NCBI GenBank assembly: GCA_039621445.1
Contig: CP154954.1
Location: 2,480,001-2,544,000 of the forward strand
Length of the DNA stretch: 64,000 nt
Reading direction: 5' to 3'
Source: Euglena gracilis
Taxonomy: Eukaryota
In this document: one piece after another, positions 1-64,000 of the stretch
Layout of the letters: each line of letters starts with the position of its first letter
Position numbering within the stretch: the stretch's first letter is position 1
Translations under genes and position numbers: made by a program
The notes under the pieces: generated by a model
Databases searched by the model: none
What the model saw: the letters and a program-made list of their open reading frames with translations, nothing else
What the model was told of the DNA's origin: nothing

Positions 1-1142
1 TGCCATTTTTGGCGCTTGTTAGGGCAAAAAGAGTGAAAAATGCAAAAAAAGTTTTCAGCTAGAACCGCCAGAAGGAAAAACGCTTGAGTGCTGGTTACCC
101 CCCCCCCCCCCGGGTCGGTCAGGACCCCCTTGTCCAGCCAATCAGCAACTTTTTTCCAACCAGCAGCTTTTTTCCCAGCCCCGGCCCCTCCCCCCCCCCC
201 CGCCAACGAGTTTTATTTGTTTCCAGCTGCCCAAAGGGTGGCTGGACAGTAACAGATTTTTCGCTTTGGGGGGGGGGCAAAAATGGGCCAAACCCGGGCA
301 AAAAATGTGTCGGAAGAGGGCAATGATATTTTGCATAATTGGCAGTTTTTTTGGACATTTTTTGCAGTTTCGAGTTTTTGGTGCCTGGTTCAACCCGGGT
401 CCGGCCCAGTTCCAGCCCGGGACCCGGGGGGGGGGGGTCAGCCAGCAACCTTTTTCCAGGCCAGCCCAAGTTTTCCAGCCTCTGCGATGGACCCCCTTGA
501 TCCAAATGATGACCTAAAATGGCAACGGAGTGTGAGATTGCCAAAAATGTTTTTAAATAAGATAGGAAGTGTTTGTTGTTGCTTCATTTCAGATTTTGCA
601 CTCCTCCTTTGACCATGAGTGCTTGCGGATCGGAGTTCTGTTTCAACCTTTTGGAGGAAATCGATGTGCATGCAGTTCAACGCTGATTGGTGGAAATTCA
701 AAACCAGATTTTTGATTGGGAAAAAAATGGCCCCCAAAAATATGTTTCCATTGTTTCCATTTCTGTCAGCCCCTAAAAGGACTAAAATGGCCAACACCGC
801 GTTAAATGACCTAAACCCCCCTCCAAATAGCCTGGCGGGGCCCTTGCTCCTGGCGGGGGCCGAATAACCTGGCGGGGGGCAAAAAAAGATGGTTCCGGTA
901 ACTTGGCACCCCCCTTTTTAGGCAAATTCCTTCACAGCGCTGAAAAAAAAAAGAGAGCCCAAATAGCCTGGCATGGGGGAGGGGCAGGGCCAAAAGTTGG
1001 TTCCAATAACCTGGCACCCCGCCAGGGCATTGGGGGGGGGGGGTCACAATGACCTCAAATGGCCCGAAATGATCCGCCCATACGGGGCCAAAAAGTCATC
1101 TTCGGATTTTTAGGTTTTTTTACGGCATTTGGGCCACTTTAG

Positions 1143-1253
1143 GAAGTGCCGATGCCCGTGGCCCATCCCGTGCGGCGGCAGCTGGTGGCGCAGTACGCCC
1201 GGCACCCGGACTTCGACGTGGCCGACATCTTCGTGGGCAACCACAAGCGGCCT
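1143..1253 (+). CDS. Exon of a putative GT90/CAP10-like glycosyltransferase (EVPMPVAHPVRRQLVAQYARHPDFDVADIFVGNHKRP)
   Basis: GC3-rich island preceded by tttAG (1141-1142) and followed by ggc-CAG-tgctg, a nonconventional-intron-type start. Resembles by eye the R..LV...HPD..DV segment upstream of the GT90 EDH..Y.YL motif. Confidence 0.6.
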
Positions 1254-3129
1254 GGCCAGTGCTGCGGGGTTCGCCTCCGCGGGGTGGGGGTGGCGCACAA
1301 CACCGCAGAGCACACCGCGCAGAAGCAAACTCACTTCGGGCCATAACACCGAAATCCGAATTGGAAGTTCCAGCTGTTTGTTTGGGCTGTTTAGGGGGTC
1401 AAGGCTTGAAGTCAAGGAGTTTTTGGCCCAAATCCAACTCCCCCAAAATGACCCTGAAACCAAATGGGCAATTTTTAGCAAAGTACAGCATTTTTGATGT
1501 TGGTCAGTCACATGGAAATGGCCAAAAATAGTTTGGGGGGGGGTTTCAACCAAAAAAAATCGTCCCCAGCGGCTTTCATTTTTCTTCGCTGGGGGTTTAT
1601 AAATCAAGCTTTGGTTGGTCATCATGGGGGGGGGGGTTATGAGTGGGGGGGGGTATGACAGTGGGGGGATTATAACTGAAGAGGCAGTTCCCCCCCCATT
1701 TATAAACCTCCCCCCTTCGGCTGACCAACCAAACCAGATCTCATAAACCCGGGGGGTTTGTGGGTTGGGGGGTTCCGTCCATCCTTTTGAACGGAACGGG
1801 GGACAATAGCTGTGTGATTGAGAACCACCCCAAGGGCCAAGCGTTGAGGTAATGCCGAAGGGGTGGAGGAACCATGAGCGGCAGTGGAAGCAGCACCAGT
1901 GGTATGGGATGGGGTCCAATTCGGCTTAAGCGACACCCTGGTCAGGATTCCAAATTTTCCGGGGACCAAAGAAAAAAAGCCTGTTTTGCAATTGAAGATG
2001 TTGAGCGGGGCAGCCCAATTCCAACACACCATTGCCAGCTGACTTTTGGCCATTGTTTGCACCTCCCGGGAAAAGAATTTGTTCGGCGGCTGCTGCAAAA
2101 TAAGTAAAGCGCGTCAATGGAGGGAGGGGTTGGAAAACGGCTGTTGGCTGGCTGAACGCCCCCCGGATGTTTCCATGATAAGCCCGACAGAATGACTTTT
2201 AAGCCGGAGGGTACCTGCTGACACGGGGGCCGACAGCCAGCATCTTTTTTTGAACCTCGGGCGAAGGGCGGCTGGACGGTTATGGAACTTTGGCTTTCGG
2301 CGGTGCAAAACTGGGCCGAAAATGGGTGTTGATTTTTTTGGCGCCCGGTTCGACTCCACGTTGTGCCCAGTTCCAGCTGGGGGACCCGGGGGGGGAGGCT
2401 AGTCAGCCAGCATCCTTCTTCCAGCCAGCCCAAATTTTTTCCAGCCAGGGATTTTTTTAAGTTTGGACCCCCGGGGGGGGGGGGGGGGGGGGGGGGGGTC
2501 CGGCCGAGCCCCCCCGGGGGGGGGGGTCCCCCCGGAGGGGGGTGGGATATACTTTTCGGCGCCTATGGCGCCGAAAAAATTCTATTCTTAGCACTTTTCG
2601 CGATTTTTCGGCCATTTTTTTCGGCCAAATAATCCCCCCAGGCCTAGTGGTGAAAAAAATTTCGCTGGAGAAAATTTGGACCCCCAAAACCTACCAAAAT
2701 TGCAGAATTTGCGCCATTTTTAAAGTCATCAAACAAGACACATTCAAAACGTCATTTCTACCTGATGTGCAGCGCCAGAGGAATTTTTTTCCAGTCTGGG
2801 GGGGGGGCGGGTATGATGAAGAATTTACTCCAAAGAAGATAAAAATCTCCTCCGGCTGAAAAGTGTGCATATCAGGGGAGCTCTCGAGGGAACTTGCGTA
2901 TGCAACTTGTGTTTGTATGTGTGTGTGTGTGTGTTTCGGGGGGTTTTTGCTTGTTTTGTTTGTTTTTTTTGCATCGCGTTTCTTTGAAGGTCCATGTTGT
3001 GCCCCCCCCCCGGTTGTGTGTCAGGGTTTCGCCGTCAACCTCACGAAGGAGTGAGTGTGCCGTGTGCGTGGGAAATCGGCGCGGGTCCCACCCCCCCCTT
3101 CTTCACACGGGTCCGGGACAGCCCCGGCC

Positions 3130-3400
3130 GGCGGCCATCCGATGTACGCCAGCATATGGAGGACCACGCCCGCTACCGCTTCCTGCTGGACGCCCCGGCG
3201 AGAGGGGCCGGGCCCGTGGCTGGTCGGGCCGGCCTTTCCCCCGGTGTCTCGCCGCCTCTCCCGCGGCTGCTCCCGGTGCGTCTTTCCGGAAGAGGACTGG
3301 ATGCCATGTGGCGGCCCTGGGGACATTTGGAGGCGGTTGAGATTGGGCGGGGCGAGACCTTCGGCAATGGAGCTTGCGCTCGGGCTGTACTCCTGTGCAC
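3130..3400 (+). pseudogene. Frame-disrupted GT90/CAP10-like exon (PMYAS/MEDHARYRFLLDAP...GWSGR...WRPWGHL)
   Basis: Pieces resembling GT90 motifs (EDHC.Y.YL..., WSGR, RPW.H) lie in different frames. An extra AT in agc-at-atggag shifts the frame. The same lesions are in the duplicate copy. Confidence 0.5.
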
Positions 3401-3507
3401 CGTTTGCGCATTCCTCGAGTTGCGCAAATATCCAGAAATTTTTTTTGAGAAAGTGAAAGTGCATCCCCCCGTGGAACCTCCCCAAGAAACGCTGACCAGT
3501 CCTCATA

Positions 3508-5465
3508 CGAGCCGACGTATTTTGTCGCTTCGTGTCAAAAACTACGAGGAAATGGGTTGCCAGCCAAAAAAAATATCACATTGGTTTTTTACTGCTGAAT
3601 TTTATGAATTTTATGACTTTTTTTTTGACTTGCATCATTTTTATGATTTTTTGTTTTTGTTGTTGTTTTTCCGGTCGCCCAGAAATTGTTCTAAAGAAAC
3701 GTTTTTTTTTTGAGGGTCTTTGTCATGACTCATTCTGTTTCACTTGTGGTTTCTCCTCGGGGGGCTGAGGGGCCCCGCCAACACCGTCGCCCCGCTGCCC
3801 GCCCTGAAGGGCCACCTGCGGCCCTCCCTCAGGCTGTACCTCTCCCCCCCCCCGGAGCCCCTCACGTTCACCGTTCTGTGGCAGCACAACCGCAACCCAA
3901 CGAGTCAATGGCCAAATTCCCCCCCAAAACTCCCCAAGGACCCCTCCCCCCCCCCCAGGACCCCCCAAGGCAGGGTCCTGGGGAGAACTGGCCATGTGTG
4001 ACTGCAACACAGCGACGTCGTTGGAAACGGCCCAGGTGGGTCCCAGACCAAGCTGCTTTTTGACTCAGAGTCACCCTGGGCCATGGGAGTGGTGGGTGGG
4101 TCCAGGGCTGACCCTCCCCCGGGAGGTTGGTGGTCCCGCGCCCCGGGGTCTGGGTATGGGTCGAGCCGACGTATTTTGTCGCTTCGTGTCAAAAACTACG
4201 AGGAAATGGGTTGCCAGCCAAAAAAAGTATCACATTGGTTTTTTACTGCTGATTTTTATGAATTTTATGACTTTTTTTTTGACTTGCATCATTTTTATGA
4301 TTTTTTGTTTTTGTTGTTGTTTTTCCGGTCGCCCAGAAATTGTTCTAAAGAAACGTTTTTTTTTTGAGGGTCTTTGTCATGACTCATTCTGTTTCACTTG
4401 TGGTTTCTCCTCGGGGGGCTGAGGGGTCCCGCCAACACCGTCGCCCCGCTGCCCGCCCTGAAGGGCCACCTGCGGCCCTCCCTCAGGCTGTACCTCCCCC
4501 CCCCCCGGAGCCCCTCACGTTCACCGTTCTGTGGCAGCACAACCGCAACCCAACGAGTCAATGGCCAAATTCCCCCCCCAAAACTCCCCAAGGACCCCTC
4601 CCCCCTCCAGGACCCCCAAGACAGGGTCCTGGGGAGAACTGGCCATGTGTGACTGCAACACAGCGACGTCGTTGGAAACGGCCCAGGTGGGTGCCAGACC
4701 AAGCTGCTTTTTGACTCAGAGTCACCCTGGGCCATGGGAGTGGTGGGTGGGTCCAGGGCTGACCCTCCCCCGGGAGGTTGGTGGTCCCGCGCCCCGGGGT
4801 CTGGGTATGGGTCGAGCCGACGTATTTTGTCGCTTCGTGTCAAAAACTACGAGGAAATGGGTTGCCAGCCAAAAAAAGTATCACATTGGTTTTTTACTGC
4901 TGATTTTTATATTTTTTTTATGAATTTCTTTGACTTGCATCATTTTTTCGATTTTTTGTTTTTGTTGTTGATTTTCCGGTCGCCCAGAAAGTGTTCTTCA
5001 GAATTGAGGGTCTTTGTCATGACTCATTCTGTTTCACTTGTGGTTTCTCCTCGGGGGGCTGAGGGGCCCCGCAAACACCGTCGCCCCGCTGCCCGCCCTG
5101 AAGGGCCACCTGCGGCCCTCTCTCAGGCTGTTCCTCTCCCCCCCCCGGAGCCCCTCACGTTCACCGTTCTGTGGCAGCACAACCATCTGCTGCAACACGG
5201 CGACCCGCAGAACCCCGGCCATGGCCTTTTGGGTTGGTGGCGAGGAGCGGTGTTAAGTACGTGGGCCCAGGGCATGGTGAGTGTCCAGAGGGTCAAAGGA
5301 AGTGACTGAATGCATTTGGGACAGCTGAATGGAGGTTTAAAAAAAATCCCCCCGCATACTCAGGATGTGATTTCACAGGTTAATTCATCTCGTTTTCGAA
5401 GTTTTTTTTGTGAAGAAAAAATATTTTTTTGACATAATCGTCATTCTTTGCACCCTTCCTGACAA
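3508..5465 (+). repeat. ~650-bp tandem array (3 units), each with an exon-like GC-rich core
   Basis: Anchor cgagccgacgtattttgtcgcttcgtgtcaaaaac at 3508, 4162 and 4813. Confidence 0.95.
5053..5216 (+). CDS. Probable exon of unknown product (GLRGPANTVAPLPALKGHLRPSLRLFLSP(P)EPLTFTVLWQHNHLLQHGDPQNP), most complete array copy
   Basis: GC3-rich codons. Needs a homopolymer-C correction near 5140. Ends at ggc-CAT-ggcc, a putative nonconventional intron start. Confidence 0.45.
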
Positions 5466-8249
5466 TCTAATTTCTCACACAATTTCCATTTTATTATTTT
5501 TTTTATTTTTTTGCAAGGGTGGATTTATCTTCTCCCATTCGCCTCCCTCCCCCCGGAACGTGGTTGCTGTTTTTTTTTTTTGATGACGGACACACACTGG
5601 GGGGGGGGACTCCATGGGGGGTGCTTTGGCCAAGCAGTGCCAAAATGTCCAACTTTAGGTGCAAAGTCTGTCATTCCACCGTTTAGGTGGCAGGTGCCCC
5701 CCAGACTGAATTTTGAATTTTTGGTGAAATGCCCCAAACGGCCCGGAATTTGTTTGGGGGGGGGGTCCCAGCCCCCCCTCTTCAGGGGCTCGCACCGGGC
5801 TGGGTGGGGGGAACACCCCCTCTCTCTCTTCGTATACATTAATATATATATATATATCAAAAACTTTTGTTGTATTAAATAGCCCAAGTCCACTAAGAAG
5901 GAAGGTCCAAACCACCCCCCAAATGTCAGCAACCTCTCCAAATCTAAGCAGAACCAAATTTCAAGCAACCCCTGAAATTAGGTGAAAAGAAGAGAAAATG
6001 CAGGAAAACAGCAGAGTGCCCGACCATGATATACGGGAAACACGGTGGTTTCGCTGGTGTAATTCCCTCCGTTGTCTTTTTGTTGTTGCGGTTCTCAAAG
6101 GTTGAAGTCATTTTGGCATTGCGAAAATGTCCGACGAATTTTGTTGGTGCTTTATCAATGTTGAACCTGTACCGCCCCCCCACCTCCCCCCCCCCCCCCC
6201 CTCCCGCCTGGGTGGCCCTACCTGCCCACAGCCCCCCCCCAGCGTTCAAAAGAGCATTTTGGGAGCCGCTTTAGGTTCCCGAAACGTTGTCGGCATGGTG
6301 TGCCGGGACTGCTCCCCAGGTGCCCACTTGGTCGAACGTACGCTCACACACGTGCAAAAAAAGCCAGGGCCCTAGAGACCCCCAGGCTGTTTTTTTCTTC
6401 AAGGGAGGGCACACCCCCTGGAACCCCGCCCACACCCCCTGCACGACGTTTTTAAGGAAATTTTTTTACAGGAATTTTGGGCTCTTTTTAAGGGAATCGT
6501 TGTTACTCTTTTTTGGGAAACTTTGGTTAAAATCGTCTGCGAGACATTTTTTTTTTACCATTGTTGGACCGGCACCGGCAACGGGTTTCTGAAGCAGGAG
6601 GTTGCTGGGGGGGGGGGTTGGTCTGAGGCGGACTCTGCCGTGAGGCCCAGCCCGGAGGCCTGGGGATGGCTTCGGTGCAACGTGGAAAAGTTTGGTTTGG
6701 AGAATGCCTTTGGATGGCCAGATTTTCGGGGGCCCCTGGGGGTGCCACGCCGGGGCTGGCTGGCCGGTCCCTCCCCCCCCGCAGGCGGGAAGGTTTGACA
6801 CAACCTGGACAAAAATAATGATGATGGGGAAACAAAAATAAGGAAAATACATGATGGGGAATCGTCGAGCAGGTGCAAGGCGAAGCCTTCTCAACAACGC
6901 CAGAAGTAGGGTGCCATTGAACGGGCCTTGTGTGTGTGCATGTGTGCGTGTGTTTGTGCGGGGGGGCTTTATGTTCACAAACACATGTATCCCATCTGTC
7001 AAGTAGAATGTGTTAGTGCATTTGTGTGTGTTCGTGCAAAACAGTAATTTTTTTTGCCCACAGGCATCACATCACGGCTGTCCCCCCGAAGGACCAGGGC
7101 GGTGGCAAAGGCCGGAGGCGTAGGTTGGGGTTTCCTCTAGCAACTGTTCATCGTGTCCATGCATTTTGTGTACACTCCGTTTCTTTTTAATCTTGATGAT
7201 AAGTATGTTCTGTAAATATCCCACAGCAATGTCGTCACAAGTTGCTTGTACCTCACTCGATTTATATTCTCTTTTTTTAATTTGCATTTTTTGAAACTTG
7301 ATGAAAATTTCATTAGCAAACGACAAAGTCAGTCAAGTTGGAGTTTTTTCGGCTTTTGAAAGAAGACTCTCTTTGCTTTTTCCTTGTCTCACCTTTCCAA
7401 AATACCCCCCCCCAAAAGTGGGCACCCCCCACCGGTCTTTAAAAAACTCCTGCGCATGGGGCGAGTTGCCAGCGCTGATTATGGGCATCCCCCCCCAAGC
7501 CCTCTTAAGGAAATTACCTTACGGGAAAAATGAACGGGTGCCAACCCAACAAAGGTTGCTTGTCGGGGCGAAGCGGGGCCACTTTGCTCCAGGGTGCTTT
7601 TTTTTTCAATCGCCAACTTTCTTTCCTTTCTGTTCCCCGGCGACCTGCCTGACGGATTTTCAAAATTTTCACTTTCATCGCAGCAGGAAAGGAAGCTGCC
7701 ATCGCCCAGAAAGCATCTGAATTTTTGGGTATAGGGAGGGCAATGGCGAAGCGAAGACGCCATCCCTAAGAAAAGCAACCGCTCGGCCGAAATGGGGGTT
7801 TTGTGAGCCAGCCTTTTTGTTTCGAAGATGGCCCACGCCCGCTTGGGCGGTGCCCCCGAGAAGGCTCACCAGGGCCGTTCATGTTTCCTAGAGGGCCGGG
7901 AAGCCGAAATACAGGCTGTTTTTTTTTTGGAACCGCCGCGAACGAAAACGCCCTGCCGGACCGGACCGTCCCAGGCGCCACGCGGCTCACAAGTCCGACA
8001 CATTCAAAGCCGGGCGAGCAGTGCTGAAAACTCACCACTCACTAGGGCTTTCCAGAGTGTCGGCCAACCAAAATGGTGTAAATTTTTGGACTCGGCGCCC
8101 TCAAAAACCCCCTGCTGCAACCTGTCGGCGATTAACCGGACCTTGGGGTGTTCTCTCATTTGGAAGGAGGAGGACAAAAAAGTGGTGGATCTCCAGCACT
8201 CAAAAACTCAAGTTTCTTTGTGAGTTGGCAGGCCGGAAAACACACCCCA

Positions 8250-8990
8250 CATAGGTTTTTGGGGGTGCTGAGTCCAAAAAAGTGGGTCATTTTGACTCAC
8301 TTTTTGTTTTGAGAAACTCGATTTTTTCCAAATGCGACACATCTTGGCGATTTGCGCCCGAAAATTTGAGGGGAAAACCAGGAAAAACGTCCAGAAAATC
8401 ACATTTAGGTGTGAGCTGAAAATCTGCTGGGGAAAAGTGGAGGCCACTCTCCATTTTCTGGGTCGCAAAACTCAGAAAAAGTGTCAAAAAAACGTGGTTG
8501 CGTGAATTTTGCTGCGCTTTTGGGGGAAAGTGCACAAATATACTTTGTAGAAAGAGTCGCTGTTAAAAAAATAATAAAAAGTGACTTTGCCAACTGAAAA
8601 TTTCTGGGTTGCCCAACAGTTGGCACGTCAAAGTGCACCAAACACAGGTTTCTTAGGGTGCTGAATTTAAAAAAAGTGGGTCATTTCACTTAATTTTTCG
8701 TTTTGAGAAATTGGATTTTCCCCAATTGAGGGACATCTTGGCAATTGTGGCCACGAATTTTGATGGAAAAGTGTGGAAAACCGTTGGAAAATAGCTGGTG
8801 CACCGTTGGTTGAAAACGTTTGGAGGAAATTTGTGGACAACCCCCCGTTTTTTGGGTCGGCGAACTCAGAAAAGCTGTCAGAAAACAGTGGTTGCCGACT
8901 TTTCCTGGAGCATTGTGCAAAAATTGCACAATTTTCTGGGGGAACGTTTTCAAACTTTGTACAAAATCGACCACCAAACCTGGGGTTTTA
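8250..8990 (+). repeat. Diverged ~390-bp tandem duplication
   Basis: ggtgctga...aaaagtgggtcattt...ttttgagaaa...catcttggc recurs near 8265 and 8657. Confidence 0.75.
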
Positions 8991-10318
8991 AAGGTTCTGA
9001 AGGCAAAAATTTGGGTATTTGTGCTAAATTGTTTGTTCTGAAAACATGCTTTCTCCAAAAATCATGCTTTCTCCAAAATGAGGAACGTCATCCCTGAAAA
9101 CACACACACACAAAAGAGGACGATAACCACAGCGTCAGGGTTGCTGAAAAATATGGAAATTCCACGACCATTTTTCGGTCTCTGAACCTAAAACGATTGC
9201 CAGAAGATGTGGTTTTACAATTTCGCTGGTGAATTTTCCGTCAAGTTTACTGACGTTTTTTTTTTGAAAACAATATCTGCTTGTGGCACGAAGTATGCAA
9301 AGAAAAACAAGAGTGAACACAATGTGATTGTGCAATTATTTCAACAACTGACCGCACTTTAACTTCGCATTCACCTGGAGAAATGATTGCTCTCGAAACA
9401 GAAAGCCTTCCAAATGATAATTTCACCAATTTCAGACACCCAGGGGTGAATCCTTCCGAGTCTTGGTCCCCAAGGACCAAGACTCAGAAGGACTAGCCCA
9501 CACGTCTGATTTTCAGTGAACAATGAAAGAGCAAACAAAAGACGTTGCAGTGGAGGAACATACACATCATGATCCTGACAAAATTCTCTATCCATCAAGC
9601 CAACTTTCAGATCACGCATCCCTTTGGATCAGGACTTTTGGTGGTGTGGTGTGGGTGGCCGGAGCGCACGCACACCCAAAGTAGCGGAAATCTCCGCTAC
9701 GGTCTGACGTCATCTTTTGTGCGTTTCATTCCTCAGGCTCCCCTGTTTGCATGCATTCAAAATGGGCAGCAACAGCCTGAGCTCAAGTCCAAGTGTCAGG
9801 GCCCCAAAGTGCTTCTCACACATCATATACAGTCATTCATTCATTCTCATGCGTGCGTGCGTGCTCAGGTGCCAACTTTTTGGCACCTGAGCAATGGCCC
9901 CAAAATGGTTCGAAATGGCCGCTGCTTCCCCCTGACGATTTTGTTGAGGATGTTCATATTGTTTTGTTTGGACAAGACACATTTCAGAAAAAAATTAGAA
10001 GCTTTTTTTTTCTGGGCAGGCGTTTGGCAAATACCCACCAGTCTGCAAAAGTGGTCACCCCACCCTTGAGCCCCCCCCCCCCAAAGCAGAAGGGAGGAAT
10101 GGAATCCCCGAACCCTGGGCGGGCGGCGGGACCCCCCACAGCAGTGCTGATTTGGCAGGTGGAAAGTTTTCTTTCCGCGCCGAAGAACCTTCTCCTTGCT
10201 CGTTTCCATGGTGGGTGGGAGAGGTCTGATCTGACCCCCCCCACCCGAATGGTGGGGGGGTCCACCACCCCTACCCAGGCTGTGCACTAAATGAAAGTCT
10301 GGCGCGTAGTCTGGCGGC

Positions 10319-10451
10319 GGTGCCCCGGGGGCATGGGCTGTCCCGAAAGACGCTGTTCCTGATCCAATTCATGGCCCGGCAGTGCGCCGCGGTGAAGTTC
10401 GTCGCCAAGGTGGACGACGACACGTACGTCCACGTCCCGCGCCTCGCCCTT
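10319..10451 (+). CDS. Exon of a GT31 (Galactosyl_T / beta-1,3-glycosyltransferase) family protein
   Basis: Encodes LSRKTLFLIQFMARQCAAVKFVAKVDDDTYVHVPRLAL, the typical GT31 L..KT...F..K.DDD.YV...RL motif. Flanked by CTG-gcggc| and |gcc-CAG-gggc. Confidence 0.85.
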
Positions 10452-10678
10452 GCCCAGGGGCTTGCTCGCCGGAAGGGGGGCGAGATGTCTCCCTCGGGAT
10501 GACACGCCCTGCCCACCGTGCTGCTTTTTTGGCAAGGTTGGAACTTGCGACCCCCGGGTTTGGGGGGGGGGGGGTCGCGTTGCGCAGCATACCCCAAGAT
10601 CCTGAGGCGTCGGGTCCCGAAACGGCCATCTTTAAAGAGAAATCCACCGAGATCGAGGCCCAGCTGGGACCCACAAAC

Positions 10679-11086
10679 GCTGTGCGGCGTGTTGTACTGG
10701 CGGGCGGTGCTGCCCCCGGAGGGGGACCAGGGATTTCTTGGAGTTGGAACCCACGGGAGAGGGCACTCTACCCTGGGGGTCCAGTGGGGGTTTTCCTCCA
10801 TTTTTGGCGCGAAAAGCCAGAAATTTTTTTGAGCCGACCCAAAATTGACCCCCGAAATTGGGTCCCTCGGACCACTCTCCAGGGGGGGGGGGACTCTAGG
10901 TGGGTGGGTGGGTGGGGGGCAGGGGTTTTTTTTAGCCTTGGACCCTCGCCTGTGGGGTCCCAGAGGGGGGTGGGATACACTTTTTGGCACCGAAGGAAAT
11001 TTTTTGAAAAGGGTGCTATTTTTTGGCATTTTTCGCGATTTTTTTGGGTTGTGGGTTGGGTCCCGGGACCCCCCCCCCCAGGCCAG
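10679..11086 (+). repeat. Diverged copy of 22422-22802 (exon end plus most of a CAGGGATTT MITE-intron, right TIR missing)
   Basis: gctgt.cggcgtgttgtactggcgggcggtgctgcccccggagggggaccagggatttc... is shared; internal indels distinguish the copies. Confidence 0.9.
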
Positions 11087-13361
11087 AATTTTATGACTTT
11101 TTTTTTGACTTGCATCATTTTTATGATTTTTTGTTTTTGTTGTTGTTTTTCCGGTCGCCCAGAAATTGTTCTAAAGAAACGTTTTTTTTTTGAGGGTCTT
11201 TGTCATGACTCATTCTGTTTCACTTGTGGTTTCTCCTCGGGGGGCTGAGGGGCCCCGCCAACACCGTCGCCCCTGAAGGGCCACCTGCGGCCCTCCCTCA
11301 GGCTGTACCTCTCCCCCCCCCCCCGGAGCCCCTCACGTTCACCGTTCTGTGGCAGCACAACCGCAACCCAACGAGTCAATGGCCAATTTCCCCCCCAAAA
11401 CTCCCCAAGGACCCCTCCCCCCCCCAGGACCCCCCAAGACAGGGTCCTGGGGAGAACTGGCCATGTGTGACTGCAACACAGCGACGTCGTTGGAAACGGC
11501 CCAGGTGGGTGCCAGACCAAGCTGCTTTTTGACTCAGAGTCACCCTGGGCCATGGGAGTGGTGGGTGGGTCCAGGGCTGACCCTCCCCCGGGAGGTTGGT
11601 GGTCCCGCGCCCCGGCGTCTGGGTATGGGTCGAGCCGACGTATTTTGTCGCTTCGTGTCAAAAACTACGAGGAAATGGGTTGCCAGCCAAAAAAAGTATC
11701 ACATTGGTTTTTTACTGCTGATTTTTATGAATTTTATGACTTTTTTTTTGACTTGCATCATTTTTATGATTTTTTGTTTTTGTTGTTGTTTTTCCGGTCG
11801 CCCAGAAATTGTTCTAAAGAAACGTTTTTTTTTTGAGGGTCTTTGTCATGACTCATTCTGTTTCACTTGTGGTTTCTCCTCGGGGGGCTGAGGGGTCCCG
11901 CCAACACCGTCGCCCCGCTGCCCGCCCTGAAGGGCCACCTGCGGCCCTCCCTCAGGCTGTACCTCTCCCCCCCCCCCCGAGCCCCCTCCGTTCCCCGTTC
12001 TTTGGCCGCACAAACGAAAACCAAACGAGTCAATGGCCAAATTCCCCCCCAAAACTCCCCAAGGACCCCTCCCCCCTCCAGGACCCCCAAGACAGGGTCC
12101 TGGGGAGAACTGGCCATGTGTGACTGCAACACAGCGACGTCGTTGGAAACGGCCCAGGTGGGTGCCAGACCAAGCTGCTTTTTGACTCAGAGTCACCCTG
12201 GGCCATGGGAGTGGTGGGTGGGTCCAGGGCTGACCCTCCCCCGGGAGGTTGGTGGTCCCGCGCCCCGGGGTCTGGGTATGGGTCGAGCCGACGTATTTTG
12301 TCGCTTCGTGTCAAAAACTACGAGGAAATGGGTTGCCAGCCAAAAAAAGTATCACATTGGTTTTTTACTGCTGATTTTTATGAATTTTATGAATTTCTTT
12401 GACTTGCATCATTTTTTCGATTTTTTGTTTTTGTTGTTGATTTTCCGGTCGCCCAGAAAGTGTTCTTCAGAATTGAGGGTCTTTGTCATGACTCATTCTG
12501 TTTCACTTGTGGTTTCTCCTCGGGGGGCTGAGGGGCCCCGCAAACACCGTCGCCCCGCTGCCCGCCCTGAAGGGCCACCTGCGGCCCTCTCTCAGGCTGT
12601 TCCTCTCCCCCCCCCGGAGCCCCTCACGTTCACCGTTCTGGTGGGTGGGTCCAGGGCTGACCCTCCCCCGGGAGGTTGGTGGTCCCGCGCCCCGGGGTCT
12701 GGGTATGGGTCGAGCCGACGTATTTTGTCGCTTCGTGTCAAAAACTACGAGGAAATGGGTTGCCAGCCAAAAAAAGTATCACATTGGTTTTTTACTGCTG
12801 ATTTTTATGAATTTTATGAATTTCTTTGACTTGCATCATTTTTTCGATTTTTTGTTTTTGTTGTTGATTTTCCGGTCGCCCAGAAAGTGTTCTTCAGAAT
12901 TGAGGGTCTTTGTCATGACTCATTCTGTTTCACTTGTGGTTTCTCCTCGGGGGGCTGAGGGGCCCCGCAAACACCGTCGCCCCGCTGCCCGCCCTGAAGG
13001 GCCACCTGCGGCCCTCTCTCAGGCTGTTCCTCTCCCCCCCCCGGAGCCCCTCACGTTCACCGTTCTGTGGCAGCACAACCATCTGCTGCAACGCGGCGAC
13101 CCGCAGAACCCCGGCCATGGCCTTTTGGGTTGGTGGCGAGGAGCGGTGTTAAGTACGTGGGCCCAGGGGATGGTGAGTGTCCAGAGGGTCAAAGGAAGTG
13201 ACTGAATGCATTTGGGACAGCTGAATGGAGGTTTAAAAAAAATCCCCCCGCATACTCAGGATGTGATTTCACAGGTTAATTCATCTCGTTTTCGAAATTT
13301 TTTTTGTGAAGAAAAAATATTTTTTTGACATAATCGTCATTCTTTGCACCCTTCCTGACAA
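11087..13361 (+). repeat. Second cluster of the ~650-bp array (partial unit plus 3 anchors, one shortened unit)
   Basis: Anchors at 11631, 12284 and 12711. Downstream flank matches ~5190-5465 up to cccttcctgacaa. Confidence 0.92.
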
Positions 13362-14074
13362 CAGTTCCAGTCCCTCGGTGTCAAGAGGCTGAAGGATACC
13401 TCTGGGTTCTCATTTTTTGGGGGGAAAAGAGAGAGAAACAAAAATCCACGCCAATGACCTCTGGACTGCCAAAAAGGGGCGAACCATCCCGACAAGTTTT
13501 CTCTGTCCAAAAACGTTGTGTCCCAAATCACCTCACACGTGGGAAAACAATAAAAACTTTGCCCCCCTCTCCTTTTGCAAGGACAACGCTGAAGTCAATG
13601 CTTTTTAATGGATGCTTCAGCTTCGGATTGGATTTCAAGGCCAGGCCAATCCCCCAGAGCAAGTTTGCGAGGGCAGCCACATGACACCTCCCCCAGGGGT
13701 AAGGGACGCAACGCAAAATGCCTTTTTTGTAAACCGCTGGGAATATGTCGGCCAAAGTCCACGAAGAATGTTATTTCGGGGGAGCAATGTTGTTTTTATT
13801 TGGCAAGCAAATTTCATAATTTTTGAATGTAAAATTTTGACCCTGTTTCTATCCTGAACGCTATCGTACTCATCTTACTCCATGGTGATTGTGCAATTGT
13901 CACAGAAACGTGGAATGTGCCTGTAACAGGGGACCCCCAAAATACGAGGCATTTTTGCTTTCCGGCGTGAAGTGCCACAGTTTTTTGCAGCCAGGGTTTT
14001 CCCCCCTGTCCAAGCACCCCCCCTTTCCTTTTTCCCTATTTTTCCGGGGCTTGGACAAGGGAGGAGGTAAACCC

Positions 14075-14392
14075 CCCCCCACCTATAAGAAACCCGTTTC
14101 TTACAGGTGGGTTTCCAAAAAATGGCCCGAGGGGTTTCTTATAGGTGGGTTTCAATGTCCGAAAAAGTTTTGAGCCGACAAAAGGCCAAAAGTGGCCAAA
14201 AACGGTCAAAAATTTCCTTCGGCGCCTTCGGCACCGAAGAAAAAAGGGGGTGGTTGGGTTCAAAGCTCCCTAGGGGTTTCTTATAGGTGGGGGTTTCTTA
14301 TAGGTGGGCGTCGGTCCGAAAATGCCCAAAGGGTTTCTTATAGGTGGGGGTTTCTTATAGAGGGGGGTTTCTTATAGGTGGGGGGGGGTTTA
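14075..14392. repeat. Cluster of GGGTTTCTTATAGGTGG motifs, likely MITE subterminal repeats
   Basis: About 8 direct or inverted copies, with central ggcgccttcggcacc at 14221. Confidence 0.7.
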
Positions 14393-14404
14393 AGTGAATC
14401 CACA

Positions 14405-14983
14405 GGAGCGGTGGTGGGCGGTGTGCCGTGGGCATCAAACGGCGCGGGAAAGCCGCCCCGCGGCTGGGGCGAGCGGCGCTGCCCGGCGCGCGAGCGGTGT
14501 TCGCTGATGAGCCGGCCCCCGCCGTGCGTTCGCCGCCGCCGCGGACAACTGATGCCCCCAAATCGAGGGGCGTGGCAGTTTCCCGGCAGGCTCCCCCACG
14601 CTGACCTGTGGAGTGCCCCCAGGCTTGTGCTTCGTCGGGTGCCTACCCCACGGGGGGGGTGCTTGGGGCATGGCACCCTATAGCACCCATCCGACCCCCC
14701 CGGGGGGGGGTAGGGTTTTGGGGGTGCCTGCCCATAGCAGGCACCCCCCTCCAACCCCGGCGCAAAGGTGCCGGGGGCCCGGAAAAGGCCATTTTCAATG
14801 AAAATTTCCTGGGCCCCCCAGACCCCCCCGGGGCGTGTACCTGCTAAGGGCAGGCACCCAAGAGCACCCACCCCCCCTCCCCCCCCCCAGTCGGTAAGCA
14901 CAAGCCTGTGCGCCACCCGCGACCCCAACGTTCGTCATCACAGGTCCCTCGCGGCCCATGCGCACTCCTTCTTTGAGGGTTGA
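14405..14983 (+). CDS. Probable terminal exons (~14405-14616 and 14914-14983) ending ...PGRLPHADLWSA/TRDPNVRHHRSLAAHAHSFFEG*; possibly the GT31 gene
   Basis: Removing 14617-14913 joins two open frames and removes the TAG at 14681. VPWASNGAG weakly recalls the GT31 PYASGAG motif. Confidence 0.5.
14620..14908. mobile_element. MITE / nonconventional intron core
   Basis: Perfect 13-bp TIR caggcttgtgctt / aagcacaagcctg. Decayed 8-bp TSD agtgcccc / tgcgccac. Confidence 0.8.
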
Positions 14984-15206
14984 CCCGCTCCCCTTCGGAT
15001 CCGCGCAGCGCCGCGGTCCCAAGAAGCGGGGTCTCGTCTTTTGGTGCTCAGCGACCCGCGGGGGCATGTCCGGCCCCCTCCCAGTGCCTTCGGGCTCCAG
15101 CGCACCCCCTGGACCTGAAGTTAGCGTGGGATTGGTGGGGTATTGATCCCGGCGCATGGCCGCCAGAGCCCCGGGAGCGGGCTCTGGCGGCCAGATCCCC
15201 GGGAGG

Positions 15207-15452
15207 CTATTTATATTTATTTATATTTATTACTGGTGTTGTTGTCATTATTATTGTGATTACTATTTTTATTATTGCTATTGCTATTGTTATAGTTATT
15301 GTTATTGTTATTGTTATTGTTATTGTTATTGTTATTGTTATTGTTATTGTTATTTTTGTTATTTATTTATTCATTTGTTTGTTTGTTTATTATTTATTTA
15401 TTTTATTTTATTTATTTATTTATATTTTTTTTATTTATATTTTTTTTATTTC
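15207..15452. repeat. (TATTGT)n / (TTTA)n microsatellite
   Basis: Direct inspection. Confidence 0.95.
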
Positions 15453-17016
15453 AATGATCGGTGACCCCCCCCCCAGGGTGTGGGGTCGAGCTGACTGGGA
15501 CTCCTGGGCAACCGTCAATCAAATGCCAGGGGGGCATTTGATTGCTCCATTCAGAACCATTATGGCCATTGCCAAGTCTTTTGGATCAATGGGGGCTATT
15601 TTGGTCATTTTTTGGCCACTGCTGGCCACTACCCTTTTTTGGCAAATCAACTGTTATTTTGGTCATTTGAGCCGTTTTCCATTGATAATCATCGTAATTT
15701 TCCGGAAACGGCTGAAATGGCCGAAAAAAAGTTGTTAAACCTGGTCTAAATGGCCCCAAAATGGTTCGAAATGGTCGAAAATGGTCCGAGGTTGATTGTT
15801 GTTTGTTATCGCATGGAATGGCCCCAAAGTGGCCCAAAATGGCTTGAAATGGATTGCCAGTTGGTAACCTAAACATGTCCAAATATGGCCCAGTTCCAGA
15901 AAAATCGCATATTTTCCGCACATTTTTCCGTATTTAGCGTGTATTCCCGCATGACCCCCCAAATGACTTTGCAATGCCCTAAAGCTTTGCGTGCCCGAAG
16001 AACTTCGCTGGGGGGAAGGCCGAAAAAGGTCGGTCCAAATCACATTGCCCGCCCCTTTCAATGAAAAGACACGAAAAATGATGCATCTTTTTTTGGGAAA
16101 TCAGGACGTGGTCAGCGCAAAAAAAAAATGCCATAAAATTTGCCACACTGCTCTGTATTTGATGAACAGAAGCATTAAATTATGTTACAGATAGATACAA
16201 ATGAACAGAATGTGACAACAAATTTCTTTTGGGAAATGTGATCAATCGGTCTATCAATGGTTTTGGGTGCTTCCAAATAACTTTGCAGGGGGTCGGGGCC
16301 AAAAATATCCATCCACTAATTTTTGAAAAGAGTTATTTGGGGGGGGTTATTTTTGCGCATATTTGGGGGGGCTTTTAGTGCACATCCCTCCCCAGAGGGT
16401 TGCTCGCAATTTTTTTCACCTCCATGTGTTTATTTCCAGACTTACAAACCTAGACCATGTTAAGCCAAGGTTGGAACGTTTTCAACAAAAAATGATGGAA
16501 ATTGATGGAGATTGAATTTGCATGTTTCTTTAAGAACACAACAGAAGATGAAGTGTTCCATTTTTTCCAAAAAACAGGTTTTTTTTATTTTGTTTTAAAC
16601 GAGCTGCCAGCTATGCCAGAAACACATACCAAGAAAGGTCAGCAGACATGTTAACAAACAACCCCCCACAGCACAGGGCAGCATCCCTCCTGGCTTTAAT
16701 CCCCTAAAACTTGTACACCGTGTGTCGTGTGTGCATCTCAGGCAGGTTCAACGTCCATGGATTCGAAACATGACCATTTTCAAAGGAAAATTGGCGGGTC
16801 ATCAGGCACTGGGGTCCAAAACTGACCCCCGGGGGGGGGGTGCCTGCTATATGCAGCCACCCCATAGCACCTCGCCTCCCCCAGGGTTGTTCAAAAAAAA
16901 CAGCCTGCACACAGGAAAAAAATAAATCTGGAAACCCAGCTGGTTTTTTCGCACCCCTTCTCCGTTGTCCGTGGTGCCAACCGCTTTGCTTGCCCCATCC
17001 CATCGTCCCCGCAGGA

Positions 17017-20000
17017 ATGCTGGCCTCTCTCGCACTATGGTTTTGCTTCCTCTCCGTGGCGATGAGCAAGTCCAAGACGCGGCCCTCCTCCACCCAGCCT
17101 TGGGGACAGAGCATGTGTGGCGGGATGGAGCAGCATGGCGCTGGAGGCGAGGAGCGGCCGGTTGGAATTGAAAGGGACACCCACGCCTGAGCAGACCTGT
17201 TCGTAGGACTGTGTTGTTGCTGCCGCCCACAAAGCATGGGGGTGTTTTAGACTGCGGTGGAATGGCTGGCAGAGCAGGAAGAATTGGGAGTGCCTTTGCC
17301 AGATGGCTCCAAGCACCTTCGATGACGCAAGGCGATGCGAGGGCGATACCGGAGTTTTGGAGGGCAAAGGTGGGGCTCTGAAGCAGGGCAGGGTTTTTTT
17401 GGCCATTGTCTTACAGCTTCAGCCGTTTTGGCTGCATTTGTCCAATTTTTGGCCACTTTTGGTCACTTTGGCCGTTGGTTGTTTTTGGCCATATTTCGGC
17501 CACTTTAAGCCACTTTTGACTGTTTTTTTTTTGCTGTTGTTTTTTGCCCATTTTTTTTGGTCATCTTTTACCCATTTGACCATTTTTTTGCACAATTGTG
17601 AGCCGCTTTTTGTGCTTTTGGTCATTTTACAGTCAGGACAAAAATGACAGGAAACAAAAATGATGGGTGAGAAATAAGTAATAATAAAATATGGGAAATT
17701 TTCTATTTTGATGATGGGAAAATTCAACTTTCCGCAGAAAATGTTGATAACTTTTCCCTCTTATAATGAAAGTTTTTGAGCAAAAAAGCAAAGTTTCAAA
17801 AAAAGTCAAAATGGTCTTCTGGGTGTCTTTTTTGTGATTTTTTATGAGAAACAGACCCAAAATCGACCATATGTTATATCTCCCCGTCTTTTTGTGTGTT
17901 AAATTTGACCACCTTGAACGTGGCCCCTTTAAAGGGGCATTGAAAGGGTTCGGGGGGCAAAAATGGCGGGGGAAAATATGGAAGAAATGGGTGTTTTCCC
18001 ATCATTTTTGTTCCCCGTCATTTTTGTCCGGACAAGAAACTCATTTTCTGCTTTTGGCCACTTTTGACTGGACACCCACCCACCTTTGGAGGCCATCCAA
18101 GGCTGGATGGGAATACCTGGCCGCACGAAGGGCGGATCGTTTATTTGGATTTGGGACAGGGTGCATGTGTGCAGGCGCTCGGGGTTCAGATTCATGATGT
18201 CTATTTGGGGCAAGGATGCAACAGGGACACGTTTGATCAGGTGCGTGGCAGGTGCACACTCATCTAAGCTTGTGCACGGAAGTTTCGGAGAATTTGACAG
18301 GGGGCCAAACTGGGCCAGAAGCGAAGTTGGGCACTGGCCATGAACAGACAAGTTAGTTCATGGAAGGGAGGGAGAGGGTCCCAAGGTCCCAAAAAGTTCC
18401 AAAAACAGCATTTCTTCCTGAACTGTACCGAGATATGGGGGGGGGAGGGTCCTGGGGTCCCAACTGTGCTGCCAACCCCTTCTTGTTTTCGCCGTTCTGT
18501 GGAGTGCATGAAGCAAACACTTTTTTCAGTGTCCCATGGACAATGGGAAATGAGGGATTGAATTTATTTTGAGACCCTTTTTGCGCACAAATGATTGAAA
18601 TTACACTCCTTTGCACAATTACCCAAATAACTTTTTCGTTTTTGTTTGCGCAGTTATGCAAGTGAATACAGATAATTAAACCTCACTGGAACCTTTCCTG
18701 ACGTATTTTTTATTGCATTTAAAATGGATGCATGATTGGGCGGTCTTCTGTCATGTTCCCTGAAATGTATTTTCAACCCTCTTACTCATCTTTCCGTCAG
18801 CCATTGGACAGGAATCAGATTTCGATGTCTTACAGCCTGACCCAAAAAAATAGAGTCTTCGCACCCCCTTCTTCAAAGACCTCATTCGCATGCCTTGAAA
18901 TGCTGCACAAAAGAGCACTTGTGAACCAGGGCAGTTCTCAAGGGACAGAAACGCCTTTTTTTCTCTTCAGCACCCCCCCCCCTTGCGGACCGCACATTAG
19001 GCCAAAGGGACAGCCAAAGGCCGATCTGGTGATTGAATGGGGGCAAAATGAAAATTCCAAAACCACAGTTTTGACGTTCTGGATGGATGGGCGATGGGGG
19101 TCAAGAGGCCCAAGGCATTCCCCCCCCCCAGATTCGACCCATTTTTGCCAAATATGCCATTTGCGGCCTTCTTTTTCCCCTGGATTTTGCATTTAATGGG
19201 ACCGGGTTTTTTTTTCAAATGTGGTTTTGGGGGGGGGCCTGATGTGAACCCCCCCAAAATCGGTTCTGCAAAGAGTGTGTGTGGGAACTGGACGGCTGGA
19301 GGTATTGCTCCCTTTCCTGTTTCCTGTGGCCAGTGACGGCCTCGTGGGATCGGAACGCCCCGGGTTGGGATGGGAGGTGACGCTCGACCCCCAAGGCTGT
19401 CCCCCAGGTCGGAGGGCACCCCCCTCAGGCTTCTTTTTAAAAAAGTTCGCCCCCCCCGGGGGGGGTGCTGTGGGTTGTGACGGGGATGAGCAACCCCAAA
19501 CACGGGGGGGGTCGGGTTTTGGGATGGGTGTGGGTACCTCCGCCCCTTGAGGAGCGGGGCGCTTGGCCCCGCTCCTCCTTACATACAAACTTGGCCCCCC
19601 CCTTAAGGTTGGTTTTTGGCCTTTAATTTTAGCGCATGGCCGCCAAAATTCTTAACATGCAAACTTGGCCCCCGTAAGGTTGGCCCCCGGCCTCACCTTC
19701 AATCATGGCCCAGGCCAAGCGCCCGGGGGGGAGGTAGCGCTAACCCCCCCCAAATTAAGACACCCCCCCGATTTTCAGCAAAAATCCAAAAAAAACGACC
19801 CCCACAACAGTAAGACCCCCCTCGGGATTCTTTGGGGAAAATCCAAAATAGAACCCCCCCCCAAACTGTGAAATTGTCCCTGAAATGGTGATTTTTTTAC
19901 GTTTTTTTCCATTTTGCCTATCATGTATGTGTCAAAATTGGCATTTTGCAGACGTTTTTTTGCTCATTGCCAAAAATCGCCCCAAAACCCCCTTTAGGAT

Positions 20001-21685
20001 TTTCAACAACAAACCCAAAAAGGACACCTAGGGTCTTATTATTTCAAAAATAAAATATTATTTATTAATATTACTGTTTTATATTAATATTAATATTAAC
20101 ATTAATATTTTATTCCACTCTATATTCATATTAATAATATTTACAAATATATAGCCTCGCCATAGTCTAGACTCCCCTATCCATTATCAATGTACTTACC
20201 TCACTCCTCTTCTCTTCTCATTATCATTCATCCATTACTATCATCCTCTAAATCATCTACTCGCCTCTCCTCTCCCTCCACTCCTTCCTCTCTCTCCCTC
20301 TCCTCTCCTCTCCTCTCCTCTCCTCTCCTCTCCTCTCCTTCCTCCCTTTCTTCCTCTCCTCCTCTTCCCGTCCCCTCCTCTCTTCTGTTCTCTTAATCAG
20401 TCTGAATATGATATAGTATGAATAGTAATCTTACTTAATCTTTAAGACTGAGCCCCGGAGGGGTGCGCCAGCAATGGGGAGGCACCCCGTAGCACAAGCC
20501 ACCCACCTCCTCCCCAGGGTTATTGAGAAGAAGCCTGACCCCCCTGCAGCGGCTTTTCGCTCACAGCAAAGTCACCCGCGAGCGCCATTTCCTGTGGCTG
20601 AATGTGCAGAACTGGAACCAGGCTGTATTGGCGAATCCTGATGTCTGACACCCTGCCATCAACCCCCCCCCCGAGAAACTGTTATCCCCGGAAAATTGTC
20701 CTCTGCCCTCCGTACCCGCTAAGGTGTCCTCATGGGAACCTGTCTCTTCTTCCAGCCATTTCTGAACTCCCACATGCATTAGATTTTTGATAATGCTGAG
20801 CTCTCTGAGTTCTCACATTAATTGCTCCTCTTATGCCCCACCCCACACAGCCCACAAAAAAGGTATTTCTGGTAAGTTTTTTTTAAAGAAAAATTGTGTA
20901 TTTGCAAAAAGATGGTGGATTTGCAAAAAAACAATGGTGGATTTCTTTGCCAAAGAGTGATTTTATTAAAATTATTTTTTTAAAAAAATCCAAAAATCAG
21001 GGAAAATTTTTTTGCATATTCTTCAAAAACAACAGAAATGCTCTGTGATTGAGTTGTTCCTGTCTTTCCTGCTGGAAAAGCTCGGGGTGGAGGGGGGCAT
21101 CATGACACGAGGTAGGAAGCAGGTCTCTGAGGACTCTGAGGACAGGTCAGCGACCACAGGACCAGAAGGCAATTTCCCAGAGGTCCGTCAGAGGAAAAGC
21201 ATTTGGCATCGAGAGACATTTGTGACCCTCCCCCTGCTGAGAAAAAATTCCGAAAACCTTGGTTCTTCAACAACTCACGAAACATGCTTTTTCAAGAAAA
21301 ATATCAAGCAATTAATAGGAGACAAGTTAGCAGGTGCAAAACGTACAACCATCAAGACCATCAAAGGCAAGTCTATCAAGGCCTCAACATACGAATTAAA
21401 TATTGGGTTATAAGATGGCTGGTATCAGTCTTTTGGGAGGGAAGAAGAGGACAAGGATCATGTTTCGTCAGTATGAGAGGCCGGCGCATTTTCAGGGTGA
21501 TAACCTGGGCAACACAGAGGTGGGTGTAGAACAGGGTCAGGTGGTGCCTCCAAAAATTTATTTGCGCTCCCCCAGAGATGTGAGAATTATCGACATCATC
21601 AATGTGCTTTTGTTTACCAAATGGTCATATTCCATTTACCTGGTGTGTGGGTGTGGGTGGTGGGGGGGGGGGTGTGGTGTGTGTG

Positions 21686-21747
<62 letters not shown>

Positions 21748-23340
21748 GTGTGTGTGTGTGTGTTGTGTGTGTGGGTGGGTGGGTGTAGGTGGGTGTGGGT
21801 GTTGTGGGTGTGGGTGTGTTGTGTGTGTTGTGTGATGTGTGTTGTGTGTGTTGTGTGTGGGTGGGTGGTTGGGTGGGTGGGTAGGTGGGTGTGCAGTGTC
21901 ATTATTTCCTTCTAACATTCACCTCTAACCACTTAAAGGGTTTAATTGTTGGAACACACATTTTGAGTCATTTTTGCTCATTTCGGAAGAGGAAAGGGTT
22001 CAAGGCGGCCTGCCACAAGTGTCACAGTCCGGTTCCGGCACGCCGGGTTCATGTCCCGGCCATGCCATTGCTTAACACCTGTCCCCCCCCCCGGGGGGGT
22101 GACTGACTGGTTTTTTGGCCCAGAGCCCCCCCCCCCCCGGGGGGTGGGATGGGCCCGAAAATGAAAAAGTGGCTGGCCTGGCGCCGAAGGCGCTGGAAAT
22201 TTTTTAGATTTTTTTGAGATTTTTTTGGCAAATTTTCATTGCCTCCAGGAGAGTGGCCGATCCACCCCCCCCCCCGGGGGGTAAAGTGACTGACCGGTTT
22301 TTTTCGGAAAAAGTGACTGACTCGTTTTTTTAAAAGGGAAAGTGACCTTCCCCTCCCCCCCCCCGGGTCGCTAAGCAATGGCATGGTCCCGGCTGACCGT
22401 CGCGATGGAGATGACACAAGAGCTGTACGGCGTGTTGTACTGGCGGGCGGTGCTGCCCCCGGAGGGGGACCAGGGATTTCTTGGAGTTGGAACCCACGGG
22501 GGAGGGCACTCTACCCTGGGGGTCCAGTGGGGGGTTTTCCTCCATTTTTGGCGCGAAGAGCCAGAAATTTTTTTTGAGCCGACCCAAAATTGACTTCCGA
22601 AGTTGGGTCCCTCGGACCACTCTCCAGGGGGGGGGGGACTCTAGGTGGGTGGGTGGGTGGGGGGCAGGGGCTTTGTTTAGCCTTGGACACTTTTTGGCGC
22701 CGAAGGCGCTGAAATTTTTTGAAAAGGGTGCTATTTTTTGGCATTTTTCGCGATTTTTTTTGGGTTGTGGGTTGGGTCCCGAGACCCCCCCCCCCAGGCC
22801 AGGGGGTGGGTGGGGGGACCCCCCTCCTCCCAGTCTGAAAAACCCCTAGTGGGGGATTTCCGGTGTTTCAAAAAAAAATCCCTGGCGGGGACTACCCGGT
22901 GTTCGGCCACGACTTTGCCCCGGCTCTGCCCCACGACTGCGGCCAGGTCCCCTGTTTGCTGCCACCTCGGCCCATCCCCCTCCCGCCGCATGCCTTTTGA
23001 CAGCCACGGGCTTGAATCGGCTGGCAGCCTTTTGTCAGTCAAAATGTGGGCGTGTTCCCCTCCGGGGCTCCTGCCTCGCCCCCGTGTTGGCGTACTGTGG
23101 ACGGTCCTGGCTGTCTGTTGGGGGGCCGCATTTGTTTGTGGTATTCGGATCTGTTCTGTGGCCATTTCCGTTTTTAGCTTTTGGTTTGGTTGCTCAATCC
23201 CCCCCGGCTGGTTTTTTTTGGTTTTTTTTCCAAAAAATAATAATTGTGTTTTTTTAATTCTGAAAAAGCAGCAAAGAAACTCCAAAAAGCAAAAGGGAAA
23301 AATAGCCAGGGGCCCGGCAACGTGATTGCCGCCGATGGCC
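17017..23340 (+). CDS. Multi-exon gene model: 17017-17091, 19406-19422, 20543-20615, 22018-22057, 22391-22467, 22890-22940, 23322-~23340. Signal-peptide/anchor-bearing protein, possibly the N-terminal half of the GT90-like gene continuing at 27177 and 29168
   Basis: Spliced product: MLASLALWFCFLSVAMSKSKTRPSS-RSEGTP-LQRLFAHSKVTRERHFLWLNVQNW-SVTVRFRHAGFMSR-LTVAMEMTQELYGVLYWRAVLPPEG-DYPVFGHDFAPALPHDC-VIAADG. ATG is preceded by a pyrimidine tract and cgcAG (17013-17014). Junctions follow the nnn-CAG...CTG-nnnnn rule; the first needs a 1-nt homopolymer allowance. Confidence 0.7.
17634..18031. mobile_element. MITE-like element nested in intron 1
   Basis: ~34-bp imperfect inverted repeat caggacaaaaatgacaggaaacaaaaatgatggg / cccatcatttttgttccccgtcatttttgtccgg. 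Confidence 0.7.
19426..20537. mobile_element. MITE-derived intron with nested insert
   Basis: TIR caggcttctt / aagaagcctg. Perfect 8-bp TSD acccccct (19418-19425 and 20538-20545). Confidence 0.88.
21644..21895. repeat. (GT)n microsatellite / GT-rich low complexity
   Basis: Direct inspection. Confidence 0.95.
22061..22385. mobile_element. hAT-like MITE (family A) forming an intron
   Basis: Perfect 14-bp TIR catgccattgctta / taagcaatggcatg. Perfect 8-bp TSD gtcccggc (22053-22060 and 22386-22393). Confidence 0.93.
22471..22884. mobile_element. hAT-like MITE (CAGGGATTT family) forming an intron
   Basis: TIR cagggatttctt / aaaaaatccctg. TSD agggggac / gcggggac (6 of 8 match). Confidence 0.85.
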
Positions 23341-26300
23341 GTTTTTCCCCCTGCGTTTTCTTTCACATTTGGAGTCAATTTTTTATGGATCAAACCTCTG
23401 GTTGGTGTGTATCCACAGAAAAGATTATGTACCGGTGTGCTCGGGGGCTCGACCATAGCTAGTCCAACTTTTTTTTTTTTGGATTATCTGCAGTCGAGTG
23501 GAATTTCTAGTGGACCCTCTGTGGGGAGGGGGTCCACTAGCAGGGCTGGCTAGTGGTATTTTTTTTTCCTGGTGACTGACGCAAAGCACCAGAATCAGAG
23601 TTTTTTGACCCCCCAAACACCATTTTCAGCCACTTTCGGGATTTTTCGGGACAAAATCAGCCAAAAACAAATTAAAAAACACCATGGCACGCAGTTCCAG
23701 AGTTTGGGGGGGGGGGCTGAACCCTCCCCCCAGGGAGGGGGTCTAGATGGTGGCTTTTTCCCAGTGACTTGCTAATAAGGCCAATAGTCTAGCTGGCCAG
23801 TAACATGACTGGCAAACCCCCCTGTGGGATATAAGTTGGGGTTTTAAATCAAGGAGTTGTTGGTCAAAACACGACCCACCCAAGAACGACCCCAACGCCC
23901 CCAAAATGGCAGTTTTTGGCAAAATCTGTTTAAAGAATAACGGCTTTTCAATGATGGGCAGTCACAGGGATAAGCAAAAAAAATCAGTTTTGGGGATTTG
24001 CGGCCGAAAAAAAAAAGTCCAGATGTCTTTCAATTTTCTTCCAAGTCATAAGTCAGGGTTTGCCAGATCTTAACCCGGAGAGTGTATTTGTGGGAGGCTT
24101 GTGGACCTCAAAGTATATCCCACCCCCCACCCCTGGGGAGCTCGGCCGGACCCACCCTCCCCCCCCCCGGGTCCAAGACAAAAAAAAACCCTGTGCAGGT
24201 CACAGGTAGTTTTTTTCCCACTACCTGGCCCTGCTGGTGGACCACTGGGGGGATTCACCAGTAGGATTTCCACTGGCCAGATTTTGAACTGGCCGTAGTC
24301 GAGCGAGCCCCCCCCCCCCTCAGGGGCACTGTGAACCCTGAAAACAGAAACCTGACGGGGAGGTTGGAGGTTGGCCCCAGATCCCCCCGGGGCCTTCCAA
24401 GTTAAACAGAAACCTGGCCCTGGCTCGTTCTGTTTTGCCCAGGGGGAAAGCGTTGAAGGGCCAGGCAAGGCTTGTTTGGGCTGGGAAGAACAAGGCCGAG
24501 CGTAGATATGTAAAACCCGGCGTTTTTCCGGGGTTCATTTAATCAGTGTGTATTTCCCCCAAGTTTCTTCACGGAACTGTTTTTTTACTCGGACAGTATG
24601 TGCTTGGCTTGTCGGGTCTGTTGGTGTACAGGGGCAACAAAAAAGGGTGATGAAAGGTGGCAGGCTTGACCAATTTTCTCCCTTTGTTGTTGTTGTTGTT
24701 GCACCCCCCCCCCGAGAGCAAAAAATCCATCACCGTCCAGGTGCCCTTTGGCGGCTGGACTGGACAGGAAACCAAATTCGTCAATGGACCGGAAGGGGAA
24801 AAAATAGCTGGAAACAGGCTTCTGCGTAAGAACCCTGGGTTTTTGGGTCCCCCAGGACCCCCCCCCCCCAATTTCGACCCGTCCGAGAGTGCTGACACCG
24901 AGGCCGTCGGTTCCTCGGCGTCGCCCGGCGCTCATGCCACAAAATTTCCACCGGGTTTCTTTTAATTCAGAAGACCCCCCTAAGCGGGGTCCAGGCAAGA
25001 CCCCTGGGTTCGATCTGGACCAACCCCCCACCTGCCCTCCCGGGAGGGGGGGGGCAAATTCTCTTGAGATATGCCCTGTTTTGGGTCACAAATTGCAGAA
25101 GGGCAAGAAATGTCTACTATTTTGATTTATTTTGGTCGAAGATGAGGGCGTTTTTTCTCATTGGTTAGCGGGTCCTGGGGGGGTTCTGGGGGGGTCCCGC
25201 AACTTTTTGGCAAAAATTTTGCAGCACAAGATGAGGTTCTTTTGAAGATTCGGATGGACAAAAAAAAAAGGGGAAGGGGAAAATTGAAAACTCCTTTGTT
25301 GTGGGTTTTGTTTTCCCCCCCCCCCCCCGAGATTCGACCCCCGACCTGCCCTGAGAAACCGGTTCAGGAGGTTCGGGGCGGCTGCGAGGCCCGTCTTTTG
25401 GGTTCCACCCAGACCCCCCCCTTTTCGACTTTGAAGAGGCACCCCCTCGGGGTCGCGCTGCCCCCCTTCTCAGGGCCCCCTTTTAATTCGATCTTCAAAG
25501 ACCCCAAACCTGGGCCCCTGGGGCATCTCCATGTCAATATCTGAGCCTTTGTGCGAAATTAGGGAATTATTTTGATTTGTTTTGGTAGTGGACTTTTTTT
25601 TTTTGGTCATGAGCGGGGTTGGCGGGGTTTGGGTCCCGCAACTTTTTGGCAAAAATTTTGCAACAAGATGAGATGAAGGGGGGGGTCCGGGGGGGGGTAG
25701 CCCCCCCCCCCGGCAGCGGGCGCCGAAGGCGCCCGGAACTCCACGGTCAGTGGGTTATGTGGGTACCGCCCCCCCCCCGGTAGGTCCTGGGGGTCCTGGG
25801 GGGGGGGAACTGGCCATGACTCTTGGTTAGGCAATAAAAGGTGGTTTTGAGTGACTGATTCATCAACCGAGGTCACAAAGAAGGAATCAATGCCTTGTCT
25901 TCTTGAGTTCCAGGCTCAGTTGCCTTCGACACTCATCCCCAGAAAGCACCCGAAATCCAGGCACCTGAAATTATGATTAAATGTTAATATAACCTTCTCG
26001 TGTGCATTTTCCCCAAACCGGCCAATCATGCCATTTTTGGCGCTTGTTAGGGCAAAAAGAGTGAAAAATGCAAAAAAAGTTTTCAGCTAGAACCGCCAGA
26101 AGGAAAAACGCTTGAGTGCTGGTTACCCCCCCCCCCCCCCGGGTCGGTCAGGACCCCCTTGTCCAGCCAATCAGCAACTTTTTTCCAACCAGCAGCTTTT
26201 TTCCCAGCCCCGGCCCCTCCCCCCCCCCCCGCCAACGAGTTTTATTTGTTTCCAGCTGCCCAAAGGGTGGCTGGACAGTAACAGATTTTTCGCTTTGGGG

Positions 26301-27176
26301 GGGGGGGGCAAAAATGGGCCAAACCCGGGCAAAAAATGTGTCGGAAGAGGGCAATGATATTTTGCATAATTGGCAGTTTTTTGGACATTTTTTGCAGTTT
26401 CGAGTTTTTGGTGCCTGGTTCAACCCGGGTCCGGCCCAGTTCCAGCCCGGGACCCGGGGGGGGGGGGTCAGCCAGCAACCTTTTTCCAGGCCAGCCCAAG
26501 TTTTCCAGCCTCTGCGATGGACCCCCTTGATCCAAATGATGACCTAAAATGGCAACGGAGTGTGAGATTGCCAAAAATGTTTTTAAATAAGATAGGAAGT
26601 GTTTGTTGTTGTTGCTTCATTTCAGATTTTGCACTCCTCCTTTGACCATGAGTGCTTGCGGATCGGAGTTCTGTTTCAACCTTTTGGAGGAAATCGATGT
26701 GCATGCAGTTCAACGCTGATTGGTGGAAATTCAAAACCAGATTTTTGATTGGGAAAAAAATGGCCCCCAAAAATATGTTTCCATTGTTTCCATTTCTGTC
26801 AGCCCCTAAAAGGACTAAAATGGCCAACACCGCGTTAAATGACCTAAACCCCCCTCCAAATAGCCTGGCGGGGCCCTTGCTCCTGGCGGGGGCCGAATAA
26901 CCTGGCGGGGGGCAAAAAAAGATGGTTCCGGTAACTTGGCACCCCCCTTTTTAGGCAAATTCCTTCACAGCGCTGAAAAAAAAAAGAGAGCCCAAATAGC
27001 CTGGCATGGGGGAGGGGCAGGGCCAAAAGTTGGTTCCAATAACCTGGCACCCCGCCAGGGCATTGGGGGGGGGGGGGTCACAATGACCTCAAATGGCCCG
27101 AAATGATCCGCCCATACGGGGCCAAAAAGTCATCTTCGGATTTTTAGGTTTTTTTACGGCATTTGGGCCACTTTAG

Positions 27177-27287
27177 GAAGTGCCGATGCCCGTGGCCCAT
27201 CCCGTGCGGCGGCAGCTGGTGGCGCAGTACGCCCGGCACCCGGACTTCGACGTGGCCGACATCTTCGTGGGCAACCACAAGCGGCCT
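27177..27287 (+). CDS. Duplicate of the GT90-like exon at 1143-1253
   Basis: Same translation (ORF 27180 equals ORF 1146). Confidence 0.6.
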
Positions 27288-28505
27288 GGCCAGTGCTGCG
27301 GGGTTCGCCTCCGCGGGGTGGGGGTGGCGCACAACACCGCAGAGCACACCGCGCAGAAGCAAACTCACTTCGGGCCATAACACCGAAATCCGAATTGGAA
27401 GTTCCAGCTGTTTGTTTGGGCTGTTTAGGGGGTCAAGGCTTGAAGTCAAGGAGTTTTTGGCCCAAATCCAACTCCCCCAAAATGACCCTGAAACCAAATG
27501 GGCAATTTTTAGCAAAGTACAGCATTTTTGATGTTGGTCAGTCACATGGAAATGGCCAAAAATAGTTTGGGGGGGGGTTTCAACCAAAAAAAATCGTCCC
27601 CAGCGGCTTTCATTTTTCTTCGCTGGGGGTTTATAAATCAAGCTTTGGTTGGTCATCATGGGGGGGGGGGGTTATGAGTGGGGGGGGGTATGACAGTGGG
27701 GGGATTATAACTGAAGAGGCAGTTCCCCCCCCATTTATAAACCTCCCCCCTTCGGCTGACCAACCAAACCAGATCTCATAAACCCGGGGGGTTTGTGGGT
27801 TGGGGGGTTCCGTCCATCCTTTTGAACGGAACGGGGGACAATAGCTGTGTGATTGAGAACCACCCCAAGGGCCAAGCGTTGAGGTAATGCCGAAGGGGTG
27901 GAGGAACCATGAGCGGCAGTGGAAGCAGCACCAGTGGTATGGGATGGGGTCCAATTCGGCTTAAGCGACACCCTGGTCAGGATTCCAAATTTTCCGGGGA
28001 CCAAAGAAAAAAAGCCTGTTTTGCAATTGAAGATGTTGAGCGGGGCAGCCCAATTCCAACACACCATTGCCAGCTGACTTTTGGCCATTGTTTGCACCTC
28101 CCGGGAAAAGAATTTGTTCGGCGGCTGCTGCAAAATAAGTAAAGCGCGTCAATGGAGGGAGGGGTTGGAAAACGGCTGTTGGCTGGCTGAACGCCCCCCG
28201 GATGTTTCCATGATAAGCCCGACAGAATGACTTTTAAGCCGGAGGGTACCTGCTGACACGGGGGCCGACAGCCAGCATCTTTTTTTGAACCTCGGGCGAA
28301 GGGCGGCTGGACGGTTATGGAACTTTGGCTTTCGGCGGTGCAAAACTGGGCCGAAAATGGGTGTTGATTTTTTTGGCGCCCGGTTCGACTCCACGTTGTG
28401 CCCAGTTCCAGCTGGGGGACCCGGGGGGGGAGGCTAGTCAGCCAGCATCCTTCTTCCAGCCAGCCCAAATTTTTTCCAGCCAGGGATTTTTTTAAGTTTG
28501 GACCC

Positions 28506-28539
<34 letters not shown>

Positions 28540-29167
28540 GGCCGAGCCCCCCCGGGGGGGGGGTCCCCCCGGAGGGGGGTGGGATATACTTTTCGGCGCC
28601 TATGGCGCCGAAAAAATTCTATTCTTAGCACTTTTCGCGATTTTTCGGCCATTTTTTTCGGCCAAATAACCCCCCCAGGGCTAGTGGTGAAAAAAATTTC
28701 GCTGGAGAAAATTTGGACCCCCAAAACCTACCAAAATTGCAGAATTTGCGCCATTTTTAAAGTCATCAAACAAGACACATTCAAAACGTCATTTCTACCT
28801 GATGTGCAGCGCCAGAGGAATTTTTTTCCAGTCTGGGGGGGGGGGGCGGGTATGATGAAGAATTTACTCCAAAGAAGATAAAAATCTCCTCCGGCTGAAA
28901 AGTGTGCATATCAGGGGAGCTCTCGAGGGAACTTGCGTATGCAACTTGTGTTTGTATGTGTGTGTGTGTGTTTCGGGGGGTTTTTGCTTGTTTTGTTTGT
29001 TTTTTTTGCATCGCGTTTCTTTGAAGGTCCATGTTGTGCCCCCCCCCCCGGTTGTGTGTCAGGGTTTCGCCGTCAACCTCACGAAGGAGTGAGTGTGCCG
29101 TGTGCGTGGGAAATCGGCGCGGGTCCCACCCCCCCCTTCTTCACACGGGTCCGGGACAGCCCCGGCC

Positions 29168-29440
29168 GGCGGCCATCCGATGTACGCCAGCATATGGAGG
29201 ACCACGCCCGCTACCGCTTCCTGCTGGACGCCCCGGCGAGAGGGGCCGGGCCCGTGGCTGGTCGGGCCGGCCTTTCCCCCGGTGTCTCGCCGCCTCTCCC
29301 GCGGCTGCTCCCGGTGCGTCTTTCCGGAAGAGGACTGGATGCCATGTGGCGGCCCTGGGGACATTTGGAGGCGGTTGAGATTGGGCGGGGCGAGACCTTC
29401 GGCAATGGAGCTTGCGCTCGGGCTGTACTCCTGTGCACCG
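29168..29440 (+). pseudogene. Duplicate of the frame-disrupted GT90-like exon at 3130-3400
   Basis: Same sequence including the agcatatgga lesion. Confidence 0.5.
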
Positions 29441-29545
29441 TTTGCGCATTCCTCGAGTTGCGCAAATATCCAGAAATTTTTTTTGAGAAAGTGAAAGTGC
29501 ATCCCCCCGTGGAACCTCCCCAAGAAACGCTGACCAGTCCTCATA

Positions 29546-32126
29546 CGAGCCGACGTATTTTGTCGCTTCGTGTCAAAAACTACGAGGAAATGGGTTGCCA
29601 GCCAAAAAAATATCACATTGGTTTTTTACTGCTGAATTTTATGAATTTTATGACTTTTTTTTTGACTTGCATCATTTTTATGATTTTTTGTTTTTGTTGT
29701 TGTTTTTCCGGTCGCCCAGAAATTGTTCTAAAGAAACGTTTTTTTTTTTGAGGGTCTTTGTCATGACTCATTCTGTTTCACTTGTGGTTTCTCCTCGGGG
29801 GGCTGAGGGGCCCCGCCAACACCGTCGCCCCGCTGCCCGCCCTGAAGGGCCACCTGCGGCCCTCCCTCAGGCTGTACCTCTCCCCCCCCCCCGGAGCCCC
29901 TCACGTTCACCGTTCTGTGGCAGCACAACCGCAACCCAACGAGTCAATGGCCAAATTCCCCCCCAAAACTCCCCAAGGACCCCTCCCCCCCCCCCAGGAC
30001 CCCCCAAGGCAGGGTCCTGGGGAGAACTGGCCATGTGTGACTGCAACACAGCGACGTCGTTGGAAACGGCCCAGGTGGGTCCCAGACCAAGCTGCTTTTT
30101 GACTCAGAGTCACCCTGGGCCATGGGAGTGGTGGGTGGGTCCAGGGCTGACCCTCCCCCGGGAGGTTGGTGGTCCCGCGCCCCGGGGTCTGGGTATGGGT
30201 CGAGCCGACGTATTTTGTCGCTTCGTGTCAAAAACTACGAGGAAATGGGTTGCCAGCCAAAAAAGTATCACATTGGTTTTTTACTGCTGATTTTTATGAA
30301 TTTTATGACTTTTTTTTTGACTTGCATCATTTTTATGATTTTTTGTTTTTGTTGTTGTTTTTCCGGTCGCCCAGAAATTGTTCTAAAGAAACGTTTTTTT
30401 TTTGAGGGTCTTTGTCATGACTCATTCTGTTTCACTTGTGGTTTCTCCTCGGGTGGCTGAGGGGTCCCGCCAACCCCGTCGCCCCGCTGCCCGCCCTGAA
30501 GGGCCACCTGCGGCCCTCCCTCAGGCTGTACCTCTCCCCCCCCCCCCGGAGCCCCTCACGTTCACCGTTCTGTGGCAGCACAACCGCAACCCAACGAGTC
30601 AATGGCCAAATTCCCCCCCCCTCCCCAAGGACCCCCCCCCCCCCAGGACCCCCCATCCAGAACATGTGTAGCGTTGTGTTCAACCAGATGTTTTTTCAGG
30701 TTTTTTTGTGGTCCAGCTGATTTTTTTTGGAGGGTTGGGCCATGGGTGGGTGAGCCTGTGCCCTACGAGGAAAAAGACAAGAAAGTTGTCCAGCCAGTTA
30801 GGTGGGATCATGGTTTTTGACGCCGCACATCGTTCTGGGAATCCCCGCCCTTTCTGAAACGTTTTTTTTTGTACTCCCGTCCCTGGGGGGCTGGGTTGGC
30901 CTGCAAAAATCCCAAGTCCCTCACCCCCTGAATTTGTGGGAGTCCCAGTTTTTGGCAACCTCGGTGTGTTCGGGGTCTCGTTTCCCCCCACCCCGTTGTG
31001 GGGGGACCTCGTGACGCAGACCCAACTCGTCATGCCCTGTTGTTATTCCCGTGGGGTCATGGGTTTTTGAACGTCTGGGTTGGGCTGTCCTTTTTTTTTT
31101 CCTCGAGGAATTTTTTGACGTTTTGGTAGACAAAAAAAAGTACACATTTTGCTGAACTTTATGAAAATTCATTTTTCGATTTTTTGTTTTTGTTGTCCCC
31201 CCCTGGAAACTTCAGTTCTCATTTGGACTGAGGCCCCCCAAAACTCCCCAAGGACCCCTCCCCCCTCCAGGACCCCCAAGACAGGGTCCTGGGGAGAACT
31301 GGCCATGTGTGACTGCAACACAGCGACGTCGTTGGAAACGGCCCAGGTGGGTGCCAGACCAAGCTGCTTTTTGACTCAGAGTCACCCTGGGCCATGGGAG
31401 TGGTGGGTGGGTCCAGGGCTGACCCTCCCCCGGGAGGTTGGTGGTCCCGCGCCCCGGGGTCTGGGTATGGGTCGAGCCGACGTATTTTGTCGCTTCGTGT
31501 CAAAAACTACGAGGAAATGGGTTGCCAGCCAAAAAAAGTATCACATTGGTTTTTTACTGCTGATTTTTATATTTTTTTTATGAATTTCTTTGACTTGCAT
31601 CATTTTTTCGATTTTTTGTTTTTGTTGTTGATTTTCCGGTCGCCCAGAAAGTGTTCTTCAGAATTGAGGGTCTTTGTCATGACTCATTCTGTTTCACTTG
31701 TGGTTTCTCCTCGGGGGGCTGAGGGGCCCCGCAAACACCGTCGCCCCGCTGCCCGCCCTGAAGGGCCACCTGCGGCCCTCTCTCAGGCTGTTCCTCTCCC
31801 CCCCCCCGGAGCCCCTCACGTTCACCGTTCTGTGGCAGCACAACCATCTGCTGCAACACGGCGACCCGCAGAACCCCGGCCATGGCCTTTTGGGTTGGTG
31901 GCGAGGAGCGGTGTTAAGTACGTGGGCCCAGGGCATGGTGAGTGTCCAGAGGGTCAAAGGAAGTGACTGAATGCATTTGGGACAGCTGAATGGAGGTTTA
32001 AAAAAAATCCCCCCGCATACTCAGGATGTGATTTCACAGGTTAATTCATCTCGTTTTCGAAGTTTTTTTTGTGAAGAAAAAATATTTTTTTGACATAATC
32101 GTCATTCTTTGCACCCTTCCTGACAA
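29546..32126 (+). repeat. Third cluster of the ~650-bp array
   Basis: Anchors at 29546, 30201 and 31473, plus one noisy unit between the last two. Confidence 0.9.
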
Positions 32127-35100
32127 TCTAATTTCTCACACAATTTCCATTTTATTATTTTTTTATTTTTTTGCAAGGGTGGATTTATCTTCTCCCATTC
32201 GCCTCCCTCCCCCCGGAACGTGGTTGCTGTTTTTTTTTTTTTTTAGGACGGACACACACTGGGGGGGGGGTCTCCATGGGGGGTGCTTTGGCCAAGCAGT
32301 GCCAAAATGTCCAACTTTAGGTGCAAAGTCTGTCATTCCACCGTTTAGGTGGCAGGTGCCCCCCAGACTGAATTTTGAATTTTTGGTGAAATGCCCCAAA
32401 CGGCCCGGAATTTGTTTGGGGGGGGGGTCCCAGCCCCCCCTCTTCAGGGGCTCGCACCGGGCTGGGTGGGGGGAACACCCCCTCTCTCTCTTCGTATACA
32501 TTAATATATATATATATATCAAAAACTTTTGTTGTATTAAATAGCCCAAGTCCACTAAGAAGGAAGGTCCAAACCACCCCCCAAATGTCAGCAACCTCTC
32601 CAAATCTAAGCAGAACCAAATTTCAAGCAACCCCTGAAATTAGGTGAAAAGAAGAGAAAATGCAGGAAAACAGCAGAGTGCCCGACCATGATATACGGGA
32701 AACACGGTGGTTTCGCTGGTGTAATTCCCTCCGTTGTCTTTTTGTTGTTGCGGTTCTCAAAGGTTGAAGTCATTTTGGCATTGCGAAAATGTCCGACGAA
32801 TTTTGTTGGTGCTTTATCAATGTTGAACCTGTACCCCCCCCCCAACCCCCCCCCCCCCCCCCCTCCCGCCTGGGGGGCCCTACCTGCCCACAGCCCCCCC
32901 CCCAGCGTTCAAAAGAGCATTTTGGGAGCCGCTTTAGGTTCCCGAAACGTTGTCGGCATGGTGTGCCGGGACTGCTCCCCAGGTGCCCACTTGGTCGAAC
33001 GTACGCTCACACACGTGCAAAAAAAGCCAGGGCCCTAGAGACCCCCAGGCTGTTTTTTTCTTCAAGGGAGGGCACACCCCCTGGAACCCCGCCCACACCC
33101 CCTGCACGACGTTTTTAAGGAAATTTTTTTACAGGAATTTTGGGCTCTTTTTAAGGGAATCGTTGTTACTCTTTTTTGGGAAACTTTGGTTAAAATCGTC
33201 TGCGAGACATTTTTTTTTTACCATTGTTGGACCGGCACCGGCAACGGGTTTCTGAAGCAGGAGGTTGCTGGGGGGGGGGGTTGGTCTGAGGCGGACTCTG
33301 CCGTGAGGCCCAGCCCGGAGGCCTGGGGATGGCTTCGGTGCAACGTGGAAAAGTTTGGTTTGGAGAATGCCTTTGGATGGCCAGATTTTCGGGGGCCCCT
33401 GGGGGTGCCACGCCGGGGCTGGCTGGCCGGTCCCTCCCCCCCCGCAGGCGGGAAGGTTTGACACAACCTGGACAAAAATAATGATGATGGGGAAACAAAA
33501 ATAAGGAAAATACATGATGGGGAATCGTCGAGCAGGTGCAAGGCGAAGCCTTCTCAACAACGCCAGAAGTAGGGTGCCATTGAACGGGCCTTGTGTGTGT
33601 GCATGTGTGCGTGTGTTTGTGCGGGGGGGCTTTATGTTCACAAACACATGTATCCCATCTGTCAAGTAGAATGTGTTAGTGCATTTGTGTGTGTTCGTGC
33701 AAAACAGTAATTTTTTTTGCCCACAGGCATCACATCACGGCTGTCCCCCCGAAGGACCAGGGCGGTGGCAAAGGCCGGAGGCGTAGGTTGGGGTTTCCTC
33801 TAGCAACTGTTCATCGTGTCCATGCATTTTGTGTACACTCCGTTTCTTTTTAATCTTGATGATAAGTATGTTCTGTAAATATCCCACAGCAATGTCGTCA
33901 CAAGTTGCTTGTACCTCACTCGATTTATATTCTCTTTTTTTAATTTGCATTTTTTGAAACTTGATGAAAATTTCATTAGCAAACGACAAAGTCAGTCAAG
34001 TTGGAGTTTTTTCGGCTTTTGAAAGAAGACTCTCTTTGCTTTTTCCTTGTCTCACCTTTCCAAAATACCCCCCCCCCAAAAGTGGGCACCCCCCACCGGT
34101 CTTTAAAAAACTCCTGCGCATGGGGCGAGTTGCCAGCGCTGATTATGGGCATCCCCCCCCAAGCCCTCTTAAGGAAATTACCTTACGGGAAAAATGAACG
34201 GGTGCCAACCCAACAAAGGTTGCTTGTCGGGGCGAAGCGGGGCCACTTTGCTCCAGGGTGCTTTTTTTTTCAATCGCCAACTTTCTTTCCTTTCTGTTCC
34301 CCGGCGACCTGCCTGACGGATTTTCAAAATTTTCACTTTCATCGCAGCAGGAAAGGAAGCTGCCATCGCCCAGAAAGCATCTGAATTTTTGGGTATAGGG
34401 AGGGCAATGGCGAAGCGAAGACGCCATCCCTAAGAAAAGCAACCGCTCGGCCGAAATGGGGGTTTTGTGAGCCAGCCTTTTTGTTTCGAAGATGGCCCAC
34501 GCCCGCTTGGGCGGTGCCGCGGCCCCGAGAAGGCTCACCAGGGCCGTTCATGTTTCCTAGAGGGCCGGGAAGCCGAAATACAGGCTGTTTTTTTTTTGGA
34601 ACCGCCGCGAACGAAAACGCCCTGCCGGACCGGACCGTCCCAGGCGCCACGCGGCTCACAAGTCCGACACATTCAAAGCCGGGCGAGCAGTGCTGAAAAC
34701 TCACCACTCACTAGGGCTTTCCAGAGTGTCGGCCAACCAAAATGGTGTAAATTTTTGGACTCGGCGCCCTCAAAAACCCCCTGCTGCAACCTGTCGGCGA
34801 TTAACCGGACCTTGGGGTGTTCTCTCATTGGGAAGGAGGAGGACAAAAAAGTGGTGGATCTCCAGCACTCAAAAACTCAAGTTTCTTTGTGAGTTGGCAG
34901 GCCGGAAAACACACCCCACATAGGTTTTTGGGGGTGCTGAGTCCAAAAAAGTGGGTCATTTTGACTCACTTTTTGTTTTGAGAAACTCGATTTTTTCCAA
35001 ATGCGACACATCTTGGCGATTTGCGCCCGAAAATTTGAGGGGAAAACCAGGAAAAACGTCCAGAAAATCACATTTAGGTGTGAGCTGAAAATCTGCTGGG

Positions 35101-35142
35101 GAAAAGTGGAGGCCACTCTCCATTTTCTGGGTCGCAAAACTC

Positions 35143-37244
35143 GACAACAGCTGCCGGTGCGGGTGTACGACACTCGCATCCCGAAGGAGTGGCTGCTGCA
35201 GCTGGCAGCCGACCTCCGACGCCTGGACGAGTCCGACCAGGCTTGGGTGGTGGGAGGCGATTTCGCCTCGGGAGCCGACCTGACCGATGCGGACGTCGCG
35301 GCGTGCCCCGACTCGAAGCGATGGTCCGACGAGCCCCGCCATCTGGTGATCCCGCCGCGACCTCACCTGCGGGAGCTGGTCTTGGCCCTGCGGCGGCGCG
35401 CCGAGGTGGAACACCCAGCGTCGCTGATCTCTTTGGCGGTCCTCGTGGATCGCCACCGGTGCCCTGCCGACTTGGACGTGGCCGCCTTGCGTCTCGAGCT
35501 TAGAGAGGCTGCTGCCGCCCTGTTCGACGACCCCCGCTTGCAGGTGGAGGTGGTGGCCTTGGCTGAGCGTGCGCCGGTGCTGCGCATCCCCGCCACGGTG
35601 AAGTGCTTGCCGCCTGAGAAGTGGGAGCCGGGGTTCCTGCCCCGCAGTCAAGTGCTGCTCTTCCTCAACCTGCGGCGCCCCGCGGCTGGAGTGGAGGTGG
35701 CCAACCGCTGGGTGCGGGGGGCACTCCCCGACCCGGAGCCGAGCGGCTTGGAGCTGCTGCGGGTGGAGTTCCAGCTGCCACCGACAGTGCGGCAACGGAA
35801 TGCGGAGCGTGAGCTGCGGCGCGCGCTGGGCAAGCTGGCTGGCGCGGTGGGCGTGGTGTTCGGGGCGGCCCATCGCGTGCAGGGTCTGCAGACCCTACAC
35901 AGTGGCGAGGTCCTCGCCATCCTCGTCGTGCCGCGGGCGGAAGCGCTGCTGTGGATGCGCGGCAGCGGCAGTGGCGGCCTGTTCATTCGGCCGTTCTGGA
36001 CGAAGGAGACGGCACCAGCCTTGCAGCGGGAGCAGTTCAACCTGCTGTACCTGCGAGGCCGGAGGGCGGATGCCGCAGCGCTGTGGGACGCCCTTCACGA
36101 CGTGCCGGGTGTCGTCGGTCTTCTCCCTGCGGAGAAGGACCTCGCGGTGCGGATCAGCGTGCGGGGTGGGGCAGACCCTGCGGTCATCCAGGGGAAGGTC
36201 CGCGCGGTGCTGAACGACCCCAATGCGGCCCTGCGGCAGCCCACGCCTGGGGCGTCGTGGTGGAGGCTGGGCCCCCTGACGGACGCCGACGTCTTCCGAG
36301 TGCGGGAGCTCATCGCGATGGTGGGCTTGGACCCTCTCCGGGGTGAAGTGCGTCTCGGTGCTGCGGGGCCATTCCGCCGGGTGGCCTTCTTCCAAGCGGC
36401 TGGGCAGCCAACGCGGACCTCCCTGGACGATGGTGGCTGGGGGCAGCGGTCCTGCAGTGCGCAGTTGTCTCCGGCCAGTCCTCCACAACGACGCCCGCCG
36501 ACTGCACGTACTCCGTCAACTGCCCGGCCAGCTCCCTCGCAGAGCTCTGCAGCGCCTGGCCTGCCATCCTCGTCGACCTGGGGTGGTGCGCGGAAGATTT
36601 CCGCTCCGCGGCAGGCCCCCGCCACCAACCATCGACAGTCACCACCGTCGCAGCCGTCGCGGGCGCCACGACCGCCGGATCCTGGCCAATCTCCGGCATC
36701 TCTACTGCCAGCACCAGGTTCTCGTGCTGCTCGCCGTGCGGCCAAGAAAGCGTCGGTCACCGAGATCGTCCCCTTCGTGGCTCCGGCTTCCCCCTCGTCA
36801 TCCCCCTTGGATGCTGTGCTGGCAGAGATGCGGGCTCTGCGCCAGGCTATGGAGCGGCAGCAGTGGCAGCTGGAGGAGCTGCGCCGGGAGAACGCCGACC
36901 TGCGGGCCCAGCTCGCGGCGTCGCGACGGGGGCATGCGGTGGGGCACGCCGAGCACTTCCAGCATCAGCCGTACGCCCTCCCGTCTCCTGCTGGTGTCCC
37001 TGTCCCTCATCGGCCGGATGCTGCGGCGCTGTTGAGCCAGGATGAGCGGGTGGCGGCCGAGCTGGCGGCAGCCCCGACAACTCCTCGAGGACAGGTGGTG
37101 CCCTGTGGAGGTGCCCTGCCGATGGAGGGCCCGGAGGAGGACAGCCGCGGTCGCACTCGGGATGCTGGCGAGCTCACCCCGGAGAAGCCGGCGCTGAAGA
37201 AGCCAGTGCGCGCTGCCTCGGAGGGGGCGCGGCGCGATGCCTGA
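35143..37244 (+). CDS. LINE ORF1 (N-terminally truncated); possible RRM-like segments and a C-terminal coiled coil
   Basis: About 700 open codons directly upstream of ORF2. Heptad-like LDAVLAEMRALRQAMERQQWQLEELRRENADLRAQL. The first 47 codons of ORF 35001 are host sequence. Confidence 0.8.
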
Positions 37245-38110
37245 GAACTTGCTGTCGGGGGCTGCTGCCCCCCCTGGAGGAGTCCCGGCCTCGGTGCTGC
37301 GGGTCGGGACCTGGAACATGAGCCACTGGACGGCTGCGAAGGTGTCCATGGTGGCTGCTTTGGTGTCGGCTGACGTGCTGGCGGTGCAGGAGACGCACCT
37401 GGCGCAGGTGCCGCTGCTCTCCGCCCACACGACAGCGGCAAATGCTGGTCTTCATCTGCACCATGGGCGTCCTGTGCAGTCGACCAACCGCTCCGAGCAC
37501 GGGAAGTCTTGCGGCGTGGGCTTCCTCTGGCGCCAGGACATCGCCGTCCTCCCTGCCATGCCGGCCTGCCCCGCATGGCGTCGCCTGCACGCGATGCGAC
37601 GACTGCATGGAGTGCGTCTCGCCCCACGTCCCGGACTGCCGCTGGGGCTGCTCTTGCTGTCCGTCTACGCGCCACTCGCACACCAAGCGGAGCGCCGCCC
37701 CTTCGACCTGGAGTTCGCAGCGCTGGTCTTCGCCCTGGACATGCAGGTGCCCACGCTGCTGCTGGGCGACTTCAATGGGTCCCTGAGCCCGGCAACCGAC
37801 TTCCTCAACTCCGGCCGCCGCCCTCCCTGCAGCCTGCTCGCCGATCTCCTTGGCCCTGGTCGTCCCTGGGTGGATGTCCATCGACTGCTGCTGCCGGCGC
37901 CACTGCCCTTCACGTACCACCAGCCCGGCTCTGGTGGATCGACAATGGCATCACGGATCGATCTGGTCCTGGCCAACATCGCGGCGATGCGGCTGGTTCG
38001 GGAGGCCTCGGTCCTCGAGGGGCTCAATGACGGCGGCCATTGCCCTGTGCTGGTGTCTTTGTCCCTCGACGCGGGCCGCATTGACTGGCAGCCGCCTCGC
38101 CCTCGCCCCC
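37237..38110 (+). CDS. LINE ORF2, APE-type endonuclease domain
   Basis: Motifs VGTWNM, DVLAVQETHL, LSVYAP, LLGDFNG, SRIDLVL, GHCPVLV. A frameshift in the C run near 38110 continues into the ORF 37850 frame. Confidence 0.95.
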
Positions 38111-39741
38111 CCGCCGCTGCTCTATGAGGCCTCCTCCGACCTTGCGTCTTCGCCCCAGTGGTCCGACCTCGTGGAGCGCTGGCTGCTCTCCCCGGCTGTC
38201 GTGGCACTCCATCCCCAACCTGACGAGTCGCTCGACTCCCTCGCGGCTGCTCTCCGTGCGGCGCTGGAGCACCTGGTGTCGTTGGCTGGCGGCTGGACTG
38301 TGCGGCCCCGCAAGCGGCGCTTGGCGTACGACTCCAAGGAGGTGCGCTGCCTCCGCGGCCAGCTGGATGTCCTTCACCGCCTGGCTGCGCAGTGCCGCCG
38401 CGCGCTGCTGGATGCCTCGTCCCCCGGCTGCTGGCCACACCACTGGATGGCTCTGCTCGACGACCTGGAGCGCCGTGGGGTGGCCCTGCCGCGGGATGTG
38501 CCGGTGGCTGTGCTGGCAGCGGCAGTGCAGAACGCCATCTCTGCCCGACTCCCAGACCTGCAAGCCCTCCTGCGGCGCCATCGTGCGGAGCGTTGCAAGC
38601 GGTTCAAGGCTGCGCTGCCCCGCTTGTGGAAGGAGGACCTGGGCGTGATCCAACGGTGGCTGCAGACCCCTGGGGTGCCGTGGGGCTCGCGCCCTGTCCT
38701 GGACGCCTTGGGGCAGCAGTGCCTCACCGCGGCGGCTGTGGATGGGGCTGTGCGCGCTTTCTGGGTCGACCAGGTGCTGCGGCAACATGCGGGGCTAGAT
38801 GAAGAGGAGCGCTGGAGGGCGTTCATCGGCTCCCGCTTCGGCACCTACATTCCCGTCACCACATGGCCCTCCTCGCCCTGGACTGCAGCGCGGGTGTCTG
38901 CGGCCCTGCGTTCGATGCGGGAAGGTGCTGCGCCGGGTCTGGCCGGGGTCCCCATCGCGGTGTGGAGGTCACTGCCACCTCCGTGGCCGGAGGCCGTCGC
39001 GCGTCTGCTGACGCTGGTGCAGGCGCAGCAGCGGTGGCCCTCCTGCTGGCTGGACGCGTACGTGGCCATGATCCCCAAGGCGTCCGGCGGTGCGCGCCCA
39101 CAAGACCAACGCCCCATCACCGTCCTCGAGGTCCTGTACCGGCTGTGGGCAAAGGGGATCGTGACCGCGTGGACACCAACTCTGCAGAACGTCTACCTCT
39201 CGGACACCGCCTTCGCTTCCTCGCGGGCCAGCGGGGCACCGGCCTGCTCGGCCCCCCGGCCAGGTGGTGCAGGACATCATGGGGTGGCAGGCGAGGGCGT
39301 AGGTCCAGTACCTGCCTGAAAGCGTGGAGGGGGGAAGGGAGGGGGGGGAGGGGGGGGGGGGGGGGGGGGGGGGAGAGGGGGAGGGGGGGGATGGGGTCGG
39401 AAGGGCAGGGGGGGAAGGGGGAGGGGCGGGGGATGGGGGGGAGGGGGGGGGAAGGGGGGGGAAAGGGGGGGGGGGTGGGGGGGGGGGCGGGGGGGGGGGG
39501 GGGAGAGGAGGGGGGGGGGGAGGGGAGGGGGGGGGGAGGGGGGGGGGTGAGGAGGGTGGGGAGGAGGGGTGGGGGGGTGGAGGGGGGGGAATAAGGGGGG
39601 GGGGTGGGGGGGGGAAAGGAGGGGAGGGGGGGGAAAGGGGGGGGGGGGGGAGGGAGGGGGGGGGGGGAAGGGAGGGAAAGGGGGGGGGGAGGAAGGGGAG
39701 AGGGGGGGGGGGAAGGGGGGGGGGGGGGGGGGGGGGGGGGG

Positions 39742-39787
<46 letters not shown>

Positions 39788-41330
39788 TAGAGGGGGGGGG
39801 GGGGGGGGAGGGGGGGGGGAAGGAGGGGGGGGGGGGGGGGAGGGGGGGGGAGGTGGGGGGGAAAGGGGGGGGGGAGGGGGGGGGGGGGGGGGGAGGGGGG
39901 GGGGAGCGGGGATGGGGGGGGGGGGGAAGGGGAGGGGGTGGGGAACGGGGAGGAGGGGGGGGGGGGGGGGGAGGAAGTGGGGGGGGGGGTGGGGTGAAAG
40001 GGCTGAGGGCGGCAAAGATGGGGGGGGGTAGGGGGCGGGGAGGGAGGGGGTGGAGAAGGAGAAGGGGGGGGGGGAGGGGGGGGGGGGGGGGAGGGGGGTA
40101 GAGGGGGGAGGAGAGACGCTGTGGCGGCTGAAGGCGGGGGGGAGGGGGGGGGGAGGGGGAAGGGAAGAGGGGAGGAGAGAGGGGGAAGGTGACGTGGAAG
40201 GGGGGGGGAGGGGGGGGGGGAGGGGGTCGGGAAAGGGGGAGGGGGGGGAGGGAGGGAAGGGGAGCAAGGGGGGGGTGAGAGGAGGGGGGGGGGGGGAAGG
40301 GGGGGGCGGGGGGAAGGGGAGGGGAGGGGGGGGTCGACTGGCGAAGCTACGACAGCTTGCCGTGGTGGGCTGTGTTCCGGGTGCTGCGGCAGGGGCGTGC
40401 CGGAGGACGTGGTGGCCACCTTCGCCGCGTTCTACCGGGACGTGCGCAGGCGGTTCCGCTATGGCACCGTCTTCGGCGAGCCGTGGCAGGCATGCAACGG
40501 CCTCGCGCAGGGCTGCCCGGCAAGCCCCGACTTGCTGAACATCCTGTTCGAGACCTTCCATCGGTGGGCCGCCGCTCAGCGCCTGGGGGTGGAGGTGGCC
40601 GGCTTCCACGTGGCATCCGTCAGCTTCGCCGACGACCTGGTGCTGCTGGCCCCATCCCAACCGGCAGTGGAGGCGCTGATCGCGGCGTACCTGGAGTGGT
40701 GCGCATTGCTGGGCGTGAAGGTCACGAAGGTCCGTCTGGTCCTGGGCGCGGTCGGCGACTCCATCGGCGACTCCTCCGTCCTGACCACGGCCGAGTTCCG
40801 CTTCGTCGGGGTGGAGCTGGGTCTGCCCAACCGGGTGGGGGACTCCGCGCATTGGCTGCCCAGGCTGGACAAGGCGCTGTCCGCGGCTCAACGATTGCGC
40901 TGCCTCCCGCTGCCCGCCGCCCTGAACGCGGTTCTGTGGCGGACGACGGTGCTGCCCAAGGCCCTCTACGGCTGTGAGCTGCGCAACATCACGGCCACAC
41001 AGCTGGCCCCACTGGTGGCTGCGGCAAAGTCTGCTGTGTGCACCAAGCCGCCGCTGGCGCTGAATGCTTGGAACGCACCGGAGGTGGCGCTGGGCTGGCC
41101 GCTGGGGGACTCCGCGCCGCTGCACCCCATGGCCTTCGCCCGCCTGCTCCAACTGCGTTGGCTGCACCTCCTGGCGAACGGCGAGGGCATCGCGAGCATC
41201 ATCCACCGGGCTGTGGCCTGCCCTTCCATGGTGTGGCGCAAGCCCTCACTGGCGCTGCGGCTGCTCTGGCGGCGGTGGGGCTGGTCCATCGAGCGGAACG
41301 CGCAGTGCAGCCGAGTCCGCATCCTGGCGC
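38111..41330 (+). CDS. LINE ORF2, reverse transcriptase region (interrupted by a G-rich tract at 39327-40333)
   Basis: APGLAGVP, MIPKASGG..QRPITVLEVLYRLW, LAK/YDSLPW, GLAQGCPASPDLLNI, FADD (40625-40636), FRFVGVELG. Confidence 0.95.
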
Positions 41331-41600
41331 CTGGGGTTGGGGAGGGTGGGGGGGGGGGGAGGGGGGGGGGGGGGGGGGGGGAAGGGGGGGGGGGGGGGAG
41401 GGGGGGATGGGGGGGTGGGAAGAAGGCGAGCAGGGGGGGTGGGGGTGCAAGGAGCAGAAGGGGGGAGGGGGGGAGGGGGGTGGGGGGGAGGGGACAGGGG
41501 GGGGGATAGGAGAACTGAAGGGCTGGGGTCGAAGCGAGTGGGGGGGGCGACGGGGAGGAGGAAAGTTGGATACGGGGGGGTGGGGAAGGGGGAGCTCCCG

Positions 41601-42040
41601 CAGCCGTCACTGACGGGCGGGTCCCTCTGACCCCGGACGACATCAACGACCCCCATGAGCAGGCGGTGAGGACGGCTGTGCGCTGGAGAGGGGGGAGCCG
41701 CGGTGTGGCGTCAATGGATGGGCGAGGGGGGCCCAGCCCCTCGCAGCAGCACCACTGCGAACTGCTCGCCCTGGAGCTGGCTGAGCTTGCAGCCATCTCA
41801 AGTCCTCACCGACTCGCTGTGCGCGCTGCAGCTCCTCCGTGGCTGGGGCTCGATGTCGGAGACGGGGCGATTATGCTGCCTAGATCGAGTGGAGTGCGTC
41901 GGGTACTGGCAGCAGCCAAGGCGTGCATCCTGCCCGTGGTGCTGGAGAAGGTGCGGGCCCATGACGACCGCGGGCTCCAGAGCGTGGATGCCGAAGGCGG
42001 TGGGCAATGATGCTGCCGGGTCCCTGGCCAAGCAGGGCTG
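41601..42040 (+). CDS. LINE ORF2, RNase H domain (frameshifted or noisy)
   Basis: VTDG, ELLALELA, VLTDSLCAL, LEKVRAH and GNDAA..LAK in the expected order. Confidence 0.8.
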
Positions 42041-42875
42041 CGGCGGGGACGACGGAAGTCTGTGGGAGGACGTCCCGATGGGGGGGGCGGCGACCGGGGG
42101 GGGTTGGTGGCGGGGCTCAGCTGAGGGGCGGGGATGGTGGGGGGGGGGGTGGTCCGTGAGAGGGAGAGGGGGGTAGGGGGGGGGGGGGGGGGACGGGGGG
42201 GACACATGGGGGGGAGAGGGGGGGGGAAGGGGAGGAAGGAGTGGGGGGGGGGGGGGGGCAACGGGGAGGGAGAGGAGGGGAGGGGGGGGCATGGGGGGGA
42301 GAGGGGGAGAGGGGGAATGAGCAGGGGGAGGTGGGGGGAAGGGGATGGGGGGGGTGGAGAGAGGGGAGAACGGGGTAGGGGGGGGGTGGGAGAAAAGTGA
42401 GGGGAGACTCATGTGGGGGGAGGAGGGGGGGTGGGGGAAAAAGAGAAATAGAGTTGGGGGGTCGGGGAGGGGGGGGGGGGGGGGTGCGGGTGGGGTGTGG
42501 GGGGGGGGAGCGGGGTGGGGGGTGGGGGGGGGGAGCTGGAGAAGGGGGGAAGCCTGGGGGGGGGGAACGGAGACTGGGGGATGGGGAGGGGGGGCGAAGG
42601 GGGCGGGGGGGAGGCGCGGGGGGGAAGGGGGGGGGGGGCAGGGACAAGGACGAGGGAAAGGGGGGGGGGGGGGGGTTGCCGGGGGGGGGCGTGGGGAGGG
42701 GCGGTGGGGTGGGGAGGGGGGGGGGGAACCTGAGGAAGCGGGGACAGGGAGGGGGGAGGGGGGTAGGGTGGACTGTGGGGAGGGTGGGTGAGGGGGAGGA
42801 GGGGGTGGAAGGAGGGAGGGGATTAGGCAAGATGGGCGGGGGGGGGGATGGAAGTGGGGGAGCATGCGGGAAGGG

Positions 42876-44658
42876 GGAGCAATCAGCGCAGTCGCCCCCG
42901 CTGGACCCTCCTCTTCCCCTGGGCTTGGACTTCGACTGGGCCTCCTCCACCGCCATCTTCCGCCGGCCGGTGGTCCAGCCCGGCGGCTTTGTGCACAAGG
43001 TGGCCCCGCGGGTGATCAAGTGGGTCGCCCGTGTACGTGGTGGCTGTCTCGCTACTCGGGAGCGTCTGGCACGACACGGCATCGGCGGCGTGGTGTCCCC
43101 TGTCTGCCTCTGCTGTGGGGTGGAGGCGGAGGACGACGCCCACGTGCTGGCGGGCTGTCCGGCCACCGGCGCTGCCCCCCCACTCCCGGCCCTGATGGAC
43201 GTGTGGGCGCTGGCCTGTGCCACCTCGAAGCTCGGCGTGCCGCTCCCCCCGCCGACCTGGCTGACGGCACACTGCTTCCCTCTGCTGGCGGCGCTCATCC
43301 CCTCCACTGTGCTGCACCACCACCCCCTTCCCACGGCGGATGCGGCGCGGTTCATGCTGGCGCTGCACATGGCCCTGGCTGAGCGCACGGCTGAACTCCT
43401 CCGCCGTCGCGGTGAGCTCATCGCCACCTCCCCTGTGGTGGCAGCAGCGCCCTCTGACCGACCCCCTGCTGACGACGCGGACCTGTCGACGACACCAGCA
43501 GCAAGCAGTCCCTCCTACGCACTCCCCCCGGGGCTGCGTCTCAGCGTCCCCGAGCTGCGGTCCCTGGAGCTGCGGCAGCGACAGCAGCCCCCTGCTCCGC
43601 CGCCCCCTGCAGGCCCCCCGCGGCCCCCCCCCTGTGGAAGCCCCCGCCGTCGGTGGCTGCAGTCCCGCTTGGTCGTGCTGCTGCGGGAGCATACGGTGGT
43701 CTGCCCTGCCAGCCGCGGCTGCCGGTCGGAGGTTTTTCTGGATCTCTTTGAGGAGTTGGTGGGGGAGCACTACACCACGACACCTGGCTCCTTGCCAGCT
43801 CACCGCCTGTCCGGCTTCGCCAAGGCGTTGGCCAATCTGGTGGGCTCCGCGGACCTGAGCCCCCCCCTCCAGCGGCACTCCTTGGGTGGCGGTCGGTGGC
43901 TGTATAACCGCACCCCCAGCATGCATCGGGATGCGGACCGATGGCGCCAGCGGGCTGATCGCGAACTAGCTGCCCGTCCGGTACCCCGACCAGCGGCAAC
44001 CATTGAGGAGGTGGACGCAGGCCTTGCTGCTTGGCTGCGGTATCACCCCCACCTGCGGGCGGCAGCGGTGGAGCAGGGGTTGCCGAGCAAAGCGCTCCTT
44101 CTGTTGTGGGAGGTGGACAAGGGCATGCCCTTCCCGTCCACCGCGGGCAGCTCGGAGTCCGCGCTGGTCTTGGGCTTCACCCGACGCCTGCGTCGCCAGG
44201 TGGGCCTGGACGATGAGCTGCGGGATTACATGATCCCCCGAGATGTGGTCGGCGCTTTGGGACCGGGCCTGCGGGACAGCCACAACCAGCGCTGGCCGGT
44301 GCAGATCGTGGCGCCCGCCCCCGGGGAGCCAGCTGCCTGGTACGAGCTGTTCCAGCAACGGTGGAAGGAGTATCTGTCGTCTTTGCGCGTCTCGGCGCCG
44401 CCGGAGGAGGCGGATCACCGGCGGGCTCGAGCGGTGGAGGACCTGGCTCCAGTGAAGAGACGGCGGACAGCCCCTCCGGCACGAGCAGCGTCAGCCAAGC
44501 CCCCCGCCCTGCCGAGGTCGTCAACCAGGGCGCGGTCTCCGGACGCCGAGGCGGATGTGCCCCCACCAAAGCGTCAGTCCACCTTGGACTGTTGGCGGCA
44601 ACCTGCGAGGGCACCGCTACCCCGTCATGGGCGAGCGGCTGAGGGTCCACCGACCTGA
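42876..44658 (+). CDS. LINE ORF2 C-terminus: CCHC zinc knuckle plus a ~500-aa extension
   Basis: RERLARHG...CLCCGVEAEDDAHVLAGC (C-x2-C-x8-H-x4-C, 43105-43158); open to TGA at 44658. Confidence 0.88.
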
Positions 44659-44670
44659 TGGAGGAGGGAT

Positions 44671-44744
44671 GGGGCGCTTGGCATCGTGGTGATCACGGTC
44701 ATCACGGCCTAGACAGCGCCCCGCGGTGAGGTCCCCCTCACCGC
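44671..44744 (+). other. Structured LINE 3' UTR (two hairpins)
   Basis: ggggcgct(44671) / agcgcccc(44722) encloses cgtggtgat-cacg-gtcatcacg; second hairpin gcggtgagg / cctcaccgc (44723-44744). Confidence 0.7.
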
Positions 44745-46579
44745 TCCGACCGAACCCCCCCCCCACCACCACCACCACCACCACCCACCACCAGCATGAG
44801 GAAATGCATATGTCCACTTAAGTTTCAAAGGTCTAATTCGATAATGCAAGGCATGCAATCAGTATTTGGCAATCCTTTGGGGGTTCAATTCAACAATCCG
44901 CATCAAGCATGGCCAGAGCCACACAGGAAATCCGCATCTTTGTAAATCCCTTAAATAACTATTGGGGTGGAGCGGGACACGGGAGGGGACACGGGGGAAA
45001 CATACCCCTTTGGATAGTGACATTTTCGCCGAAAAACCTTCCGCAACCCCCGACCGGGGGGGTCGTACACCCCCCCCCAAACCTGCAACCCCCGACAGGG
45101 TTGTTCATTAAATAGGGGTGGTCCGTGGAAAAAGGGGGGGGGGGGGCGGGTAAAGCAGGGCGGTGACCAAAATTGATAAAACTGTGTTTGTGGGCACTTT
45201 ATTGCGGGCAAAGTTGTTTCAAAACCCCCCAAAAATGGGTCCTTTGAAAAAATTGCCTTTTGTGGGGTGGAGCCCTGCGTTTGATGAGGGGCTCCTGGCA
45301 GGTGGAGAGCCATACCATTCACCACAGCACCACACAAGGACACATTGATTCGGGGCAAAAAAAAATCAAAAAAACAGCTAAAAAAGGAAAATTTGGTCCA
45401 GGAAAACCGGGAAGCGGTTGGGCAGGGTTGGGGGAGTGTTGTCGGACCTGCCCCCCACCAAGATGGAGGGGGGGTCAAAGCACCCCCACCAACCACCATT
45501 GGATTTCCAGGATTCCTGTTCATCCCTGGGGGGTACCACCACCTGAACCCCAAACACCTGGCCTACATTTTAGTTTCATAAAACATAAAATTTGAAAAGA
45601 GGCGGTTCCCCCTATTTTCAGTTAAAAAAAAATGTATACCCCACACCCCCCTTGCACCGATGGGTCACCAAAATTAAAAAATCTCTTGGATTTCTGTACA
45701 GCCCTGGGCATGCATGCCCGCAGGCTGTGCCATCTGCGGGCTGTGGATCGTGGAGTAGAGACGCCGGCCTGCAAGGATAGCACCATCAAGTTGTTCAACG
45801 GCATGCAGAGCATCGGAGAGAAGGTCGGCAGTTAAGTTCGCTCAGCAATGAAATCCAACTGAAATCCAACTCAGCAATGAAGTCCAAAATCTACAGGGAA
45901 GGCGGGTCCTGACCCAAAAAAAATTTCAGCAATTCAGAAAGAGAGGAAAACCCCTCTGGAGCCACACCGCGTGGGAGAAATTGATATCGGAGGCAGAGGC
46001 ATTCAACATCGAGAAAATTTCTTCCCTAAAATATGCCCCCCCCCCTTTACAAAAACCCCCAAATTAACCTCCCCCGCTGGGGGCTTTGCTTTGGCCACCA
46101 AATCACAGAGTCGGGAAGAAGCCCATTCAGTCACGGATTGATTTTCCTGAAAATTTTCCCGGAAATATTTGGGCGGAGGGAAATAAATTTCCCTCCGCCC
46201 AAATATAAAACCCCCCATGAGGATCTTGAAGTCCTTAAATTGAGGCACATCCACCGTGAGGAGTCAATATTGAGACCAACCCAGACAAATTGCTTGTATT
46301 TCAGGATTTTTGGGATTTTGGGATCCACTCAGTGCACCAAACCGATCCTGAGGCATTAGAAAATGGTCACAATATCCTAAAACCAAGCCATTTTTGGGCA
46401 TTTTCAGGACTGTTGGCCATTTTGGACCATTTTGAAGCCACCAGCCGGGCCTCAAACAAATGCACAAAAAAATGTCAGTTTCAAAAAAAATTAAAAAAAT
46501 GAATGCAGAAAAAATCACAAAAAAGCAAAAATCAAATAAAAAAAGCATGACGCAAAAAAATTCAAAAAAACACAAAAAA

Positions 46580-48091
46580 CAGGGACCATACAATTGCTTA
46601 CCGACCCCCGGGGGGGGAGGGGGGGGTCACTCCACTTTTTTAAAAACCAGTCAGTCACTCATTTTCAAAAAACCAGCCAGTCACTACCCCCCCCGGGGGG
46701 GGGGGGTCGGCCACTCAGAAAAACGGCCACTTTCCAGTCACTTTAGGCCATTTTAGGCCAAAAAAATTTTCCGGCGCATTCGGCGCCGGGGTCACTCAAG
46801 CCACTTTTGCCCACTCCTGGCCGACCCCCCCCCCCGGGGGGGGGAGGGGGTCCGGGCCCAAAACCAGTCAGTCACTCTGAAAAAACCAGTCACCCACCCC
46901 CCCCGGGGGGGGGGGGGGGGACAGTGCTTAAGCAATTGTCTGACAGGGACTCCCTCAGTTTCGTGCTGAAGACCCCATGTCGCCATTCGTGATTTTTCGT
47001 GATTTTTCGTGATTTTTTGTGGCACGAAAAAAATCGCCCGGTTCTAAGGATTCTGCTGTAAAAAGACTTAGAAATTTTTTCGGGTTGTTCAACCTGGAAA
47101 AATTGAACTGACTCGTGATCAAGCTCAAAATGGACTGTCCCTCAACAATGGTGAACAAGACTTGGCTCTAGCCAAATTGGGTGCTGGAGAAATGGGGAAA
47201 CCAGAGATGCAATGCAACGCTCAAAGTGTGAAGATACGAAGCGCTGTGCTTTGAATTTACTGCGATGCAAAGTGATGCTCCGCATCTCCATTGCAGAACA
47301 TTACAACCGCGGCTTGCCACAGAGCCTTGCTTTCTGGCGATTCTCCGTGTCCGCAAGACCCGATCGGGATTCTATTTAAGACCCCCAGGGGGGAGGGGGA
47401 CTTTCCACTCTAAACAAAAAAACAGTCAGCCACTCGAAAAAAATGTGACCCCAAGGAAAGACGAAATTACAGATAAAAACAGGCAGAAACACCTCAAAGA
47501 CACGAGGTTCCAACAATTCTGCCTAAGGTCCAGGTTTCTCAACAACCTTCTCCTAGTTCAGAACCTTTTTCTTTGGGTTGCTGACGCTAAATGCCCAACA
47601 GCGCACGATGACTCCAAATAATTTACAGGAGTATGACATGCAGTGCATGACAACTCACTCCTGGTACTGACGTCAGAGGATTTGCAAAGGTTAACATGGA
47701 TAGCATGGTTAAAACCTTAGAAACCCAAGAAATCTGGTGGACTGGCTCTTTTTTGGTGGAGTCATCTTTCCCCCACGCTTCCAAGTGCGACGCTGTTTCG
47801 TTGCTTGCACCACAGGCATTGTTTATGGCACACTAGAATCAGAAGACGACATCACTGCAAAGAGTGACCAGTAAGAAAAAATAGATAAAAAGCTGGGAGT
47901 AAATGTATTTGCACTTTCAAATAGCAAAAGTTGCACTTCCAAGAGAAAAATATCAGTGTCTTAAAAAAAAATTCTCATTCGTGATTTTTCGTGATTTTCG
48001 TGATTTTTCGTGATTTTGGGGAACGCTTCATTTTCGTGCTTATTCGTGATTTTTCGTGATTTTTCGTGGCACGAAACCGAGGGAATCCCTG
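46580..48091. mobile_element. ~1.5-kb TIR element with CGTGATTTTT subterminal repeats
   Basis: Left end caggga(c)...tccctcagtttcgtg (split by a MITE); right end cacgaaaccgagggaatccctg. Flanks caaaaaa / caaaaaaa. Confidence 0.75.
46587..46942. mobile_element. hAT-like MITE, family A (opposite orientation to 22061 and 60612)
   Basis: TIR catacaattgctta / taagcaattgtctg. Perfect TSD acagggac. Confidence 0.93.
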
Positions 48092-49349
48092 CAAAAAAAC
48101 CCAAAAAAATGCACCGAAAAAAAAACTGGAAAAAAATGTGCAAAAAAAGCCAAAAAAATGCAACGCAAAAAAACTGCACTGTGCACCCCCCCCCACGTGT
48201 AAAGCACCCTGATGGGAGTTTGCACCCTGAGGGGGATATAAGTTATTTTTGGAACAGCCAACCTTAACCCCAACCACCCCAAACAACTTACCCAATCCCT
48301 GACCCTATGACTGGAAAAGACCTTCTGTATTTCACATTTGCCTTGCAGGCTGCCTTGCACGAAAAATTGGTGTCGGGCCCACTAGTTTAGGGCAGGGGCT
48401 CCCTTACTGCCCCCAGTGGGGAGTGGTTTAAGGCTACTCAGCCTGATGTGCACATCCCACTGATTCCTTTTGACTTTCAAAGAAAAATCGGCGAAACAAA
48501 AAAAAAAAAACTAACAAAAACAAAAAAAAGCAGTTCCCACCCAATAACACAAATAAAACCACACATTCTGCAAAGCTCACTAACAAAAAAATCTGCAAGC
48601 GTTCTAAACAACACACACCTCCCTCACCTTTTTCCTTTCTGAGAAGTAACACGCGGTTATCTCGTCAACAACCCTTTCCTTTCGTTCACCAAACCGAAAT
48701 TTAAACACATCAAAAAATGCACAAAAAAAAAAAAAAAATCGCCGGCACCAAAAAACAAACAGACATCAAAAGAAAGAATCTGTCAAACTGTCAAAACAAG
48801 CACACACCCCCCACCACATCAGATGGATTTGATTTCCCCGTATATCAACAAACCACCTAACCCCGCCAACAAATCCCAACTTTGTTTTACTTTGCCCAGG
48901 CTTCCCCCCACCGCTTTCCAAAACGAAAGTGCGGAAATCTGTCAAAATAATTCAAAAATATTCTACCACTACTCACTTTTCAAAGCCGAATTTCAGCACA
49001 AAAGGATATTAACTTCATCGCCAAAAATGTCCACCCCTTCCACTGCAACAACCAACAACGGCCCACCCAACCACCTTCACGCTTAAAAAAAATACAGGGT
49101 CTCTGTTTCACCCCGCTCCTTCAACCACACCGCCCCCCACCCACAGAAATTTCCGACCCCCAAACAGCAAAAAAAACCGAAATCTTGCGTCCATCCAAAA
49201 ATTCAAATGGGCCACCCCACCCTTTGACCAATTCACAAAACCCAAACTGGCCCAATCCACACCCAAGACCTGCCATCCACCTGCCAACCCACACCCCCCC
49301 CCAGAACAATGCCCCAATTCAAACGACCTGCACCCACGCTTCCTCCATC

Positions 49350-49790
49350 TGCAAAGCTATTTGACTTTGCGAAATTGCGAGCACAAAAGGAAATGGCCCT
49401 GCCGACCCTGCCAGAGTGCCAACGATACTGGATGTAGGCATAAGATGTGTCTGCGCGTGGATCTGGCTGCAAATCAATGCTGATCAATGCCCCAAATGGG
49501 GCAAAGAGCTGGTACGCGTGCAAGGTTTGCAAATCCCGGGGCAGGCCGCCAATGTAGACGCTGGCCTGCGGGTCGGGCGGGGGCAGAGCTGACTTTGGCG
49601 GTGTCCCCTCTGTGAATGAGTTATTGGTGGGAGGGGCTGAGGGGGGGTCGGTTTGGAAACAGCGAGGCTCTTGGACGTCCGAACCAACAAGGTTGAGGTC
49701 CACCTCATGCCATTCGTTGGGACGCTGGGGTACTTCCTCTGGTTGTTTCAAGCTGAAATCGACAAGAGGGGTGCTTTTGGACACGAGAAA
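49350..49790 (-). CDS. Exon encoding an RRM (RNA recognition motif) domain; boundaries approximate
   Basis: SVYIGGLP (RNP2), LFAPFGALISIDL and SYAYIQY (RNP1) in ORF 49233..50012. Confidence 0.75.
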
Positions 49791-52700
49791 TTGTTTTTGG
49801 CCCCACCCCTTGTGACCCCCCAAGGCAATGACCAATGACCGGGAGAACAAACACGTGGCAAAGAAATGGCATGGTCCAGCTGCAGGTGCTTTTGCACACG
49901 TGCTGCGGTCTTTGGGGCCTGTGAAAAAGAAGAAGGACAGCAAGGAAGAATCAGGCTGGTGTGATGCAGAAATGCAATTTTTTGAAAGACTGGTTATGCA
50001 GATGAATGACACGAAGAAAGAATGCCTGGGCCAACCACAACGAGCAAGCAGCAGCCATTTTCAATTTTCATCGAATTATGTTATTCCCATATTGCCACCC
50101 GTTATTCTTTTCCTTTCAACAAAACCTAAGCACGGCACGTACCATGAAAAGCTGCTCTGTGACATTTTCCCAGGGGAGAGAGCCATCTTTCCAAAACGTT
50201 TTTGTTCATTTGATTTTGGAGGGACAAATCTCTGTGTTTCTGAACTGTTTATGAATGTCTAAAATCACAAAATTCTTGAGGTTCTGCATCACGCCTTGCA
50301 ATACTCAACTGTTTGGGCCTGAAATGTCCCTCACTTTTCATTTTACTTTGTATTATCTTCATCTAAAAAGGCAAACTCATGCTGCTGGGTCCCAGTGGTG
50401 TGACAGTGGGTATTTTTATGGAGTATTTGCATGAAAACGTTTTTTGAATGTATATTTCTGGGTCATTTCTGCCAAAGAATCCCCTTCCACAAATGAAAAG
50501 GTCATAAAACTGTTGTTTTTTTTGCAGTTTCAGACGTTTTTGACCTTTTTTTTTTTGGCAGTTCTGGGACTTTGCAGGATTCGAAATATGATTTGGGTGT
50601 TTCACAACAAATTTTTCCAATGATATTTCCCCTTTTTTGAGGTTTTTTGGCGCTTTTTTTCAAAAAAGGCATGTTGGTTTGTTTTTTTAAAAAAAAATGC
50701 AAAAAAACAGTTGCCGTTTTTAGAAACACCAACTATGAATCACACTACGGGGACCCTGGTCACAGTGGTATGAGGAGGGTGGATGGGCGGGAGGAGGGCC
50801 CTCCAGCCGGAGGGGGGGTCCGGACCCCCCCCCCATCACCCCCACTTTCCAAGGGGGTCCGACCCGACCCGCCTGACCGACCCAGGGGGGCAGGGTTGTT
50901 TGGGAAGCTCTGCAGACATGAGATAGGTGCTGGGGGGACCCCCCCCGAGGGGGGTAAGGTGATGGGGGGAGGGCTCCCCCCACCCCCATCCCCCTAGTTT
51001 CAGAACCCCCCACCCCCCCCCCTCCTCCTCTGTGGGGGCAAAAAAAAATCTTCTGGCGCTTCGCACCGGGTGTGTATCTAGAGGCTCAATAAGAAAATTT
51101 GGCAAAATGGCCAAAACTGGTCGATAAATGGTTGTAACTCGGGCTGGGCGGTGAGTTGCGGGGAAATCAAAAACTGTTGGATGGGGCATTTTAAGGGCTT
51201 CAATTCAGGTTTCTGGACATTTCCTTTGATTCCCCACCATTTTGAGAAATTTCAGAAAAATAAATTTTTGACCCCCCAAAAAATGCCGAAATTTTGCACT
51301 CAACGGCAAACAGTTCGGCGACCGAAAACTGGAGGTGGGAGGGGGGGTCCCCCCCCGCCCCCTCCCCCCTAGTTTTTGAAGGGGGTCCCCCCACCCCCTT
51401 CCTCCGAGATTCCCATACAAGCCTGGGGGGGAAGGCCACTGGGACCCCCCAAAAGTCAATTTTTTTCCTTCTGGCGCTTTGCCCCAAAAGTGCCCAAAAT
51501 GGCACTTTGGGCCGATTTTGGGGTCCAAAATCATTTGTCTGGCGCTTTGCGCCGGGCCATGTTTCAGTCCCCCAGACCGAGCCACTGTGCAGGAGGCATG
51601 GAGGCATACTGGACTGGGGGGGGGGGGTTCACACCCTTGTTGAATCCTGGTAAGGATTCAGCCTAACTTTAGACCCAAGTTTCAGCAAAAAAAAATATTT
51701 TTTAGGCCAAAATTGACAAACCCTGGATAAAAATTGGTTGAAATATAGGGCTGAAACGTAACTCTCACCCTACTCCGTAAAAAGTAATGGCGGTTAGCTG
51801 CAAAATTGAAAAACAAAAACAAAAAAGCAGCGTGCAAAAAAAAACAACAAATTGCCAACCATGGTATGTTTAGGGGGCTTCTGTTTGGAATCCAGCTGTG
51901 GAGCAGGACACATCCCAAGACATGCATCCCTCAGGGGCCATGATCTGCTCACATCCCCCCCCAGCAGAGTTCAATCTTGATGAAATGAGCACAAACAGCT
52001 GCACAAAGCAGTCAGAGCCCTCTGCCCTTCAACAATTCCCAAAAAATGTTGATTCTGCCTCTCAAGCAAAACTCAAGGAAAATACCCCCAGGACTTCCCA
52101 GGTGGTCAACTGGAAAAGAGTGCTGCCTGGAAAGGGAAGGGCTTCATTCTGGGGGCAGGGGATTTCTCAAGCTGGAGGGTCCCCCATCCCCCCCGGGGGG
52201 GGGGGGTCCAGCAGCTCAAATCCAGCCAGCAGCCCAAATTGTCGAGAGGGACCAGCCACCCACATGCCCCTTGCCTCATGGCAGAGGGCAGTTCTGGGTT
52301 GCCAGCCAACAGTTCCTTTTGAGGTCCAGTCACTGGATCAGCCTCAGGGTGTTGCAGCTGAGGCAGGAGGGGGGACGCTGGGGAATGCGGTGAGCGGGAA
52401 GCAGACACGCACAGACACAAACACACAGGGGGTTGCATTGTTTCACAGCATATGCACCCGCCACATCATGATATTCTAACTAAGCTGAACATGGAGTTGG
52501 GGCTAAAAAAAAACCACAATGCAAACCCCCTGAGAAAATGGCATCACCCAGGAAGTTGGCCTCCAGCGCAAACTTGGCCTCATTGGAGCTTAACGACCCC
52601 ATGGGAGGAGGGCCAACTCACAGCAGGAAAATTTGCTGCTGGAAAGGGCTCCTCCCTCCCAGGACGCATTTTTTTGCCAAGCCTGAGTGGTCACTGGGGG

Positions 52701-53373
52701 GTTTCCACTCTTCCAAAACCAGTCACACACTTTTCCAGAAAACCAGTCAGTTACCCCCCCCCCCGGGGGTACTCTGGGGGTCACTCTGGGATCCAAGGGG
52801 AAACTGATCACAAATGTGAAGAAGATGCCAAAAAACCCAGGGTCACTTCGGTGACTTTTGCTGACTTCCCCCCCCCCCGGCCCCGGGAGGGGGGAGGTTT
52901 GGACAAAAAAACAGCTGCTGGCTGGCTGGACCCCCTCCCTATGGTGTGGTGGTGTCCTTTTTGGTTTCATGACACCCTTTGGCCCTTTGGCGAAAAGGGG
53001 CCCGTGACATTTTTGCGCTTCTTGGGGAAAATGATGGCTTCATTCAATCTGCATGATGTTTTCCCACGAAGGAAATTGCTACTTTTGGGATGGTAAGAAG
53101 GTCAACTTGTGTCCTGAAAGGAAAGCTGGCCTCCTTGCACCCATCCTCACCAACCTGGCCATACATTAGTTGGCCTCCCCTGTGGACTCGCCAACTTCGG
53201 CGAGGGGGATATCGAGCCATTCCAGACAACTCTCCTCCAACCTCCACACTGAAAAAAAAAACAGGACAGAAAAGATGCCATCCAGTGGAATCCAACATCA
53301 TCAAATTTGAATCACCAATCCCTTGCACAAATTTAACCTTGCCTGCCTACCGGGAGGGGGGGGGGATTTTGTG

Positions 53374-53640
53374 CTAGAGAAATTTTGCGGCGACAAATTT
53401 TGCGGGCGACAAATTTCGCGGGCGACAAATTTCGCGGGATTCCTTAAAAAATGTCCGGAAATATTTCGCGGGATTTTTTCTGCGAATTTTCAGTTGAACA
53501 TCGTGAGCACCTGAATGGGAACACATGGACAGACGCAGGCCAATACTCGCAGGAAAAATTTCGCAGGATTCCTTCTAAATGTCCGGAAATATTTCGCGGG
53601 ATTTGCTTCCGCGAAATTTGTCCGTGCAAATTTTCTCTAG
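53374..53640. mobile_element. Small TIR element with AAATTT(T/C)GCGG subterminal repeats
   Basis: ctagagaaattttgc / gcaaattttctctag termini; no clean TSD seen. Confidence 0.6.
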
Positions 53641-55010
53641 GGCAAAAATTTTCCCGCCCCGGTATTAAACCCCCCCCAAAAATAAGACCCCCTGGGCCGA
53701 TCGAGCAAAAATCCAAAAATAAGACCCCCTCCATAAAATAAGACCCCCCTTGACGGCGCAAAGCGCCGGGGACGGTGAAAATTTTTCCTGAAATTGCCAA
53801 AAACCCCAATTTCACACACAAAAATAATGAAATTTCAAAAAAATTCAGATTATTGAAGTGCAAAAAAAAATGTTATATGTCAATTTACACCAATTTACAC
53901 TTGGCGCGAAGCGCCGAAGGAAAAATTTTAGTGCTCTTGGGAAGCTGAAAAATGGTGTTTTTTTCCCGGCCCGGGTCGGTCAAGAAAAAATCCAAAAACA
54001 AGACCCCCCCTGGAGGCTTCCAGCAACGGACCCAAAAATAAGGCCCAGGTATTATTTTGGGGGGGGTTACCCCAGCCATCCAAATCATTCACCCCAAAAG
54101 CTGCAATTTTTGCTCATTCCACATCCGCATCAAAAAAAAACTCATTGATGCAATCCCCAGTGAACGGGCGGATGGAAATCCCTAGTGGTTAGTTGGGTTA
54201 AGAGGGTGGAGAGGATAGAAGTGAAAGGACTGGCACAACAACTAGGTGCCAGTCAGTCAGGAGTGATGACCTTATACAGGGTCCAGGGACCATGGAGTAA
54301 TGACCAAGGGGACAAAAGGCTCTGGGGGCGGATAACTCCATGTGTATGGGATCTGTAGAATTTTGTTGTTGCTTGAATCATTGCAGAAAAAGGCAACGTG
54401 AATCCTCAAAACACTCCATGCGAAAACAAACACACATGAAATTGGGTTTTTGTGTGCGTTCATACACGATCTCCAAAGGTTTTCATACACGATCTCCAAA
54501 GGGGGGGGGTCGACACACTCACTGACCCAAAACCCACCCAAACTCAGCCGAAAATCCTTGAAGAATTTTTTTCTAATGTTTTCTGACCATGATCGGCCCA
54601 AAGATTCATTTAACCTGTGTAGCCCCTCCCCCCAGGGCCACTCCACTCCACGCCACGCCACAAAAAGGGCGTGCAATACCTCCAAGCTTGTGCTGATACC
54701 TCCAACCTTGGATTCCTGAACGACAGATCCAACAGTCAAACATCCGTGGCCCCTGCTGGGGGACCCCCTGTGACACCCCATCCTCCGTCACCAGCATTGG
54801 ATGCTCACCCACCTAGCTCCAGTGCATCAAGCAATGGGCGATCGGCATCAGGTGGACACAGAGGGGTGGGACGCAAGCCGGAGCGTGCGAAAAAGAGGTT
54901 TTCAACCAGTCTTCAACAGGGAACTGTCTTTGACAGAGAGTGATGTGACAGCACAGTCCCCACCAGGGCGACATAAGGCAGGTGGGGGGGTGCTGGACCC
55001 CCCTTCCTGA

Positions 55011-55385
55011 CAGGCTTCTGCTTAAGGACTCCCCCGGGGGGGGGGGGGTACTGGCTAGCCAATCGGCTAGACACTGGAAAAAATGGACTAGCTGGACCCC
55101 CCCTCCCCCCCCCGGGGGGTCCGGAGGTCCCCCGAACTGGAAAAAAAATTTTCCTCCGATGCTGCGCGCCGAGGTGGAAATGAGGCTTTTAACAGGTTTT
55201 TGGCTGATTTTGTTCCAAAAACTCCGAAAAATGGCCAAAAACGGGCATTTTCGGTCATTTTGGGGGGTCCCAAAAAAAATTTCGGCACTTCGCGCCGGTC
55301 ACTGGAAAAAAAATTTCCACTAGCTAGCCCTGCTAGCAGACCCCTCCCGGGGGGGGGGGTACTGCAATCCTTAAGCAGAAGCCTG
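55011..55385. mobile_element. hAT-like MITE
   Basis: Perfect 18-bp TIR caggcttctgcttaagga / tccttaagcagaagcctg. TSD cttcctga / cttcctgt. Confidence 0.9.
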
Positions 55386-55991
55386 CTTCCTGTCCAGCGG
55401 GCAGGCCCCCCCAAAAGGCCAAGTTTTTCCAGCACTTTGCGCCACAATAAAACAAAAACTGTTTGATTGACTGACAAATTTTGCCCAGAAAGTGCCCAAA
55501 ATGGGTTTTTCGGCCTTGAGAGGCAAGCATTTTCGGCCCACGTTTTGCACCGGGCCAAAATCAGTCATCCAGACCGCGCCATTGCGCAGGTGCCCCCCCC
55601 CCAGGGGCGGTCCGGACCTCTCTAGGCAGGCTGTCAGTAAGGCCTGGTGTTGGGCACGATGGTCAAAAGGGGGGGGGGTCGACCCCCAGCACGCAGGATA
55701 AGCAGGATAGCTTATGCCAGCGCACTGGCCGTATGTTAAAATAAACAAAAATGCAAACACGGTGTTGAAGGTGGCTGAGCCTCCACAAAACTTCAGATGG
55801 CAAAAACTGAGGAATCCAAATAATCTGGGGGCAAAGAGTGGGTGCTTGGCCAAACAGCACCAAAGTCATGTGAAGGGAGCTTTTGCTGTTGCTGGTCCAT
55901 TGTCACAGGGTGTCGTTGTTGACCCCCCCCCGTGTCAAACGGCAAATTCCCAGAACAACCTCGTCTTGGACCAGAGGGCAGAAGGTAGAGT

Positions 55992-58900
55992 CTGGGGTTC
56001 GATATAAGGAGGGTGAATGGACAAGGAAGGGGGGGGGTGTCCCTCCCTCCCTTAACCAAGGGGCAGGGTTGTGCAGCATCCCCGAAACCCAATGGGTGGT
56101 GGTGTATGGGGGCTCCATTGTTGTCTTTCAAGGGGCGCCAATTTTGAGATCAAACCTTCTACTTCCCTAGCAGAGTGCTGTGGTGGTTGGGGGCGGGGGC
56201 AGGGTTCGATATCAGAAGGGTGTATGGGGTTTAGTGGGGGGGGTGTCCTCTGCTGGACCCGGGGGGGGGGACCCGCACCTGCCAGCGGGGGGTCCGTCTG
56301 GACCAACCCCGGGGGTCCACCTGGGACCCACCCCAAAAAGTCAAAATTTTCCTTCCGGCCGGCTAAATTTTTTTTGCATTTTTGACATATTTTGCCCAAA
56401 AAATACCCAAAAATGGCACTTTTGGCTGTTTGGGGGGGGGGGGGCAAAAATGTTCGGCCCGGCCACCTGCCCTTGTATTGAACCGTTTGTCTTGGGTTAA
56501 CAAGATTAATGGATCCTGAACATTAGAGCTGAGACAATACAGGGCTGGTGCATATGTTTCTAACGGAGGTAGTGATCTGAACTGACGCCCTTGGCTCAGG
56601 TCTGGGAAAACTGCTGCGCAACTGCTCAGAACCTTCACCGAAACTTCCAGTGAAGGGGGAACATTGGGACAGAGGTGACCCATTGAGGAGAATGAATGCA
56701 TGCCACTGTGTGTGGATTACAATGCAGAGAGGGATTTGAGCCATCCGACCCCTGTTGACTTGTTGGGGTGACCACTGACCTGCAACCAAGACCAGCAGGT
56801 TGCAAAGTATACTGATCATCCCCATTGTGAGGATATCCACAAACAAGTGGGCTTGTTGGAGCTCTTCCAAAACTATGGGTATCAAACATGGCACAGTACA
56901 AACTAATTGAATACTGGGCTTCTAAATGTGGAAGAAAAAGAGATTTGGCAGACGGTTAGGACCTTCTGTTGAGTTTGCTTGTGTCAAAGTGGCTCGTTCG
57001 GGGGAAAAAGGATTCTTAACGACATTAACGACATTTAAAGCATAGATATTTGTGAGGGGGAGGACATGAAAACCAAACTGAAATTCAGGGGGGTCGGCGT
57101 TGGGTTTGGGCGCTTGCCAAACCTGCCAATTTCCCTTGAAAATTTCCATTTTTGGGCCCCCAACTTTGGGAGGAATGCTACAGCAACCCCAAAACCAGGC
57201 CCTCCTGGGTCTGGGTGCCACAGCGTAATGGGGCTGTGCACCTGTGGTTTGAGGGAGTGGCGCCCCTCCTACCACAACAGTGGGGGTCCACTAGTACTGG
57301 CTGAGATGTCTCAATAAATATCACTCCGCACATAAAAGTATGTGGCCCACATGTGGACACAAAAAATATGTGGTACACATGAGGCCACCTACCAAAATTT
57401 GTGGTCCACAGGGAATTTGTTGCCATGTCTGGGGGGAGACACACTTTCAACACCCCCTCCCACCGAAATAGTGGCTCGGTCTGGGTGACTGACTGTTGGC
57501 ACTTTGTGCCGGGCCGTGAATTTTTGTTCCCCTGGATCGCCCTGAAATGCCATTTTTCACTTTATGGGCAAAAAAAATTGTCAAAAAAAACTCGAAGGCC
57601 AAAAAGTTTCGGTGCAAAGTGCCAGAAGGAGGATTTTGACCGTTTTGGGGGGGTTCTAGGGTGGGTCCAGACCACTCCCTGCACTTTTTCCCGGGCCGAA
57701 ACCCACCCACCCACGACCCCCCAGGAGGGTTAACCACCCACCCACCCATCCAACCCACCCACCCAAAGTCCAGCCAAAATCGGCCAAAAACGCTGAATTT
57801 TTTTTCAAGTCCGGCCTTCAACTGGGCAAAAGCTTGATCCATGGTGCACCCCCGGGGGGGGGGGGGCCGGCGGCCCCACCCCATCCACCCACTCTCAAAC
57901 CCCCCCCCGGGGGGGGAGGGTTCACACAGGTGTTAAGTGAATCTATGGTCCAGACCACTGGTCGGGGGGGCACCCACCACCTTTTAAAGTTTTTTTGCCA
58001 CTCAAACAAATCTTAAAACTTTAAAACTGAAAAATCAAAAAAAAATTAACTCATCTATATACCCTCCTTGTATTGAACCCTGGGGTGGAATCCGTTTCAG
58101 AGATACATTGCAAAAAAATAACATCCATTGCAATGGCATGCCAAAGAGAAATGCATTGTGTCAAATGTGAGGTTAAAAATATAGAGGTAGAGAATGAGAG
58201 TGATGGGAGGTGGTTGAATGCAGGCTTGCCAAAGGATAATACAGAGAGGGGCAAAGCCAACGCCAAGGAGGGCAAAGACACCTGGGATGATGGGTGTGTG
58301 GCCGGTTGGGGGGTAACCAGGTGGAAACAGCCACTCAAAGCACATGATTCAAAAAAGAGTTAGAATTCAAAGGAAAATACCATTTTGTTTGGAACACTGA
58401 AAAGCATGCAGCAACACGAATAATAATGCAGCGTGTTTGCTTCTGTCTGAATGTCCAAAATTTCTCCAAAATTGCACATTCCACTTTTTTGATATTGCAA
58501 TTGGCAGTTTACAGTTACATTCAGTGAAATTTCTTGCAATTTCTGGGGGGTTTTTTTGTTATGCTCAGAAGGCATCACAATGATTTTGAACGAAAAACCA
58601 ATGCCCAAATGAGGATTGTCTTGCAACCTTTTTCCGCAGAAATTCCAAACATGAAAGCAATGCAGCAAAGCAATCGAGGTGCACACCGCATTTGGTTGCA
58701 GGGTTGATTCCCAGTTGCATAATCCCTACATACATACAATACAATAAACCCCCCAAATATAAAACCCCCCGGTTTTATATTTGGGCGAAAATTTCAAGAC
58801 CTCCACCAGGGGTTTTATATTTGGGGTGGGGGTATATTCAGTCAGACAAATCAACTTCCTGGCGGGATCCAGTAGTCACTTTTTCAGTCCAATATCACAA

Positions 58901-59782
58901 ATATGCCCACTCTTGGGGGTCCAAAATTTCACTTTTCGGGCGAAGGAGCAATTTTCATACGTTTTTGGCAAAAAATTGCTCCCAAATCTGCCAAAAATCA
59001 CAATTTCAGGAGGGATTTTATCGAAAATTTTCCTTCCGGCGCGAAGTGCCGGAGGGGGGGGTTTATATTCGGGCAGGATTTCAAGGTCCGCGGGGGTTTT
59101 ATATTTGTGCGGGGTTTTGTCTTTGGGGGGGTTATATTTGGGGGGGGGGGTTATTTGCTTTTGCAGTTGAATACAATTTGTGTTTTTGTGTTGATTAATA
59201 CCACATCTCATCATGGGAGCACAAATTAAATAAGGATGATGTTTGCAGAAAAAAGCAAAGCACGACACCAGTTCAAAAAAAAAAGACTTCAAAAAATGAG
59301 GCACCTTCCTTGTCAGTTTCATCCACCAATGGGGGTAATCCAGGCGAACCAAGGAAGCCATACCACGGCGCCAACGATTTGCCTGTCTCCCTCTGCTCGA
59401 TTTACCCACCCAATCGATGGAACAACATCTATTCAGCCAACATCAGGGCAGGTGGGGGAGTGATGGCGTAAAGTGGAGCCCCCACAATACCCCACTCCCC
59501 CACACACATCCGCTCATACACCCACCCACAGACCCCACACGTGAAATTTTTTGCATCATTTTTTGACTGACTCGGCCGCCCCCCGGCCCCCCAGAACAAA
59601 AAAAGCATCGTCCTTTATCTGTCCAACTAGGGGGCCTCCAACATTTAACCTTTCCAGAAAACCCCCCACTTCCCCCCCCCCCCCCACACACCCTCCAAGA
59701 GTACCCCGCACTTAAGCCCCCCTGGTCCAGCGGGGGACACCCCCCACCTAAACCCTGTCACCCTCCTTATATCGAACCCCGG
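55992..59782. mobile_element. ~3.8-kb TIR element with nested inserts
   Basis: 24-bp TIR with 1 mismatch (ctggggttcgatataaggagggtg / caccctccttatatcgaaccccgg). TSD ggtagagt / ggaagact (6 of 8). Confidence 0.65.
58742..59157. mobile_element. MITE with TAAACCCCCCAAATATAA-type termini
   Basis: caataaaccccccaaatataa / ttatatttgggg...gttatttg, internal GGGGTTTTATATTT repeats, central ggcgcgaagtgcc. Confidence 0.65.
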
Positions 59783-60611
59783 GGAAGACTTTGGTGAGGC
59801 ATTACCGAGGTCTAAGAGCACAATTGAGAGGTTCTAAGATATCACCAGGTGTGCACCTAACTAGTGCTTGTGGCTCAACCTGCGAAAAAAAAATTAGGGG
59901 GTGTATTCATCTTGGTTTTTTCATCCCTGTTGGCCGTCAGTTATCCATCACAATGGCAACACCAACAAGGTCAACACCAACAACAATAAACAACAACAAC
60001 AACATGACGATAGAATGGAGCCTGAGGTGCGAAGCAAACCGTTGCCCCCAGCATTAGTTTGGGGTTATGATTTGAAGAATCAGTTGGTTGGAGCAGGCAT
60101 CTCGAGTTTTGTGCCTCAACGAAATGGCAAAATACTTTAATTAGGTTGCAAACCTTGTTCAAAACGCTAAAACAATTTCAGCCTTTCACCAACTGGCTGA
60201 ACGGAGTGCTGATGTTTATTTGGTGTGCAAAAAAACAGTGCGAACACACCATCCTTTTTCGCCATGCTCTCAGCATGGTGTCAATAGATCAGATGCAAAA
60301 CACACAAAAAATTTTGTGCCTCACCATAATTTTTTGTATCACTCTATCACCAAAAATTTTTGTGTGTCAATGCAAAATTATGATGCAACCCCTGTATGAT
60401 GTCATTCAGGATCCCCCAGTGTCAAGCCCCCCCAAGCAGGGGTTCTTTTTAAGACCGGGCACCCACCCACCCTCTGGGCCCCCCTGGGGGGGGGGGGCTC
60501 GGCCGGACCCACCCACCCCACCCCTCCTGGGGGTCCACAACTATAAAAAAAAAACCTTTGCCCCCGAGGCAGATGCAGAAAATCGACCCAAAGCCGTGCC
60601 ACCTGCCCTAC

Positions 60612-60963
60612 CAGGCAATTGCTCAAGCACTGTCCCACCGGGGGGGGGGGGTGGGTGACTGGTTTTTTCAGAGTGACTGACTGGTTTTGGGCCCGGACCC
60701 CCTCCCCCCGGGGGGGGGTCGGCCAGGAGTGGGCAAAAGTGGCTTGAGTGACCCCTGCGCCGAAGGCGCCGGAAAAATTTTTTGGGCCTAAAATGGCCTA
60801 AAGTGACTGGAAAGTGGCCATTTTTCTGAGTGGCCGACCCCCCCCGGGGGGGGGGGGGGGGAAGTGAAGGGCTGGTTTTTTTTTGAAAATGAGTGACTGA
60901 CTGGTTTTTAAAAAAGTGGAGTGAACCCCCCTCCCCCCCGGGGGGTCGGTAAGCAATTGTATG
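60612..60963. mobile_element. hAT-like MITE, family A
   Basis: TIR caggcaattgctca / taagcaattgtatg. Perfect TSD tgccctac. Reverse-complement match to 46587-46942. Confidence 0.93.
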
Positions 60964-63900
60964 TGCCCTACCCCTCTTGCCAGCACTCCGATGTGAAGAA
61001 GATGTGTCCAAGAGAAGCAAAATTAAACTGTGGACACCATATGGGGGAATACTTTCTCAATTTGCCAAATGGCATTATCAATTTTCCTTTGAATTAAAAA
61101 AAATGGAATGCTGAGGGGTGCCTTTTTGGAAAAACAGCAGCGATGCCTGGCAAAGCACCAATCAGCCAATGGGGCACAGGAGATCTGGTAAAAATCACCA
61201 GGGATCTGCCTATATTGCCTATATATAGGGGAAATGTAGGCGAGGCAGGGGACACCACAGGCAGGAACAAGTGGATGGACACATCAAGGTGTCGCAGGGC
61301 ACCTCCTGGGGGTGCCCTGTGAAGCTGAGAGGGATGCACCTGAATTTATCAGGTTTGGGCCAGCACATGGAACAATTATCGGTTCCCACCAGCCCTATTT
61401 CTGAGAATCCCAGGGTCTGTCCGAAGCAGGACTTTCCTGAAAAGAAACCTGGTTCCCACTGCGGGGGAAAAGAGGCACCTACGCCAACTGTCCAGATTAT
61501 TTGTATTTTAAATTTGGTGGGAAGAGGTTAGGATGTGATGTGGGGTGTGCCCCCCCTTCCTATGATAAACAAGGACACCCTTCCCACAAGTCAATTTTGC
61601 ATGCCCAAACTGACTGGTGTGGACCTATCTCAAAGCGGTTGCAGAAGGCCAAGATGTGATTTTTGGGCAATTTTTGCGTCAAAAACTGAATAAGAACCCT
61701 CAAAGGGCGAACGTAATTCTTTGTGGGTGCCCCCCCAGGGTCGGTCCTGAGCCAGTGCTCACCTCAACCCTGGAAAAAAAACTTCATCGCCGGAGAAGGT
61801 GAAATGAGTAATCTTTCCCTCGAGCCACAGCTGGTCAAAGAGGAAAAAAAAGCACCGAGAACACAAAGGCACCCCGAAACCAGCGTTGAGAAAGCAGCTT
61901 GGATGAAAGAACAAGGCTTGGCATCCTTGGTCCTTCATCCAACACCATAACTGCTCAAGCAGACAGGAACGTACACACAGAGGCAGAAATAGAGGGCACA
62001 GATGGAATGGAAATGGTCAACAAGGTGTAATAAAACCCCACTGTGATGGAATGCAAATGCTAAAGGGGGCAACAGTATTTGTGAAGTAAGGGGGATTTGA
62101 AATGTAGACAGCACATGCAAAATGCAATTATTGTCAAGCCCACAAATGTGCCCACAAAAACGCCACGCACAGACGTTCAGGTGTTCAGCAAAATGAGGTG
62201 TCTGGATTTGCTGACAAACATTGGCATGGCAGCTGTAAAAAAAAAAAAGAACCGAACTTTACCCAAAAGGTGGAGTTTGCAACCAAAAAAAAGCATCGTA
62301 CTTAGAATCCAAATGAAAGGCAACAGCGAATGCTTTGGAACTGTTCATGAAAGAGAAAATGCCATTCAGGTCGAGCAAAGCATCTCAACTTGCAACATGG
62401 GGGGAAGGCACGGTAGCTCCCTTGTGCTTTTGTAAAGTTTTTTTTAAAAAAAATTCCCCAAAATAATAAAATATCCGAATTATTTTAAGTTTTTTTTCCA
62501 GTGACCTTTCCAATAGAACACAAGATCCATTGATATTGGATGATGTGTCTGATTCCTCCATCATTCCTCAACCAATGTTCAATGGAAGGGGTTGGGGGTA
62601 GGGGGTGGTCCAGCCAGCCAGCAGCCAGCTCCCAGATCCCCCTCCCCCGGGGTCCACTGAAATAATTGGAACCCGGCGAAGCCTGGGCTGGACCGAAAAA
62701 AAAAAGTGGTGCGAAGGGCCGATTTTTCGGGCAAAAAGGAGTCAAAATAGCCAAAAATGGCACTTTAGGGCCCTTCTTTCTTAATTTCAACTCAACTTTT
62801 GGCTGAGACCCTGGCAGGAATTGGAACTCTTTTGCCTGTTTTCAGCACCAACTGCGTCCAGGCCAACAGCTGGGCTAACTTAACTGCCCTCCCCCCAGAT
62901 GGGGTCCAGCAGGGCAGAACGGGAAGCTGGTGGGGGGGGGTCGACCCCCCCCCCCCACCCACCACAGCATTTTCACCGATTTCGGGAAAACGAAGATGTT
63001 GGCCGGAAAATTTTTTGAAACTTTTTTTTGAAAAATGAACCCAAAACGCATGATTTTTTGATGGAAAACCACATTTTTCACAAAAAAAATCTCAAAATTT
63101 ACAGGTTTAAAAATTGGTGGTTTTTAGGAGGGGGCATGAAAAAACGAAGGTCAAAAAAAAATGGACCAATTTTGGGCACAGTCAAATTTTTACTGACATT
63201 TTTTCTCTTTGGAATTTTTTGGATTTTCAATAGAATTTTTTTGCTTCAAAAACCTCTCAAAACCAAAATTTTGAGAAAATGTTGAATTTTTGGAAAGTGT
63301 GAAAAAATGGGGTTTTGAGGGGTTTTTGGGGGAACCTCCCATATGGAAGTAAAGAAACACCCGGCACCGAAGGCGTCGGAAAATTTTTTTCAAGTCCAAA
63401 AATTGGTGGTCCTGGAAATACGGGAAGAGGTTTGGGGGGGGTCGACCCCCCCCACCCACCCTGGCTGTTTGGCTGATTCCCGTTCAGCTAGCACATTTTT
63501 TTCCAGCCAGCCCATAGGACTAAATAGGGCTTCACTGAAGCCGAAATGAACCCCATCCCCTGGGGATGGGGGAGTCCAGCAAGCAGCCTTTTTCCAAGAC
63601 AAATGCATCACAACAAAGCAGATGTCTCGACCATACCCAAAAAAGACACCCACGTCGAAAGGTTAGATGAGCGCCTGACAGGGCTCCTCGGTGCCCTTTT
63701 CAGTTTGGTATATGACTTGAAGAGGGAGTAAGCATTTTTTTGAAAAATAAGACGGCGGTCCAAAAAAAATATAACAGGTAAAGAACGGCATTCAACAATT
63801 GTCTGAAAAGAGCTTGCAAAAAAATATATTTCTCAGAAGTACAGCTCCGGTGTTGGATTGTTGATTCAAAAGGTCCTGCCATCACATTGGACCACAGATT

Positions 63901-64000
63901 CACTTGGTGACCCCAGGGGTGAGGGCACTTTTGCCTGTGCCCAAACCCACCCAACCCACTGTTCTTGAAAACCCAGCCACCCACAACAGGGTGGTCAACC

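Follow-up and report, generated by a model that had tools for sequence, protein, structure and literature searches.

The closest described systems are the nonconventional introns of euglenids, with which the introns of the locus reported here share the absence of GT-AG ends, CAG at +4..+6, CTG at -8..-6, a terminal stem and short junction repeats (PMC3935182, PMC4770533, PMC12501133). The published code for these introns is 5'-N3CDG...CH'GN5-6|R (Nomura et al. 2025, PMC12501133). A change of +/-1 in the donor spacer is not tolerated, and an acceptor spacer of 5 nt is optimal, with 5-6 nt tolerated (PMC12501133). Single substitutions within CAG or CTG abolished splicing in knock-in assays, and about 39% of the annotated nonconventional introns of Euglena agilis are off-code yet spliced (PMC12501133). 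A strain-specific, newly gained nonconventional intron of E. agilis gapC carries eight-nucleotide direct repeats, taken as the scar of break repair (Milanowski et al. 2016, PMC4770533). An origin from MITEs was proposed by Milanowski et al. (2014, 2016) and Nomura et al. (2025); in the excerpts available of these papers (PMC3935182, PMC4770533, PMC12501133), neither a named MITE family nor a relation of spacer to duplication length was found. No paper joining the geometry of the splice code to an 8-nt duplication was found in the literature consulted. Unlike the published euglenid introns, two introns of the present locus could be assigned to a repeat family and still had intact 8-bp duplications; CAT/ATG in one intron and a 4-nt acceptor spacer in another also differed from those descriptions.

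The DNA transposons described in E. gracilis are Merlin, with two families, a DDE transposase, inverted repeats that are nearly perfect and 8-bp duplications (PMC8101967); no others were found in the excerpted literature. A conserved 5'-GG is stated for Merlin ends in the introduction of that work (PMC8101967). Introners are transposon-derived spliceosomal introns of Micromonas, Aureococcus, dinoflagellates and Amoebophrya (Mob DNA 2024 review, PMC11282704). As with introners, a non-autonomous DNA element bounded by inverted repeats would have landed in an exon, its duplication would form part of the splice boundary, and it would be removed from RNA; introners, in contrast, leave the RNA through the spliceosome, which uses GT-AG-type or relaxed sites, and in Amoebophrya their duplications measure 3-5 nt (PMC11282704). 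Removal of the present elements would instead be by the stem-dependent euglenid system, which counts 3 nt from the stem on one side and 5 nt on the other. Splicing of a maize Ds element, which thereby acted as a de novo intron, is reported by Giroux et al. (1994). Ds is likewise a hAT-type non-autonomous exon insertion removed from the transcript; in maize this removal uses cryptic spliceosomal sites and is usually imprecise, whereas the geometry considered here would restore the sequence exactly.

Results

The window, which is the whole stretch of E. gracilis DNA analysed, was a single sample of 64 kb. A GT90-family glycosyltransferase gene was located, with its 5' half at 17017-23119 (+) interrupted by at least six introns (I0 to I5), with exons of 17-77 nt (Table 1). 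The locus is this 5' half, or a near-identical sister of the gene of EG_transcript_27184. The start codon at 17017 and the predicted I0 (17092-19405) are additions to the gene model of an earlier note, which had described an open, GC3-rich frame interrupted by elements lacking GT-AG ends. Both descriptions held: with the corrected exon list, the joined coding sequence had 125 codons and no stop (GC at codon positions 1/2/3 of 0.59/0.49/0.85), and no equivalent (slidable) position in any of the six introns allowed a GT/GC-AG reading. Retention of any single intron gave an in-frame stop after 31-124 nt. End duplexes were stabler than those of shuffled sequences in 6/6 introns, by about 2-8.5 SD (I0: -31.5 kcal/mol vs. 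-18.6 +/- 3.5). The 3' exons of the gene lay inside a 99%-identical segmental duplication, a stray exon-4/intron-4 fragment was present at 10672-11086, and the reading frame was disturbed near 29190.

Table 1. Positions of exons, introns and repeat-family copies in the window.
Feature	Position	Strand	Remarks
Exon 0	17017..17091	+	Carries the start codon and encodes a hydrophobic N-terminal anchor (MLASLAL...); first 7 residues identical to P0002 N-terminus
I0, predicted nonconventional intron, 2314 nt	17092..19405	+	Best-scoring donor/acceptor pair under published code
Exon 1, predicted 17-nt micro-exon	19406..19422	+	Deduced from I0 and I1 only
I1, cut as the code would have it	19423..20542	+	Element 19426-20537 (1112 bp) plus perfect 8-bp duplication
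Exon 2 (LQRLF...VQNW)	20543..20615	+	Gapless vs. P0002, whose tblastn match spans 20538-20627
I2, nonconventional intron, 1402 nt	20616..22017	+	N3-CAG...CTG-N5, then A; junction gapless vs. P0002
Exon 3 (SVTVRFRHAGFMS-)	22018..22057	+	P0002 residues 51-64 match 22018-22059 (12/14)
I3	22058..22390	+	Element 22061-22385 (325 bp) plus perfect 8-bp duplication
Exon 4 (LTVAMEM...LPPEG)	22391..22467	+	25/25 residues identical to P0001
I4, nonconventional intron, 422 nt	22468..22889	+	N3-CAG...CTG-N5, then G; junction PPEG/DYPV exact in P0001
Exon 5 (DYPVFGHDFAPALPHDC)	22890..22940	+	17/17 residues identical to P0001
I5 (corrected), nonconventional intron, 137 nt	22941..23077	+	P0001 and P0002 read HDC/APVLAYCGR
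Exon 6 (APVLAYCGRSWLSV), 3' end uncertain	23078..23119	+	12/14 residues identical to P0001
Family copy, 289 bp	14620..14908		13-bp perfect inverted repeat CAGGCTTGTGCTT; flank match 5/8
Family copy, 356 bp	46587..46942		Perfect 8-bp duplication ACAGGGAC; flanks AT-rich, non-coding
Family copy, 168 bp	49706..49873		Ends CATGCCATT like those of I3; flank match 7/8
Family copy, 375 bp	55011..55385		18-bp perfect inverted repeat CAGGCTTCTGCTTAAGGA; flank match 7/8
Family copy, 352 bp	60612..60963		Perfect 8-bp duplication TGCCCTAC; 92.7% identical to 46587-46942

Transcript-derived proteins used for comparison were P0001 (EukProt E. gracilis EG_transcript_27184) and the paralogue protein P0002 (EG_transcript_10572). 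P0001 was the sole match among 100 candidates (E = 2.1e-8); it begins at MS of exon 3, and the joined exons were identical to it at 57/59 residues spanning the I3, I4 and I5 sites (45/45 for exons 3-5), the two differences falling among the 14 residues of exon 6, where Ser and Val codons are among the variants peculiar to the window copy. P0002 had its N-terminus in common with the gene and aligned gaplessly over the I2-I5 sites, with a 5-residue gap in the I0/I1 region, which no protein covered exactly; the exon-2 query had no match among 14 candidates. At the I3 site both proteins read MSR/L, and the unspliced DNA would give MAWSR. Protein continuity agrees with the predicted removal of I2 in the case of P0002 and, for P0001, of I3, I4 and I5 as corrected. 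A counterpart of P0001 residues 60-106 was found nowhere in the window. Because the window copy differs from P0001, the transcript may derive from a sister copy that never carried these insertions, and the GT90 copy in the window may not be the expressed one.

Five excisions had been proposed in the earlier note. Their flanks read as described and four of them (I1-I4) were retained; the fifth, given as probably 22941-23321 (...DC-VIAADG), failed, with P0001 reading ...PHDC/APVLAYCGR... so that the acceptor falls at 23077 and is followed by an exon at 23078-23119. The intron end at 23321 was rejected. The equivalent of I5 in the paralogue was read straight through in another protein, P0141.

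The two perfect 8-bp duplications claimed before were present at I1 and I3, adjoining inverted repeats (chance probability 1.6e-5 each). The I1 element had an inverted repeat of 10 perfect bases (CAGGCTTCTT) and the duplication ACCCCCCT (19418-19425 and 20538-20545), and both its ends showed a resemblance of about 70%, over 78-86 nt, to the family copy of 289 bp at 14620-14908. The I3 element had an inverted repeat of 14 perfect bases (CATGCCATTGCTTA) and the duplication GTCCCGGC (22053-22060 and 22386-22393), and was 75% identical to 46587-46942 and 71% to 60612-60963. In both, the duplication was followed by the CAG or CAT of the element, and CTG or ATG by the second duplication copy. I4 had a 9-bp inverted repeat (CAGGGATTT), flanks AGGGGGAC/GCGGGGAC matching at 6/8 (p = 0.004), both mismatches being in the intronic duplication copy, and a 27-nt module in common with I3. 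I1 and I3 are complete, recently inserted non-autonomous DNA transposons of one group, and I4, with its 6/8 duplication and common module, looks like an older member. No duplication was seen at I0, I2 and I5 (3/6 introns).

Eight paired elements with the common end motif had flank matches of 8, 8, 8, 8, 7, 7, 6 and 5 of 8; the chance probability at window composition was 1.6e-5 for a full 8/8 match and 4e-4 for 7/8 or better. A blind inverted-repeat scan of the window (at least 12/14 paired, low-complexity sequence excluded) passed 1,997 candidates, three of which (I1, I3 and 46587-46942) were flanked by perfect repeats measuring exactly 8 bp, against none in a control with the right flank moved by 12 bases. 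Eight bp was the sole repeat length with genuine matches among these candidates. Flank sequences differed from copy to copy and the translated flanks of the four distal copies looked non-coding, so that the copies reflect transposition rather than segmental copying. The window elements are real MITEs of one related group, with an inverted repeat of about 5'-CAKRC...TGCTTA and 8-bp target-site duplications. The common end motif and internal modules contradict the multiple unrelated MITE families of the earlier note, the observations of which were otherwise largely or partly confirmed and the interpretation partly supported.

The nonconventional-intron geometry claimed for the gene was found, with CAG at +4..+6 and CTG at -8..-6 in I2 and I4 and code-like spacers. 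I0, I2 and I4 fit the code in full. I0 is laid out as N3 (ACC), CAG, an 11-bp inverted repeat (CAGCCTTGGGG), CTG and N6, followed by an exon with A first (spacers 3+6; flank match 3/8), and its removal puts exon 0 in frame with the later exons. I1 fits N3-CAG...CTG-N5, yet the next exon opens with C where the code prefers a purine, and I3 ends in CAT/ATG, off the published CDG/CH'G motif. I5 reads N3-CAG...CTG-N4, then G, or alternatively N2/N5 (spacers 3+4 or 2+5; flanks matching at 3/8, with no flanking repeat). Spacer sums for I0-I5 were 9, 8, 8, 8, 8 and 7. Terminal pairing in I2 was just 5 bp (CAGGC/GCCTG; flank match 2/8), and no other copies of I2 were found in the window. A (GT)n array lay inside I2.

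Discussion

Insertion of MITE copies with 8-bp duplications as the source of nonconventional introns in the GT90 gene is, on balance, the probable explanation of the locus as a whole. CAG directly after the duplication and CTG directly before its second copy would allow the transcript to pair the element ends into the terminal stem that the euglenid nonconventional splicing machinery requires. Cutting 3 nt 5' of CAG and 5 nt 3' of CTG would remove the element plus 3+5 = 8 nt, that is, one whole duplication copy. This arithmetic, put forward in the earlier note, was borne out and matches the spacers fixed experimentally (PMC12501133). Since the cut geometry equals the duplication length, we propose that the pre-insertion mRNA would be restored with no scar. 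Every split within a perfect direct repeat gives an identical mRNA, so that 3+5 is not readable from the sequence itself; the split is taken from the published code. We infer that I1 and I3 are spliced from RNA of the window copy, and a large share of the nonconventional introns of euglenids may have arisen by the MITE route. If true, this would give Euglena nonconventional introns a concrete, testable origin.

It is rather unlikely, but deserves weight, that the MITEs at I1 and I3 simply disrupt a decaying silent duplicate, with the transcript coming from an empty-site sister copy and I0, I2, I4 and I5 being ordinary old nonconventional introns. The missing counterpart of P0001 residues 60-106, the frame disturbance, the 2/14 mismatches in exon 6, the segmental duplication holding the 3' exons and the stray exon-4/intron-4 fragment agree with such decay, and perfect duplications imply very recent insertion. 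Exons 2-5, however, are intact, without stops and with a GC3 of 0.85, and exons 3-5 match P0001 throughout. The off-code CAT/ATG of I3 and pyrimidine exon start after I1 also favour a silent duplicate, but about 39% of the annotated nonconventional introns of E. agilis are spliced despite being off-code (PMC12501133), I1 obeys N3-CAG...CTG-N5, and the strain-specific gapC intron, newly gained and bearing 8-nt repeats, is known to be spliced (PMC4770533).

That same gapC repeat, taken as a break-repair scar by Milanowski et al. (2016, PMC4770533), bears on two further readings. One, which appears improbable, is that the MITEs are real and perhaps spliced and 3+5 = 8 is coincidental, the machinery setting the geometry irrespective of any transposon and most introns having other origins (double-strand-break repair, drift from conventional introns). 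The acceptor tolerance of 5-6 nt (PMC12501133), the sums of 9 (I0) and 7 (I5), the lack of a duplication in half of the introns and the minority of introns tied to the repeat family (I2 and the I5 stretch as first drawn having no other copy) are in line with coincidence. Yet the fixed donor 3 plus the optimal acceptor 5 equals the duplication length of the sole MITE group seen in the window, the family ends CAG...CTG are the motif demanded by the code, and the intronic halves of a duplication should decay as an insertion ages, as in I4. The other, very improbable and already disfavoured, is that the 8-bp repeats are double-strand-break-repair scars or chance rather than transposon footprints; the I1 repeat is indeed C-rich and of low complexity, but the repeats directly adjoin the inverted repeats (10-18 bp) of a family present in several copies, differ in each copy, were absent from the shifted-flank control and have a chance probability of 1.6e-5 per element.

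Consensus ends are YARNG for hAT and CANRG for P elements, and the hAT target consensus is nTnnnnAn. The target consensus, as generally given, was not evident among the eight flank pairs; I1 (CAGGC) and I3 (CATGC) did not fully fit YARNG, and I4 (CAGGG) did. The window elements resemble hAT and P MITEs in their 8-bp duplication and CA...TG-type ends; the hAT-like assignment of the earlier note rests on these two features and is unproven, P elements suiting them equally well. No transposase was found in the window and, to our knowledge, no transposase partner is known for these MITEs. Merlin, the DNA transposons reported in E. gracilis, are a further rival to hAT, being of the same organism and having the same duplication length of 8 bp, but the window elements open with CA and Merlin, by its description, with 5'-GG (PMC8101967).

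Gene Model and Splice Junctions

Between 17017 and 23119, within the 5' half of a gene for a glycosyltransferase of the GT90 family, short and strongly GC3-biased stretches alternated with AT-richer or repeat-rich stretches. The intervening stretches started 3 nt 5' of CAG (CAT once) and stopped 5 nt 3' of CTG (ATG). Joined into one open frame, the exons of the corrected list (Table) gave 125 codons with no stop and a GC content of 0.59, 0.49 and 0.85 at codon positions 1, 2 and 3, and retention of any one intervening stretch would lead to an in-frame stop after 31 to 124 nt. The region read as an earlier note had described it, a GC3-rich frame cut by stretches without GT-AG ends: a GT/GC-AG reading was possible in none of the six introns (I0 to I5), at any boundary equivalent by sliding. 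A GC3 window scan for exon calling was dropped as strand-symmetric and too noisy.

As a protein query, the genomic ORF around exon 4 had a single match among 100 candidates (E = 2.1e-8), the protein P0001 (Euglena gracilis EG_transcript_27184 in EukProt). Pfam Glyco_transf_90 matched P0001 at E = 4.2e-18, with residues 29-201 aligned to positions 90-268 of the 396-position profile. The exon-2 ORF had no match among 14 candidates, and P0001 had none among 1,576 candidates when compared with longer proteins. P0001 (N-terminus MSRLTV...) was identical to the joined exons at 57 of 59 positions and was continuous over the sites (slashes) of I3 (MSR/L), I4 (PPEG/DYPV) and I5 (...PHDC/APVLAYCGR); read from unspliced DNA, the I3 site gave MAWSRL, vs. 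MSRL in P0001. A protein search of 1.84 billion representatives returned 647 matches at E <= 1e-3 and 2 at E <= 1e-30, and gave two useful proteins, among them P0002 (E. gracilis EG_transcript_10572), a paralogue of P0001 (79% identity) whose N-terminus (MLASLAL...) was that of the ORF beginning at 17017. The P0002 alignment was gapless from exon 2 to exon 6, so that the I2 junction was also supported. Further 5', in the region of I0, exon 1 and I1, it had a gap of 5 residues; the I0 and I1 junctions therefore fall outside the protein-level cover and are placed by frame continuity only. I0 was predicted from an 11-bp inverted repeat, N3/N6 spacers and a purine at the exon start.

At the protein level, P0001 bore out the I3 and I4 junctions of the earlier note. 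The tentative fifth excision of that note (22941-23321, with the frame resuming as VIAADG at 23322) was too long, as P0001 ended this intron after 137 nt and continued into one more exon. With that exception the earlier observation was real, and the transcript-derived proteins sharpened it.

Table. Exons and introns of the GT90 gene, and paired elements with the identity of their 8-bp flanks.
Feature	Positions	Strand	Flank identity	Remark
Exon 0	17017-17091	+
I0	17092-19405	+		predicted
Exon 1	19406-19422	+
I1	19423-20542	+
Exon 2	20543-20615	+
I2	20616-22017	+
Exon 3	22018-22057	+
I3	22058-22390	+
Exon 4	22391-22467	+
I4	22468-22889	+
Exon 5	22890-22940	+
I5	22941-23077	+		corrected
Exon 6	23078-23119	+
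Element	14620-14908		5/8
Element of I1	19426-20537		8/8
Element of I3	22061-22385		8/8
Element of I4			6/8
Element	46587-46942		8/8
Element	49706-49873		7/8
Element	55011-55385		7/8
Element	60612-60963		8/8

Comparison With Euglenid Nonconventional Introns

Nomura et al. (2025; PMC12501133) defined the splice code 5'-N3CDG...CH'GN5-6/R through knock-in mutagenesis. [quoted passage not shown]

Motifs and spacers (N3-CDG...CH'G-N5-6) agreed fully with this code in four of the six introns, I1, I2 and I4 with N5 and I0 with N6. Off the code were I3, with CAT/ATG ends, and I5, with an N4 acceptor spacer. A purine opened the downstream exon in five introns (A, A, G, G, G), and a C followed I1. Neither the ends of I3 nor the pyrimidine after I1 was decisive, since ~39% of the nonconventional introns annotated in E. 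agilis are likewise outside the code (PMC12501133). Spacer sums from I0 to I5 were 9, 8, 8, 8, 8 and 7, and three introns had no duplication. The duplex of the first and last 30 nt beat 200 shuffles each in all six introns (-21.9 to -37.0 kcal/mol vs. shuffle means of -9.4 to -18.6), and pairing of the ends extended past the CAG/CTG motif in every one.

A Group of Miniature Elements With 8-bp Duplications

In I1 and I3, perfect 8-bp direct repeats lay immediately outside the inverted repeats, which matched perfectly over 10 and 14 bases, respectively. A blind scan in fixed register covered every pair with a spacing of 40-3000 nt; 1,997 pairs passed the filters (at least 12 of 14 bases paired, low-complexity sequence excluded). 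Perfect 8-bp flanking repeats occurred in 3 of these (I1, I3 and 46587-46942) vs. 0 with the right flank shifted; flank matches of 9 and 11 bp were poly-C/G palindromes. A first scan, with exact seeds extended outward (343 pairs), gave no 8-bp repeats because a chance extra pair (T:A, C:G) had moved both true ends by 1 nt, and it was replaced by the fixed-register scans. A relaxed scan for CA...TG ends gave 14 matches vs. 6 in the shifted control. Seven of them (<1.2 kb, good repeats) were kept as candidates, 60437-60560 being doubtful, and the 7 long-range matches, which spanned 1.17-3.9 kb and had 9-10 of 12 bases paired, were set aside because they probably arose by chance. No other end dinucleotide was in excess in the relaxed scan except GG (21 vs. 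9 in the control), and this excess consisted of poly-G/C palindromes.

The relaxed criteria, followed by a search with the shared end motif, CAKRC(N3)TGCTTA, yielded the eight paired elements of the Table. Scanned at <=2 mismatches, the end motif occurred at 18 ends; 20 shuffles averaged 5.7 ends and reached 9 at most, so that matches with 2 mismatches (e.g., 24416, 50008, 61199 and 63805) were not trusted. The chance probability of an 8-bp flank match is 1.6e-5 for 8/8, 4e-4 for >=7/8 and 0.004 for >=6/8. Exact flank repeats of any length other than 8 bp were limited, among the eight elements, to a trivial 2-bp match. Perfect inverted-repeat runs of 9-18 bp were present in I1, I3, I4 and the elements starting at 14620, 49706 and 55011, and the inverted repeats of those at 46587 and 60612 were imperfect (10-11 of 12).

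Seven paired copies and I4, of 168-1112 bp, lay within one 64-kb window with different flanks at each, and the flanks of the four distal copies had no coding signal. The elements at 46587 and 60612 were 92.7% identical, I3 was 71-75% identical to both, and the element at 55011 had internal sequence in common with those at 46587 and 60612. The ends of I1 resembled those of 14620-14908, and I3 and I4 had a 27-nt module in common (96% identity). Because of the 8-bp flank repeats, the differing flanks, the non-coding distal sites and the mutual identity, the elements are, on sequence grounds, transposed copies of a MITE group making 8-bp duplications. The single end motif and the shared internal modules spoke against the multiple unrelated MITE families that the earlier note had inferred. 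Genic copies of the group within the window numbered only 2-3, all in this one gene; I2 and 22941-23321 (containing I5) had no other copy within the 64 kb.

The same note had called the elements hAT-like. hAT elements end in 5'-YARNG and have the target consensus nTnnnnAn, and P elements likewise have 8-bp duplications and CA...TG ends. The 8-bp duplication agreed with the hAT label, and so did the end of I4 (CAGGG), but the ends of I1 (CAGGC) and I3 (CATGC) fitted only partly, and no clear T2/A7 pattern was found in the eight flank pairs. The label amounts to a guess from the 8-bp duplication and the CA...TG ends. E. gracilis has two described Merlin families, which encode DDE transposases and make 8-bp duplications, and Merlin ends are said to conserve 5'-GG (PMC8101967). 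When the elements were compared with Merlin (8-9-bp duplication, 5'-GG ends, DDE_Tnp_IS1595 partner), the duplication length fitted, but the ends began with CA, not GG, at odds with the end criterion of that paper. The 10 longest ORFs of the window contained no transposase domain.

Four elements had ...ATTGCTTA-type ends, and for three of them (I3, 46587-46942 and 49706-49873) the duplicated target began with GTCC in element orientation (GTCCCGGC, GTCCCTGT, GTCCACCT), which hints at a target preference. Inside the predicted I0, an inverted repeat of 36 nt at 17632-18033, with arms 92% complementary and separated by 330 nt, looks like a further small nested element; no 8-bp flank repeat was seen there by eye. 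A stretch at ~16840-16909, ending in ...CAGCCTG ~108 nt 5' of the start codon, resembled the 3' end of I1 by eye but gave no such match in blastn; the stretch may represent a decayed solo end or have no significance.

Proposed Route From Insertion to Intron

The inserted elements of I1 and I3 directly abut both copies of the duplication, the left copy with their first base (the C of CAG or CAT) and the right copy with their last. Measured from the motifs at the element ends (CAG...CTG in I1, CAT...ATG in I3), cuts 3 nt before the first motif and 5 nt after the second, as in the published code, would take out the element plus 3+5 = 8 nt, that is, one duplication copy, and would thereby restore the pre-insertion reading frame. 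The arithmetic of the earlier note was correct, but the 3+5 split is taken from that code: a perfect repeat yields identical mRNA wherever it is split, and the DNA by itself does not show the position. Both mismatches of the 6/8 repeat of I4 fell in the would-be intronic copy, as an older insertion should look under the MITE model.

A nonconventional intron reported from one E. agilis strain only carries direct repeats of eight nucleotides, the longest among the introns of that study, and its authors read the repeat as a break-repair scar (Milanowski et al., 2016; PMC4770533). This strain-specific intron gives the proposed route independent support; if the route is true, its repeat would be a transposon footprint and not a break-repair scar. 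For this one window, the interpretation of nonconventional introns as MITE insertions is partly supported. It is conceivable, if somewhat short of probable, that nonconventional splicing is tuned to one DNA transposon group, with cuts whose 3+5 equals the 8-bp duplication of CAG...CTG-ended MITEs, so that exonic insertions are erased scarlessly.

The Window Copy and a Possible Sister Copy

The window copy is perhaps not the expressed one, and the matching transcript may come from a sister copy. Protein continuity would fit both elements that are spliced out and elements that were never inserted in the expressed sister copy. Residues 60-106 of P0001 had no counterpart in the 64 kb, 23120-27197 included, and residues 60-106 and 159-203 had only weak or out-of-frame matches in the window. 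Exon 6 differed from P0001 in 2 of 14 residues, and the P0001 match switched frame (HSMYVS/MEDHARY) near 29190 (~29170-29200); the gene in the window may have undergone rearrangement or be in decay. A ~9-kb segment was duplicated 26 kb apart (1-8473 vs. 26029-35142, 99.2-99.5% identity) and contained 3' exons of the GT90 gene, 1164-1247 being the same as 27198-27281, with 28 of 28 residues identical to P0001. A protein from a Logan contig (P0141), compared with 22887-23163, was continuous at the I3 and I4 sites and ran through intron 5 of the paralogue and beyond; it derives either from an incompletely spliced RNA or from the genomic DNA of a paralogue in which I3 and I4 are absent. For the window copy, excision of I1 and I3 at the RNA level is predicted from sequence geometry.

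The last ~50 nt of exon 4 and most of I4 recurred as a stray fragment at 10672-11086 (93-96% identity), without the 3' end of I4 and without exon 5. Transposition as the source of this extra I4 copy (10725-11086) was ruled out, as ~50 nt of exon 4 travelled along, and the stretch reads as a segmental fragment. The fragment shows that I4 is older than that duplication.

Relation to Earlier Work

Where euglenid nonconventional introns come from has been a question since the 1990s. A MITE origin was proposed in 2014 (PMC3935182), an 8-nt repeat was reported in 2016 (PMC4770533), and a 2024 review draws "TSD-like" repeats at the junctions (PMC11282704). The 2025 paper that reported the 3/5 spacers still called the origin unclear and suggested "MITE-like elements" (PMC12501133). 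Within the full text of open papers, no literature was found that names an element family as an intron source, nor any that links the spacer sum of 3+5 to an 8-bp duplication, although either may exist elsewhere. The proposal carries the introner idea, in a concrete form that is new, over to the nonconventional introns of euglenids.

The window adds three things: a group of elements that can be named, with inverted repeats and duplications of a constant 8 bp; members of this group in non-coding DNA as well as within a reading frame, at sites where a transcript-derived protein is continuous; and a numerical link between duplication length and experimentally defined spacer lengths. Together these open the MITE hypothesis to a simple genome-wide test, in which the 8 nt before the CAG...CTG core are compared with the 8 nt after it. 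They also suggest why an exonic insertion would cost little in the euglenid lineage. If nonconventional splicing is indeed tuned to one transposon group, this would explain the rise of such elements to the majority intron class, 72% of E. agilis introns (PMC12501133).

Other Features of the Window

Rfam gave no match in the window at gathering thresholds. An isolated exon-like ORF at 10317-10463 (+) matched Pfam Galactosyl_T (25.4 bits, cut-off 23), with a DDD motif, and is probably part of another glycosyltransferase gene. On the (-) strand, an exon-like ORF at 49422-49595 matched RRM_1 over positions 1-46 of the 70-position profile (22.9 bits, cut-off 20.7), with the MITE at 49706-49873 directly upstream. 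A block of 70-75% GC at 36000-44700 (GC skew ~+0.3) held long arrays rich in G, among them 39326-40333, together with ORFs whose reverse-transcriptase matches were weak and fell below the cut-offs (RVT_1, 29.2 bits, cut-off 29.6; zf-RVT, 21.1, cut-off 27.5); it is possibly a LINE-like element. Arrays of a ~430-650-bp repeat occurred at 3508-5184, 11086-13361 and 29546-31845 and yielded long spurious GC3-rich ORFs; two 427-bp units of the repeat, at 12212-13067, were 100% identical.

Follow-up and report, generated by a model that had tools for sequence, protein, structure and literature searches.

The GT90 gene copy

The window, by which we mean the whole 64-kb stretch of Euglena gracilis DNA that was analysed, was searched for protein relatives, open reading frames and paired intron ends. 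Its protein matches identify the stretch described here as the 5' portion of a + strand gene copy encoding a glycosyltransferase of the GT90 family. Residues 2–54, 107–134 and 141–157 of the Euglena gracilis EukProt entry EG_transcript_27184 (P0002, 203 aa) are identical to exons in the window, and its domain is Glyco_transf_90, covering profile positions 90–268 of 396. Because this coverage starts at position 90, the coding sequence for some 60–90 N-terminal residues must precede the first Met of P0002 (ATG 22051), which lies downstream of the three introns designated A, B and C (Table 1).

No proteins longer than P0002 were found using P0002 as query; its 90% cluster has one member, and there is one specific match among representatives. 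The ORF at 22839–22997, of which the part downstream of 22940 is intron F, returned no match in the same kind of search, and Pfam returned nothing relevant for the single-exon ORFs or the ORFs within introns A and C. P0002 residues 56–106 and 158–203 have no counterpart in the 64-kb window. Given these missing residues and the segmental duplications around it, the locus may be a partial paralog or pseudogene, with P0002 derived from a different copy in which D or E is just not present. A LINE also flanks the locus.

Predicted exons and introns

Introns A, B and C are predicted only from the published splicing code, the reading frame and codon-position GC. Taking out introns A–E by this code gives a single frame from the ATG in exon 1, with GC of 0.62, 0.49 and 0.84 at codon positions 1, 2 and 3. 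The third position is the highest in 6/6 exons of the chain and ranges from 0.80 to 1.0 in each upstream exon; a transcript-confirmed control exon gives 0.675, 0.35 and 0.90. Stop-free phase combinations number 108 of 243, so the open frame in itself is weak evidence. The chain contains no in-frame stop upstream of the P0002 Met, and a longer protein is thus expected from a fully spliced transcript; in unspliced DNA the nearest in-frame stop upstream of that Met is inside intron C, just before 21967. P0002, which could come from another gene copy, backs the removal of introns D, E and F only.

Conventional splice sites were also considered. The acceptor before 17014 is good (79% pyrimidine over the 28 nt upstream) and that before 22018 is poor (33% over 30 nt). 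Frame-compatible GT/GC-AG pairs nearby number 33 for A and 30 for C, an example of an alternative to A being 17115–19407, with a pyrimidine tract of 65%.

Table 1. Predicted exons, introns and paired segments at the GT90 locus (window coordinates).
Feature	Position	Strand	Description
Exon 1, putative first coding exon	17014..17091	+	ATG 17017; third-position GC 0.84; preceded by pyrimidine-rich tract and AG
Intron A, putative nonconventional, 2,314 nt	17092..19405	+	N3 + CAG ... CTG + N6, next base A
5' arm of A stem	17095..17105	+	CAGCCTTGGGG; CAG = 17095–97
Inverted-repeat-bounded segment inside A	17632..18033	.	36-nt arms, 92% complementary; 8-bp flanks 3/8
Second, proximal partner of A 5' end	18097..18110	+	13/14 complementary to 17090–17103
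3' arm of A stem	19389..19399	+	CCCCAAGGCTG; CTG = 19397–99
Exon 2, putative 17-nt micro-exon	19406..19422	+	placed from frame chain only
Intron B, putative	19423..20542	+	young hAT-like MITE (19426–20537) plus one copy of 8-bp duplication
Exon 3, putative, 73 nt	20543..20615	+	third-position GC 0.80 in the frame of the chain
Intron C, putative nonconventional, 1,402 nt	20616..22017	+	N3 + CAG ... CTG + N5, next base A
5' arm of C stem	20619..20630	+	CAG = 20619–21
3' arm of C stem	22001..22012	+	CTG = 22010–12
Exon 4	22018..22057	+	contains P0002 start ATG (22051)
Intron D	22058..22390	+	young 325-bp MITE (22061–22385) plus one 8-bp duplication
Exon 5	22391..22467	+	P0002 residues 2–29 = 22387–22470, identical
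Intron E	22468..22889	+	duplication 6/8; inverted repeat 9 perfect, 11/12; absent from P0002
Exon 6	22890..22940	+	P0002 residues 28–45 = 22887–22940
Intron F, CAG...CTG type, 137 nt	22941..23077	+	bulged stem; flanks 3/8; spacers 3+4 or 2+5

The stem of putative intron A

The two arms of the A stem are complementary at 11/11 positions, confirming the 11-bp perfect stem given in a preliminary description of this DNA; eight of the Watson-Crick pairs lie behind CAG/CTG. The inverted repeat extends to 16/20 positions and is better matched in its outer 11 than its inner nine (Fisher p=0.026). The 8-bp flanks of A agree at 3/8, which is the chance level and differs from the 11/11 of the stem (Fisher p=0.005). 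Intron A starts with AC and ends with CC, not GT/GC-AG, and a purine (A, 19406) opens the downstream exon. Among 10 junction candidates compatible with both code and frame it is the only one with a strong stem, for which the position-specific chance probability is ~4e-4 to 1.4e-3. For a junction that suits both code and frame, a stem of this strength greatly exceeds what chance would give.

In a fold of the full-length intron the pairs of the 11-bp helix have probabilities of 0.15–0.30, and the minimum-energy pairing is in a shifted register, 17102–17109 with 19397–19404. The 5' end also has a proximal partner; its duplex energy is −27.0 kcal/mol versus −32.4 kcal/mol for the distal one, and its probability in the full fold is 0. 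The preliminary description was silent on such competing partners of the 5' arm, and on intron B within its span. One model considered for A had two steps, the first through the proximal partner and the next through a further intron at 18114–19338; it was rejected as contrived, as it requires a 2-nt exon, and the would-be exon after 18111 lacks coding-like third-position GC by hand count. The 3' end of A looks conventional, with a pyrimidine tract and CAG at 19407. Where nested inserts had been described within A, one inverted-repeat-bounded segment is present (Table 1).

The stem of putative intron C

The C stem comprises nine Watson-Crick pairs, two U.G pairs and one A.G over 12 positions, with a longest run of five, and the flanking 8 bp agree at 2/8; this bears out the earlier account of pairing at 11 of 12 positions with two G-U and no recognisable target duplication. 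Six Watson-Crick and two G.U pairs lie among the nine positions behind CAG/CTG. The flanks are at the chance level, and the difference from the stem (9/12 versus 2/8) has p=0.04. The intron starts with AA and ends with CA, not GT/GC-AG, and again a purine (A, 22018) opens the downstream exon. Of three candidates compatible with code and frame, C has the best stem (11 pairs versus seven and four), and the position-specific chance is ~1.5%; the C stem is only modestly beyond chance. When the whole 1.4-kb intron is folded, the minimum-energy structure contains this helix, and its first eight pairs, both G.U included, have probabilities of 0.91–0.98. A GT-rich microsatellite occupies ~21640–21900 within C.

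Neighbouring introns and pairing across the window

Intron B has a perfect duplication (19418–25 and 20538–45) and an inverted repeat with 10 perfect positions and 12/14 overall, its terminal helix having a probability of ~1.0. Intron D, absent from P0002, has a perfect 8/8 duplication and an inverted repeat without mismatch over 14 nt, and further copies of its family start at 46587 and 60612. The 5' 360 nt of E have a copy at 10725–11086, and F falls between P0002 residues 45 and 46. B, D and E share with the copies at 46587, 55011 and 60612 an 8-bp duplication (6–8 of 8) and an inverted repeat of 10–18 nt beginning CA(G/T). We call these elements hAT-like from the duplication length and the terminal motifs. 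Perfect CAG...CTG stems lacking a duplication, with no coding signal in the flanks, are found at 53550–53790 and 52223–52924.

The CAG..CTG pairs lying 100–3500 nt apart in the window (n=69,873) were compared with those of 20 dinucleotide shuffles (54,041 pairs). Perfect runs of at least 11 number 10 in the window versus 2.0 ± 0.9 in the shuffles, a 5-fold enrichment. When G-U is allowed, 407 window pairs (0.58%) reach 11/12 versus 245 ± 22 (0.45%), so a stem like that of C is common across the window.

The preliminary description arranged these introns as an ageing series, in which the target duplication decays and terminal pairing persists under selection on an RNA stem. The duplication identities on which it drew (8/8 at 22061, 6/8 at 22471 and 5/8 at 14620) were recovered. 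The gradient itself is not demonstrated by these data; A and C keep no residual duplication, and neither recurs elsewhere in the window. Nor is pairing simply maintained: stem strength tends to fall with duplication identity, although the correlation is not significant (Spearman rho 0.56, p=0.19, n=7), and the two weakest stems, those of C and F, are found in introns that lack a duplication. Published data on nonconventional introns agree with selection on an RNA stem. The local argument from G-U pairs has no power, G.U and A.C standing at 6:3 over stem positions 1–14 of six elements (p=0.25).

Comparison with known introns and elements

Nonconventional introns of euglenids are reported to follow the code 5'-N3CDG...CH'GN5-6|R (Nomura et al. 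2025, PMC12501133; Milanowski et al. 2014, PMC3935182). Like A and C, they have non-GT-AG borders, CAG at +4 to +6, CTG 5–6 nt before the 3' end, pairing that continues behind the motif and a purine opening the next exon; they range from tens to thousands of nt, with direct repeats at many junctions and none at others. We see no difference in kind, A and C being known here from DNA sequence alone. Introns D (CAT...ATG) and F (spacers totalling 7) deviate from the strict published motif. According to the published supplementary information, CAG-CTG is kept in 19,403/72,771 repeat-less introns of E. gracilis. Introns with a central G.U (CGG-CTG) are reported to splice (Nomura 2025, PMC12501133), and Dataset S7 of that report counts 10,512 CGG-CTG introns, with no separate entry for the A.C counterpart. 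Knock-in mutagenesis is described there as showing that CAG/CTG and the pairing behind the motif are required for splicing (Nomura 2025, PMC12501133), so the mutate-and-compensate test proposed in the preliminary description has in essence already been performed. Published accounts also describe excision of nonconventional introns as circular RNA, after the conventional introns, and intermediate introns in euglenids.

Compared with hAT-like MITEs, which have an 8-bp target duplication and short terminal inverted repeats, B and D match at 8/8 and E nearly so (6/8), whereas A (3/8) and C (2/8) fail on the duplication. For terminal inverted repeats of at least about 10 nt, A agrees (11 perfect, 16/20) and C is weaker (9/12 Watson-Crick). 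Introners and the inverted-repeat-bearing non-canonical introns of Micromonas, dinoflagellates and Amoebophrya are DNA transposons that insert into exons and are then spliced out like introns, with a duplication at the junctions (review PMC11282704; Farhat 2021, PMC7789003); in Amoebophrya, inverted repeats reportedly may bring the ends together. Most introners supply or co-opt GT-AG for the ordinary spliceosome, whereas in Euglena removal falls to a distinct system that reads the stem; element-made GT-AG sites are not seen in A and C, whose code-defined borders are non-canonical. A dinoflagellate or Amoebophrya introner reading was dropped in view of the EukProt Euglena matches.

Interpretation

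On balance we think it probable that A, B and C are three consecutive nonconventional introns in a GT90 gene copy, and that A and C each carry their splicing signal in the stem. Nonconventional introns are removed by the second splicing system of Euglena, which is not of the GT-AG type; it recognises a CAG that follows the first three intron bases and pairs with a CTG five or six bases before the intron end, and it needs extra pairing behind the motif. The A and C stems would be retained because a stem-less copy could not be spliced, and the spacer bases outside the stem, having no sequence requirement, would drift freely. B and D would be fresh hAT-like MITE insertions whose inverted-repeat ends furnish the same stem, their 8-bp duplication supplying the 3+5 spacer bases. 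Splicing of A, B and C at this locus is something we infer and regard as unproven, and the need for the stem at the RNA level would carry over from the literature, not from this locus.

How such introns arise is a further question. A MITE origin of the nonconventional introns of Euglena is a published hypothesis, and we put forward tentatively, as possible rather than probable, that they are born as hAT-like MITEs, that splicing, by its geometry of 3 + 5 spacer bases, removes the element together with exactly one copy of the duplication, and that the spacers then drift neutrally while selection for splicing keeps the stem. On this view the degree of duplication identity could tell the age of an intron, with A and C as old survivors. 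A MITE beginning for A and C is plausible but unproven: neither recurs in the window or retains a duplication, and descent from duplication-making MITEs is assumed, not observed.

A somewhat unlikely alternative is that A and C, although genuine nonconventional introns, never had an 8-bp duplication, having come from conventional or intermediate introns, from another type of element or by intron transposition; two classes would then stand side by side, with no ageing series. The chance-level flanks (3/8 and 2/8), the lack of a second copy of either intron in the window and the conventional-looking 3' end of A, together with the published intermediate introns of euglenids, are all consistent with this. 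A MITE ancestry is favoured instead by the inverted repeat of A, which at 16/20, and with its outer positions better kept than its inner ones, resembles a longer repeat that has decayed. The termini of A and C also begin with CAG like those of B and E, young elements of the same gene with 8-bp duplications, cases of 6/8 and 5/8 exist, and the MITE hypothesis is already in print.

We consider it unlikely that A, C or both are not introns of an expressed gene at all, the locus being a rearranged partial paralog, or the mRNA starting at exon 4 through spliced-leader addition, so that the paired ends would be relic transposon inverted repeats (A) or chance (C) in non-transcribed or outron DNA. P0002 does start at 22051, with no longer relative found and a single-member cluster, parts of it are missing from the window, and segmental duplications and a LINE flank the locus. 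Stems like that of C occur in 0.45–0.58% of anchored pairs, and about two perfect 11-mers per window are expected by chance. Against this stand the high third-position GC of each upstream exon in the predicted frame, the full fit of A and C to the code, purine included, and the upstream residues that the GT90 profile needs. The conventional acceptor is poor before 22018 and good before 17014, and at the specific positions concerned chance falls to about 1e-3 for A and 1.5% for C.

It is very improbable that the ends are conserved as DNA, because a transposase must recognise elements that still move, rather than as RNA, even though young copies in the window indicate recent activity and the termini presumably resemble hAT-type ends: A and C have neither duplication nor sister copies in the window, the two U.G pairs of C would be mismatched as DNA and equally on the opposite strand, and the knock-ins reported for Euglena point to an RNA splicing requirement.

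The reading of A, B and C as consecutive nonconventional introns leaves the general picture unchanged. That a stem is needed and that G-U is tolerated has been published, as has the MITE hypothesis; counts of repeat-less CAG-CTG introns in E. gracilis and E. agilis already run to tens of thousands, to which A and C would add one more example. If RNA data confirm the prediction, fresh, middle-aged and old nonconventional introns would be found together in one gene; this would neatly illustrate the MITE origin that has long been hypothesised, and would suggest the decay of the duplication as a clock for intron gain.

Terminal stems and layout of putative introns A to C

The terminal pairing reported for introns A and C in the preliminary description is real at the sequence level. 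A scripted check finds CAGCCTTGGGG (17095-17105) fully complementary to CCCCAAGGCTG (19389-19399) in A, the 11-bp perfect stem that had been described, and nine Watson-Crick pairs, two U.G pairs and one A.G mismatch between 20619-20630 and 22001-22012 in C, matching the 11 of 12 positions, two of them G-U. The 8-bp flanks are identical at 3/8 (A) and 2/8 (C) positions, which is the chance level; the comparison values at 22061 (8/8), 22471 (6/8) and 14620 (5/8) are right. The borders given in the preliminary description (17092, ~19405, 20616 and 22017) coincide with the CAG minus three bases and the CTG plus five or six. Along the span, putative introns A, B and C are separated by exons of 17 nt (A/B) and 73 nt (B/C); B contains a 1,112-bp element (19426-20537), not named in the preliminary description, whose inverted repeat begins CAGGCTTCTT and which is flanked by a perfect 8-bp duplication (19418-25 / 20538-45). 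The "nested inserts" ascribed to A amount to a single segment between the arms of a 36-nt inverted repeat, with no duplication.

Features of the GT90 locus and other elements in the window
Feature	Position	Strand	Duplication identity	Longest perfect run	Remark
Intron A	17092-19405	+	3/8	11	putative
Intron B	19423-20542	+	8/8	10	putative
Intron C	20616-22017	+	2/8	5	putative
Intron D	22058-22390		8/8	14	
Intron E	22468-22889		6/8	9	
Intron F	22941-23077		3/8	4 (bulged)	
14620 element	14620		5/8	13	
P0002 residues 2-29	22387-22470				exact match
P0002 residues 28-45	22887-22940				exact match
P0002 residues 46-54	23078-23104				exact match
GT90 exon, P0002 residues 107-134	1164-1247 / 27198-27281				one per duplication copy; exact match at 27198-27281
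GT90 exon, P0002 residues 141-157	3156-3206 / 29194-29244				one per duplication copy; exact match at 29194-29244
Exo_endo_phos	37198-38124	+			retrotransposon ORF match
Internal tandem repeats	39318-40334				non-LTR retrotransposon
RVT_1	40193-41506	+			retrotransposon ORF match
zf-RVT	42379-44655	+			retrotransposon ORF match

Transcript support and intron status

The open reading frame with exon 22391-22467 has one specific match among 1.84 billion representative proteins, P0002 (EukProt Euglena gracilis EG_transcript_27184, 203 aa), which carries a Glyco_transf_90 domain (profile positions 90-268 of 396). Its exact-match placements support removal of introns D, E and F. The last of these is a CAG...CTG intron of 137 nt whose spacers total 7 (3+4 or 2+5) rather than 8-9 and whose stem is bulged. 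Since P0002 starts at Met 22051, 3' of intron C, it is uninformative on A, B and C. Coding sequence for residues 56-106 and 158-203 was found nowhere in the window and segmental duplications are abundant around the locus, so P0002 may derive from another, fuller gene copy, possibly one without the young insertions, and the GT90 locus itself may be a partial copy. One such duplication (1-8473 / 26029-35142, ~99% identity) has GT90 exons in both copies.

We regard A and C as probable introns. Both satisfy the full published nonconventional code (N3-CAG...CTG-N5/6, then a purine), and excision of A to E by that code leaves a single frame from the ATG at 17017, with GC of 0.62/0.49/0.84 at codon positions 1/2/3 and the third position highest in six of six exons; a transcript-confirmed control exon (10332-10451) gives 0.675/0.35/0.90. 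The GT90 profile also requires ~60-90 residues upstream of the P0002 start. The open frame is itself of little weight, as 108 of 243 phase combinations are stop-free, and frame-keeping GT/GC-AG alternatives number 33 pairs for A and 30 for C. A good pyrimidine-rich AG acceptor (79%) precedes 17014. With 33% pyrimidine, the sequence ahead of 22018 is a poor one, and this speaks against spliced-leader addition or conventional splicing at that point. Against splicing of A to C stands the length of P0002: upstream of the P0002 Met the predicted exon chain is free of in-frame stops, so that a fully spliced transcript would be expected to encode a longer protein.

Pairing relative to chance and predicted folds

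The window holds 69,873 CAG..CTG pairs 100-3500 nt apart, of which 10 have a perfect run of at least 11 (four of them in homopolymer runs) and 407 (0.58%) pair at 11/12 positions with G-U allowed. Across twenty dinucleotide shuffles made block by block, the corresponding counts were 2.0 +/- 0.9 and 245 +/- 22 among 54,041 pairs; a stem like that of C is thus common, and about two perfect 11-mers are expected per window. It is the location of the two stems, at code- and frame-compatible junctions, that gives them meaning. The A stem is the sole strong one among 10 code-fitting, frame-keeping junction candidates, and that of C is the best of three (11 pairs vs 7 and 4), with position-specific chances of roughly 4e-4 to 1.4e-3 and about 1.5%. 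Perfect 12- and 11-bp CAG...CTG stems also occur at 53550-53790 and 52223-52924, with duplication identities of 3/8 and 2/8 and flanks without coding-like third-position GC; either chance pairing or old elements that lie outside exons may account for them, and such duplication-less stems in non-coding-looking DNA weaken any case for selection made from the window alone.

In whole-intron folds the C helix is part of the minimum-energy structure, its first eight pairs, both G.U included, having probabilities of 0.91-0.98. The 11-bp helix of A reaches 0.15-0.30, and in the fold of lowest energy the pairing is shifted to 17102-17109 with 19397-19404. The 5' end of A has a second partner 1 kb downstream (17090-17103 with 18097-18110, 13/14 complementary), reaching two bases into the exon and, by a hand estimate, too good for chance. 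The predicted alternatives either join the intron ends or compete for one arm.

Ageing series and G-U pairs

The proposal was that duplications decay while pairing persists. Across the seven elements pairing remains usable, but it tends to weaken as duplication identity drops (Spearman 0.56, p=0.19, n=7; with G-U 0.71, p=0.08). Supposing a once-perfect duplication, equal decay of stem and flanks would be unlikely (Fisher p=0.005 for A, 11/11 vs 3/8; p=0.04 for C). The A repeat, 16/20 overall (outer vs inner p=0.026), looks like a longer one worn internally; no other copies of A or C occur within the window. Surroundings of the 14620 element have no coding signal, so it may not be a coding-exon intron. 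A "gradient" is a reasonable, if unproven, reading of these seven sequences.

The suggested sense-strand G-U bias was checked at positions 1-14 of A to F, where 6 G.U, 3 A.C and 10 other mismatches were counted (one-sided p 0.25), a comparison without power. Two of the six G.U lie in the young element B, where inheritance, not selection at the site, must account for them.

A partial copy at 10672-11086 (87-96% identity) covers the last 53 nt of exon 5 and the initial 360 nt of intron E, so E is older than this duplication. The copy is truncated at 11086 by one of three arrays of a ~650-bp tandem repeat (3508-5184, 11086-13361 and 29546-31845; 86-99% alike).

Other elements in the window

Members of one MITE family, 325-356 bp long and each flanked by a perfect 8-bp duplication, are present at 22061-22385, 46587-46942 and 60612-60963. 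The GT90-exon member (22061-22385) ends CAT...ATG, outside the published CAG...CTG core, and is missing from P0002; either it is spliced anyway or P0002 comes from a gene copy without it. Another MITE (55011-55385, 375 bp; 18-nt perfect inverted repeat, duplication 7/8) has ends beginning CAGGCTT, like element B (19426) and the 14620 element. The lone exon 10332-10451 matches P0001 (EG_transcript_20058), a transcript protein of the GT31 galactosyltransferase type from Euglena, with 95% identity over residues 120-159, and the remaining parts of P0001 were not found in the window; three bases and then CAG follow it directly, matching the nonconventional code. A non-LTR retrotransposon occupies ~35000-44700 on the + strand, with GC of 72-75% and strong G skew.

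Relation to published nonconventional introns

Selection acting on an RNA stem, the mechanism proposed, is already established for Euglena; A and C themselves are putative introns. In Nomura et al. 2025 (PMC12501133), the code is defined through knock-in mutagenesis, a poly-A for poly-T swap shows pairing behind CAG/CTG to be essential, and CGG-CTG introns, with a central G.U, are spliced; the minigene test suggested in the preliminary description is, in essence, already published there. The same study counts 157,875 CAG-CTG and 10,512 CGG-CTG introns in E. agilis; of the 72,771 introns in E. gracilis that lack junction repeats, 19,403 are CAG-CTG. Its Discussion points to MITE-like elements as the probable origin. 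Milanowski et al. 2014 (PMC3935182) propose a MITE origin, with direct repeats at most junctions, and a 2024 review (PMC11282704) describes inverted-repeat-based stems with "TSD-like" repeats. The available portions of these three sources contain no 8-bp figure, decay series or G-U strand test; within those of PMC12501133, the main text does not mention duplication, G-U or wobble, nor the SI an 8-nt or 8-bp length. The putative introns A and C add examples of an already known kind of intron.
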